In this document: piece by piece, positions 1-64,000 of the stretch | Layout of the letters: each line of letters begins with the position of its first letter | Position numbering within the stretch: position 1 is the first letter of the stretch | Source: Yuukianura sp. NJ FZ-2021 | Lineage: Eukaryota | Assembly: GCA_046563655.1 (NCBI GenBank) | Contig: CM102283.1 | Location: 2,728,001 to 2,792,000 of the forward strand | Length of the DNA stretch: 64,000 nucleotides | Direction of reading: 5' to 3' | Notes under the pieces: generated by a model | Databases searched by the model: none | Seen by the model: the letters and a program-made list of their open reading frames with translations, nothing else | What the model was told of the DNA's origin: nothing | Program-made: the position numbers and the translations under genes

Positions 1-207
1 TTGAATGAGAGGAAACAATTGATTAATTTCAACAGTGAAGCTTTTTGATATCATTTTGTAATTTTAAATTTGATTTATTTTTAATTTCGCGCTAAATTTT
101 TGATTTCTTCTATCCATAATTGGTTTCGTCCATTTCGGAAACATTTCCGTCCATTCCAGTGGACGTTACAGTTATGCCACTGAAAGTTTAGTCATCCAAC
201 GACACTG
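1..207. mobile_element. Right end of a hAT-like MITE (CAGTGTTG...CAACACTG family), truncated by the window edge
   Basis: tttcgcgctaaatttttg..tttcgtccatttcgg..ccagtgga..gccactg..gacactg matches the right halves of the copies at 58445-58827 and 60544-60928. It is absent from the paralogous position (~9500). Confidence 0.7.
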
Positions 208-484
208 AATAAATGCTTCAAACAAACGTTGGTTGTGCGCGACGCATTCGGTTGGTAGTCTAAAAATGTTAAATGCACTGCAACCCCGTTTTTATTGAAG
301 CACATAAGGAAGTTTTGCTTTAACAATACTTCATATAGTTTTAGCTTTTGATGCCCAGAGGCAGGGGATATCTTTTCATGTTGAAACTAAAATACCATAG
401 TCAGTAACAAACATTCACTAACATTCGACCTTTAAATCTCCACTAATTTAGTTTTAACAGGGTCGACGAGCACTATTGGACAGA

Positions 485-1335
485 ATGTTTGGCAAACAGT
501 GTGTGGTGATGGTAGCGTTTTACATATTCTGGTTGTCCACTACTACCGGGCTAACGCGAGAATCAACACCGCATCCGAATTCACATACGGAGGTGACTTT
601 CTTAAAAGCCCGTTTGATATTCAAAATGAGTTCTCGTCATTTTTTTTAATACGACCTGTTTGCTTTTAAGGAGAATCCGACATACAACTTCTACTTTCCA
701 TTCCCCACCGAGAATTGCCCGGGTATGTACCACTTAAGATTTCCATAAAGAGCAACACACGTTGCTTTGGAACATGTGAAAGTAAAAACGCTATGTTGAT
801 TCATTTTTTAAAATTCTCCGAGAAAACAAGGATTGTCTTTTCAAAAAAAGAAAACTTTCAATTCCTGTTGGAAACTTCTTTTTCAACCAGCGTGATGGTT
901 TTTTCTCTTGAACGGGAAGACAAGATGGCTGATTTACATTTCCGACGCTTCCAAACAATGTTCCAAGGCTTTCGAAATAATTTGCTTTTAAATTTATGTA
1001 GACGAGTGCATGTACATCGCTGAATGTGGCACCGGGCGGGCACGCCGGACGGAGGATGAAATTGCGCGTGGGATAAACGTTCCTATGCAATACTTTGCAA
1101 CTGGAACTGGGTACTGCGAAGGCTTGTATAAACTCGACCCGGAATATTGCCCTCTTATAACTCCTACGGAGAATGTCTCATGCGGTGTGCCGGACTACGT
1201 TGTTCAACTCCCGAACACAATGGGTATGATGCCTACACACCTTTCCCTTCGGATAGGTTCGAAAGGATTGTAGAGGCCTACCGTAAGGCAAACGATACTT
1301 CCTTGTTTCTTAGCCGGTTCCATAACATTCAATAA
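485..1335 (+). pseudogene. Secreted 8-Cys orphan protein, copy 1, with a +2 frameshift (pseudogene or assembly error); nested in the CTL gene intron
   Basis: Exons ~485-592, 671-722, 1002-1335 give MFGKQCVVMVAFYIFWLSTTTG..ENPTYNFYFPFPTENCP/DECMYIAECG... There are 17 nt between the TGC and GGA codons at ~1151-1167 versus 15 nt in copy 2, splitting the ORF into 1010..1273 and 1147..1335. Confidence 0.75.
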
Positions 1336-1462
1336 TAAGCCAAAAAGTGTAAACAGACAAGCGAATATGCCGAAATGGCTTATACACTAAAATAAATTAA
1401 AAAGAAATAACTTGCACAAAAGTTTACATAAAAAGGAAATAAAAGTAATGAAAGGAATACTT

Positions 1463-2275
1463 ACGTAAGCATCAGGATTTCCTGCAAACAACCTGGAAAA
1501 CTTGAGTGAACAATTTCCGCTGTGAGATCGAAGCTCGTCAATGCTCCTACGTCGCGCTTCCACGTCGATCCAAAGGCCTTGAGTGTTGTTGGTTCCTGGA
1601 ACAAAAAGTTTTCCAAACAAATCATTTTCCGTTTCGCTGAGGGTTAAACTGACGTTTGCCATCTTATGCTTTCATTTTATCGTGTTGGGTAACAGCAATT
1701 TAGGCACTAACCTAGTACCTTAGTTATAATTTAACAATAAATTAACATAATACGTCTAAGTTGGCGGTAAATTCTGTTCATTATCTTCAACACTTAAAGC
1801 TTGAGCAACATGTTATTGACTTACTCATCAAATATAAACTAATTTCTTCATTCTCAGCCGCTGAAGTTATCAAACCTCGCTTCAAAGTGCCGTTGCAGCT
1901 CATGTCGCTCTCATTTGGAGGAAATACGGCATCACTTACAACGAAGCGGGAACTTTCACTGAGCCTTTGGTAACCAGAAGGAAGGGCACATGCCAAGGGT
2001 ACCCAAGTAGGATCAGCTCCTGTAGAACAATTAAAAAGTTAATAACGTTGTTTATAATATAATTAATAAATAACTTTATCATGAAGTTAAATCAATTTGG
2101 CAGAAAAAGGTGATATGTTTTCTTTAAAAAAAAATTTAAATTGCTCCTCCGTGTAAAGATTAGCCTTACGCTCAGAATGAAATCGCGGAGAGTATTGAAA
2201 TAGTTGTGCAAAAGTGTAACTTGCCCTGGAAAATGGTAAGGCACATGAAACAAATATATAAAATGTTAAACACAT
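1463..2275 (-). CDS. C-type lectin domain membrane protein, copy 1 (5' exons only; the 3' part runs off the left edge of the window)
   Basis: Signal-peptide exon MCLTFYIFVSCALPFSRA (~2275-2171), exon ~2019-1824 (..GLITSAAENEEISLYLM) and exon ~1596-1465 (GLWIDV..FSRLFAGNPDAY). All have GT-AG ends and are paralogous to the complete copy at 7595-11636. Confidence 0.75.
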
Positions 2276-3362
2276 TTTTAAATTTTCGTAATTTTTAGAT
2301 TGTCGTGATTTTGAAATCGAGAGAAATATCAGTCCAAGTCGTCGAATATCTCAAACTCTAGTGAAGATTCCCTTGCTAAGTTTCGTCCTTTTATTCTTCC
2401 GAGTTCTTAAGTGTTTGTTTTTTTTAAAAGTGCCCTGTGCTAAAATTGAATCCTGATTGTCGAATTCTAAACATCTTAAGTACTAATTTGGTTTTAGTGA
2501 AACACCAACTCTGAAGTAGTTCACAAATTAACAAACTTTAGTACAAAAAAATCATAAACCTGCAAGAGAGTTATTGTTACAAAAGCAATGAACTCCCGAA
2601 TGGTTTTATAAATTATGGAATCGAAAATACACATAATTGTAAACTGCCGAAGAAGAGCGTTATAATAAGTTTACTGTCACATAAACCTTAACATTGGACA
2701 CCTAGCCTATAATAAACTTTTGAATTGGTCGTGAAGAGCGCAAAAATAACTTCCGCAAGAAATTACTCCGCATAGAAAGTTTCTTTGTTACTAAAACTAC
2801 TAAAATTGGCCGCATGCAGTTAAAATTAACGATCTTTTCGCCATTACAGAGAAATATTGTTTCAGATTTCAATGTTTCATAAATTTTCATGGTTATTAAC
2901 TGGTGCAGGATCTAAATTTTTTTTCGTTTCGACGTTTTTTTCAAATAGATTGTCTTATTTTTTTGTGCATCATATATTGTTAGTGTTTTTGTTTGGGCTA
3001 CAGAATGGCGCTGAAATTCAAATAAACCAGTGCCATTTCTAAATTTGGACAAATTCATAACTTTTTCTTTATGTGAATTTTGAAACTTACATGGTATTAT
3101 TTTGAAGTATAAGTTACCTTTGGTAAATGCATGATGTTTTAGATAAGAGATAAGTGTTTGTTGTAAAGAATCGTATCATGTTTACACTAAAAAAAGAGTC
3201 AGTGTCACATGAGGTCACATGTTTTGACAAAAAGTTCGAGTGTTGTTTCAGGCAGGCAGTAGCTATTAAGGAAAATTACTTTAGTGTACCTCTGTGCGTG
3301 AGCACACGACGACATCGAAATATTTTGTATTTTTAAATTTGTTAATTTCGAACATTTTCGAA

Positions 3363-6300
3363 ATGGTTTCTTGGTTCAAAAACGGGAATACGAACGGGGA
3401 CAAATCTGAATATGAGCCGTTGTACCCCCTTCCACCGCCGCGGCGTGGTCAAACTCAGATGCTCAAGTACGTTACACTCTGTGGCGTCCTCTGTTTGGGC
3501 GTGGTGGCAGTCATTGTTGTTCTAGTTCTGAACGGAGCCGAGACTCCAGTGACGACCACTGAAAATGTGACGAACGACGGAGCAGCAGTTGCTCCGGTGC
3601 TGTTGAAAGCAACTCCTGCTGGAAATGAGCTGCCAACAATGCTTACCATCGCTGATCGCAACCCAACGCGTCCGAGGATTCCGTTTCCACCGTTCGAGGC
3701 TGAAGAACAAGACTCCGCTAGAATCAACTGGAGGTGGAATAGGGGGCGGGGCAAAACGTCAACAACAACACCAACCATAGCACCACTACTGGTGGAGGAA
3801 GAAGACATTTTGGTGGAGGTGGACCAAGGAGTTCTGCGCGGCACGAAAATGAAGTCTCGGGCTGGACGTGAATTTTTGGCGTTTATGGGCATACCGTATG
3901 CGAAGCCACCTTTGGGAGAATTACGGTTCCAGGTAACTGCAAGGCAGATGGAACTTTTCTAAAATTTGGAATTTGGAATTTTAAAATTGAAAATGATTTG
4001 GTTTTTTGTTTGAACAGCCTCCAGTTGAAGCTGAATCTTGGGAAGGAGTACTCAACGCAACTGAAATTCCACTGGAATGTATTCAAAAAGACAAGTACAA
4101 TTTGGATCCCGCAGCGGTCAAAGGGCAAGAAGATTGTTTGTACTTGAATGTCTACGTGCCTAAGGTAAGCATAACTTTTTAGACAAACTAACATAAAATT
4201 CATAAGGTTTTAAACTTTTTTCACTTTTGTTTTAGAAATATGATGAACTGAGACGACGCAGACACCGATTTCCGGTGATGCTGTACATCCATGGTGGCGG
4301 TCCGTATGGAAATGCTTCACGATACGGCCCGAACTACTTCATGGACGAAGATGTTGTTCTCATTATGATGAACTATCGACTCGGAATTCTCGGTGGGAGA
4401 TTTTAGGAATTCCAAAATTTTGAAAATTTGAAATGATTTGTCAAAATTTTGTTTGGAATTTCAGGAAATTTGAACACAAATGATACTGCAGCGACAGGAA
4501 ATCAAGGCCTGAGAGACCAAATCATGGCGATGGAATGGATCCAAGATAACATCAAGAGTTTCGGTGGAGATCGTGACAGGGTCACACTGTTCGGAAACAG
4601 TTACGGTGCAGTTGAAGTTCATGCTCATATACTCTCTCCTGCTAGCAAAGGTAAAATTTTATCAAGCTTTTCAAAAATCTTTAGTTTTTCAAAATTTGTG
4701 GTAAATCGAATCCAGGACTGTTCCACCGAGCCATTTGTGAAAGCGGAGTCATGTTGGATCCTGACACGTTCAACCAAAATCCAGCCAAAACAGCATTTGA
4801 ATTTGGTCCCAAAGTCAATTGCACAACGACCAACTCTACAGAACTCGTGGAGTGTTTGAGGTAAAAATTTTTTTCGAAATTTTGAATTTCATGAACAGTT
4901 TTTTCGAAAGAGTTCTTATCATTTTGTGATTTTCAGAAATGTTCCAGCCAATGAACTCGCATCAAAATCCCATTTACATGCATTCACCATGTCAATCGAT
5001 TTTCTTCCTGAAGATGGCGACGAAGCCGACCAAATCATCCCGGAACTTCCGCTGACTCGCATGCAAGAGGCAGACTACAACAATGTTCCGGTCATTTTTG
5101 GAGTAAATTCTGCAGAAGCACTGCACACATCACTGCGTAAGAAAAAAACAAGAAAACGTTTTGGAATTTTGAAATAATTTTTGTTTTTTTTATCTTTTTC
5201 AGCGATTCTTAACAATGCCACGATGACTCAACTGGTGAACGAGCATTTCAATGCTGTCATGACACCACTGCTGAAGATTGGCTCCACTGCTACGGACCCT
5301 GAAATGATTGTGACCGCCGCCCACGAATTTTATTTTGGCGGGAAAAACGTTAGTCGTGAAACGGAAGCCAACTTAACAGCTCTTTTCTCCGGTAAACTAT
5401 TTATACTTTATACATATTTGTGGTACAACACATATCCCGACCACCTACCACTTGCCCGACCACTTACTCTATTCCGACCACCTAACCTTCTCCGATCACT
5501 TACTCTATTCCCACCACCTATCACTTCTCCGATCACTTACTCTATTCCCACCACCTGCCTCCTCTTATCACTTACACTATTCCAACCGCCTACAACTTCT
5601 CCATACCGTATTTTCCCTAATAGTACACCATACCTAAATAGTACACCAGGTCCCTAATAGTACACCAGGTCCAGGGCCCGAAAAATTAATTAGTACACCG
5701 TCCCAAATAGTACACCAGGTCTCTAATAATACACCGGGTCTTTGGTAATACACCCAAGGAGTATGCCTAGTGTTGCTGTATGCTTAAACATCCAGTGGCT
5801 TAATCCATCCGGATATCCAATAGACTAAATGGGGTTGTAGTGGACGGTGAATGCAACAAATTAAAAATTCAGAGGAGTTCAAATAAATTTAAGTTAACTA
5901 TTATAAAATAATTTATTTGCATTTTAAACCGTCTCTTGATATGCGCACCCATTGACGAAATATCGAAAAAGTGGATTTCCAGCAACTCTGAGTATACGCC
6001 TACTGGAAAAGTTTGGCTATATTTAATTAAATTTTACAGTGTTGGTGGATGGATATAATACTTCTTCCACTTCCCTCAAAAGTGCTGGATATATCCGGAT
6101 TTTCTTGGTTTTTTCCGGACGAAACTCAATTTCGTCCATCTGAAACTGGATTTCATCCGGATTTATCCATTTATCCAGTGGATATATCTTGGACGAAATG
6201 CTCAAAAAGTGGATATCCACCAACACAGTGATTAAATACAACAGAAATAACATTAATGTTCTTTCTATCTTGTTCCTACACAACCAATTCTACAAAATAC

Positions 6301-7161
6301 ACATCATTTACAGGCTTCTTTAAAATTTTTACAAGCAAAATTCGAATATTTCTTGCGTAATTTCAATGAGAGGTTAGTAAAAAATAATAAGCTTTTTGGA
6401 AAAAAGAATTAATACACCGTCCCTAATAGTACACCAGGTCTCTAATAGTACACCACCCCCAGAAGTCGAAAACAAAATTAGTACACCAGGTGTATTATTT
6501 GGGAAAATACGGTATACACTTTCCCCACCCCTACCACTTCTCCGACCATCATCCGCTTTGAAAATTTTGAGCAAGTTTTTGAAAATATTTAATATTGTTT
6601 CAATTATTTGACAGATCGCGGGACCATTCATATGGTAATGACTGCCGCCAACTTTCAAGCTCTGAACAACAGACGCCGGAAACACGTTTACCTCTACTAC
6701 TTCAACTGGGAAGTGGCAAAGAAATACAGTCGTGTTGCCGAAGCCACCTATCAACCAGACCATTTTCTAGGTATACTTTTTCAAAATTTTGAAACTTTCT
6801 TGATTGAAATTTTGCGCTTTTTGGAAATGTAGGAGCTGCCCATGCCGATGAACTGCAAATGCTGTTTCCCTACGACGACTTCCCTTATATTCCTCTGGAC
6901 TCTGTTCATGCCAATTTGTCTTTAACAATGGTCAAGCTCTGGGCGACGTTTGCTGCCGACGGAGTGCCTTCAGGAACAGCCAATGAGTGGGAGCCCATCA
7001 AAGCAGATCAAAAACCGTTCAAACTTTTTGAACTGAACTCAAATTCACTGAAAATGATTGATCCAATTGGAGAACGCATGGCATTTTGGGACCAGTGGAA
7101 CCTCACTGACCTCTATGTGACCAAGGATCCACTTCATCCTGTCACAGCAACTCCACCATAG
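3363..7161 (+). CDS. Type II membrane-anchored carboxyl/cholinesterase (type-B carboxylesterase), copy 1
   Basis: Spliced exons give an N-terminal TM segment (YVTLCGVLCLGVVAVIVVLVL), then FMGIPYAKPPLGELRF, EDCLYLNVY, IHGGG, NYRLG, GNQGLRDQ, FGGD..RVTLFGNSYG (Ser), GVNSAE (Glu), GAAHADEL (His). Stop at 7161. Confidence 0.93.
5436..5600. repeat. ~37-bp minisatellite in the esterase intron
   Basis: Tandem units ccgaccacctaccacttctccgatcacttactctatt. The array resumes briefly after 6514. Confidence 0.85.
5606..6512. mobile_element. Non-autonomous Tc1/mariner (pogo-like) element with TA target-site duplication
   Basis: TA|CCGTATTTTCCCTAATAGTACACC ... GGTGTATTATTTGGGAAAATACGG|TA terminal inverted repeats, with internal aatagtacaccaggtc repeats. 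Absent from esterase copy 2. Confidence 0.85.
5768..6228. mobile_element. hAT-like MITE sequence (CAGTGTTG family) nested inside the pogo-like element
   Basis: The ends agtgttgctgtatgcttaaacatccagtggctt and aagtggatatccaccaacac are reverse complements of the ends of the 58445/60544 elements. An extra terminus cagtgttggtggat lies at ~6037. No clear TSD. Confidence 0.6.
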
Positions 7162-7189
7162 ATTATCCCAAAATATCTCCAAAATACTT

Positions 7190-7338
7190 TGACCGTGTTG
7201 TGTCGTCTACACATGGACACGGAAACGACACGACACGGAACGTTCCTTATCGTGTCCACAAAATGAGGAAACGGACACGGAACGACAAGGCACACGAGTT
7301 TCGTTTCGTGTCCGGACACGAAACGTTGCCCAGTCTAA
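7190..7338. repeat. GC-rich DNA-transposon end fragment at the duplication junction
   Basis: Repeated gacacgga/cgtgtcc motifs ending gttgcccagtcta. It begins where similarity between the 3' flanks of the two esterase copies stops. Confidence 0.5.
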
Positions 7339-7594
7339 TTTTCACGATTATTATTTAAGTGGTAAAGGATTCAAACTTTTTTGGTTGTACCTTTTTTTTC
7401 TCAAAAAATATTCTATATTATGGTTTTATTTTATTTTTTCATCAAATTGTTGATATTTATATTTATGTTTTTATAAAGTATTTTGTATTTTGAGAAAGGT
7501 TAATGGAGATAATCTTTTTTTCGAATTTTCACGCCCAGGGTTATCCACTAACTTATTCCATTTGTTTTTTAAACTGAATCAAAATGTTAAATAT

Positions 7595-10500
7595 TTACAG
7601 CAAATCTTGGAGTGTCTCGGATGTGAAAAGAATGCCTGCCGCTGCGACAGCTATGATGGATACCACAAGTGCCGTCCATGGAATCAAGAAACCTAAGGTT
7701 ACCATGAGCCACAGCATTCCACGAAAGCCGAATTCAGCAACTACGCTCACTAATGTCCCCAATCCGCTTCCTTGTGAGCTGCAATTTTTTCCGGTTATAC
7801 AGTGTTGGACAGTGGGACTTGGATCCAGTTCTTTAGAGGGAGAACGTTCTGCATCAAATTAAAAACAAGTCACTTACAAAGGAGAGTCAGTTAACTTATT
7901 AAGCTTAGGTTTGACTAATAGCACGCAAAAATAGCAGGTACCCGTGCATATGAATCGACGAGTGACGCTTTGGCAGTCATTCTGGAAGTCCACAAGGAGG
8001 GTGGTGTTAAAGTTGACTGAGGCGCAAGTGTCGTTAACACCAAACGATGCCCAGTAGCTCCCTTAACATAAATCGCCCAAAAAGAAATTTCGACTTTCTC
8101 CAGGTTAGATTACAAGTCATTTCAGCCGAAAACGGAAATTTTGACATGGCTTACCGTTGTATTGAAGACGAGGACGAAGGTCATCCATTCTGTTCATTAT
8201 TTCCTGGACTGAGGCAAGCGTCAAATTCTGGACTTTGCAACATGATAGTGCTGAGTTGTATACGAGCCGCTTCGTCGCAAGCCACGTTTGGTTGTCAATT
8301 TTCTCAAAGGACTTGTCATCTCGGCAGTCCTCGATCACTTGAAAATTAAGTTTAATTACTAAAATAAACTCGCAATTTTAACTTTAGTTTTTAGAATTTT
8401 TAGCTCCGGTGGTAGTCAGTCACCTCTCGTTTTATTTTGTTTACACAAAAACCTGATCGGAATTGTACATTCGAAGGACTGCGTGTACAGGGTTCCATTA
8501 TTTCCCGGTCCAATATTCAAACAGGATTCATTTCGTCTGGTTAATCTATTCAACCGAAGTGTCACAGAAGATGTACTGTTTAGCCAGTGGAATTGACCTT
8601 GCGAGGTGACTTTTGCTCCCAGCCAGAAGAACCAATACTTCACTAAAAGTTCAAAATGTTACTTTGCTAATTTTACAAGATTAAGTTAAGCATTACACAC
8701 ACATGAGCTTTCAGCATCCAACCATTTCCGGATTTGGTCAATTTCATTGGCGTCGTCCAGCACAGGAACGTCCATTCCAAAGAACTTACAACTTCTCATG
8801 GCATTTGGCCAGTCCCTCTGTGTAAGTTCATATTCAATTTATTATTCGAATTATAAATTTACAAAATTAAAATATTCAAGTTAGAGCGTTTGAAGAGAAA
8901 TGAGTGGAGTTCAGTAGCATAGCGCAAATAATACCTGATCCGTAGAGTAAAACAGTTGTGAATTTCCAAGTTGCCGCAGCTCATGTAACATTTCAGGCCC
9001 TTTGAAAAAAATAACATTTGGACACATTTTGTAGCATTTTGAAGACCGCGATGAAATGAAACTCATTATCGCAAGGGAATAAATTGAAATCAAATGAATT
9101 GTTTTAAATAACATTTAGAGAAAAATTGTAGCCGTGAACTGTCTAAAAATTAACGTTATCATTGTAAACATGTATGGCAGACCTAACCTGGTGTATTCAT
9201 GCAGTCGGGTGGTATTGTAGACGGTTGGCATTCGCAAAGCCCACTCCGTCGATGATCCCGTGAGTAATCACTGCAGAAATTATCACGCCACATCGCATTT
9301 GGACCGCTAAGCGGTTCAGACCAATTCATGGCGCGTGAGGTGTCCAGCGTTATGTACACACAGGAATCTTCACTTGCCTCCTAAACCCAGCAAAAACATA
9401 TTCTGATAATTAATTTCATCTCACTGATTATAATTACAGCTACATGATTTAATTTCTGGATTGTAGTTAGTTGTCGCTTTTCATAGGTGGCTCAAATTCC
9501 AAAAAAACTGCTATTTTTAATTATGGTTTGATGAACGTTTAAAATGTCGAACATTGAAACCATTAACGGTTTAAACGAAAAAATGGCTGTGGGATTGGCC
9601 TGCCGGTTCGTAATCTAACCATGTTAATTGCGGCCACGCATTGTTTTGAAGCATATAAGGAAGTTGCCATTTATTTACACTTCCTAGTTTGGCCTTTTCA
9701 TGCTCAAACGCTCTGGATACTTTTTTAAATTCAAACTTAGCATATCAGTAGTCACTAACACAGCTTCAGTAACCTCGGGCTTCACCAAATTTCAATCAAT
9801 TTTGTGTGTTCATTTTTACAGGGTCGACGAAAGCTTTAGGACGGAATGATTGACATAAGGTGTGTAGCGATTGTATCCTTGTGCATACTGTGGTTGTCCA
9901 CTATTGACGGTTTGACGCGGCAATCAACACCACATCCATATGTACATACGAAGGTGACCTTTTTGAAAAGCCCTTTTAACATTGAAAATGAGGTTTTATT
10001 AATGCTAATGCGACCTTGTTGTCTTTAAGGAAAACCCGACGCACCAATACTACTTTCCATTCCCCACCGAGAACTGCCCGGGTACATAACAGTTAATTAA
10101 GAACTCCATAAACGGCAACCCATGTGCCTTTGGAACAGCCGTGAACGTAAAAACGCCATGTTCAATATTCTAAAGTTCCCTGAGAAACAAAAGATTAGCT
10201 TTTCCAAGAAAAAAAAGAAGTTTTCATTCCTGGTTATTTTTGAACAGCGAGTTCTTTCCAAAAAGTCGGAATTAAAACCGCTTTTTTACCAGTGCGATTT
10301 TTCTTTTGAACCGAAAGACACGATGGCCCTTTTACGTTTCCGCTGCATCCGCACCATGTTTCAAATGTGAATTATTTCCATTGAATTTTGTGTAGACGAG
10401 TGCATGTACATAGCTGAATGTGGCAAAGGGCGTACAGCTCTGACAGAAGCAGAAATTAGCGGCGGGGTAAATGTCTCTGAGGCGTTCTTTGCTACTGGAA

Positions 10501-11636
10501 CTGGAAGCTGCGACGGTTTATATAAACTGGACCCGGAGTATTGCCCCATTGCCTCGTTCGGAGAATGTCTCATGAAATGTGCCGGACTTCGGTGCTCAAC
10601 TCCGGAACATAATGGGTTTGATGTGTATGATCCCATTCCGTCGGATAATTACGAGAGGATGGTAGAGGCTTACCGTAAAGCGAATAATACTAAGTTGACT
10701 ATGAGCGACTTCCGTCGCATCCAATAACAATTGTTGACAAATAAAAACGCAATATAAACGGAAATATTAAAAATATATTAAAAGGTAACAAAGGAATAAG
10801 TACATAAGAACCAGGATTTCCCGCAAAAAACCGAGAAAAGTTGAGTGAACAATTTCCGTTGTGAGATCGAAGCTCGTCAATCCTGTTACGTCGCGCTTCC
10901 ACGTCAATCCAAAGGCCTCGAGTATTGTTGGTTCCTGAACCAAAAAGTTTTCCGAAATTGAATCATTTTTCATTTTACACAGAAGTAAACTGACGTTTGC
11001 CCTCTTACGCTTTCGTTTTTCACGGTTGGGCAGGCTGAGCAATTAAAGCACTTAATAATTTAGTAATTAAATAAGCACTAAATTAAGATAATATGTATAA
11101 GTTGGCGGTAAGTCCTGTTCGTTCTTTAAAACTAGACTTTGAGCATGTTGTTGGTGACTTACTCATCAGGTACAAACTAATTTCTTCATTCTCTGCCGCA
11201 GAAGTTATCAAACCTCGCTTCAAAGTGCCGTTGCAGCTCAAGTGACTTCGATTTGGTGAAAATACGGCATCACTTACAACGAAGCGGGAACTTTCACTGA
11301 GCCTTTGGTAACCAGAAGGAAGGGCACATGCCAAGGGTACCCATGTGGGATTAGCTCCTGTAGAAGAAATAAAAGGTTTCTAACGTTGTTCTCATAATAT
11401 AATATAATACATAACTTTATTATTAAATTAAATAATTTAGGAGAAAAAGTTCATAATTTTTCTTTAAAAAAATTCGTAAAATTACACTGCATGTAACCTT
11501 ATTATTGATTGACCTTACGCGCGAAATGTGGCTCAGAATGAAATGGCGCAGAGGTTGGAAATACTTGTGCAAAAGTGTAACTTATCCCGGAAAATGATAA
11601 CCCACACGAAACAGATATAAAAACTGTTAGAAACAT
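7595..11636 (-). CDS. Multi-C-type-lectin-domain (about 3 CTLDs) membrane protein, copy 2 (complete)
   Basis: About 10 in-phase GT-AG exons. Signal peptide MFLTVFISVSCGLSFSG. CTLD1: ITSAAENEEI..GLWID..FAGNPGSY / EDSCVYI..WRDNFCS..GLCEC (9381-9188). CTLD2: RDWPNAMRSCKFFGM..FWLGAK..FHWLN..ESCLNI..CTIPIRFLCK. CTLD3: YNSALSCCKVQNLTLAS..YWASF..TCASV..CQSVTRRFICT. Hydrophobic C-terminus, stop at 7595-7597. Confidence 0.82.
9846..10727 (+). CDS. Secreted 163-aa cysteine-rich protein of unknown family, copy 2 (intact); nested antisense in the CTL gene intron
   Basis: Exons 9846-9953, 10030-10081, 10396-10727 (492 nt, in frame). Signal peptide MIDIRCVAIVSLCILWLSTIDG; 8 Cys in the mature part. Splice sites are conserved with copy 1. 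Confidence 0.82.
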
Positions 11637-12759
11637 ATTTAAATTTTCGTAATTTTGAGATTGTTAGGATTATGAAATTGAAGGAAATGGAAGTCTCCGA
11701 ATATCTCAAACTCTAATGAAGAATCTTCACTGACAATTCACTTGCTACAGGTTTCGTCCTTTTATTCTTCCGAGTTCTTAACTGTTTCATTTTTTTAAAG
11801 CGTCCAGTCCAATGCTAAAATTAAATCCTAATTGTCGGATTTTAAACATCATTTTAAGTACTACTAATTCGATTTTAGTGGAACACCAATTCTATTGCAC
11901 ATTGAAGGTATCCAATAATTAACCAACTTTAGTACGCAAAAAATCATAAACTTGCCACAAAGTTATTGTTACAAAAGCAATGAACTTACTCTCATTGGAT
12001 TTTTGAATTATGGAATTGCACATACGAGACTACGCATAATTGCACAGTAACGAAATAACCTTTATTTTAATGCTAAGTAAAATTTAACATTGCGCGTCTA
12101 TAATTAGCTTCTGGATTGCTCATGAAAAGTGCGACAATTAACTTCCTTAAGAAATTAAAAATTTTTATAACTCCAAAAACCACGACATACAGTTAGTTTC
12201 ACAATTCAAATTTTAAACAATATTTTACCCATTCGTTTTTATTAACACAAAAACATTATTTCACTCCAACAAGACTTTCACGGTAATTATTTAGCTGGTA
12301 AAGGATAGTAAATTTCTTGGTTTCGATCTTTCTTTTTTTTCAAAAAGAAAATTATTTTGGCTTTTTTGTGTGCATAAAGTTGTTGATGTTTGTATTTAGG
12401 CTGCAGAATGGCGCGAAATTCAAATGAACCAACGCCATTTCTGAATTTGGACAACTACATCAATTGTTTTATGTGAATTTTGAAACTTACATGGTATTAT
12501 CTTGAAGTATAAGTTACCTTTGGTAAATGCATTGTGTTTTTAGATAAGATAAGTGTTGTTGTAAAGAATCGTATCATGTTTATACTAAAATAGTCAGTGT
12601 CACATGAGGTCACATGTTTTTACAAAAAGTTTAAGTGTTGTGTCAGGCAGGCATTAGCTATTAAGGAAAAATACTTTAGTGTACCTGTGTGCGTGACCAA
12701 ACGAGACGACATCGAAACATTTCTTATTTTGAAATTTGTTAGTTTCGAACATTTTCGAA

Positions 12760-15700
12760 ATGGTTTCTTGGTTCAAAAACGGGAATACGAACGGGGACAA
12801 GTCTGAATATGAGCCGTTGTACCCCCTTCCACCGCCGCGGCGTGGTCAAAGTCAGATGCTCAAGTACGTTACACTCTGTGGCGTTCTCTGCTTGGGCGTG
12901 GTGGCAGTCATTGTTGTTCTAGTTCTGAACGGAGCCGAGACTCCTGTGACGACAACTGAAAATGTGACGAACGACGGAGCAGCAGTTGCTCCGGTGCTGT
13001 TGAAAGCAACTGCTGCTGGAAGTGAGCTGCCAACAATGTTTACCATCGCTGATCGCAACCCAACGCGTCCGCGGTTTCCGTTTCCACCGTTCGAGGCTGA
13101 AGAAGCAGACTCGGCTAGAATCAACTGGAGATGGAATAGGGGGCGGGGCAAAGTATCAACTACAACAACAACCATAGCGCCACTACTGGTGGAGGAAGAA
13201 GACATTTTGGTGGAGGTGGACCAAGGAGTTCTGCGCGGCACGAAAATGAAGTCTCGCGCGGGGCGTGAATTTTTGGCGTTTATGGGTATTCCGTATGCGA
13301 AGCCACCTTTGGGAGAATTACGGTTCCAGGTAACTGCAAGGCAGATGGAACTTTTCTAAAATTTTGAATTTCAAAACTGAAATTTGTTTTTTTGTTTTCA
13401 ATAGCCTCCAGTTGAAGCTGAACCTTGGGAAGGAGTGCTCAACGCAACTGAAATTCCACTGGAATGTATTCAAAAAGACAAGTACAATTTGGATCCCGCA
13501 GCGGTCAAAGGGCACGAAGATTGTTTGTACTTGAATGTCTACGTGCCTAAGGTAAACAAAACTTTTTAGACAAACTAACATAATATTCATAAGTTTTTAA
13601 ACTTTTTTCATTTTTTGTTTTAGAAATATGATGAACTGAGACGACGCAGACACCGATTTCCGGTGATGCTGTACATCCATGGTGGCGGTCCATATGGAAA
13701 TGCTTCACGATACGGCCCGAACTACTTCATGGACGAAGATGTTGTTCTCATCATGATGAACTACCGACTCGGAATTCTCGGTGGGAGATTTTTGGAAGCC
13801 CCAAATTTCGAAAATTTGAACATTTCTGAAAAGTTTATTGAAATTTCAGGAAATTTTAACACAAATGACACTGCAGCGACAGGGAATCAAGGCTTGAGAG
13901 ACCAGATCATGGCGATGGAGTGGATCCAAGATAACATCAAGCGATTCGGTGGAGATCGTGACAGAGTGACGCTGTTCGGAAACAGTTACGGTGCAATTGA
14001 CGTTCATGTTCACATACTCTCTCCCGCTAGCAAAGGTAAAATTTGATAAACTTTTTCAAAAAAAAGTAAGGTTTTTTGAAAATTTGCGTCAAATCTATTC
14101 CAGGACTGTTTCATCGAGCTATTTGTGAAAGCGGAGTGATGTTAGATCCTCAAGTGCTCAACGAAAATCCATCCAAAACTGCATTTGAATTTGGTCCCAA
14201 AGTCAATTGCACAACGTCCAACTCTACAGAACTCGTGGAGTGTTTGAGGTTTGCTCAATTCGAAATTTTGAATTTCATAAACTTTTTTTTGAAAGCCTTA
14301 TGATGATTTGTGTTTTTCAGAAATGTGCCAGCCAATGAACTGGCATCAAAGTCCCATTTGGATGCATTCACCATGTCAATCGATTTTCTTCCTGAAGATG
14401 GCGACAAAGACGACCAAATCATTCCGGAACATCCGCTGACTCGTATGCAAGAGGCAGACTACAATAATATTCCGGTCATTTTTGGAGTAAATTCTGGGGA
14501 AGCACTGAGCACATCACTGCGTAAGAAAAGAAAACAACAAAACGTTTCGGAATTTTGAAATTTCCGTTTCTTCCCGCCTTTTTCAGCGATTCTTAACAAT
14601 GCCACGATGACTCAAATGGTGAACGAGCATTTCAATGCTGTCATGACACCACTCCTGAAGAAGATTGGCTCCACTGCTACGGACCCTGAAATTATTGTGG
14701 ACGCCGCGCACCAATTTTATTTTGGCGGGAAAAACGTCAGTCGTGAAACGGAAGCCAACTTCACAGCTCTTCTCTCCGGTAAACTATTTATAGTATTCAA
14801 CATAGGAGTGGTACACATTTCCCGGCCACCTACCTCTTGCCCGATCACTTACTCTATTCCGACCACCTACTACTCCTCTAATCACTCAGACTATTCCGAC
14901 CACCTACCACTTCTCCGATCACTCACACTATGCGGACCACTTACCACTTCTCCGATCACTCACACTATGCGGACCACTTACCACTTCTCCGATCACTTAT
15001 GCGGACCACCTACCACTTCTCCGATCACTTTCATATTCCGACCACCTACCACTTTTCCGATTACCTACCACTTCTCCGATCACTTAAACTATTCCGACCA
15101 CCTACCACTTCTCCGATTACTTACATTATGCGGACCACCTACCACTTCTCCGATCACTTTCATATTCCAAACAGCTGCCACTTTTACGACCACTTACACT
15201 ATTCCGACCACCTACCACTTCTCCGACCAATTACAGCCCGATCATCATCCGCTTTGAAAATTTTGTACAAATTTTAAAAATGTTTACCTAGGTAATATTG
15301 TTTCAACTTATAACAGATCGCTCAACCATTCATATGGTAATGACTTCGGCCAACTTTCAAGCTATGAACAACAGACGACGGAAACACGTTTACCTCTACT
15401 ACTTCAACTGGGAAGTGGCAAAGAAGTACAGTCGTGTTGCCGAAGCCACCTACCAACCAGACCATTTTCTTGGTACACTTTTCAAAACTTAAACTTCTTC
15501 AAAAATTACAGTTTTTCAAATTTTTTGACTTTTTGGAAATGTAGGAGCTGCCCATGCCGATGAACTGCAAATGCTGTTTCCCTACGACGACTTCCCCTAC
15601 ATTCCTCTGGACTCTGTTCATGCCAATTTGTCTTTAACGATGGTCAAGCTCTGGGCGACGTTTGCTGCCGACGGAGTGCCTTCAGGAACAGCCAATGAGT

Positions 15701-15873
15701 GGGAGCCAATCAAAGCAGATCAAAAACCGTTCAAACTTTTTGAACTGAACTCAAATTCACTGAAAATGATTGATCCAATTGGAGAACGCATGGCATTTTG
15801 GGACCAGTGGAACCTCACTGACCTCTATGTGACCAAGGATCCACTTCATCCTGTCACAGCTACTCCACCATAG
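12760..15873 (+). CDS. Type II membrane-anchored carboxyl/cholinesterase, copy 2
   Basis: Same exon structure and motifs as 3363-7161 (GNSYG, GVNSGE, GAAHADEL). The last 100 aa are identical to copy 1. Confidence 0.93.
14822..15236. repeat. Expanded ~37-bp minisatellite in the esterase copy 2 intron
   Basis: Roughly 11-12 units of ccgaccacctaccacttctccgatcactt... This explains the spurious ORFs 14607..15257 (3' part) and 14930..15277. Confidence 0.9.
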
Positions 15874-17287
15874 ACTATCTAAGAATATCTCCAAAATATC
15901 TCGAGATATCTCAAAATATCTCCAATTTGACCAACCCGCTGGAGATATTCGGTCGAACTTTCTTGGCAGACGAAGAAACATTGGCGTACTTTGGATTCAA
16001 TTTAATTCGTTTTTTTCTCATTCTAGTAAATTTCTGTGACCTTTGACCTAATTTGCCAAAATTTTGGCCTTTTCTGAATTTTTTTTTAGCTGAAATTGAA
16101 ATTTTGTTGAATTATGTGCTCAATTGGGTGTGAGTTTCCACACGGGTCTTTAAAGTTGTGTGATGACTGGCTATATTGATTGAAGCGATTACTTAATGCT
16201 GAACAAACAATAGGAGGAGCGGATTAAGAAGCTGTTTATCAGTTCATTAATATTGAGGCTAATTGCGTGATTTAAAGTGACTTTAAAATTAAGTCACTTC
16301 CAAGGCTCCTTATGGAAGACTCAAATTCTCACCTCAACTCTTTTGCATAATCATTACATTTATGAAGGCTCCAAATAGTTTGTCGAAAGTGGGAAAATTC
16401 GTAAGGATACGTCAGGACACCGCCTCCATTGTGTTTTATTTTTACGAAGAAAAAAGTCTAAAAACTCAAATTTTGAACACGCAAAGGACGACGCAAGTCT
16501 TCACGAAAAGTGAATTTTAGGAAGAGTTTTTTCAATTTTTTGTGTACAGAAATTTAATGTCTTAATTTCTCAGTTTAAAATTAGGTTTAATTAAGTCAGT
16601 TAGGGGGGGGGGTTGTGATAACTTTTGAAGGGGGGGGTATGTTTCATTGTTACAGTTAGGGGGGGGGGGTTAAGTATAATGCAGAATTGCCCCCCCCCCA
16701 TCTACTTTTGGGGGAAGGGGGCAATAGTCTTCTGCCGACTTAAGTCGTGGTTTTATGCATGAAGAAAGAAAGTCAGAAATTGATACGTTTCCTTAAATTT
16801 TGAGTTTTTTCAAGCTTTAAAATACAATAGAAGATGAGCCCCCTTAACAACTTTTGCCACTTCAGTTGGAAGATGGCAAAAAATGGCACCCGCGCGCCCT
16901 TTTCAGAGAAGATGGTTAGTATTCAAAGGTATTCTGAGTTCGTTTTTGCATGTACTCTTTTGAATTTTCCCACACTCAATTTGCCATTTCTTCTGCTGTA
17001 TCATCACTGACTTTCAGTTTTTGGTGTAAAAGTTACATCACTGTTTTCAGTTAGTCTAGATCAACCCAAGGGACCACCAACACTTAACTTATCAATTGTT
17101 CCAAAAAATTATAAGGTTCAAGTAATAACAGAAAATTTTACAAAAATTTCATTTGAATGTAAATTTTTTGAATGTTGCCGCCCGTCTGAAGTTTTAAATA
17201 CAAAAAAAGTTCTGGACTTTTTTTTATACCTTCGTAAGAACGTTTTCTGCTTTTGACATCTTGAAAACCGATTTTTCGATTTTCAAA

Positions 17288-20200
17288 ATGAAGCGGCTCA
17301 CTACAGTCAGCGTCCTGGTTGTTACTCTGCTGCTGATACTTCAAGGTACGTCTCGGTTAAACTTTTTTTTTTAGACTTTTTGAAAGTTTCAATTTTTTTT
17401 TTTTTTTTATAAATTTTTGTCGACAAGGCATGACAAATTTCCATTTTTTGAACTTAAAGATTAATTGATTGTCTAAAAATAACTTTCGCCGGTCTCATTT
17501 CCTGTATTTTTCGTCGTTTTTTTTTCTGCGTGACAAAAAACGAGTTTAAAAAGACACAACGACGGATTCAAAATTTTCAATTTTTTACGTTTCTAATCTC
17601 ATGGTGGCACAACTTCAAAGGTTTAATTTCCAGAAAAACTTATGCAATTTTGAGTTTGATTAGCTCTAACTCAAAATTATTAAAAATTTGACTCAGAGAT
17701 GAAAATAATACAGAAATTTTAGAACTAAAATTAATTTTTGAGGACAAATGATGTTACAAAAGACAGACAATCTCAAAATCCTCATCTTTTTCATCAAGTG
17801 AGACTAATTACAGGCTTCTTGTGTCTCATTCTTTTTTAAATTACTATTTCATACTCCCTTTTGTTTTTTTCCTCTTTTGTTTTTATAACTTTTTGACGTG
17901 ATTGACTCAATTACAAGTTTTGGGATGCGCTCAAGGTAATTTATTTTCAAATAGTTCAATTACTCCGCTTTGTTCATGTTTTTAAAAGTGCCGCGAGCTC
18001 TCTTTACGTGTCAGTTTTTGAAAATGGTGTAATTTTTAGAACAATTAAAAAGTTTATGTTATTGTTCCCACGTTGGAGAATCTTTGAAATCTTCTCTGCA
18101 TGTAACCTTGGACTCAATTTCTTAATTAGTGACTACTTTTAAACATGTAATTAATAAAAGTTAGGTTTGGGTTTAAAAGTGACTTAATTTTCCAAAAATT
18201 TTGCAAAGCATGCTTCCTTTTCTGTTTGCCAATTTGCAAATTTGCCAATTCGCGAATTTTGAAAAATGTAGGTGCCTCTTCAAGTCCGTCAGTTGGCACT
18301 AATTTTTGCATCCTACATGGCTTATTTTAACAATGACAATTTCCTAATTCGTAAAATTCCATTTACATGCACCTAAGGGCGTGTGCTTCGCACGCTTCAG
18401 AAATTCGACAATCCTGCAATTGTTCTAAAAATTTCAACATATTCTAAATTTTCAAAATTTTAATATTCAAAAGCAACGTGTTAAAACTAAATCCATTTGT
18501 TGACCGTCAACACCAATCAGGCGACATTCCAATTTTTATTAACTTTATTTTTGGGCAAATTGACAAATTTCTTGCTTTGAGAAGTTGATTTTGCCAAAGT
18601 AATTGCAATGTTTTCTCAATCAAATTTCACTTTTAATCGTAATTCGAAATTGTAATTTGCACAACGGGTCCTGTGACAGACAGGAAATTTGCAGAGGTGT
18701 TATCTTCTAGGAAGTGGAAATGCATTTTTCTATCTCCCAGCAAAAAATAAACATTGTTATTGTTAATTCAGAGTCTAACAAAGATATAATTAGGAGTTCA
18801 ATTAAGTCTCAACTTTAACAGCTTTCAAATGCTCGTCCTCTAACACAATTAACTTCCGCGCAGTTGGAGATTCACTAAAGCGCGACAATAATTTTCGTCA
18901 AGAACATCAATTCAAGTTTCAAACAAAACCTTCAAGCTCAATTTTTTCAAATTTCAAATTTCGAAAACATCCATTTCCGCTCCCTTAGCTCATTTTTCCA
19001 AAATTTTAAAAGTACCATATGCATTTCCTATCAGAAAGGCCGAAACTGTATACAAGTTGTACAAACTCTTGCAATTCTGGAATTTTTACTAAAGCTTAAA
19101 AAATTTTTTGCACCGTGGACTACAGTAAAAACTTAAAAATTTGTTACAACTTCGACAAAAACTGGAACATTTTGTGCTACTTTGACTCCAACATAAAAAG
19201 TTGTGCCTTTGACTAAAAGTGAAAAATTTGATGAAAGTTTAACTATCAGTTCAAAATTTGCTACCACTTTGACAAAAACTGAAAACTTTGGGTGCAACAT
19301 TGCATTGATTAAAACTTTAAAATTTGATGCAACTTTAACAAAAATTGAAAAATTTTATGCAGCATTTCCAAACTGAAATGAAAAATGGATTCAATTCTGA
19401 TTGTTATGTAACAAAACTGAAGGTCGTGACTTTTGTGTAGTCTATTTTGCATAGGATATTACATTTCTAGCACAGTACAGTATATTTTAAACTATGTTAT
19501 AGTACTTATAGTATTTTGATGTTACAGAAATGGTGCCAGAAGTGGAGTCAGCCAGAGTCCGTGTTGTAAAAGTGAAGAAGACACGACACGTAAGTCAAGG
19601 AAGTTGTCGAAGGATGAGAAATTTAAAATTGACAATAAATAATCACAATAATTATACAGTTCCGTAGTCACTCCAACAGTTAAGATTAAGACAAGATTAT
19701 GTAAGGATTACCTCAAAGTTTCACTTTCTAGGCTATAAAGTTACGTCTTTAACCTAACATTAGCCTAGGGTAATCCAACCATTCTATTAAGGCAATATTA
19801 TGCATTCGGCATAGTCTACCTTCAATTAGGTTATGTAATTGGTCACTTTTGTTCTTTTTAGGACAAAAGACAAGCGTCTGCCCGCGGCGGTTATCCTCAA
19901 GAGGTCATAGGTCAATCTTTCGATGGCTCGAACAACCCTGACCTCAAGCTCAAGCCTGAAGACAATCCTTATAACGCCGGTAATCGAAAAGTCGATTACC
20001 CGCTGCTTAATCAAAATCAAAATAATCAATTTGGCACAAGTAATCAACCGAATAGGAATTTCCAAAACACTCCTGCGCAATCGCAACAACAACAAAATCA
20101 ACAAAGACGCCAACAGCAACAACAACAACAGAGACAGCAACAACGACGACCTTCTCATAACAGCGGTAAGAATATTCAAAATTTTCAAAAAAATTTACAA

Positions 20201-23200
20201 ATTTTGAGATTTAGTTTGGCTAAAAACAAAAAAATTTAAAGGGATAAGATAAGACGAAAATTTTCACCCAAAAGAAGAAATCGAACGAAATTTTTAAACG
20301 TCTCATCTAGATTGCTCTTCTTGATTACTTTTTGCAAAGTCTTAAAGTTTTCTCGATTACTCTCGCGATTTAAACAGTTTCGATTACTTTTTCGCGTTTT
20401 TTACTTTTTGGCCATCAATTTGAGTGATTTGCAGTAAAGATTTTGGGTTTTGTTGAAAAGTTTGATAAAATCGAGTAAAACCAAAGGCATGAGAATTCAA
20501 TATTGAAAATGTGTTGATACACTTGAAGGCCGAATTTAAATCTTCTTTAACCATCTTCCTAGTTAACTAAACTTTTAAATTGTTTTTCATCACGATTTTT
20601 TCAAATGATTTAACAAGGTTCAATCATAAAATTGTTCCAATCATAAACTCATGCTGTCAATGATGCTCATAAATTTTTATTTCTATTTATTTTTTTTCCA
20701 AAAAAGTTGAGTTTAGTGGGAAATAGTGGAAGGGATGTGCCAATATCATAACAATGTAATCACTTTATCTCATCTTCAGATCTTCCTAGACAATAGTCTC
20801 TTCACACCAGTAGAACAATTCCTAAGGGCCCTCAAGTACCCCCCAGTGACACAATCCTTATATAATCCACTTCCCTTTGTTCCTCCACGTAAAGACTCTC
20901 ATTCAAGTCTCAATTGCACCGTAATTACAAATTCCCAGGGAAAAGATTAGGATCTTCTTCTTTTGAGCAGAGGAATTCACAAGGGACTTTGCAAAATATT
21001 TGCACAAACTACTCAAAAAGAATGAAAAAGTGATTCACTTAGGAAATTCTACCAGTTTCTCCTGACCTTTTTTCAGCTAAAAACATAACCTCTTTCAATC
21101 AATGAAAAAAAAACATCGCTTTTTGCATTTTTTGTTATTTTTGCACAGAATTGCAATTGAAACTTTGCAAAATTCTCACGGAGTTATGCTTCATCGTACT
21201 TTTGTTCAGAAATTTCAGTCATCGCACGCTTTGAAAAACTTGCATAAACTTTTGTTTTGATTAATAAAGAAAAAAGGAGAAAAAGTAAACGGAAAAAACT
21301 TTGCTCAAAAAAAGACACAAATTAACCTCTTTCACCACTAATTTTTTTTCGTAGTTTGGAATTTCTACAAAATTTTGAATTTTTTGAACTTTTTTTTTGT
21401 ACATTTTTGTGTGTAGGAGCTTATGATGGTGGTGACGACCACTGCGAAGGTTGTGGCAGCGGAATTCCTGGAACTGCTGGAACTGACTATCCGACGTACA
21501 CGGCTTTGCCTAAAACGAACTTTGAATGCAAAAAGCAACAATGGCCTGGTTACTACGCAGACACAGACGCAAGGTGTCAGGTGAGTTTGACCTGCGCAGT
21601 GCATTCTGCGCATGATTGACAAAACTACGATTGATCTGATCATAGTGTTTTATGAAGCAACGTAGCAACGAATGCTTAAAACACTTACAAAAGTGGAAGA
21701 ACTCCAGAATTTTGATTTTGGATTTTTCAGAATTTTGAAACTAAACTTTGGAGTGCCTTTTTTTTCAAATTTTGTAGGTCTTTTGGATTTGCCAAAAAGA
21801 TCGAGCTGATGCCTTCCTGTGTCCGAACGGAACTCTGTTCAATCAACAAGTCTTCGTTTGTGATTGGTGGTTCAATGTTGACTGTGGAGCTGCTCCGGAA
21901 TTCTACTCTCGTAACCAGTACATCTACGGTGGTCCAGGAATTGACATTTTTGGCAACGCAGTACCCATTGGCACCCACCAAAATACTGCCAGCATTCCTC
22001 AGCGAGCAAGAATTCCCACCAACCGTCCACCAGTTAACACCAACTTTCAACAACATGCCCCACCAACCGTAATTCCCATCAATACGTTCGCCACTAACAA
22101 CAATGCCCCACCCCGCCCCACCAATACTTACCAAACAAGCATTCCTATTATCCAAACTACTCCGGACAACAAACGAATTTTGAATCAGGCGCCACAAAAT
22201 CCTTCGTCCAATTACCGACGGGCCACGCAAACCTCAAGTCCTCGCGCCAACAAAATTTTTGTGCCGAATCCGCAGAAATCGCAGCAGTACAACCGTAAAA
22301 CTGAAGATGATGTGCTGGATTACCCCCAGCGAGAAGACGAGCAGTATCGTCAAGGTCAAACCGTCGCCCCACCTAGCAGTACCACCAACGCCAATACTTT
22401 TAACGTGGATTATGACCAAAACGAGTACTTGGAAAGAATTGAGCGACGATTGGTCAAGAGCGAGTCCCAAAATATTGTCAGTGGCAACAGTGGTGACAGC
22501 GACGGTGGCAACAGTTATGCCAACTACATCGAGGCACAAAAGAGACTTCATTTGGGCAGCAAATACAAACAGACCAAATCAAATTCTGGCGGCAGAAGTT
22601 ATCAACAGAATCCTTTGATTTCCAGCTCCAGTGACCTTCTGACGTCAGGCCGTCAAGATCACGTGACGTCAAGTCGTCAACAGCAACAGCGTCCAACTAG
22701 AACATACCAAAATGACAACAATTTTTCGTCAAAACAGTTTAGCCAATCACAATCCAAGTTTTCCGGATACGATTCGGACTTACCTCGGGCCGATCCTTCC
22801 GGAACTGGCTACACGACGACAACAAAACGAAATGCTTTGAGTCCCGAAGAATTTGATTTTCCAGCGATTCTGGAAGATGAAGACGCTTTGGACGATACTG
22901 AAGGTTTGAAATTCAATTTTGCCAAGATGCTGCTTCCTCCGTCCAGCACAACTCCAGCACCTACACAGCCAGCATCCGTCGTCACCAGCCGTCCATTGAG
23001 TCAAACCAAGTCACTTTATCGTAAACTGACGTACGAATCGGAACTGGCTCTTCCGACGGCTCCGTTTGAATCTGACGATCTCCGGGTGACAACACATCGT
23101 CCGTTTTCTAGACTCATTAAAATCAGCGATCCGGAGCAGCGATTGGACAAGCATCTTCAGCATTCTCAACCAGTGACGTATATTCAACTTCCAGCTCCGG

Positions 23201-23325
23201 CAGTAGGAAAAGAAGTAGATTCAGACATAACGACTCCAGCCACACCAACGTTCGGCAAGAAAATTAAGTCTGGAAAAAAACGAAACGTTTCAAATTGGAC
23301 GAGTTACTTCCACGGTAAAAACTGA
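17288..23325 (+). CDS. Secreted chitin-binding type-2 (ChtBD2/CBM14) cuticular protein, CPAP1-like
   Basis: Signal exon MKRLTTVSVLVVTLLLILQ (17288-17345), then exons ~19528-19589, 19862-20165 (Gln-rich), 21418-21580 (IPGTAGTDYP..FECKKQQWPGYYADTDARCQ) and 21778-23325 (VFWIC..AFLCPNGTLFNQQVFVCDWWFNVDC plus a low-complexity tail). Confidence 0.88.
19085..19375. repeat. Degenerate ~30-bp minisatellite in an intron
   Basis: Recurring aaaact..aaaatttg.tgcaactttgac units. Confidence 0.65.
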
Positions 23326-23782
23326 AAAAAACAACAACATAAACATAGAGTGTTTCAAAATTTCAATTTCAAAAACTTTTCTTGAACTTCACTTGAGTCG
23401 TCGCCCTTCGTCTGTTTCACTTTCCTGTTTTGAAAAAGAGATTTTATTTTTTAGAATTGCTAACTTATGGATTTGAGTAATCGAGCTAATAAAAATATAC
23501 ATAGAAACTAGGAAGTTTAAGGGGCCTATAAATGTTGTGAAAGATTGTAAAAGTATTTTGTATTACTAATAAAGAAAGTGTGAAAAACTTTTTATAAAAT
23601 TATACAAAGTGGAAAAGTTACTGAAAAAGAGATATTTCAAAAAGTTATTTTCAAAAAGGAATATTTTCCAGGAAAGTTACACATTTCAGAGCAAGCGCAG
23701 GACGGAATGGTTACCATTTCGACTTTTCAAAAAGTGAAACTTTTTCAAAATTTGAAAATTTTGCAAAATGGAGCCCAACCGT

Positions 23783-26700
23783 TCACCTACACCGTCCTCC
23801 TCGCTTTCTACCGCCACTTTCGTCGTCTTCTGCTTCAGCATTTGGTGGATACCGTTTGACCTTTGACTCTCCATTTTCAAAACTCGTTGTAAAAAGGACA
23901 TTAGCATTTGTGTACATTCCTGAAACCAAAATTTTTTCAAAAATTTCATGTTCAAACCTCACCAAAAACTATTTTTTGTCGCTTGTATGCTCATGTTCTT
24001 ACCATCTTTGAGCGAAACACAAATGAATTGTGTATTTTCGAATCTCTGTTTGATCAAAACGCCAATGTTTTGAGTATGGCTCAAATCCAAGGCAGCATCG
24101 ATTTCATCCATAACGTAAAACGGTGCTGGTTGAAACTTGCACAGAGACAAAACCAAGGCCAAAGCCACCAATGACCTTTGACCTCCACTCAGCTCCGTCA
24201 GCGATTCCTTCCAGACCCCACCAAGCTGAACATGAATCTACGATAAAAAAAAATCGCTGATCAAAATTTCGAAATCTTCAATTCAAAATCAAAAATTTTC
24301 AATTTCAAAGAGAATCAGAATCCTACCGTAACACCTTCATCCAAATTCTGATCATCCTGGACAGGATGCAGTTTGGCAGTGGATTCAGGCAGAAGTGTTG
24401 TCATCATTAGTCCAAGCTCTTCGTTCACAACTTTGTAGGCTTTGTTGACCAGTTTTTGCTGCAAACAAATACAAAAATCGAACAACGTTACTTTTCAAAT
24501 TTTCCTAATTTAAGTCTCATCAAAATTTTGATTTTTGGTTGTTTACCATCTGATTGTTGAGATACTCAACGGACTTCTCCAGCGACAACTTATTTTCTTT
24601 CAGAACTTCCAGACGAGCCTTTGCATCTTGTTCCATGTCCTGCGTCTCTCGCATTTTATCTTTTGCATCTGGATCAACGCGTTTGCGAAGTTCCTCACAA
24701 GTCTTCGTAGCCTTGTCCAAAGCGTCTTTACACTCCTGCAATCATAAGAATTCAAATTGAAAAACTCATTTTCAAAAAAAAAAAAAAATTCAATTTTAAA
24801 AACAACAAAATCAAAAACTGACCGTCCACTTCTTCTTCGGTTTCTCAATTTCATCGTACTTCGTAGTCAGCTTCAATTCAGGATGCTGCTGATGGAGTTC
24901 CTTCATGTATGCCTTAGTTGCTATCAAAAAACAATGATTTATAACACTACTGTATTATTCTATATTAATCGATTAATGCAACAAACGACTTTATGACAGT
25001 GCGGCTTACCTTGAATCTGGTCCTCCGTAGTTTTCATATCATTCTCCCTCGTGATTTTAGCTAAATCAATTTTATGAATTTGCTTTTTGAGTGCTCCAAT
25101 TTCAGCTTCGAGTTTTTCCGCCTCTTCGTCCCAGACTCTTCGTTCTTCCACAATTTCATCCAATTCTTTCTCTTTTTCTTCACAAGTGACCTTGATTTCA
25201 TCGTAAGCAGCTTTCTTCTTAACAGCATCACTCTGTGCCTCTTCCAATTCCTTCTCAGCCTTGTCGATGTCCCGCTTAAAATCATCCAGAAGAGCCTGAC
25301 GAGATTTCAAATCGGTTTCCATGGAGTCAAAAGTGGCTTTCTTGGCATCATACTTCTTCTGAGCTGCTTGAAGTGCTTTGGTCCATTTGGAAATGTCTGC
25401 TCTGACGATCTTGAGATTCTTCTGCGTTTCTTCTTCAAATCGGTCCACGAGTCGCTTCAGCTCAGTTCTCTCCTTGCCCCACTTCTCAACGTCCTTGCCC
25501 CATTCAGCCATTTTCTCTTTTCTTGTTTCTAAAAAAAAATTCCGCCAAGATGAAATTCTAAATTTCCAGTTTTCAAAATTCGAAAAACAGGCTTCACTTA
25601 CTTATCGTTTCCTTGAGCGTAGTGATTTCACCCTGCAGTGTTGCATATGTCGTACACTGCCTATTTTCAGTTGCATCCTTGAGTTGCCTTACGGCTTGGT
25701 CGTAACTCTTCAGCAGTGGGCCATTTCTAAAAAAAAAGAAAAAAGAAAAAGTTAAAAAGGAAAAAAGAAAAAAGTAGACGAGATTTCTAAAAATGCAGAA
25801 TTTTCAAAACAAAATCAATCTCTTCTGGCATACTTGTTGTAATGATCCATTTGAGATTTGAGATCCCGAAGTTTTGCTCGTAACTGGTTCCATTCGGTGT
25901 TGATTGGACCGAGCTGTTGACAAGCAGTGACCAATCGTCCAAGGTTTTTACGTGTTCCACCTTGCATTCCACCGTCCGGATCACAAACATCGCCTTTCAA
26001 AGTAATCGCCTTGTATTTCATCTGGTAAGCCACAATCTAAAAAATAGACAGCGAAAAATTCATTTACTGAAAGTTTCAATTACAAATCTAACTGAGTGGA
26101 GGTGATTTCGCGTTACCTTTGCAGTCTCCATTGTATCACACAAAACAGTTCGTCCAAAATAAGACGCCATTAAGTTCTGGTACTGGGGATCATATTCTAA
26201 AAGACTCAAGGCACAAACGGCTTTTCCTGCTCCAACTTTACTGTCCAATTCTTTCTGACTCAGCAGTCGGTCACTCCGTCGTACTTTAGATAGCGGCATG
26301 TACGTTCGACGATTCGCCACATCTGAAAGTAAACTCAAAGACGTTAGTCAAACGTTAAAAGGATTAAGAAAGTTAACTGTTTTAACTAACAACTTCACGT
26401 ACTTCCATGCTTGATGATGGCCCTCGCCGTAGCATCGGTATCCACTACTACAACAGAGAGACTTCCTCCAGCAGCGACCTCAAAAGCATCTCGGTACTGG
26501 CCTAAATTCGGAGCCGAAAATAGTTCATACAGACATCCACGCACTGAGCTTGTGTCGAAATTTGGCCCTGGAGGTCTACAAATTCAGAAAAACAAAACAC
26601 GTTTTTCAGTTTTAATGAGCTGTGCGGTTGTACTTGAAGCAGCGATTGGCCAGCAGCAGCGATACTTACGTGTAGTTAAAAGCCAGGTACTGGAACTCTT

Positions 26701-28566
26701 GAAGAAAGTTTTTGCGGTCTCGTTCCAGAGCGTTGAGACGCTGAGAAGCAGCGTTGTACTCCTGATCAGAAGTTGCGTATTGTTCAGGAGAAATTTTCAA
26801 TTTCCTGAGCTGATCATGTAGTTGATCTACTTTGGCCTGAGCTGCTTTGAATTCCGTTTCGATTTGCTTATCAGATGGAGTTTTGCTTAATTTCTTCTCC
26901 AACTCACGCAAACTCGCTTCTTCGTCTTTCAATAGACGCTCTTCATGGTCGTATTTTGGACTAATCTTGTCATACTGATCATCAGCATCTGAAAAATTAT
27001 GAAAAAGTGTCACTAAACTTAAAAACTGACTTGATTTTCATAAATCCTTAACTTACCGACTAATCGTTGACGCAAGTCATAAGTTTCGCCGTTCTCTCCG
27101 ACCATTTTTCCCGCATTAACTTCAGATTCTCTGAGACGGAAATGAGATGGGACAATACATGCATTAATTATGGGTTAATTAGTAGAGAGATTAATCAATT
27201 AGTTAGTTTTACGAATTACCGTTTTTCACATTCGGACAACTTGGTCTTGGCTTGTTCAATTTCGTCCTTGAGTGTTTGAAATTCGTTGACGAGATTGGAA
27301 CTTTTGGATCCATGTTCAGCAATTTGTTTTTCCTTTTGCGCAAAATCCTTCTGTGCTTTGGTCAGTTTCGTTTGTGCTGACTCTACCGTTTTCAAAGCAT
27401 CTTCATGAGCCAACTCACAACTTGCCAATTTCTTACTAATGTCCTTATGTTGCTTGTCAATTCCAGAATGTTTCTCGGTCACAATCTTCTCTGATTCCTT
27501 CATAATCTCTGCTCTTCGCTTCTTCTTATCCTCAATTTGCTGGTCCAATTCTTCAATCATCTTGTCATTGTCTTTTCCAGTATCTTTCAATTCCTGACGT
27601 TTCTCTCGTTTCTTGACTAGAACTTCCAAGTAGTGACCGAAAGCGGCTATTGCATACTCTTGAGCAAGTTTATGACGTTGATAGTCCGCGTTCTTGTACT
27701 CATGGTAGACCTGTAAGGCAGCTTCCTGTTGTCTCGCGGACGGAAGAATGACGTTTTGCAGTGTCTGAAACATAAAAACGAAAACGTTATTCAAAAATGG
27801 TGGGGGCAAGTTGAGAGATAATTTCTTACATCCTGGATTTGTTCCATCTGATTGTCCTTGTCACGAACATCCTGAAGTGCACGGTCTCGTTTCTGCTTGT
27901 AAGTAGTGGCTCCAACACACTCTTCAAGCATACCCAGAATTTCCTTGGGCTTCATATTGACAACCTTAGTAATCTTGCCCTGCATGATCATGAAGTTAGG
28001 ATTGTTAACGTTGAGCTGAACGGACTGGAAGAGATCTTGGACAACTTTTTTGCTGCTGGAGATTCCGTTCAGATGATACTGTTTACGAAAAAGAGAACGT
28101 TAAAACCAAATGATTTTTAATACAAACTGCTTCCTTGAAGTTGAACTTACCTTGCAAAGATTCCCTTCTTCAATGCTTCGTGAAACGATGATTTCGGAGA
28201 ATTGTTCATAGCCAATTGGAGCTCTACTTCGATCTGTATTGTCAAATACGAGGGATACGCAGGCCCTTTTGATACTTCCACCCTTGTTGATCAAGTCGTT
28301 CAGGTTTTGAGCACGTACCTACATAAAAATTAAGATTAGAACCTGCTTTTCTTACAAATTGAGATTAGCTTTTCAATTAACGTTAACAATGAGCGTACTG
28401 TTTGGAATGACGAAAGACCAAGAACGAAGATAATTCCATCCAAGATATTGGATTTGCCAGATCCATTGAGCCCAGTAATTGCATTAAAATGAGGATCAAA
28501 TTTTCCGATCTTCGTTCTAGTTTTGTAAGATTTGAAACCGTCCAGTGACACGTACTTCAGATGCAT
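23783..28566 (-). CDS. SMC2: Structural maintenance of chromosomes protein 2 (condensin subunit), divergent
   Basis: N-terminal [24 protein letters not shown] (Walker A), [24 protein letters not shown], coiled coils, hinge ([22 protein letters not shown]), C-terminal [37 protein letters not shown] (signature, Walker B, D-loop). Confidence 0.93.
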
Positions 28567-29565
28567 CGTTCTTTACACCGCTGTCGCTCCGTCCTGAATT
28601 CTTTTGGGCCAGGATCCCAACCAATGTTTGACAGTTTACGTCAACTTTTAGCTAACTCTTCGATACTTTGACGTCTTAAGTACAAACCACATTCAATTGA
28701 ACAACGGTAAAAATGCAACGTCAATTCAATCATAAAAACACAAACAAAACCGAACAGAGAAATTGAAACTTCTTTTCAAAGCAAAGCAAAAAAACTAACT
28801 ATTGATCGGCACTTCAACTTGTGCTCATCTCACAACAAACGATTCGAGAAACTTCCGTTGCCTTACATTCAACATTCAACATATTTTAACACGCTAATTA
28901 ACACGGTTATGCTAAAGATGATAAACTAACTAGCTTAGTAATTGGTGGCTGAGTATAAATGACTCAAAAAATTAATCACAACTTATGTGACGCAGCACTG
29001 TCATCAGTGAGAGACAGTAACATTTAACTATTGGCATGATCAGAGTGCAAACTGCGAAAAACCTGCCGACATCTGATAGCATCAAAAGTGTGAGCGGGAA
29101 GTTAAATTCACTTTCAAAATTCCATTTCCCGCAATTTTTGGAAATGGGGCACGCAGCGACTCTGGTTGAATCTTGTCTTATGGTAACGAACTAAAATAAT
29201 TTTTACTTATTAATAATTATTATAATACAATTAATTTTTTTACAAAATTTCCAAAAAAAATTTTTTTCCAAAAATTAATTTTTCAAAAATTGCTTTGCTT
29301 CCATAGCAACCAGTTGATCGATAGTTGTATCGTATCAAGCTCAAGTTGATAAACTTTTCTTTTCCATCTCGTCATAATCGTTTTGTCAATTTCATTATTT
29401 TTCAACTTTTTTTTTTGTTCGATTTGATCAATTTTGTATTGGACCAACATCTTCCGGAACGTCAAATACGTCAACAGCAAAAGAAGAAACAGCAAACCGA
29501 TCAAACTAATTTTGGAAACATAAGATTTTGTAATTTCTAAGTTACTTGAACATTTTTTGTCAATC

Positions 29566-31635
29566 ATGTCTCAAGTACTTTTGAGGAAAGGGCTGGAAGA
29601 GCACTTCCAAGACACAATTGCGAATTTAGGCCAGGCGTAAGTTCACTGTTCCCTAAATTACTTGCAATTACCTTTGTAATTACTTGTAATTACTCTGAAC
29701 TACTTGTAATTACCTCCTATTTTCAACTTTTAGCTACGTAGACAAACATATTAGTCCAGAAATTGACAGCTACACTTCAACATCCGAACTTCATCAACTA
29801 CGGGTCAAAACTGCCTGCTTGGATTCAATCCTGCGCAGAGAACGAGAAAGACATGCGCAAAGAAGAGAACATTTTAAACAACGGTGGCGTGCTGCTGCCG
29901 ACAATCTGCGTCAAGTAGACGTTAGCATCACAAATCTCGAACATGTTTACAAGGTAGACCGTACAAAAAAAAAATTTGAAATTTTTGATTTCAAAAGTTC
30001 AAAATTTTGAAAAATTTGAAATTTTACAATTGGCGCTATTTTTTTAGGAAAATGTTGCTGAAACTAATCGCCAAACGTACCTCGCTGCCCGTCAAGACGA
30101 ACTTGTTGCTAGCAAACGACTTGGAGTCCAGAAGTTGCTTAAAGAAAAAGCACTTTTGACGCATGTCAGAGCCGAAGCGACTGAAAGACTCGAAAATTTC
30201 AATCCCGTCAAAAAGTACTTGACGAATGTCATCGATACTTCTCGTGGAGAATTTGCAAATGCCAGAGAACTAATTGAAAGAGCCAAACTACTGCTCAACA
30301 CAAGGACTGAATTGGTTGCACGAAATGAAGCCGCTGAGGAACGTCTGCGTCGTAGAGAACAAACTCTCGAAAAATTTGACGCCGTAATTATAAAAAAGAT
30401 CAAAAATTTTGAAATTTCCAAATTCTATTGACTTGTTTTTTGATTAGGTCAAAACCAACGAGATCATTCTGCTGAACAACCATGTTTTTGAGTTGGGTCA
30501 AGATCTGATCGAGGCTGGCGAAACGATGCGTAAAATTGAAGACGAAGTGGCGCGAATTAAAACGACGGCAAGCAATCGCACGATGATTTTAGGTCAAATC
30601 AGAGCAGCCGCATACAACATTTATGTCCAAATGTGTGATGCGATGAAGGTTGAACCTAAGGTAAGCTGGCCATATGTTACAGTTTTACAAAGGTCAAAAG
30701 TCATGGTCAAAAGTAATGGTGAAATGTCATAGTAAAAAGTCATGGTCAAAAGTAATGGTGAAATGTCATAGTAAAAAGTCATGGTCAAAAGTAATGGCCA
30801 AAAGTCTTGGTCAAAAGTCATAGTAAAAAGTCACGGTAAAAAGTCAAACGTTTTGGATAGAGGTCATGGTCAAAGTAAAAACTTTTCTCAAAAGTCAAAA
30901 GTTGTGGTTAAGACTCAAGGTCAAAACACAAACTTTGATCAAAAGTCAAAAGTTTAATCTAAAGCCAAGTCTTAGATAAAAGTCATGGTCAAAGTAACAA
31001 TTTTAGTCAAAAGTTTGATGAAAAGTCAAAAGTCCTTGATAAAAATCATGGTGAAAGTAGTAAAAACTTTGGCCAAATATCAAAAGTTTGGTCAAAAGTC
31101 AAAAGTCCTTGATAAAAGTCATGGTGAAAGTAGTAAAAACTTTGGCCAAATATCAAAAGTTTGGTCGAAACTGAAAGTCATAGGTCTTGGATAAAAGTCG
31201 TGGTCAAAAGTCAAAAGTTTGATCACAAGTCCTGGATAAAAGTCATGGTTAAATCACTTGTTTTTGCAGATTAAACCAGAGGACACCATCAAACTACTGG
31301 CAGCAGTCAAAACATCGATGACTGAAGCGAAGAAGATAGAAGCGATGGTGAAATACTTCGTAAAGAAAGCAAAGCAAAAAGCAGCAGCGGAGAAGGCCGA
31401 GCATGAACGACGGCGGAAATCGATCATGGCGGAAGCAAGGGCAAGGGAAATGGCGAAACGAAGACAAACTGAAACAGAAAGAGCTAGGGAACTGTTTGGC
31501 CTGAGGGCGTTGACCTCCAGGTCAAAGTCAAAACACCATGAAGATGTCCACCGAATGATGAGACGAGTCACCAAGGACTCTAAAATAGCATTGAAAACTC
31601 ATGGTTCTCATGCTCATGCTCATGAGCATGACTAA
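29566..31635 (+). CDS. Coiled-coil protein, CCDC42/CFAP73 (DUF4200)-like
   Basis: Five in-phase exons from MSQVLLRKGLEEHFQD. Motifs KKYLTNVIDTSRGEFANARELIER..LL and TTASNRTMILGQIRAAAYNIY resemble CCDC42 family segments. Family call is from memory of the motifs. Confidence 0.62.
30685..31255. repeat. Intronic degenerate tandem repeat (aaaagtcatggtc / caaaagt units)
   Basis: Dozens of AAAAGTC-based units, including perfect ~39-bp duplications at 30696-30795. Confidence 0.85.
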
Positions 31636-31639
31636 CAAA

Positions 31640-31722
31640 AATATTTTGAGTCAGTGAAATATTTTGAGTCAGGGAAATATTTTGAGTCAGGGAAATATTT
31701 TTAGTCAGGAAAATGTTTTGAG
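31640..31722. repeat. 18-bp tandem repeat just after the stop codon
   Basis: aatattttgagtcagg(t)ga, about 4.5 copies. Confidence 0.85.
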
Positions 31723-31868
31723 AAAATATTTTTGGAAAAAGAAAAATACTTTTGTAAAACGCTTTTTGTAAGAAACTGGAATCGTAACAATAAATGTTCG
31801 ATCTGAGAAGTAGTTGACCTTTGACCTTGGGGTCAATGACCTTTACTTTAATTTTTTGTTAAGTTAAG

Positions 31869-33309
31869 TTACAAGGGACAGTAGTTTGACCTTATTGTTA
31901 GTTGACTAGCTAAGTAACTCCTAAATTTTGAAATTCCCCACGCAAAAATAATATAAGTAAGCAAGAACGTAGCAAATGCAATGAGTGCGGTGATTGCAGC
32001 GCCCTCTGGATTCTCTTTCCAGTTGAGCACTTCGTAGATATAGGTTGTTCCATTTTCATATGTTCCGCCAAGAACTTCGTAAAGTATCCTACGAAAAAAA
32101 TCCGAAATTTCAAATTGTTTGAATTTTTTTTTCAAATTTTTGAACTTACGTAAATACTAAATAGCATAGCAGGACGATTAGTCCAAAAACGAAGTGGGTC
32201 ACGTGAACTGGAATTGCGACGATCACGAGGTTGAGTACTGCCAATATTGAATTCACAACATGCACAAGGTACGTTGAAATCGTCTGCAGCAGTGAACCTT
32301 GACCTTCAAAAATCGCCCAAGTTAACTGTCAAGGTCATTGACCTTTGATTTTAGAAAAGGTCAGCTTTTGATTTTACAAAAGGTCATTGATCTTTAGAAT
32401 CCCATGGTTTGTTGATTTTATTTGCCTTAAGAGGTTGCGTAATACCTCATGTTTTTTTTTAAACCAAAAAAAAAATGTATGTTTAGTTGCATTTCTGGGT
32501 ATCGCAACGATAAGATCATAAATGATTTTTACACATTTTACACAGGAAATCGCAGTGTTGGTGGATGGATAAAATATTTCTTCCACTGAAATCGGTACAA
32601 AAAGTTTTATGTTTTGAAATTGGTATCAATGGTACGTAGTAACTCTGGTTTTTGTTTTCATTTTTTTGACAAGCAACTGTGGTGTTACACAACCTATTAG
32701 GAAGAGTAAATGGTTGTCAATGAACCTTGCTTACTTCCATCATATACTGCGACCCAGTAGAGAACAGTGACCCCTACTGGCAGCATATTTGCGACATTGT
32801 AGAACATGAGTGTTGCTTTGTTGAGAAATGGGAGAGTGACCTTGTGTTTGTATCCAATGAACTCTGCGTGACCTGCCCCCCAGGGATCAGGCTGAAGATG
32901 CTCCCACTTGGCTTCTACGACTACAAAAAAGGCTAAGAGTGAATGCACAACCTGTAGCAGATATGACCAATTTGTCAAGTAGATTGGCCAGTATGGCAGA
33001 CGTTGTGGGGGTGTCCAGACCAACTCCATGAACAAGGTCACGGTGAAGTAAACAGCATAGAGAAGGCGGTAGGTCAGAAACAAGTAGGAAATGTGCGTAC
33101 TCCGGTCACTCGGGTCAAAAGTCTCCCACTATTTTCAAAATTTGAAAGAAAAAAGCCAAAGTCAAAATTTTGAAATTAAAAAGTTTGGTTAATTTTAAGG
33201 AAATTTTTATTTTAAAAAAATTTACCTCGCTTTTCCAAAAGTACACTTCGCTGATACCGTTCAAGTCAAAATTTTCCTTGACTTTGGTCCAAAATTTTGA
33301 ACACGTCAT
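31869..33309 (-). CDS. rost: Protein rolling stone-like multipass membrane protein (FAR-17a/AIG1-like)
   Basis: MTCSKFW..YFWKSE / FLTYRLLYAVYF..WPIYLTNWSYLL..VTVLYWVAVYD / YLVHVVNSILAVLNLVIVAIPVHVTHF / YEVLGG..GTTYIYEVLNWKENP, the typical rost motifs. Confidence 0.85.
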
Positions 33310-34598
33310 GATGCCGTTTTCGAAATTTTGAACATTTGAGCCTACACTGAAGTTTTGTTTTAGTTTTTTAGTTGTAGGATTGTCAAATAAATCAATATAA
33401 TTTGCACATGACTTTTGCTGACGATGCAACGACTAAAGTGTTGATAAATTGTAATCAATAAAGTATGTACAAGCGAATTTTTTTTTGACTTTTGACCTCA
33501 ACTTCTTCAAAATTTTATCTAAACATTCTACTATGTTCGAAAGTTTTATAACTGCACTACACACTAACCTAAACTATACTTACGTCTAAAGTGTCAAATA
33601 AAAAGCTAATCTTTTTGTTAACCAATAAATACTTTAGCAGCACTCATTTTTATCTTACTGGAAGTGGTGTAATCTTAAATGGACTTTTTTGACACTCTAA
33701 CATCTCCGGGATTTAATTTCGAATTGAAATTTCAAAATGACATGGACGGTTTGATTTTTTTGAAATTCTATTTTTTACCTTTGACGTCGCCAAAAACATT
33801 TTGAAAATAATTTTTTTATTTGGACTCAACATAAGCAGTTACAATGTGACTTGGTACTCCTGCATCCTGGCAAGAACGCATTTTCTATAGTATCAATAAA
33901 GAAAAAAATAGCTGAAAATGAGTATTTCCTTTAAAAATTTTGAAAATGAAAATTTTTGAAATTTTAAAATTTTCCGGAGGTCAATGACCTCAAACTGAAA
34001 CGTGTCATGTCCCGTTCTCCCGTTGTACTTTTCGACCATAAGGTTTATTTTGTATTTTTTAAACAAAGAAACACAGTTTGAAATCCAGTTCACCTGAGCC
34101 CCTTTCTCACTTTTTTTGTCTTTTTTTGGAAATTTTGAAACGGAAAGTGAAACAAGGGGAAAATCCTGTTTTTTTTTGGACGGAGGTCACGCGATGGATT
34201 GACCTCACGAAAGATACAATACAAAGACATTGAAGCATGCCCCATTTAGAACATACGGCAGGGCCCAGGGGGGTTTCAAAATTTCAAAGGGTCCCCCAAT
34301 TCACAATTTAAATTTGCATTTCCCCACCCTTTTCTATTGTTAATTTTCACCAACAAAAGAAAAACAAAATTTTAAACAAAAATTGACCAAGCGGTTAGCG
34401 TCGAAGTGGCTTTTGAATGAGTCCAGCTCTGCCAGCTGACATGTCCTGTTTTGCAATTAATCGTTAATTGTCAAAGTAAACGCAACATGATTAATCGAAT
34501 AGCACAAAATATACCTACCCATTTCCAAACTCTTAATTAGTTAATTCAAATTCTACAATTACTACGACGTGAGTTTCAAAATTTCACGCAAATAGCTG

Positions 34599-34691
34599 GT
34601 CATGTTTTGGCAAATGAGCATAGCGTCAGGGATCAAGCGACCACAAGATTTTATCATGGCGCGGGTTCAAATCCCACAACCCCCTTCACCA
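34599..34691 (+). other. Degenerate tRNA-like sequence (tRNA pseudogene or SINE head)
   Basis: B-box/T-arm gcggGTTCAAATCCcac followed by ..cacca, with a weak A-box tggcaaatgag. The acceptor and anticodon stems do not pair. Confidence 0.3.
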
Positions 34692-36897
34692 TTTGATGCG
34701 AAAACTCCCGCCTTTTTCTTTCTACGATCTTCATAAGCTTTTAGAGATGCTAGATATGTTTCAGTGATTGGCATTTGACATGGACGGAAGACGGAATTCG
34801 ACACACGAGTGTCCGTCTATCCGTCCACGTCATGAGAAAGACGCAGACGGGAAGACGGGATGTATGGACGAGGACCCTTCCAGAACTAATGTCTCATAAA
34901 TTACAGCTTCGCAAAAACGGCGGGGTTAAGCTTTAAGCCTAGGGATCAGAGGGGACCCTGGGAAAAAAGTCTTTGTGTCGTGTGGTCCTTTGTTGCAGAG
35001 GGGGGGGGGACTTAAAGGGTCCCCCTTTGTTGGTCCTTTGGCAGAAGCGTGCGACAGGATGTGTGGAAATCATAAATGAAAGTAAAGTTTCCCTCCAAAA
35101 CGAGTCCTTATCCGATTCACCACGTTGTTCTGGAGGGAGGGGGACACAAAGCAAAGGGGGGACTGTGTAGCGTGTACTCTAGACAGATGCTACACACTTT
35201 TTGGGGGTGCAGTGGTCCACTTACTATTGACATGGTAGGCCCATGTCAATGATGGGCCATGGAGGGGAGGGGGATAACGCCAGACGCCGTTCCGATAACT
35301 CTTGTGTTCTTCAAACCTTTGTTTGATCAAAGCCAAGCCAACAGTCCACGCTGTTTCCCTCCAAGTTCGCAGCGGATGTATCATCTCAGTCTCTTTCTTC
35401 CAGTGCAGAGTGGTGGACGTACTGACTTCTTAGTAAGTCTCAAATTCATCGCAATTAACAATTAGTAATTGTAGTTTGCCAATTGTCAAGTCATGGAGTC
35501 ACCGGAAGCAGCACTTATCTGAAAAAGATTACGGAAGATACGGGGTAAAGCCAGAGGCGCACATCAAGCACGGCGCGTAAGGTTTTTCGGCATTTAATGA
35601 ATGTTGAGCAATAACTAATCGTAAGTTTACTGTTCAAAGGTTAGTCGATTGACTTTGGTGTTTGACCTTACGGGTTATCTTAATGTTAGGTTATATTGAA
35701 TTACGGTTTAAATTGACATGTTACGAATTTGTTTCATTTCCTTTGTCTTCTAAGCACAAAGAAAGTGGATGAGCTCAATTCATTCCTAATAGAATCCCTT
35801 TGTTCTCTTTGAGCTTGTTTTTATAGGGATGAAGGACATGGAATAGGACGAAGTACAGATTAAACAAAGACGGCAACGGAAGACACTTCTAGGACTTCAC
35901 TAAACTTAAACTTGTAGCAGTTAACTTCTTCCAAGCAACGACACTCGAAGGTTACAAAAGAACGCGAGGACTGGATAATCGGACTTCTTTAGTAACGAAA
36001 ACTTCGGAGTTCTGGAGAATTTTCATCGGACAGAACCGCTATTTCTTTTGTGTGCTTTAGAGAGAATTGAGTAACTAATTTTAGTTACTGAATACTGAAT
36101 TACTCTAGCACCAAATGAAATCAGTGCTTCTGATTCCGTTTGAATAGCAACGGAAGCGGGGATATCTAGGAATTCATAAAGCATGGCACCACAGGCAATC
36201 CACATTTCTACAGTCAACCGCGTGAATGAATTGTACTTATCGAATTAAGTTGTTATCGTTATCGGCTGAAATACTTTATCAAGATAAGAAGTTCGAAATA
36301 AAAATGGTGACGCTTAAATATTGGCGGGATGACCAAAGAACGAGGGAATAGTGGGCACAGGCCTTAACAATTTTAGAAAAGAAAGTATATAAATAAATTG
36401 AATTAAATTTAATTAAAGTCTAAAGTTACTTTTAAAGTTAATTATGAATTGTAGTTAACTAAAAACGAAAAATTAGAAGAGAAAATGTTTCACGCTGTTG
36501 TTTTAAGATTTTATTGTGATAAGAAAATGAACGTAGCGCTATAATGCGGTGAGACAACTATCTGGCGCGCATTCGGAGTACCGCGAAATTTAAACGCAGT
36601 AAACTGTAAATTTTTTTTTTGCTTTTTTTAGGTTAGGTAAGTTTGTTTACTTCTCAGTTTTCGCTGGGATTGGGATTGGATCTTTCTCGATTGTCGATTT
36701 GATTTTGACCGCATAAAAGGTATTTCAAATATGTCATCTTTATCAGTCACCGTCGCTGCTATTCTTTGGACGATTAATAATTGAATTTCAATCAAGCCGT
36801 AACTGCGTCAATACATCAATCAATTACTTCCGCACTGAAAACTCGACCCCTGATAAGACCAGGACCACGTAACGTTTGTATTTCCAACGGACTAATT

Positions 36898-40777
<3,880 letters not shown>

Positions 40778-41699
40778 AAAATCCCGCTCAACAACTAAAA
40801 TGTGGACTTCTTTTAACTAATTCACAGTGAATTATTCACTTGTTTACTACTAACTACTTACTTCCCGTCCCTGTGCCAATCACAGTGACATCAGTACGGT
40901 CATGTCACCCGTACTGACATCAACACGTCATGTGACGTGTCAACGTTACAAACTAAAACTAATGAAATTCAACGTTGTTAAGATTTTCCGGCCATTTTAC
41001 GAGCGGTAACAGTTTTTAGTGAGTTAAAAAGCGGTGAAGTTACAATCAAATTTCACTTTACCGCATACCGCTTATCTCGCGATTTCAATTAATTTACTAC
41101 ACAAAAAATTGTTATTTCAACTGGGTGTGATTAAAATTGCCCAAAAGTAAGGTGATTTAATTATTTATTAAGTAACGTTAAGTATAAGCTGTTGTTTTTT
41201 TTAAGTCGAATACGCCTTATGAACATTATCAACAGAATGTCGGGTTGATCGTTCATGAAACGTTTTTAAAAATAAAATTCGCTGTTCTTTTTTTGAATCT
41301 TGGCGGGCTTTCCTCTTTGGCATTCCATACTTTACATAAATACGTACGCAATATAGCACATGAAACAGACGAGAGAAGTAGTGGCTGATTTTTTGTTATG
41401 CTTTTTGTATGATGTGTTTCAATTACAGTTAAATTCCAACTGGTTTAGTCTTTAGTGTTTATCTGGAGCTGGAGGAAGACGGTATTACGGCTTAGAACTC
41501 TCAAGGACGACGACGTGACGTTAGTAGTATTTACACGTACACCTTTGCATTCGGTGTGATTATAATTGAATTAGTAGTTTACCCGATATTAATTGATTTA
41601 TGATTTGGTTTACTCTGAATTGATTAGTTGTTACTTTGATTTTCATTACAGTGGGCTGGTCAAAGCTATACCGATTAGTGAACTTCACTTGGAGTTGGA

Positions 41700-44600
41700 A
41701 TGGCTGCTCGTGGAGGTGGTGCCGGGAGAGGTCAAGGTTCGGGGAAGCCAGCGACAGTAGCCCCTCAACGGGTAAAAACTAACGTTTTGAGAGAACCATA
41801 AAACGAAAGTTGATTACAGATTTTACAGTGCCTTTGTAGTTATAAACATTGTAAAGCGGGTTACCGATGAAAAACTGTTGTTTCTAGGGATCTTTACCGG
41901 CGGGATACAGTGACTCTGATAATTCCGATGACGACAATTACTTTAGCCCTACTCTACCAGAACGACGTCCAATCCCGCTGAAAGTACTACCAACCCAGCA
42001 GATACCGAGTGTTGGTGCGAGTAGTACTAGCAGCAGGACTACCACTTATGATGATGATGACTGGTTCGTTCCAGTTCCAGCTTCAATTCCATCATCTGCG
42101 AGAGGCAGTAGTTCAATAATGAGTAGAGCAAGCGCTGCTGGAACTGGAGGAGGAGCTGCCAAGCTATCTGAGCAGCCTTGGCCAGAACCTGCTCCTACAG
42201 GATCCACTTTGAAGACAAACTTCAGCAACGCTGGAGGTATAACTCCTAAAGTGCGCGAGCCGTTACCAATGATTCCCAATATCAACCGACAACGTTGTAT
42301 TGCTGCAACCAGATCAATCAATGCAGTGTGGAGCAACGGTAGGAGTAAGTGCGCAGTTAGAATACTTAAAACTTTTTAGCAACATTTGAAATGTTATTAA
42401 ACTTGTTATTTACTTAACATAGGTGAACAAGGAGTTGACATCTACGCTTCTGGAATCGCTAAAACACTTCGGACGGAGTTCAAAGATGCCAGGAATCCAT
42501 ATGCAACTGCTCTTAACCTTATGCTCTACACCATTGATTTCTTCAAACCAAGCTACAAGGGTAGTTTGTCATTGGAAGGTAAGATTCAAACTTCGTTGAA
42601 TCTAATAGTTTATCCGCATAGGAATTTGATTTGTCAATTTTTATCGATTTTTTGGTTTAGTGATGAAGGAATTCAAAAAGTGGCTGTTGGATTCCGGTGG
42701 CTTGAGTAGCTATGAACGGCAGTTTTTGGATCTGGAGCTTCAGAAAACAGCTTTCTCTGTTGCTATGAAACAACCAAGTTCAGCTGTCATCAAGCTTGTC
42801 TTTGAGCTCTACTGCCTCAAGTCCATCGCTTCAACATTTGTTGAACCAATCAACAAATTTTGTGAAACAGGAGCTTACAAAGAGGTAATATTTACATTAA
42901 TCAACTAATCGTAAGTTAGAAAAGTAGAGTTACGGCACTAATCGCTCTTCTTATTACTTACATTGCCTAGGCTTGTCTGGCAGCTACGTATCTTGGACTT
43001 TTTACTGAATTTGATGTACACAAGTTCGTTATTCCGCTGATTCTGCAAAACCGGGAGCAAATTGCTTTGGATTACCTCGTTGGTTCTGTGGACAACCAAG
43101 ATGCCATGGTTAAGTTCTTTGACGACATTCTAGGAGACCCGACTCCTGTAAATGCTATGAGGAACTACGTTTTGTAAGTTTGCAACGTTAACAAAGCTTT
43201 TTAGTTAACGTTTACAGAAATTTGCAACGTTTGTAAACGCGTAACGTTAATGTTTAGCTTTGTAGTTTTAGTTGAAAAGTGAACCATCCTGGTTACTAAC
43301 TACTTGGGTTTGTTTTTAGTGCTAAGAATATTGACAACGTGATGTTCACCAAGTTAGAAGTGAAGGCCATGGGCAAGCAGCTGGAACGATTGAGAAGTAA
43401 GTTGGGCATTGACCAAACTACTTGCCCAAATAACAGCAGACGTAAGAAGGGAGCAGCACTGCGACACCTCATGTACCGCAAGTACATGTTGAAGGACGAC
43501 ACGATGTGTAAGAATTTCAAACATGTTTAAGTCCAGAACTTTTTAAAAACTAGTAAGAATCTTACAAGTTTTCAAAATTTTGAATTTGAACTTTTAGCGG
43601 AAATGGGCTTTGAAGAACTGTTGGACGACCTTGTGGCAAAAGACGAAGGATTAATTGAAGAAGCTTTGGCCCAATTCCGAGAGTATGTTGACAGCACCGC
43701 AGCGGCTAAATTTGCCATCCGAAATGCCGTTCCACTACACAAAATTACTTTCGACGTCCAAGTACGAATGAACGAGCTGAATCCGAATGTTGTCGTGCTG
43801 CCAGAGAAGGGAACTGTCCAACAGTGGGAACAAGACTGGGACTTGGCACCAGTCGCTCAGGCCAAAACGCGACTATTTGGAGGTAATTTAGAAGCATCTT
43901 TAGGAAATTGCTGACCTTAACCTGAACGTTGACGTTTTGCTTTAGTTGGACAGCAGAAAAGCGAAAGGTCACTGACCCCGAGTCTCCAAAATTGTCCAAA
44001 ACCTGGAATTTTTCCTCCTGCACATGAAAAAGACAAGAGTGTACGCTTCTCTCCGAGTGCTCATCGTTCCAGGTCACGGTCAAGGTCACCCTTGCGTGAA
44101 CTTGTGTCTCTCCGCTCTTCGCTGATGGACTCAACCGATGATTCGGCCAATGTGTACAAATGTCCTATTCAAAGTACCAAAATTCATGTGCTGTATACTC
44201 CTGAAATGATTAGTGATTTCATTGAAGAGTTGGAAGAGGCTCAGAAAGCTCAAGCTGACCAGCCTTTCCCGTTTGTCGTCGTTGGTTTTGATTCGGAGTG
44301 GAAACCGATGCTTGGAACATTTGGAGTCTCGTTGATGCAAATTGCTCTACCCACCAAGATTTACTTGATTGACACCTTCGAACTGAAGCAGACCGAACCA
44401 AATTCTGAGTGCTGGACGCTTTTACTGGAGAGATTTTTTGAAAATGAGGTGAGTTTTTCTTGTATTTTCAATTTTTTGAATTATCATTTTTGATAAATTC
44501 GAAATTTTATGTTTCAGAAAATTTTGAAGCTGGGAGTTGCTATTATGAAGAACGACGTACCGATGTTGGCCAAAACAACACCAGTATGGGCCAACATGAT

Positions 44601-46228
44601 CAAAGCATTCAAGGGCGTGGTTGACCTGTCACAGTTGGCAACCGATCTGGGCAGAGCCAATTCACAAATATTCCAGAACTTTGTGCCCGGTACGTAACTA
44701 AAAATATTTTTTTTGAAAAACTTGAATTTTTCGAAAGCAGTTTTGTTGTTATGTAGCAAAAGCGCCACAGGGATTATCGCTGAGTGACCTTGTTCTGGCT
44801 TTCACTGGCTTACGAATGAAGAAAGACGAGCAATTTTCCAACTGGGAGAAGCGACCACTCCGAGAGGCTCAAATTCTGTATGCTGCGGCTGATGCCTATT
44901 GTCAGCTAGACGTGTTCAACGTTATGCAAAGTCGAGCAGAACGAGCTGGACTCAACTTCTTGACGACAGTGTTGAGAGTAGTAGAGAAGTGGGAGGGACA
45001 AGTTGACAAAACTTTGAAAAAAATGGCGCCAAATAATTCTCTTCGAGATTTTATTGCAAATGTGATTCATGGACATTTAAAAATTCCTGTTCCCGTCGAC
45101 TCTCCGTTTCAAATGCCACGCTCACCATCGGACATCAAACTCATTTGTGACAATGTGTTGGCAGGTACGGACTGAGGTTTTCAAAAATGGAACATTTCGA
45201 AAATATGAAGTATTTTGAAAAAAAATTTCCAAGGTTAGTGGTTATAACAATTTTTTGTTGTTGTACATTCAGGAATCGGAAGACTGCTTCGTATTTGTGG
45301 AGTTGATACTGTGGTGTTGGAGAATCAGGAATCTTTTAAGCGCTATATCGACATCGCTGCTGAAGATAATCGCTGCGTCATTACAACTAAAAACACATTT
45401 TCACGCGTTAGTTACTTAGAAATTGGAATTTTGGCTAACTTAATTCTAAACCTTGTGATTTCTTAGACTTTTACTACAAGCTGTACACTTTTACTTTCGT
45501 TTTCAGATTGCACCGTTCCTTCCGGATCGTCATTGCTACGTGGTCAACAACCCGGTTAATCCAGTGGAGAGCCTAAAGGACGTCTTGGGATACTTCAACA
45601 TTGTCGTCACCGATGTGAACATGCACACGCGATGTCAGGTTCGAAATTTTGAAAAATTTAAACCGCTGGAGAGTGACTCATTTTCATTCTCATTTTTTTT
45701 TTGTCAGAGTTGCAACAGTAACGAATTTGTCAAAATCCGATCCGAGCTGCTGAAGGAGCTTTACATGGACAAGTTTCCAGAGGAGTTGCGTGGAAAGCAG
45801 CAGGAGAAGTATAGCGGTTTGATGGAAATTGATGAGGATACGATCGCTGCTAATTCGGCTGTAGGTGCCGATGCTGGTGAAAATAGGCGACGCTGGACGC
45901 TCATTCCAGAAAATACTTTGGTTACTGAGGGGCCCTCGGACGTTCTACGGACCAAACGAGGTGAGAAAAATTCCAGAATTTCCAAACAGGTTTCCACTTA
46001 GGCAGGAATGTTGAATTGAATGCTTAAAATACTGTTTCAGGAGCCGTGGTGGGCGTGAAAGGAATTTCAATGGGTATTGTGAACAAGGTTGAGTATATTT
46101 ACGCCTGCAATGTCTGTGGAAAGTGCTATTGGCCGAACCAGAAAACTCCGAAAGCATCCGATGCTGCTCAACCTGATCCGATTTTCATGGCTGACGACGA
46201 CGACGAACAAGCGGCTGATCTTGAGTGA
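41700..46228 (+). CDS. EXD3: EXD3/Mut-7/Nibbler DEDDy 3'-5' exoribonuclease with Mut7-C domain
   Basis: ExoI GFDSEWKP, LMQIA, ExoII KLG..KND, ExoIII SNWEKRPLREAQILYAAADA. Mut7-C: ICDNVLAGIGRLLRICGVD..TRCQSCNSNEF..CNVCGKCYW. Start MAARGGGAGRG was inferred from an in-phase exon chain. Confidence 0.9.
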
Positions 46229-47077
46229 GCAAAATTGAGAAGTTGACGTAACGTTTCGAAATTTTTCAATATTTTGTACTTGGATGTTTCCTAAGTTTCA
46301 ATTAATTACTGTCGTCACAATTTTCAAAATTAGTCGAGATGTTTTTTTTTTCCAAAATTCAAAAATTGCTTCATTCCACACATGGTTGGTCATTCTGTAT
46401 GGAATGCCGTTTGTTTTGAAATGTTGACTTTCAAATAAACTGTAAACACTCTCGATTTGTTTTTGGAAGTTGTGACCACTTTGAAAAAGTTTTTTAGGAA
46501 AGGAATTTTTGAAGATTTTAATGGGTTTGCCTGCAGCGAGTTTTCAAAATTGGAAGTCTTTGAGAATCGTTTTAAAGCCGAAAGGGTTGAGGGCAGGGAG
46601 AAACTGAAGATTCAATTGTTGCGAGGTGGTGGAATTTAAACCAAAAGTTGAAGCTTCGAAGTTCCTTGGCTTACGAGATGAATTTTTACACAAAGATTTT
46701 CATTTGTGTCTTGGCGTTGGACGTGTCAGGTTGCTTCGAAACGTGAACTTTTTTTGGTCACGAGGAGACAATAGAACGTGAAAGAAAAAAGAGAATCTGA
46801 AAGAACAAAGTTGTAAAACTGGAATATTGAGAGCATCTTCTTTCTTTTACAATCGTTTAAGAACTTTTTTGAACTTGTTTGAGAGTCAAGTGACATGACA
46901 GTTCAAACGGAAGTGAGAGTTTAGTAAAGATTTGACTCAATTAATTGAAAAAATTAACTCTGAAACTGGGTTTTGACAAGCCAAGCCCCTACAACAACAA
47001 CAAGTTGTTGGGAGAAAGTGATTTTTGTTTTGACTTTTAAGTTTTTACAGTTTTTTGAAAAGTTGAAGTGAGTCAAA

Positions 47078-50000
47078 ATGCTGGCAAACAATTGTGAGGA
47101 CGACTTGGACGAAACTTGGGGCTCGGACTTTGACGATGATGTGGAAGAAGATACAAATCCGAAGGTAAGAATACATTTTTCGAAATTTTGTTTTCAGTTT
47201 TTGAAAAACTTTTCTTTTCTGTTTTTTTCTTCTTCTTTTTTTTTTTTGGATGGGGATGATTTTATGTAATTTTGTGTTTTATGAAATTGGAGCAAAATAG
47301 TACGTGCGTTACGAGGTTACTGAAACTAATTTTTGGACAATTAAAGTTTGTTACTGACATTGGAGTGAAAATTGCTCCAACGATGCAATTTGGAGCAAAG
47401 TGAGCAGTGATGCATTTTAGCAATTTTGAAATTTTGCAACTTTTCTTTGTAAAATGAGTTTTTGTCATAAAAAAATTTCTGCACCTCAAGTTCGCTTATG
47501 ACTTTTTTTGCAATTTCGACGATCTCTGACTCTGAGATGAAAAAGTGTAGAAATTGTAAAAGAATGAAAAATTAAGAAAAAAATTGTGAAAGTTTTCACA
47601 AAGTAAAGCAGTTCAAAAGACACGAATGAAATAATTCTTGTTAATCGTCATAAAAAAGAGTTTAGTATTGTGTGATGATAATCTCAGAAATTGTTTTACT
47701 CTATTTATATTTATATATTCTAATATTACATTTAATGAATGTATTATGCTTATACATTTGATGCTCACATTAATTGCATGGCCTAATTGTTACCTTTTGA
47801 AATCAATTGATACTTCCGCAATTGAAAAAAGTTTCAAGTTCATTCTGAATTGTTCCGCCTACGCGGTGCCTGATACAGAAACAAAAAAATTTTTTGAACT
47901 CAAACAAAGGATTGAATTCGTCTTTGCGAATTTTAAGGTATTCGCCAATTTCGTGTGCAAAAATTTCCAAAGGAATTTTGGCGTGGGTGAATTAAAAGGT
48001 CGTGTCACACTCGTTATGGAAATGGCAATGAAGCTTACATTCATTTAATTTTTTAGTGTTTTAATAAGCGTGTCTGTCTAGCGGCCATGTTTTGCAAAAC
48101 AAAACTTTTTCAAAACTCTCACACTCCAAAAAATTGTGTGTTTTTTTCGTAAACTGAAATTTTCGCAAGGCGTGAAATTTCATGTTCGTCAAGCTTCAAT
48201 GTATTTTTTTTTCCAGAGAGGTTAAGTTGCGGTGTTAAAGTTACCAACAACTTCCTGGATTCTAATAAGTTGCAGATTAATTTCAGCACTAGCCGAAGGT
48301 GTTAATTAGATTGAATAAAATTAATTAATTTTCATGCTATCGTATTTTTTGACATTGATTCAAAAACTTCTCACGATTTTATCGGAAAATCACTTTTAAT
48401 TGAAAATACGGAAGAAATTAAACCGTTAGCGAATTTCTGTGTCGGCATTTAGAGTATGTCCACAAATTTTACACAACAAAGAGCACTGAAATGAAACAAA
48501 ACAGTAACAAAATGAAGCAAAACAGCAGTAAAAAACGTTCTTGTCTCCTTTTGAGTACAGTAGCGTTTTGTGCAGAATTTGAAATTTTAGAAACCGTTGC
48601 GTTTTTTTGAAATTGCTCAATATTCCCGCCCCGGGGTTTCTGGTAGCGGTAAAATACAAAGCGGAGCGTTATCAAAGCAGTTCACTTTTAGCATTTTGGC
48701 GAACAATGGAAAGGAACGGTGACATGAATTTTAGTTCTTGTCACGTCGGCATCTTTTTTGCAATTTTTTTGTTCTATGCAATTTTCAATTTTTTTTGCAC
48801 ACTTTAACTCTTATTGTCAATGAAATGATGACTAGAAAACTCGCCGCACAAAAAAAGTGAAGATGTTTCTGTCATTCATCTTTGCGCTAAAAATTTTCGC
48901 AACTAACCGCACTAACCACACATTGTAATTTGCATAGTAATTTGAAATTGGAAATTGCGAATTGCAATTGTAGTTGGGTGTAACGAATACAAAAAGTTTT
49001 GTTGTTGGTAGTGGGAATGGGATTATTAGTTCTTGATTACAAAATTGCACAATTTTAACAATCCGCAAATATGAAATAATAAGCTCGGAAGTGTAATGAC
49101 TTAAGAATTAGCGAATTGCGGAAATGTTGGAAAATTGGCAAAAAAAATATTTGTGCTAAAACAAACGTCACTAACTATGTTGTTGTTTGCCAATTAAATT
49201 CGTACTAACTGGGTTCATTAAATTTCATTCACGTTTTGGTTGCTTTCACTCTTTTTTGCACAAACTTGCAAAAAATTGGCAAAATTAGCAAAAAAAAAAG
49301 TTATCAACATAAAGATGTTCAACATTGCGAAGCAATGGGACTAATTTTTATAAAATTTTTAATTTTTGGTAAACAAAATTATTGTTTTTTCAATAAAGTG
49401 AGGAAACTGTGACATCATGAGGAAATCCTGTAATGTGACGCCAATATTTTATAACGGATACACCATGCCAAAATGAGAAGCGAAATTTGACTTTTTGGCG
49501 GATGTTTTTGAATTTATGGATTGTTACATCGTGTGTGGCGGCGCAAAACTCTAAATTTAATTTAACTAATTGATCACTATTGTTAAGGTGGAGGACTTGT
49601 GGTTCTTAATCTTCTAAGCAATCGGCGTAATAGTGTTCTGTTAAGATGGAAAATTTACGCTAAACGCACACACACACATACTGCTGTGTAACCTTTTCAT
49701 TGTTTTGTAAATAAAAGTCATTGTTACACGGCAGTCAATTGGAGCGTTACAATTTTTGAGACTGTTGCTCCACCAAGATGCAATCCTTTAGACAATTGCA
49801 CCACGTCACAATTTTTCAGACCATCTAACAAGCAAGTTAGATTTTTCAGACTCCTGCACCACTTCGTTATAATCCTCCAGACAGTTGCATACCAAGTCAC
49901 AATTTTTCAGACAACTACGCCACCACGTTAATTTCTTCAGACTAAGGCACAAACAAGTTGAATTTTTTAGACTATTGCACCACTGTAATTAAATTTTTAG

Positions 50001-53000
50001 ACCAATGCACCACCCGCAGCAATTCCATTTCTGCTTTACCAAAAATGATATTTTTGGTTTCGTTAAATATTTTGTAGGAGCAACTAAAGCGTATAATTTT
50101 GAAAGATTAATTAGTTGGTTATATGTTAAGCTAAGTTAAGATTGTTTTGAAACTTTGCTCACTTTGTGTCGAAACGTAATTAATTACATGCAATTTTTTT
50201 TCGATGAACGATGTTCCTTGGTCCATTTTGAGGCTCAGTGATTAACTGATTGTTTGAAGTTAACAATGAGATGGAAGGTTAAATTGAAGTTTTTGGGCAG
50301 GGCACAATGACATTGCTCAACAAGGCAACAATAACAGTTTACAACTCCTGCGTCTGCGTACTTATACTGCAACACCTTAAATGGAAGTTTGATAATTTGA
50401 ATTTAGGCGGCATAAATTTTGGAGTTCGAAACTCAAATTGCCAAGAGAATCCTCGACACTTTTTCTCTAGTCTGTAATTTCAATGCTGTTAAAAAGTTTT
50501 AACTGCGGGTGTGCCCTTGGCTTAAGCCCAGTTCACACATAAACTGCGTTCATAAAATACGAAATTACGTAAATAAACGCATGAAAATGTAGTAAAAATG
50601 TAAGAAACGAAAAGTATGCAAAAACTTACTTAAAATGAATGGTGTGTTAAAAGTATATTATTAAGGTAATTTTTTACAAATTGCGGGAAAATGGAAAAAT
50701 TAACAGATTTCAACACAGGAGTCAATTTTTTTTTTTGCAAAAAAAGAAAAAATAATCTACTGTGTATGTGTTAAAATAGTGAAAAGGCGTTAGTTTCACA
50801 GTTAAAATTTTTCATCTTTTACTAACGTTACTTTTAAGTTTGCAGTTAGACTTATGTTAGCGTCACTTAACTTTAATTAGCATCAACGTTATTGTTTTCA
50901 TTAAAAATCAACACTTCTGTTACAAAGAGTGTTGTACACGGGCTATTAAGTTTTTGTTTCATTCGCGAAACTTTCACTTTGCAAAACCCCACTTTTGCAT
51001 AGAGGTGTAAGGGAGATGCAAATTTTCTCATTCATAAATGACAGCTTGTAACACACCTTTCTTAAGAGTCGTACATTAACAGTTGTGCGTATATGGAAAT
51101 TTGAATTTGTTGCGAAAACATCTCACTCAGAAGCAACAAAAGATTTGTTTTCACTTTTTTTTCTTTGTCATTTTCATGAATGAAGTGAAAAACAAGTTAT
51201 TACGAGATTCGAAACCACAAAAGAATCGCGCGGTTTCAAAAATAAGGGAAGCACATTGCTTACCGTAAATGCTCTAATGCAAGCGCGTATTCTAATATAA
51301 GCGCATACTCTAATGCAAGCGCGGTTTCAGCGGGGGCAAATTGCGATATAAGCGCGGTAGCTAACTTGAGTTTAAAGCAGAGCCTAGAGCAAAGTGACAT
51401 CATCTGTTTAACTTCTATGTTGCTAATTTGACTCAAATCAAAATGTACCACTTAAATACAAGTTTTAAAAATGGTGTAACTAAAATACGATCGTTTGATC
51501 TCAGTTTTAAGTTAAAAGTGGTTCAGTACGCTTCTACTAATACCACGGATGGTAACGCAGCTCACTTCGGAATACACCGAAAACAAGTCTTCAGTTGGCT
51601 GAAGCAAAAGGATAAAATCGGTAAAAATTTAACTAATTTTACCTTTCGACTCGAGAAAACAACTTTCTAAAGAAGCAGACAAAATGGTTTACGATTGGAT
51701 TTTAAATCAGCGCACCAACCAGCAAAGTGTCTCCTTCAAATCTATTCGTGTGAAAGCTAGGGAAGTCTACTCTGCAGTGCTTCAAACAAACGAATTTCAG
51801 GCCAGCTTGGCTACAAAAATTTATGAAGCGCCATGACCTCAGTTTGAGAAAGAAAGCATCGTTGGCTCAAAAAGATCCAAATTCGTTATTTGAGTAGCTT
51901 GTCGAGTTCGTCATGTACACTTCCAACCTCGCTGTTACGAATAAAATTTCCAACCCAAATATTATTGCCATGACTGGAATATTTTTTGACATGCCAAGTA
52001 TTACTACAGTGGGCACATGTCGGGGAGGCTTGAAGAAAGCAACAGTGACACCAGCGACGAATGGGATCACAATTAATTGAATTTTGGTTCACTTAAAACT
52101 TATTAATTATTGCGGTAATAAATAGTGTTCTAATAGAGGCGCGTCCGAAATGTCGAAAATTCTTATAAGCGGCGCGCTTATATTAGAGCATTTACGGTAT
52201 ATAATCTTGCAAATATTAATGAAACAAAAAAAAATTTGCTGTTATTTCGAAAATTCAATTTCTTGGAATTTTAATCTCATTTGTTATGTTCAGTAAGGTT
52301 GACCTTATGTTGACCATTGACCTTTTCAAAAGTTTTATGACTTTCCAAATTGTTGTGCAACAAGTTCTTGAAAGTAAATTAATTAACTAAAATTTAATTT
52401 TTTTTTATGTAATTCGATGTGACAACTCACAACCAGAGATGTAAATTCGCGGTTCGCCGAACTTTAGGGCGCGAAATTTTCGAACCGCGCCCGAACTGCG
52501 CCCGCGCTTTGGGTCGGCGCGGTTCGGTGCGAAGAGAATTTTTCAGGGTGCCAGCGCAGTTCGGGTCGGGTCGACGAGGGTGCAAGCGCGGGTCGGGTCG
52601 GTTCGATGCAATTTTTTGTCAAGCCAAGCGCAGTTCGGGTCGGGTCGAGAGGGTGATGGGCGCGGTTCGAAAGTTCGGCGAACCCATCATATGTTTGTGG
52701 CCGGTTCGGCGAACCCATATCCAGCCTAGATATATAGACATATCCGCAGGGCTGCCTGTTTATATCTATCTTGCATTTGAATTCTCTGTGCTCCCGCCTC
52801 CGTGTTGAAAGACTAAATGATCATTAGAGCTGCCAAAAATATGTGTAAATGAACCAATGAAATAATTTCCATCAAAACTTGATAGAATAAATCTAAATTT
52901 TTTCTGAAATGGTAAATGAACAACAACCTAGGGTGTTGTTCTCCATTTAATAAACTAACTGCGATGCGATATGTTACCGCAATATTTAATACATTAATTG

Positions 53001-56000
53001 GGATATATTGCTGAGCTGATCAAAACTAAAAGAATGAAATTACCTTAACATCTACATATGCAATTTAAGCAATTAATTATTGTGACTTTAGAATACATGT
53101 GCTTTATTAACGCTTCAGTTTCAAAGTCTTATCCTCTTTAATACCTTCATAGCCAGAGCAGAAAATTTCCACAAATTTAAAGAATTTCACCTTCACCGGA
53201 CGGTTAGTGACCATCCTCTAGCCCTATGAACTTCGCATTCATATTTTGTTGTGATTTTTTTTTAAATTATTTATTTCTGTGATTCCTTTTGAAAAAAAAT
53301 ATTCGTACAAGTTCATTATCAAAACCCAAGGAACATAATAGAAATAAGTTGAAGAGAGTATGACAATTTTTTTAAATATTTTTTTCGGAAGAAAATCGTT
53401 ATTTTTTCTTTAATTTTACCGCCTCATGAGAGGCACCACATCAACTTAATATAAATTAACTAAGTATAAATTTAAATTTTATACTAGAAGTTAATTTTAT
53501 ATCAAGGGGAATCACGACCACTTAATACAAATTAACTAAAGTGTAAAATTAATTATTATTTTTTGTATTTTATGTTTTGCTTTAAATTAATAAAAAACGA
53601 TTTAAATAAAGTAATTAGAAAAGTAATTCTGCGATAAATTGAATCAAAATTTCATTTATCTCCGTGTGATTTTGTGGATAATTTTTCACATGTTCGAGTA
53701 TTTTATACGGAATATCCACAAAATTATTACATATTTCCCGAAAATGCCTCCTTGTTGCCAAATTCTGGGAATATTTTGCTAAATACTTTTTATATTTTCT
53801 TCACGAAATATGTTTAAAAATATGTAATATGTAAGAAAATATGTTTTGCCCTACGAAATTATGAAGAACTAAATGATTTCTTGCTCATATAATGGAATAG
53901 AGAGGACATCAGAAAAATATTTTCTAAAGAGCGACTCTATTCTATATTTAAACATTCCATATTTTCTTTAAGAAGCATTGAAATATTTACGTATTTAACA
54001 TTAAGGGCATGGGGAAAAAATAAATATGTACTATTAGAAAAGTCCAGCATATTACTTTTTTTTAACGTTGAGTGAATGTAGAGAAAATATTTTTTTCATC
54101 TCTGGATATTACAATTTTAATTGCCACTGCTTAATACTTTTTTTTATTTTCGATGGCATACTACTGTGCATGAAGTTCAAATGAATTCGATTATGTCAAA
54201 TCAAAATAACAATTTACAATTCGAATCGTTAAATATTACACCTAAATATTAAGATGTAATATCAACAAGAAACAATCAAACTTTGTTCATATAATCTTGA
54301 ATGGTTCTAGTAATACTAAGCGCGGGTCGACTCATTTCCTAAATTTGGGCGCAGTTCGATTTGATTTCGCAGTTAGGGCGCGGTTCGAGCGAAGTTCGCA
54401 AGTTCGAGGGCGCAGTTCGGTGCGGTTCGAAGAAAAATTTGCCGGGTGCAAGCGCAGTTCGGGTCGGGTCGAAGTAAGTGCAAGCGCGGGTCGGTTCGGT
54501 TCGATGTGATTTTTTGGAAGGACAAGCGCAGCGCGGTGCGGTTCGCTGGGGGTGCAGGCGCGGGTCGGGTCGGGTCGAGAGAATTTTTGCAAGGCTAAGC
54601 GCAGTTCGAAAGTTCGGCGAACCGGATATTTACATCTATGCTCACAACGAGTTTTTTTTTGACAACTGCTTTTTTATTATCTTCGGAGCCCTTGATTTTG
54701 AAATTTCTTGAAAGGAATGTCAATGTTGACGTGTTAAAAAAATCGAGTGATTGTTTCAGTTTTTTCTTACGGTTTAAATTTTCCCACGATTTCTATTTTC
54801 ACTGTTTGCCTCCAAATTCAATAACACTTGTTTGAGAAGAGAAAAAATTTACAACGTGCGAAAATTTTCAAAGCAAAAAGTTATTAGCGAAGTGACGAGG
54901 TGTTTGTATAAAGTTTCTCCTAAGACAAACATTATGATATACGTACGTGTTATTGTTATGTCTGTCTGGTGTAGTGTTTCACTTGTTAAGAAAATTTAAA
55001 TTTAGGTCAACGATCTCACCACTGTACTAACTCTACGCGTCTGTGCCTGTCAATGACATGGCGCAGACGCACTTAAAGTTTTTGATACACAAAAGAGAAA
55101 AATTAAGTTTTTGACAAACAAAAGGAAGATTCTGGTTAGTTATTTTGGAAAGTTTAATTTTAGTGCCAAACTGTTTTGAAAGTTTTTAAAGAAAATGATA
55201 CCCGCCTTTTTCAAATTTTGAAATTTAAACATAACCGCCTTGGCCATTTCGGTACGGCAAGGTTTGAGAGTGTTGTGGCGCATAACTCCGCTGGGAGGGC
55301 GGAGCCATGGAGTACTGAGACTGTGATTGGATGTCTTGTTGCGAATGAAATCGCTGCGGACTGAAGCGATTCGGAACGTAAGGATCAGCAGCAACGTGTT
55401 CCCGCTCCGGAGCGACATTTTCATGCAAATGAGCAGCAACGTGTTGCCGTTCAGGAGCGACATCTTCACGCAAATGAGCAGCAACTACGAAATTGTAAAC
55501 AAGCGCTGCCACAATGCCACCCACGAATGGTCCAAACAATGGTGCTACCCAGTAGTGCTCTTCGGTAGACCTGGAAAATTTCAAATTTTGAAATTTCATT
55601 TTCAAATTTTTGAAAATTTCAAATATGTTAGTCAACTTACGTTCCAGGGGTATAGAGAAAGACGTCACTTGCGTCGAATCCTACCGTGATGGCCATCAGT
55701 CTAGCACTAATGTCACGAGCTGGATTCAAAACGCCGCCGGCGTTTACACCAAACGTACAGCTGATTCCGACCACAGCAATGGCAAAGAACGGTCCGTACA
55801 TGAATTTCGGAACTTTCATGTTTCGCGGGTCAATGACCGCCAATCCAGCCAAGCACAACAGGGCAGTTCCAATGACCTAGAGGAAGGCAAAAGGTCATTG
55901 ACCTTTGACCTTTCAAAATTTGACCTTTGACCTTAAAAAATTTACGTTTACCTGATCTGCAAAGGCGATTCCCATTAAAGCTTTAGGCATCGGTGCAAAA

Positions 56001-59000
56001 GCTCCAGCCAAAGGTGCACATCCTAACCAATCCAAGTGACCTTCACAGTGGCTCGGGATCAAAGAGTCTGTTAGAATACACATGTCAAGGTCAAAGGTCA
56101 AAAATGTAGAATCAAAAAGGTCAAAGGTCATCGCAGGTCAAAGTTAGATTTTACCCATGTAGAGGGTGTAGGCTACGCCAGATCCAAAGTAAGCCCCAGT
56201 GAATTGTGCGCAGACGTAGACTGGCACCTTGGCCCAACTCGTAGCTCCAGAAATTGCGGTGGCAATTGTAAATGCCTTTAAAATTACAATATTGATAAAA
56301 ATTAATTAACTTTTGAATTAACTATTTCATTTATAAATTAATGAATTCTTACTGGATTAACGTGTGCACCACTCAATCCTCCGAAAACTGTGATTGCCAC
56401 TAGTAGACCAATGGACCCTCCAAGCATCCCCATCAACCAGCTTCCAAATTCTCCATATGTTCCAGCCATTACCGTAGCTTGGCAACCAGCACCAACAACG
56501 AACAGCTAAAATTCAAAATTCTGAAAAATTAAAAACCGAAAACCCCAAAATTCAAAATTTTGAAAACCTACCATTAGTACAAATGTTGCTACAAATTCTC
56601 CAAGGGCAGCAGTTAGATATTTATTTTGAATCGAAGCATTTGCTCTTAGAAAATCTTGTAATGGTGTTACTCCCCTGCGGTTACCCATTTTCAAAAACCC
56701 TCCAAAACCCAAATTTTGAGAAAATCAAAATGGAAACTTTTTTTTTTCTGAAAACTGGATTTTGGAAGCGTAGATGCGTATTTGAAGACTAAGAGATGAA
56801 GGCCTCGTATCATTTTGAGTGATTTCATTGAATTGTGGCTTATCATTTATCTGGATTAAGCTACAGATTAAGAGCCTACTTAACACATAAACCCAAATGT
56901 TGCAAAAATTGTACAAATCGAAAAAACATAAGCTGTTTGCTAAAAAACGTGTGAACATCAAAAATTATGAACTGACTAGCAAAGTTTTAGTTTTCTAATC
57001 TTCAGTTGATATGTTGCGTCACGTTTACCGTCACTTCATATCTTGGACAAGGATTTACGACTAGTTACTTCCTCCAAATTTTAATCCTTAACTTCATAAA
57101 CTTTTTTTCTAGAAAATCTGAAGGTCACGAGGTCATAAATTTTTGTGATTTTGATTGACAGTGGTGATTCAGGTTCAAGTGCGATACGCGTGTTTTGCAC
57201 AAATTTGAAAAATTTTACAAAGAAATTTGCCGCTAATCGAACGCGTGTTATTCAAAACTCAATGGTTTAGTCAAAATGTATTCCCCACTTGTATTAATGT
57301 TTAATTGCTGATCAAGTTTTGATTAAATTTCAGATCGAATATGTCATTATTGTTCGTTATCGTTTGTACATGCCTTTGTGTTGTAGTTCATTTTGTTCCC
57401 AGTGTAGATATTGATTTGATTTTTGATGCTTCAATCCTGGAAACGTCTTAGGTTGAAGTAAACCAGAAATAGATCTAACCTCACCTTTATGCGACACACA
57501 ATTTCCACATAAACTTTAGCCGTTTTGAAATTTGGAATTTTGCTTGTAATATACTCTAAAAAGAGTTTCGGGCATTGTTACGATCCTTTGAAAATTGGAA
57601 GTAATTTCAAACGGACCTTTTAGAAGAAAGTGCCAATTACAATTTATTGTATCTGATTTGATTCACAAGCTGTGAGTGCATGCCATTAGACCAAAGAAAT
57701 TAGGTAGGCAGGAAAGAGGTAAGCAATATATTTAGGTGATTTTTATGAGCTAATGGGTGCTTAGGTACAAGTTAGAACCTGTATTGGTGGTGTTTCATAA
57801 GAAATATTACTCAGCTGTCCTATGTACTCAGACCCGTCATCATACGTGTACCAGATCTTAGTCGTCTGATCAAACGGAACCCTACCGAGGAACTTGTACC
57901 TTACGTTCTCGAAATCTCGACCGGTATGCATGATTCCCGAGTAGTGTAACAAATCCTTAGGATGGTCCGGTTCAATCCGAACTCCAACCGGCACGGGATT
58001 GGGTGGAACTTGTCCAGTTTTACCGAGGTCCACGTATTTATAATTTTGGCCCGTAAGAATTTCATGGTGGTAACCTTCGCCCACAACATTTTCAACTCCA
58101 CCGTATGGATAGACACATTTCCATTGGTCGTTTTCCCGCCAAGCCTTTCCAGGAATAAGAGTCATGCCATATTTGTCTGTTTTAAGAGCCACTCTGCAGA
58201 CATACTCGTCGCGTTGCTTCATCGTTTCTGTTCTTGGAACGGCGATAAACGCTTCGCTGATGTCTGCGATCTTGGAGGGATGTTTGAACCCCTCGTCAGA
58301 ACACTCTGTGCCACTGCGACCTTTAGGTTTTAAATTCTTTGGACAGTTTGATTTGGACATTAGAGCAGCCATCTCTTCAACGGTTATTAACACTGGCTTG
58401 ACTGGAAATAAACAAGAACGTCAAGATTTTTGTAAGCTAGACTACAGTGTTGGTAGATATCCACTTTCACGGCATTTCATCCACGGCGGATATCCAGTGG
58501 AAGAAATGGACGAAAGTGGCGGAGCTTTGCCCTCGGGATTTCCATTAATTGAATATAAAAAGCTGGAAAAATGAAAATATGGTAACAAAGACGAAGTAAA
58601 TATCGCTTCTGAAATAAGTTTTACATAATTAATTTTAACGCCGAAAGAAAAGCTTTTTGACACATCATTTTGTAATTTAAAATTTGGATTGTCTTGAATT
58701 TCGCGCTAAATTTTGGATTTCTTCCGTCCACTAAAAGTTTCGTCCATTTCGGGTTCATTTCTTCCAGTGGATATCCATTTGAAGTGGCAATTTAAGCCAC
58801 TGGACGTTTAGTTATCCATCAACACTCCAAACTAGACTTCACGATTCAACAACTAAAAAAACATACTATCTTATTGTTCCTTAAGAACAAGAGTAAATTT
58901 GAATTCAACCGCCAGTTTTTTTATAGCCGGGTTAGAATGAGTTAAAAAATGGCCGCTGAACACAAATTCAAACTTACTCTCCTTTTTTAAGGAACAAAGC

Positions 59001-62000
59001 GGTACCTGGACTGTCTTCGGTTTTTACTACTCTCTGACCTGGTGGAGCATCCGAACTGCCCCCTTGTGCTTTAACTACAGAATAAATTAAATTTTAAATA
59101 AAAAAAATTCAAAAATTGTTCGCTGTGTTATAAAATTGTGAACCCACGAATAGCTGACGCCAACATGATGCATGTCGCGAGTAGATTAAATGTTTTCATT
59201 CTCCAACGTTGACTAAATCAATTACTCTACGATTTCAAACTGTAGGTAACAAGATGTACGTGTTTGTGTTTTGCAGTGACCAACTATGTACAATACCGTT
59301 ATTATTTTCGTATCATCGGTTCACTTTCACTTATTCAAGGCCCTTTAAATCATAAAATTATCAAGAATTTCTCATTGTCTCTGCCAACAATAACATTTTA
59401 ACATTGAAACTTCCTTTAAAATTTAAATTATTTAATTTCCCGGTCCATGAGCGACTCTTACACTTTGGTATTGAACAAAATTAATTTCAAGTTAAGAAAT
59501 ATATGAAATAAATGTTCCCCAAAAATGTTTTGATTTGTGGGTACATGTAGAAGCGACCGATTCACTTCAACCTTAGACGTTTCTAGGGGTGACATGACGC
59601 ATTAAAAATCAAGTCTACAAGCAAGATAAATAGAATACTACAAGTAAAACCGGAAAAAAAGAGAATATATCCAATGTCACGTTGAATTACTCACACCTCA
59701 GATCGAATATGTCATTATTGTTCGTTAACGTTTTTGCACAGAACTTTATATTGTAACCTAAAGTAACCTTAAATTTATTTCAAGTTTACCTAATTGCATC
59801 GCGTAACCTATTATACAGATTACCTCATTTCTGCTTAAGTAATTTTTTTTGAGCTAATGGGTGCTTAGGTGCAAGTTAGAACCTGTATTGGTGGGTAACT
59901 ATAGGACATATTACCCTGCTGTCCTATGTATTCATACCCGTCATCATACGTGTACCAGATCTTAATCGTCTGATCAACCGGAACCCTACCGAGAAACTTG
60001 TACCTTACGTTCTCGAAATCTGGACCGGTATGCATGATTCCCGAGTAGTGTATTACATCCTTAGGTTGTGGGTCCGGTACATCCCTAATTCCAACCGGCA
60101 CGGGATTGGGTGGAACTTCTCCATGTTTACCTAGGTCCTGAAATCTATAATTTCGGCCCGTAAGAATTTCGTAGTAGTAACCTTCTGGCAAAGTATTTTC
60201 AACTCCACCGTATGGATATACACATTTCCATTTGCCGTTTTCCCGCCATGCCTTCCCGGGAATAAGTGTGTGGCCATATTTGTCTGTGTTAAGCAACACC
60301 CTGCAGACATACTCGTCGCGTTGCTTCATCGTTTGTGTACTTGGAACGGCGATAAACGCTTCGCTGATGTCTTCGATGAATCCGGGATGTTTGAACCCCT
60401 TGTCAGAACATTCTGTGCCACTGCGACCTTGAGGTTTTAAATTTTTTGGACATTTGGATTTGGCCAGTCGAGCAGCCATCTCTTCCGCGGTCAATTTCAC
60501 TGGCTTCCCTGGAGATAAACAACAACGTCAAGATTTTCGTAAGCAGTGTTGATGGATATCAACTTTTCCGACATTTCATCCATGACTGGATATCCAGTGG
60601 AAGAAATGGACGAAATGGATGAATCCAAATGGGGCGGGGCTTTACTTGCGGGACTTGCGTTTATTTGTATACAAACAAATAGAAAAGTTAAAATACAGTA
60701 GTACAAAAACAAAGTAAATAAATAATTACGTTTAAATTAATTAACTGATTTCAACAGTGAAAGGGAAGTTTTTCTTTGCAATTATTTTGTTTTTTTTTAA
60801 TTTCGCGCTAAATTTTTGAGTTCTTGCATCCACTAAAAGTTTCGTCCATTTCGGGTTCATTTCTTCCAGTGGATATCCAGTGGAAGTGGCAAGTAAGCCA
60901 CTGGCCGTTTAAGCAACCACCAACACTGTTTGTAAGCTAGACTAGACCTAGTGTGTTGATGTCTAACATAGTGTCTTCATAGTGTCTTGCTCCCTAGGAA
61001 CAAAAGTAAATTTGAATTCAGCCGCCAGTTTGTTATAGGTAGCCAAGAAGTCGCGGTTGAAAACAAATTCAAAGTTACTCTCGTCCTTTAAGGAACAAAG
61101 CGGTACCTGGACTGTCTTCCGTTTTTGTTACTCTCTGACCCGGTGGAACATCCAAATTGCCCCCTTGCACTTTAACTACAGAAAAAATGAAATTTTAAAT
61201 AAACAAAATGCAAAAATTGTTCGCTTTGTTGTAAAATTCTGAACCAACGCACGAATAGCTGACGCCAAAATGATACACATATCGAGCAGTTTAAATGTTT
61301 TCATTCTCCAACGTTGACCAAATAAATTACTCTGCGATTTCAAACTGCAGGTGACAAGTTGTACTAGATGTTTGTGTGTATGCAGTGACCAACTATTTGC
61401 AATAACATTATTGTTTTGGTATCATCGGTTCAGTTTCACTTATTCAAGGCATTTTTGATCATAAAATTATGAAGAATTTTTCATTGTCTGATTGCCAACA
61501 ATAACATTTTAACATTAAAACATTCACACTAACATTAACTTAAGACAAGTGCAAAAATGTTTTGATTTGTGGGTGCATGTAGAGGTGACCTATTCACTTC
61601 AACTTAAGACGTTTCTAGGAGCGACCCATTAACAATCAAATCTACAATTGAAAAAAAATGGATATTGTATCTAAAGTTACGCTGAATTAGTCACACCGAT
61701 CTCTGACAAAAAAAAAATAATTCCGAAATCAGATTACTAAGATTTGAGTTTTTGACGAAAGTGTGCTAAAAGTTAACCTAATCTTAAGATTAGGTTAGAC
61801 ATGTAAATTTAAGTACAAAGAGGAAAATTTCTGCACAATGGAAAATTGTAAATTTAGTGCATGTGTAAGTTTCTGAAGGAAAAAGTGCATTGAAACCTAA
61901 CGGTACAATTTTTAAAGCGTTGCATTGCAAAAAAGTGTGACAATTTGGACTTTACCGTTAATGAAATTAGGCCGTACTTTACTGTTCTACAAAACGAAAA

Positions 62001-63801
62001 AAAAGTATGCTGATCTTGGATTATTGTTCTATTGTTAAAGAGTTAATCGGTAGCGTGGTTACGCGTAATCAAGATGTTAAGATAATTTTTTAATTTTTTA
62101 ATCTAACAGCACCGTCACCGACCATGAATCAACTTTTTCTGAGTCATTTTCAAAAATTTAGTTTCGAAAAACGATGTTGCAGAGATTTGTCTTTTACGCA
62201 CGAGTTTCCATATTGAAAATTAAAATTCACTTTAGCAATTTTTTGAAATTAAAAAAAAATGAATTTACTTCAAAATTTGAAATGCCAAAAGCGATTGAAG
62301 GAGAGATGGATGAGTGCTGAAATACTTATCGGTTACGTTTAAAGAATTAATTAATGAAATCGGCGTTGTTTGTCTGTCTGTCTGTCTGTTTGCAATCTCG
62401 TTTTCAAAATTTTGTTTTTTTTTTTAAATTTTTTTTTAGGTTGGAATGAGTGGTGATACTGGGAGTGACTTGTACGAAATTCCAGACGGGAAACCAGTAC
62501 ATGTGACACCACTGCCAATACTGTCCAGCACATCAACAGTACCGGAGTGGCTCCAGAAAGTTGAGGCCCACCACAAACGAGAATCTCTGCTACTTGGCAA
62601 GTATCCACCGATTATCCCACCATCTTCATCATCTCCACCAGCAGTAGATGAGAACGTCAAACCACAAGCTGCAGTTTACATTGAAAATGTACTTCTTCCC
62701 ACAAGGGCAACTAAGGTAAGAAAAAAAAAGTTACCGTAAATGTTCTATTAAATAGCTCCGAAATGTTTACGCCCATCTATTTGGAGATTTGAACACGCAG
62801 ACGCATAAAACCACGCATACCTTATTGTAGTCGAAACAAAGTCCAGCCATTATTTGAAACTTTACGGTAAAAAGTTAAGTTAAGGTAAAGGTAAGTTACA
62901 ATTATTTTGGTGTGTAGTCATGTGTGACCTAATGGTTGAAGCAGAAAATTTCAGAACAAGTGAAACTGTCTGAGAATTTTTATTGTAGAAAAAAATTCAA
63001 AGTTGAAAGTACAACTTGAAAATCCTGTTTGAATTTTTCAAAATGTTGCAGAGCTTAATGGAATAATTTAGATACACAAAGTGTGAAATTTGAAACAGTA
63101 AAAAGCCATGTTCTCGAGAGTCGTTAAAACCATTAAAGTTCAATGTCGCAGTAAATTTCAACTTGATGAACTTTAAAGTTATAATTACAGTATAATTGGA
63201 CTTCTCAATTAAAAGGAGTAAAATTTTCATCAAAGAGAAAGTTAAGTTGCGAAAAGAGAAGATTCTCTGTAATTTTATTGTCATTAATCAAGTAGAGTAA
63301 TTGTTCTCTTAAGTAATTAATGTTTTGGAACAATCTTCACAAAAAATAGCCTAGCATAATTTAAACTAACGTTAAGGTTAAGGTTAACCTAACCGAGTTA
63401 ATATCCTAATCTTGCGTCCTAAAAACTTTAACAAAATTTTGAATTTGTTTAGTGGAAAAAATTATATTTGGTAGTTCACATTCTCTACATTTTTCAATTT
63501 TTTAAAAAATAGAACAAATAATTATTTATTGCTAATTTGCATATTTTTTTTGCACAGGATGACGATTCTAAAAACTTTATCGAAGCACTCAAGCGCAAAC
63601 TGAGTCAGAAGAATCTGTTGGCTGGTTTACCTGGACAAAACACCAACAGCAATAACGTCAACAACAATAATGTCAACAGCAGTAGTATCAACAACAACAA
63701 TGCAAAACCATGTTCTGGCTCTGGTAACAACAGAATCAACAACAATTTACCCAAGAGTCAAAGTCATGTTGAACTTGAGAGGCTCAGTTCAATTGAAACC
63801 G
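47078..63801 (+). CDS. 5' exons of a putative signalling adaptor (possibly SLP-76/BLNK-like) with a ~15-kb first intron; continues beyond the window
   Basis: Exon 47078-47164 (MLANNCEDDLDETWGSDFDDDVEEDTNPK|gtaaga, phase 0) joins in frame to 62440-62715 (VGMSGDTGSDLYEIPD..PPIIPP..) and 63558-63801. The joining and the family are inferred; no SH2 domain is visible in the window. Confidence 0.5.
49745..50015. repeat. Degenerate ~30-bp minisatellite
   Basis: About 9 units of gt.acaatttttcagac...tgcaccac. Confidence 0.75.
51263..52197 (+). mobile_element. Internally deleted pogo/Tigger-type DNA transposon with transposase pseudogene
   Basis: TA|CCGTAAATGCTCTAAT..AAGCGCG ... CGCGCTTATATTAGAGCATTTACGG|TA. 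Remnant ORF RSFDLSFKLKVVQYA..AAHFGIHRKQVFSWLKQ (Brinker-like HTH), then CENP-B HTH-like VYDWILNQR..IRVKARE..FQAS..FMKRHDLSLR and FFDMP, broken by frameshifts and a stop. Confidence 0.9.
52434..54640. mobile_element. 2.2-kb non-autonomous hAT-type element
   Basis: Perfect 8-bp TSD CTCACAAC (52426-52433, 54641-54648). TIRs CAGAGATGTAAAT..GGTTCGCCGAACTTT / AAAGTTCGGCGAACC..ATTTACATCTATG. GC-rich subterminal GGTTCG/GGGTCG repeats and an AT-rich non-coding interior. Confidence 0.88.
55225..56688 (-). CDS. Aquaglyceroporin (MIP family, Glp type)
   Basis: Six exons: MGNRR..ALGEFVATFVLM / LFVVGAGCQA..SGAHVNP / AFTIA..AQFTGAYFG / ..FADQ / VIGTALL..DPRN..GVNAGGVLNPARDISARL / YWVAPLFGPFVGGIVAALVY. Both NPA and NPARD boxes are present. 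Confidence 0.93.
57761..59199 (-). CDS. Secreted DM9-repeat (DUF3421) protein, copy 1
   Basis: Signal exon MKTFNLLATCIMLASAI, short exon LKAQGG..EDSP, main exon with YVCRV..LIPGK..CVYPYGGVE..EILT and GQVPPNPVPVG..LGRV..IWYTYDDG.E..IQVLTC (two DM9-like repeats). Confidence 0.78.
58445..58827. mobile_element. hAT-like MITE (CAGTGTTG family) in intron 2 of DM9 copy 1
   Basis: Termini CAGTGTTGGTAGATA ... TATCCATCAACACTC, with internal ggatatccagtgga / gacgaaa inverted motifs. Confidence 0.75.
59865..61304 (-). CDS. Secreted DM9-repeat (DUF3421) protein, copy 2
   Basis: Tandem paralog with the same three coding exons (MKTFKLLDMCIILASAI / LKVQGG..EDSP / GKPVKLTAEEM..IQVLTCT). Confidence 0.78.
60544..60928. 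mobile_element. hAT-like MITE (CAGTGTTG family) in intron 2 of DM9 copy 2
   Basis: CAGTGTTGATGG ... CCACCAACACTG, flanked by an 8-bp TSD ttcgtaag/tttgtaag (7/8 match). Confidence 0.82.
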
Positions 63802-64000
63802 GTGAGTCATTCAACGATATTTGAATTTTTTAAATTAAAAATTTAAATTTTGCCGCCTTTTTCGTGTCACTGATTATACCGCCTCTGCTTCATCAAAAAT
63901 TCAAATAATCAAAGATTATAAACAAAAAAGTTTGGCACAGTGTGAGTCAGAACACAAAATTTAGACGAAGCCTTTGACTCATTCACAACTTTCCAAATTT

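Follow-up and report, generated by a model that had tools for sequence, protein, structure and literature searches.

Does the aquaglyceroporin (Glp) gene of the window, a stretch of 64,000 nucleotides from contig CM102283.1 of Yuukianura sp. NJ FZ-2021, encode a silicon channel? The preliminary description of this DNA reported that the spliced protein combines an animal Glp backbone with G-S-G-R, the selectivity filter of the plant NIP-III/Lsi1 channels, and proposed convergent evolution of a large-solute channel (for metalloids or polyol cryoprotectants) in an arthropod. The present analysis confirms the G-S-G-R observation and partly supports the convergent-channel interpretation.

The gene consists of six exons on the minus strand (Table 1) that join into a single open frame, with a predicted spliced product of 362 aa containing six hydrophobic peaks; the five introns are 66-87 nt long and all have GT-AG borders. 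Two uninterrupted homologues, with core identities of 58% and 52%, are colinear with the splice model and support it, as do the positions of introns 1 and 4, which share alignment column and phase with introns of the C7 paralog encoded elsewhere in the genome. Four of the five exon-containing ORFs tested match Pfam MIP, every match being below the curated cut-off; the exon 4 ORF alone has no Pfam match, and exon 1 with intron 1 yields only chance matches in the PDB. The exon 6 tail contains a tandem duplication of 45 nt (15 aa) at 55384-55473 and lacks a short conserved motif found in most relatives. The upstream neighbors are two DM9-repeat genes, which provide no hint to function.

Table 1. 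Features of the aquaglyceroporin gene in the window and the evidence for each
Feature	Position	Strand	Evidence
Aquaglyceroporin gene, 6 exons, ATG to TAA	55225..56688	-	Open spliced frame, GT-AG introns, Pfam MIP on 4 exon ORFs, colinear homologues
Exon 1: N-terminal segment plus the leading half of TM1, with conserved Glu31	56572..56688	-	Spliced frame, homologue alignment; intron 1 position as in C7 paralog
Exon 2: remainder of TM1, TM2, loop B to Asn-Pro of first NPA	56353..56505	-	Spliced frame, GlpF/AQP10 alignment
Exon 3: Ala of first NPA and TM3	56155..56275	-	Pfam, spliced frame
Exon 4: loop C with altered motif (Pro156; Thr in canonical Glps)	55952..56067	-	Spliced frame, homologue and clade alignments
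Exon 5: TM4, TM5 and loop E, which carries the second NPA with Arg-Asp after it	55641..55876	-	Spliced frame, AQP3/AQP10 alignment
Exon 6: TM6 and hydrophilic C-terminal tail of ~80 aa	55225..55570	-	Pfam, spliced frame
Val42, fifth filter residue (Lsi1 Thr65, GlpF Gly25, AQP10 Thr35)	56497..56499	-	Alignments; equivalences from PMC8556265
Gly69, ar/R H2	56416..56418	-	NPA offset and AQP10/GlpF alignment
Gly180, inferred counterpart of Lsi1 Thr181	55844..55846	-	Clade alignment anchored on TM4 Gln/Glu
Ser208, ar/R H5	55760..55762	-	NPA offset and AQP3/AQP10 alignment
Gly217, ar/R LE1	55733..55735	-	NPA offset and AQP3/AQP10 alignment
Arg223, ar/R LE2	55715..55717	-	NPA offset and AQP3/AQP10 alignment

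The asparagines of the two NPA motifs are residues 89 and 220; 128 residues separate the motifs, the same count on the spliced frame as reported before. Counting from these asparagines places the ar/R filter at G69 (N1-20), S208 (N2-12), G217 (N2-3) and R223 (N2+3); the GlpF offsets adopted in the preliminary description are consistent with the published Lsi1/GlpF equivalences (PMC8556265). Exon 5 aligns with AQP3 and AQP10 without gaps across H5, LE1 and LE2, and exon 2 aligns with AQP10 without gaps from the H2 site to NPA, with G69 on AQP10 G62, whereas the phmmer alignment with GlpF sets W48 on G68, likewise a glycine. The interval from W62 to F80 contains no aromatic residues in between, so that a one-residue slip cannot bring back an aromatic at H2, and misregistration of this site was rejected. 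Offset and gap-free alignment thus agree on G-S-G-R, and none of the AQP3, AQP10 and GlpF alignments places an aromatic residue at H2 or LE1.

The protein has the features of the MIP/aquaporin superfamily (both NPA motifs, the hydrophobic peaks and the Pfam MIP matches), its best PDB matches are AQP3, AQP10 and AQP7, all of them Glps, and loops C and E are long. The Froger-type signature of Glps (aromatic, acidic, basic, proline and non-aromatic) is present as well, as Y129, D224, R228, P258 and L259, and the second NPA box has the Glp-type Asp directly behind its Arg. These residues, and the nesting of the protein among Glps in trees that include neither NIP sequences nor the sponge channel gAQP_Hex3, bear out a Glp backbone without descent from Lsi1 and leave plant NIP descent unsupported. 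The introns, the Glp backbone and the springtail relatives led us to reject a horizontally acquired gene, whether of plant NIP or bacterial origin. When the relative P0006, which also has G-S-G-R, is used as the query, the best PDB sequence match is human AQP10 (E 1e-43), compared with 1.4e-12 for NIP2-1 and 5e-10 for AQP4, and the AQP4-related backbone of Entomoglyceroporin/Prip-like channels (His-to-small change at H5) accordingly does not fit. The structure comparison rests on a predicted model of P0006, not of the window protein: this model has the aquaporin fold, with Z 34.0-34.7, rmsd 1.6-2.2 and 238-257 aligned residues against AQP3, AQP7 and GlpF (Z 34.0, rmsd 2.2 and 246 aligned for E. 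coli GlpF, which shares the Glp signature), and a poorer fit to Lsi1 (Z 28.6, rmsd 1.9, 211 aligned).

The canonical amphipathic Glp filter, with aromatics at H2 and LE1, is replaced by G69 and G217; such aromatics are typical of Glps, not universal, AQP10 having neither (PMC8556265). With rice Lsi1 (OsNIP2;1, NIP-III; PDB 7CJS, 7NL4) the protein shares the entire G-S-G-R filter and the Gly-Gly ahead of the second NPA. It differs in belonging to another branch of the family (E 1e-12 for Lsi1 in the P0006 search), in its NPA spacing (128 vs 108), in the Asp after the Arg, in the long Glp loop C, and in the polar face formed by Thr65 and Thr181 in Lsi1, which is replaced by V42 and G180 (the TM4 Gln/Glu anchoring of the latter follows from residue numbers in PMC8556265). 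The likeness to the full Lsi1 filter is therefore incomplete, and in Lsi1 itself T65V reduces transport of germanic acid (Ge) and arsenite (As) (PMC8556265).

The window protein falls inside a clade of 22 sequences, every named member of which is a springtail, in agreement with the proposed arthropod origin; the clade has SH-aLRT/aBayes support of 100/1 with the filter columns left out of the alignment (169 rows of trimmed sequences; 167 in the first tree, with two of <200 aa omitted). Among its members are Allacma fusca CAG7722136.1, Folsomia candida XP_021962874.1, Orchesella dallaii CAL8069188.1, P0001, P0002 and P0005-P0008, all aromatic-free at H2 and LE1; in the clade as a whole, aromatics occur at H2 in 0 of 19 readable members and at LE1 in 0 of 22, whereas outside it both sites lack F, W or Y in 18 of 146 readable rows of a sample skewed towards top-scoring hits. 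Full-length clade members have NPA spacings of 121-150, a range that includes that of the window protein. The named springtail Glps differ from it in having S-A-A-R, V-A-T-R and I-A-T-R filters, and the second Glp of the genome, the sole other one seen, has S-S-A-R (two is a lower bound, the exon-wise search being insensitive). Exact G-S-G-R is found in 2 of the 19 members and Gly at both H2 and LE1 in 7 of the 19 complete ones; the H5 residue is A in 11, S in 4, G in 3, N in 2 and I and L in one each of the 22, with Asn in the two nearest relatives (G-N-G-R, the filter of P0001). At the Thr181-equivalent site the window protein is alone in having Gly; each of the other 21 members has Val, Ile or Leu. 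The loop C motif stands as first given, but its Thr-to-Pro change is not special, being present in 14 of 22 members, and the loss of both aromatics is common to the whole sampled clade. On this evidence, what matters is that the entire lineage has lost the aromatic gate; the Lsi1 match is one state of that loss, and the H5 serine is labile.

The diversity of filters in the clade (V-A-T-R, I-A-T-R and G-I-A-K among them) and its long stem branch (0.54 substitutions per site) are also consistent with a drifting low-activity or water-only channel that has lost its glycerol role and constrains its filter weakly. However, the frame is intact, both NPAs, the Arg and the Glp signature sites are retained, LE2 is Arg in 21 of 22 members, the Gly preceding LE1 (G216 here) is invariant in all 22, and aromatics return in none of the 22; drift appears improbable.

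The functional lead itself has experimental backing. GlpF engineered to carry the Lsi1 filter (G25T, W48G, G191S, F200G; spacing 132), the closest tested analogue, acquires Ge and As transport at the cost of part of its glycerol flux, whereas wild-type GlpF (W-G-F-R) does not transport Ge, and NPA spacing has been argued to be uncritical for Si (PMC8556265); this variant has Thr at the fifth site, in contrast to Val in the window protein and Ala in P0006. The glass sponge Vazella pourtalesii also possesses an aquaglyceroporin, gAQP_Hex3, with the three glycines, serine and arginine of Lsi1 and hydrophobic residues at both threonine sites (Ile/Ile vs Val/Gly here) (PMC12978542), so that G-S-G-R is not new to animal aquaglyceroporins. 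Together with the match of all four filter residues and the invariant G216, these observations favor a dedicated silicic-acid or metalloid channel convergent with Lsi1 and gAQP_Hex3. Nevertheless, Ser208 is replaced by Asn in the two nearest relatives and by Ala in most others, which with the clade-wide aromatic loss makes the Lsi1 signature less distinctive than proposed, and Val42 reproduces T65V. Si permeability is not special either, because human AQP3, 7, 9 and 10 are all silicic acid-permeable, including Glps with a canonical filter, so that G-S-G-R is not required (PMC4551902). The sponge channel, moreover, is from a silicifying host and is discussed as a partner of ArsB pumps (PMC12978542). 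The titles and abstract openings of 15 of 19 papers on Collembola, silicon, cuticle and silica contain no pointer to springtail silicification. Pfam Silic_transp and ArsB have no match in the genome by the insensitive exon-wise search, which does not show their absence, given that the MIP search likewise missed the present gene. On balance, a dedicated silicon channel is highly improbable and Lsi1-type specificity was overstated, whereas the Glp backbone, the aromatic-free and probably wide filter and the independence from Lsi1 by descent hold.

A closer parallel is human AQP10 (PDB 6F7H), which passes Si and, like the window protein, has Gly at H2, a non-aromatic LE1 and an exposed fifth residue; its filter (T35/G62/G202/I211/R217, vs V42/G69/S208/G217/R223) is wider than that of Lsi1 (PMC8556265). 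The two proteins are apart in the trees, with no sign that the filter state was inherited in common. Fish Aqp10.2 becomes more permeable to urea and boric acid when either aromatic is replaced, and it continues to conduct glycerol; the same study states that pore size alone does not set selectivity (10.1101/2024.03.16.584933).

By analogy with these proteins, from which the wide pore and the metalloid and urea permeability are carried over, the window protein is most likely a broad-selectivity, AQP10-like channel of the springtail Glp lineage that would be metalloid-permeable in vitro (probability roughly 0.6). Because the springtail relatives also lack bulky filter residues, such a channel is likelier than a dedicated silicon channel. 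It would be a tetrameric aquaglyceroporin whose ar/R filter lost its two aromatic walls before the sampled springtail Glps split. Since H2 and LE1 are both Gly and H5 is Ser, Arg223 would be the only bulky residue, and the outer constriction should therefore be wide and poorly selective. As H2 is Gly, Val42 behind it in TM1 would face the pore, making the wall more hydrophobic than that of Lsi1. The everyday role would most likely be transport of urea and small neutral organic osmolytes; since the GlpF variant carrying the Lsi1 filter conducts less glycerol than before, glycerol might not be the main substrate. The exact match to Lsi1 would then be incidental, one of several states taken by a small residue that varies freely.

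Alternatively, springtail Glps could have come under selection to pass molecules bigger than glycerol (C4-C6 polyols or inositol, serving as protectants against drought and cold) after Prip-like channels without the H5 His partly took over glycerol. Springtails accumulate larger polyols. Both aromatics are lost clade-wide and the TM1 fifth residue is enlarged, being Gly in just 1 of 19 members; in Collembola, a Prip-like channel whose H5 residue is Val is glycerol-permeable (PMC4518291). In the present genome, the best-looking splice of the classical-type aquaporin L021 (one of four candidate joins) gives Ile at H5. The retention of Gly at both H2 and LE1 in 7 of 19 members may reflect selection for one particular larger solute instead of relaxed selectivity, but relaxed selection would explain the glycines equally well; furthermore, the NPA region of aquaporins also restricts solute size, and here it is canonical. 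Selection for larger solutes is, on this evidence, unlikely. A broader version, in which springtail Glps were rebuilt aromatic-free under selection for larger polyols or soil-water metalloids, G-S-G-R arose at least twice, and the natural allelic series (G-S/N/A-G-R, S-S-A-R, V-A-T-R) includes a physiological Si, B or arsenite route in a land arthropod, is unlikely.

Although the G-S-G-R motif is not unique, no description of an arthropod lineage without the aromatic Glp gate was found in the searched literature. The clade offers naturally occurring variants of one backbone in which to trace the residues that set selectivity for glycerol, urea, boric acid, arsenite and silicic acid, a question so far addressed through engineered GlpF, Lsi1 and Aqp10 mutants. 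Soil-toxicity testing uses springtails as standard animals, in particular Folsomia candida (whose Glp filter is V-A-T-R, unlike G-S-G-R of the window protein), with boric acid as a reference toxicant. For this reason, a wide-pore Glp would be a concrete candidate entry route for boron, arsenite and protectant polyols in these animals.

The aquaglyceroporin (Glp) gene of the window has five introns, all GT-AG and each of 66-87 nt, and its spliced frame is open over 362 aa. This six-exon model is a prediction based on colinearity with uninterrupted homologues on short contigs and on the intron positions of a paralog, two of which coincide exactly whereas a third is offset by one column. Weak Pfam MIP matches were obtained from four of the five tested ORFs that contain exons of this gene. 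The two NPA motifs have their asparagines at positions 89 and 220 and are separated by 128 residues, and the filter positions H2, H5, LE1 and LE2 are G69, S208, G217 and R223; the spacing and the G-S-G-R filter of the preliminary description are thus confirmed, the register being upheld by alignments. In particular, exon 5 gives gap-free alignments with both AQP3 and AQP10, which put S208 opposite the H5 glycine of Glps and G217 opposite the AQP3 tyrosine, and the alignment of exon 2 with AQP10 is likewise gap-free between H2 and NPA. In the phmmer alignment of exon 2 with GlpF, a gap shifts W48 to G68, likewise a glycine, instead of G69; no aromatic residue is present between W62 and F80.

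An Asp follows the loop E Arg, as in aquaglyceroporins, and the sites that we take to be the Froger-type positions are Y129/D224/R228/P258/L259; judged from these residues, the backbone is that of an aquaglyceroporin. A structural model was made for the relative P0006, which has the same filter and is 51-52% identical to the window protein (pLDDT 83, pTM 0.77). Its fold is closer to those of AQP3, AQP7 and GlpF (Z 34.0-34.7) than to that of the rice silicon channel Lsi1 (Z 28.6), and the P0006 sequence matches AQP10 at 1e-43 and NIP2-1 at 1.4e-12. The window protein is a Glp, not a NIP-III channel: it shares the filter with Lsi1 but differs in the two threonines, the spacing and descent. The same four filter residues have already been published for an animal Glp, gAQP_Hex3 of the glass sponge Vazella, which, in the accessible text, keeps the three glycines, serine and arginine of Lsi1 but has Ile in place of each threonine (PMC12978542).

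Two close relatives were retrieved with exon 5 as the query, and further ones were gathered via one of these and a clade profile. In a tree of 55 rows and 274 columns, with the filter columns taken out beforehand, 22 sequences form one clade (SH-aLRT 100, aBayes 1, stem 0.54), labeled here as springtail after its named members, the springtails Allacma fusca, Folsomia candida and Orchesella dallaii; of the 20 database rows, 16 lack a species name. The window protein pairs with P0001 and P0002 (97.8/1) within a subclade of eight (94.1/1) in which no member has a species name; from this placement, the genome is presumably that of a springtail. One tree weakly places the Glps with the smallest filter encountered, G-G-G-R (P0137 and P0188), beside the springtail clade (68.8/0.957), but their position differs in other trees. 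A short Trp-containing motif after TM6, possibly a trafficking or regulatory site, is conserved across the clade (tails of P0002, P0005-P0008, P0123, P0124, P0126, P0127 and L027, the second Glp of this genome) but absent from the window protein and P0001.

Aromatic residues are missing from the clade at both H2 (0/19; G 10, V 6, S 2, I 1, with three fragments lacking this site) and LE1 (0/22; G 7, T 6, A 4, S 3, L 1, V 1). The residue at H5 varies (A 11, S 4, G 3, N 2, I 1, L 1). Outside the clade, in a sample of 155 rows biased to the top matches of P0001, F, W and Y are missing at both sites in 18 of the 146 readable rows, including gecko AQP10 and prawn, millipede, snail and fish proteins, and only G, A or S occupies all three sites in four. 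Across animals, the aromatic-free filter is therefore infrequent yet has appeared repeatedly, and in the clade it is fixed. G-S-G-R itself is one state within this pattern: seven of the 19 members have G-x-G-R, and only the window protein and P0006 have the exact combination, the sisters of the former being G-N-G-R and the neighbors of the latter G-A-G-R and S-S-A-R. Similarly, the altered loop C noticed earlier is present, but its Thr-to-Pro change is common to 14 of the 22 members. The equivalent of Thr65, the fifth filter residue of Lsi1 (GlpF Gly25, AQP10 Thr35), is Val42 in the window protein; because only one of the 19 readable clade members has Gly there, compared with most rows of the outgroup, the larger residue may serve to fill, in compensation, the space behind the lost aromatic. 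The inferred Thr181 equivalent is Gly180, unique within the clade.

The only other Glp encountered in this genome, L027, has an S-S-A-R filter, NPV as the first NPA and 45% identity to the window protein. Among the classical-type aquaporin genes in tandem at L020-L022, His at H5 is kept in three genes examined and is probably Ile in one, as read from one of four candidate exon joins. A single candidate splice of the L024 aquaporin yields Gly at LE1 and Glu at H5, putatively an unusual acidic filter residue.

Features of the window and related loci of the same genome
Feature	Position	Strand	Remarks
Carboxylesterase with N-terminal membrane anchor, plus small Cys-rich neighbor	670-7161; about 10300-15873		apparent tandem duplication; second copy contains a long stretch of simple repeats near 14700-15250
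Ordinary genes	21326-45175		
Chitin-binding peritrophin-A protein	21778-23325		
SMC-like coiled-coil protein	23959-28099	minus	labeled from sequence reading, without Pfam match
RecQ-like DEAD/DEAH helicase	36781-40777		
3'-5' exonuclease	41888-46001		
GC-rich short-unit repeat element, ~300 nt, inverted ends	52434-52729; 54309-54640		two copies, 79% identical over 150 nt; probably a non-autonomous transposon
Aquaglyceroporin, exons 1-6	56688-56572, 56505-56353, 56275-56155, 56067-55952, 55876-55641, 55570-55225	minus	
45-nt tandem duplication in Glp coding tail	55384-55473		87% identical; two 15-aa units rich in His/Glu
Tandem duplication, period about 2.1 kb	57330-61625		85-93% identical
Two DM9-repeat genes within it	57761-58420; 59865-60527	minus	
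Second Glp, L027	L027:3860-5478 (G000:C7 near 5.94 Mb)	minus	7 exons, 330 aa
Classical-type aquaporins, L020-L022	G000:C3:10.64-10.67 Mb		several genes
Candidate aquaporin, L024	L024:4241-5214 (G000:C3 near 11.27 Mb)	minus	

Published comparators, as far as their accessible text goes, bear on the likely permeants. Gly at H2 bares the fifth residue of the filter, in TM1, to the pore; Ge does not permeate wild-type GlpF, whereas the G25T/W48G/G191S/F200G variant, with a spacing of 132, gains Ge and As transport and partly loses glycerol transport; in Lsi1, T65A/G/S are neutral and T65V decreases both Ge and As; and AQP10 (T35/G62/G202/I211/R217) has a filter wider than that of Lsi1 (PMC8556265). 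When one or the other aromatic of fish Aqp10.2 is replaced, the channel becomes more permeable to urea and boric acid, by 2.7-3.5-fold for an ancestral construct and by 20-26-fold for the bichir protein, and glycerol still passes (10.1101/2024.03.16.584933). Si transport is known for each of human AQP3, 7, 9 and 10, and reaches the range of Lsi1 in three of these (PMC4551902). From these data, the window channel is predicted to be wide and weakly selective, and would pass water, urea, boric acid, arsenite and probably silicic acid, as well as glycerol, fitted less tightly. A broad AQP10-like channel is accordingly our favored reading (probability roughly 0.6), with permeants predicted from relatives. 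Of the large-solute interpretation proposed earlier, the Glp backbone with an Lsi1-type four-residue filter stands, but the lability of H5 across the clade and Val42 speak against selection for a silicon filter of the Lsi1 type, and a dedicated Si/metalloid channel is highly unlikely; P0006, with Ala at the fifth site, is a better Si candidate. Selection of the lineage for larger polyols is a tentative, rather unlikely alternative, to which the glycerol-passing collembolan Prip-like channel with Val at H5 (PMC4518291, in part) and the probable Ile-type H5 paralog in this genome lend some weight. Drift of the filter residues is an improbable reading.

No description of a springtail Glp filter was found in the accessible portions of the full-text literature, arthropod aquaporin papers and one animal-wide survey; these sequences may be present in the alignments and trees that supplement PMC4518291 and PMC8167128. 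The filter is not routine in characterized arthropod Glps, since crustacean ones vary at H5 and those of barnacles have an aromatic at H2, according to the text available (PMC5513457, PMC4539701). The aromatic-free filter is routine in the uncharacterized springtail Glps. Springtail Glps as such are already known, and what appears new is the lineage-wide filter pattern: the clade-wide aromatic loss is the more interesting result, and the lone G-S-G-R match is less surprising than the preliminary description held.
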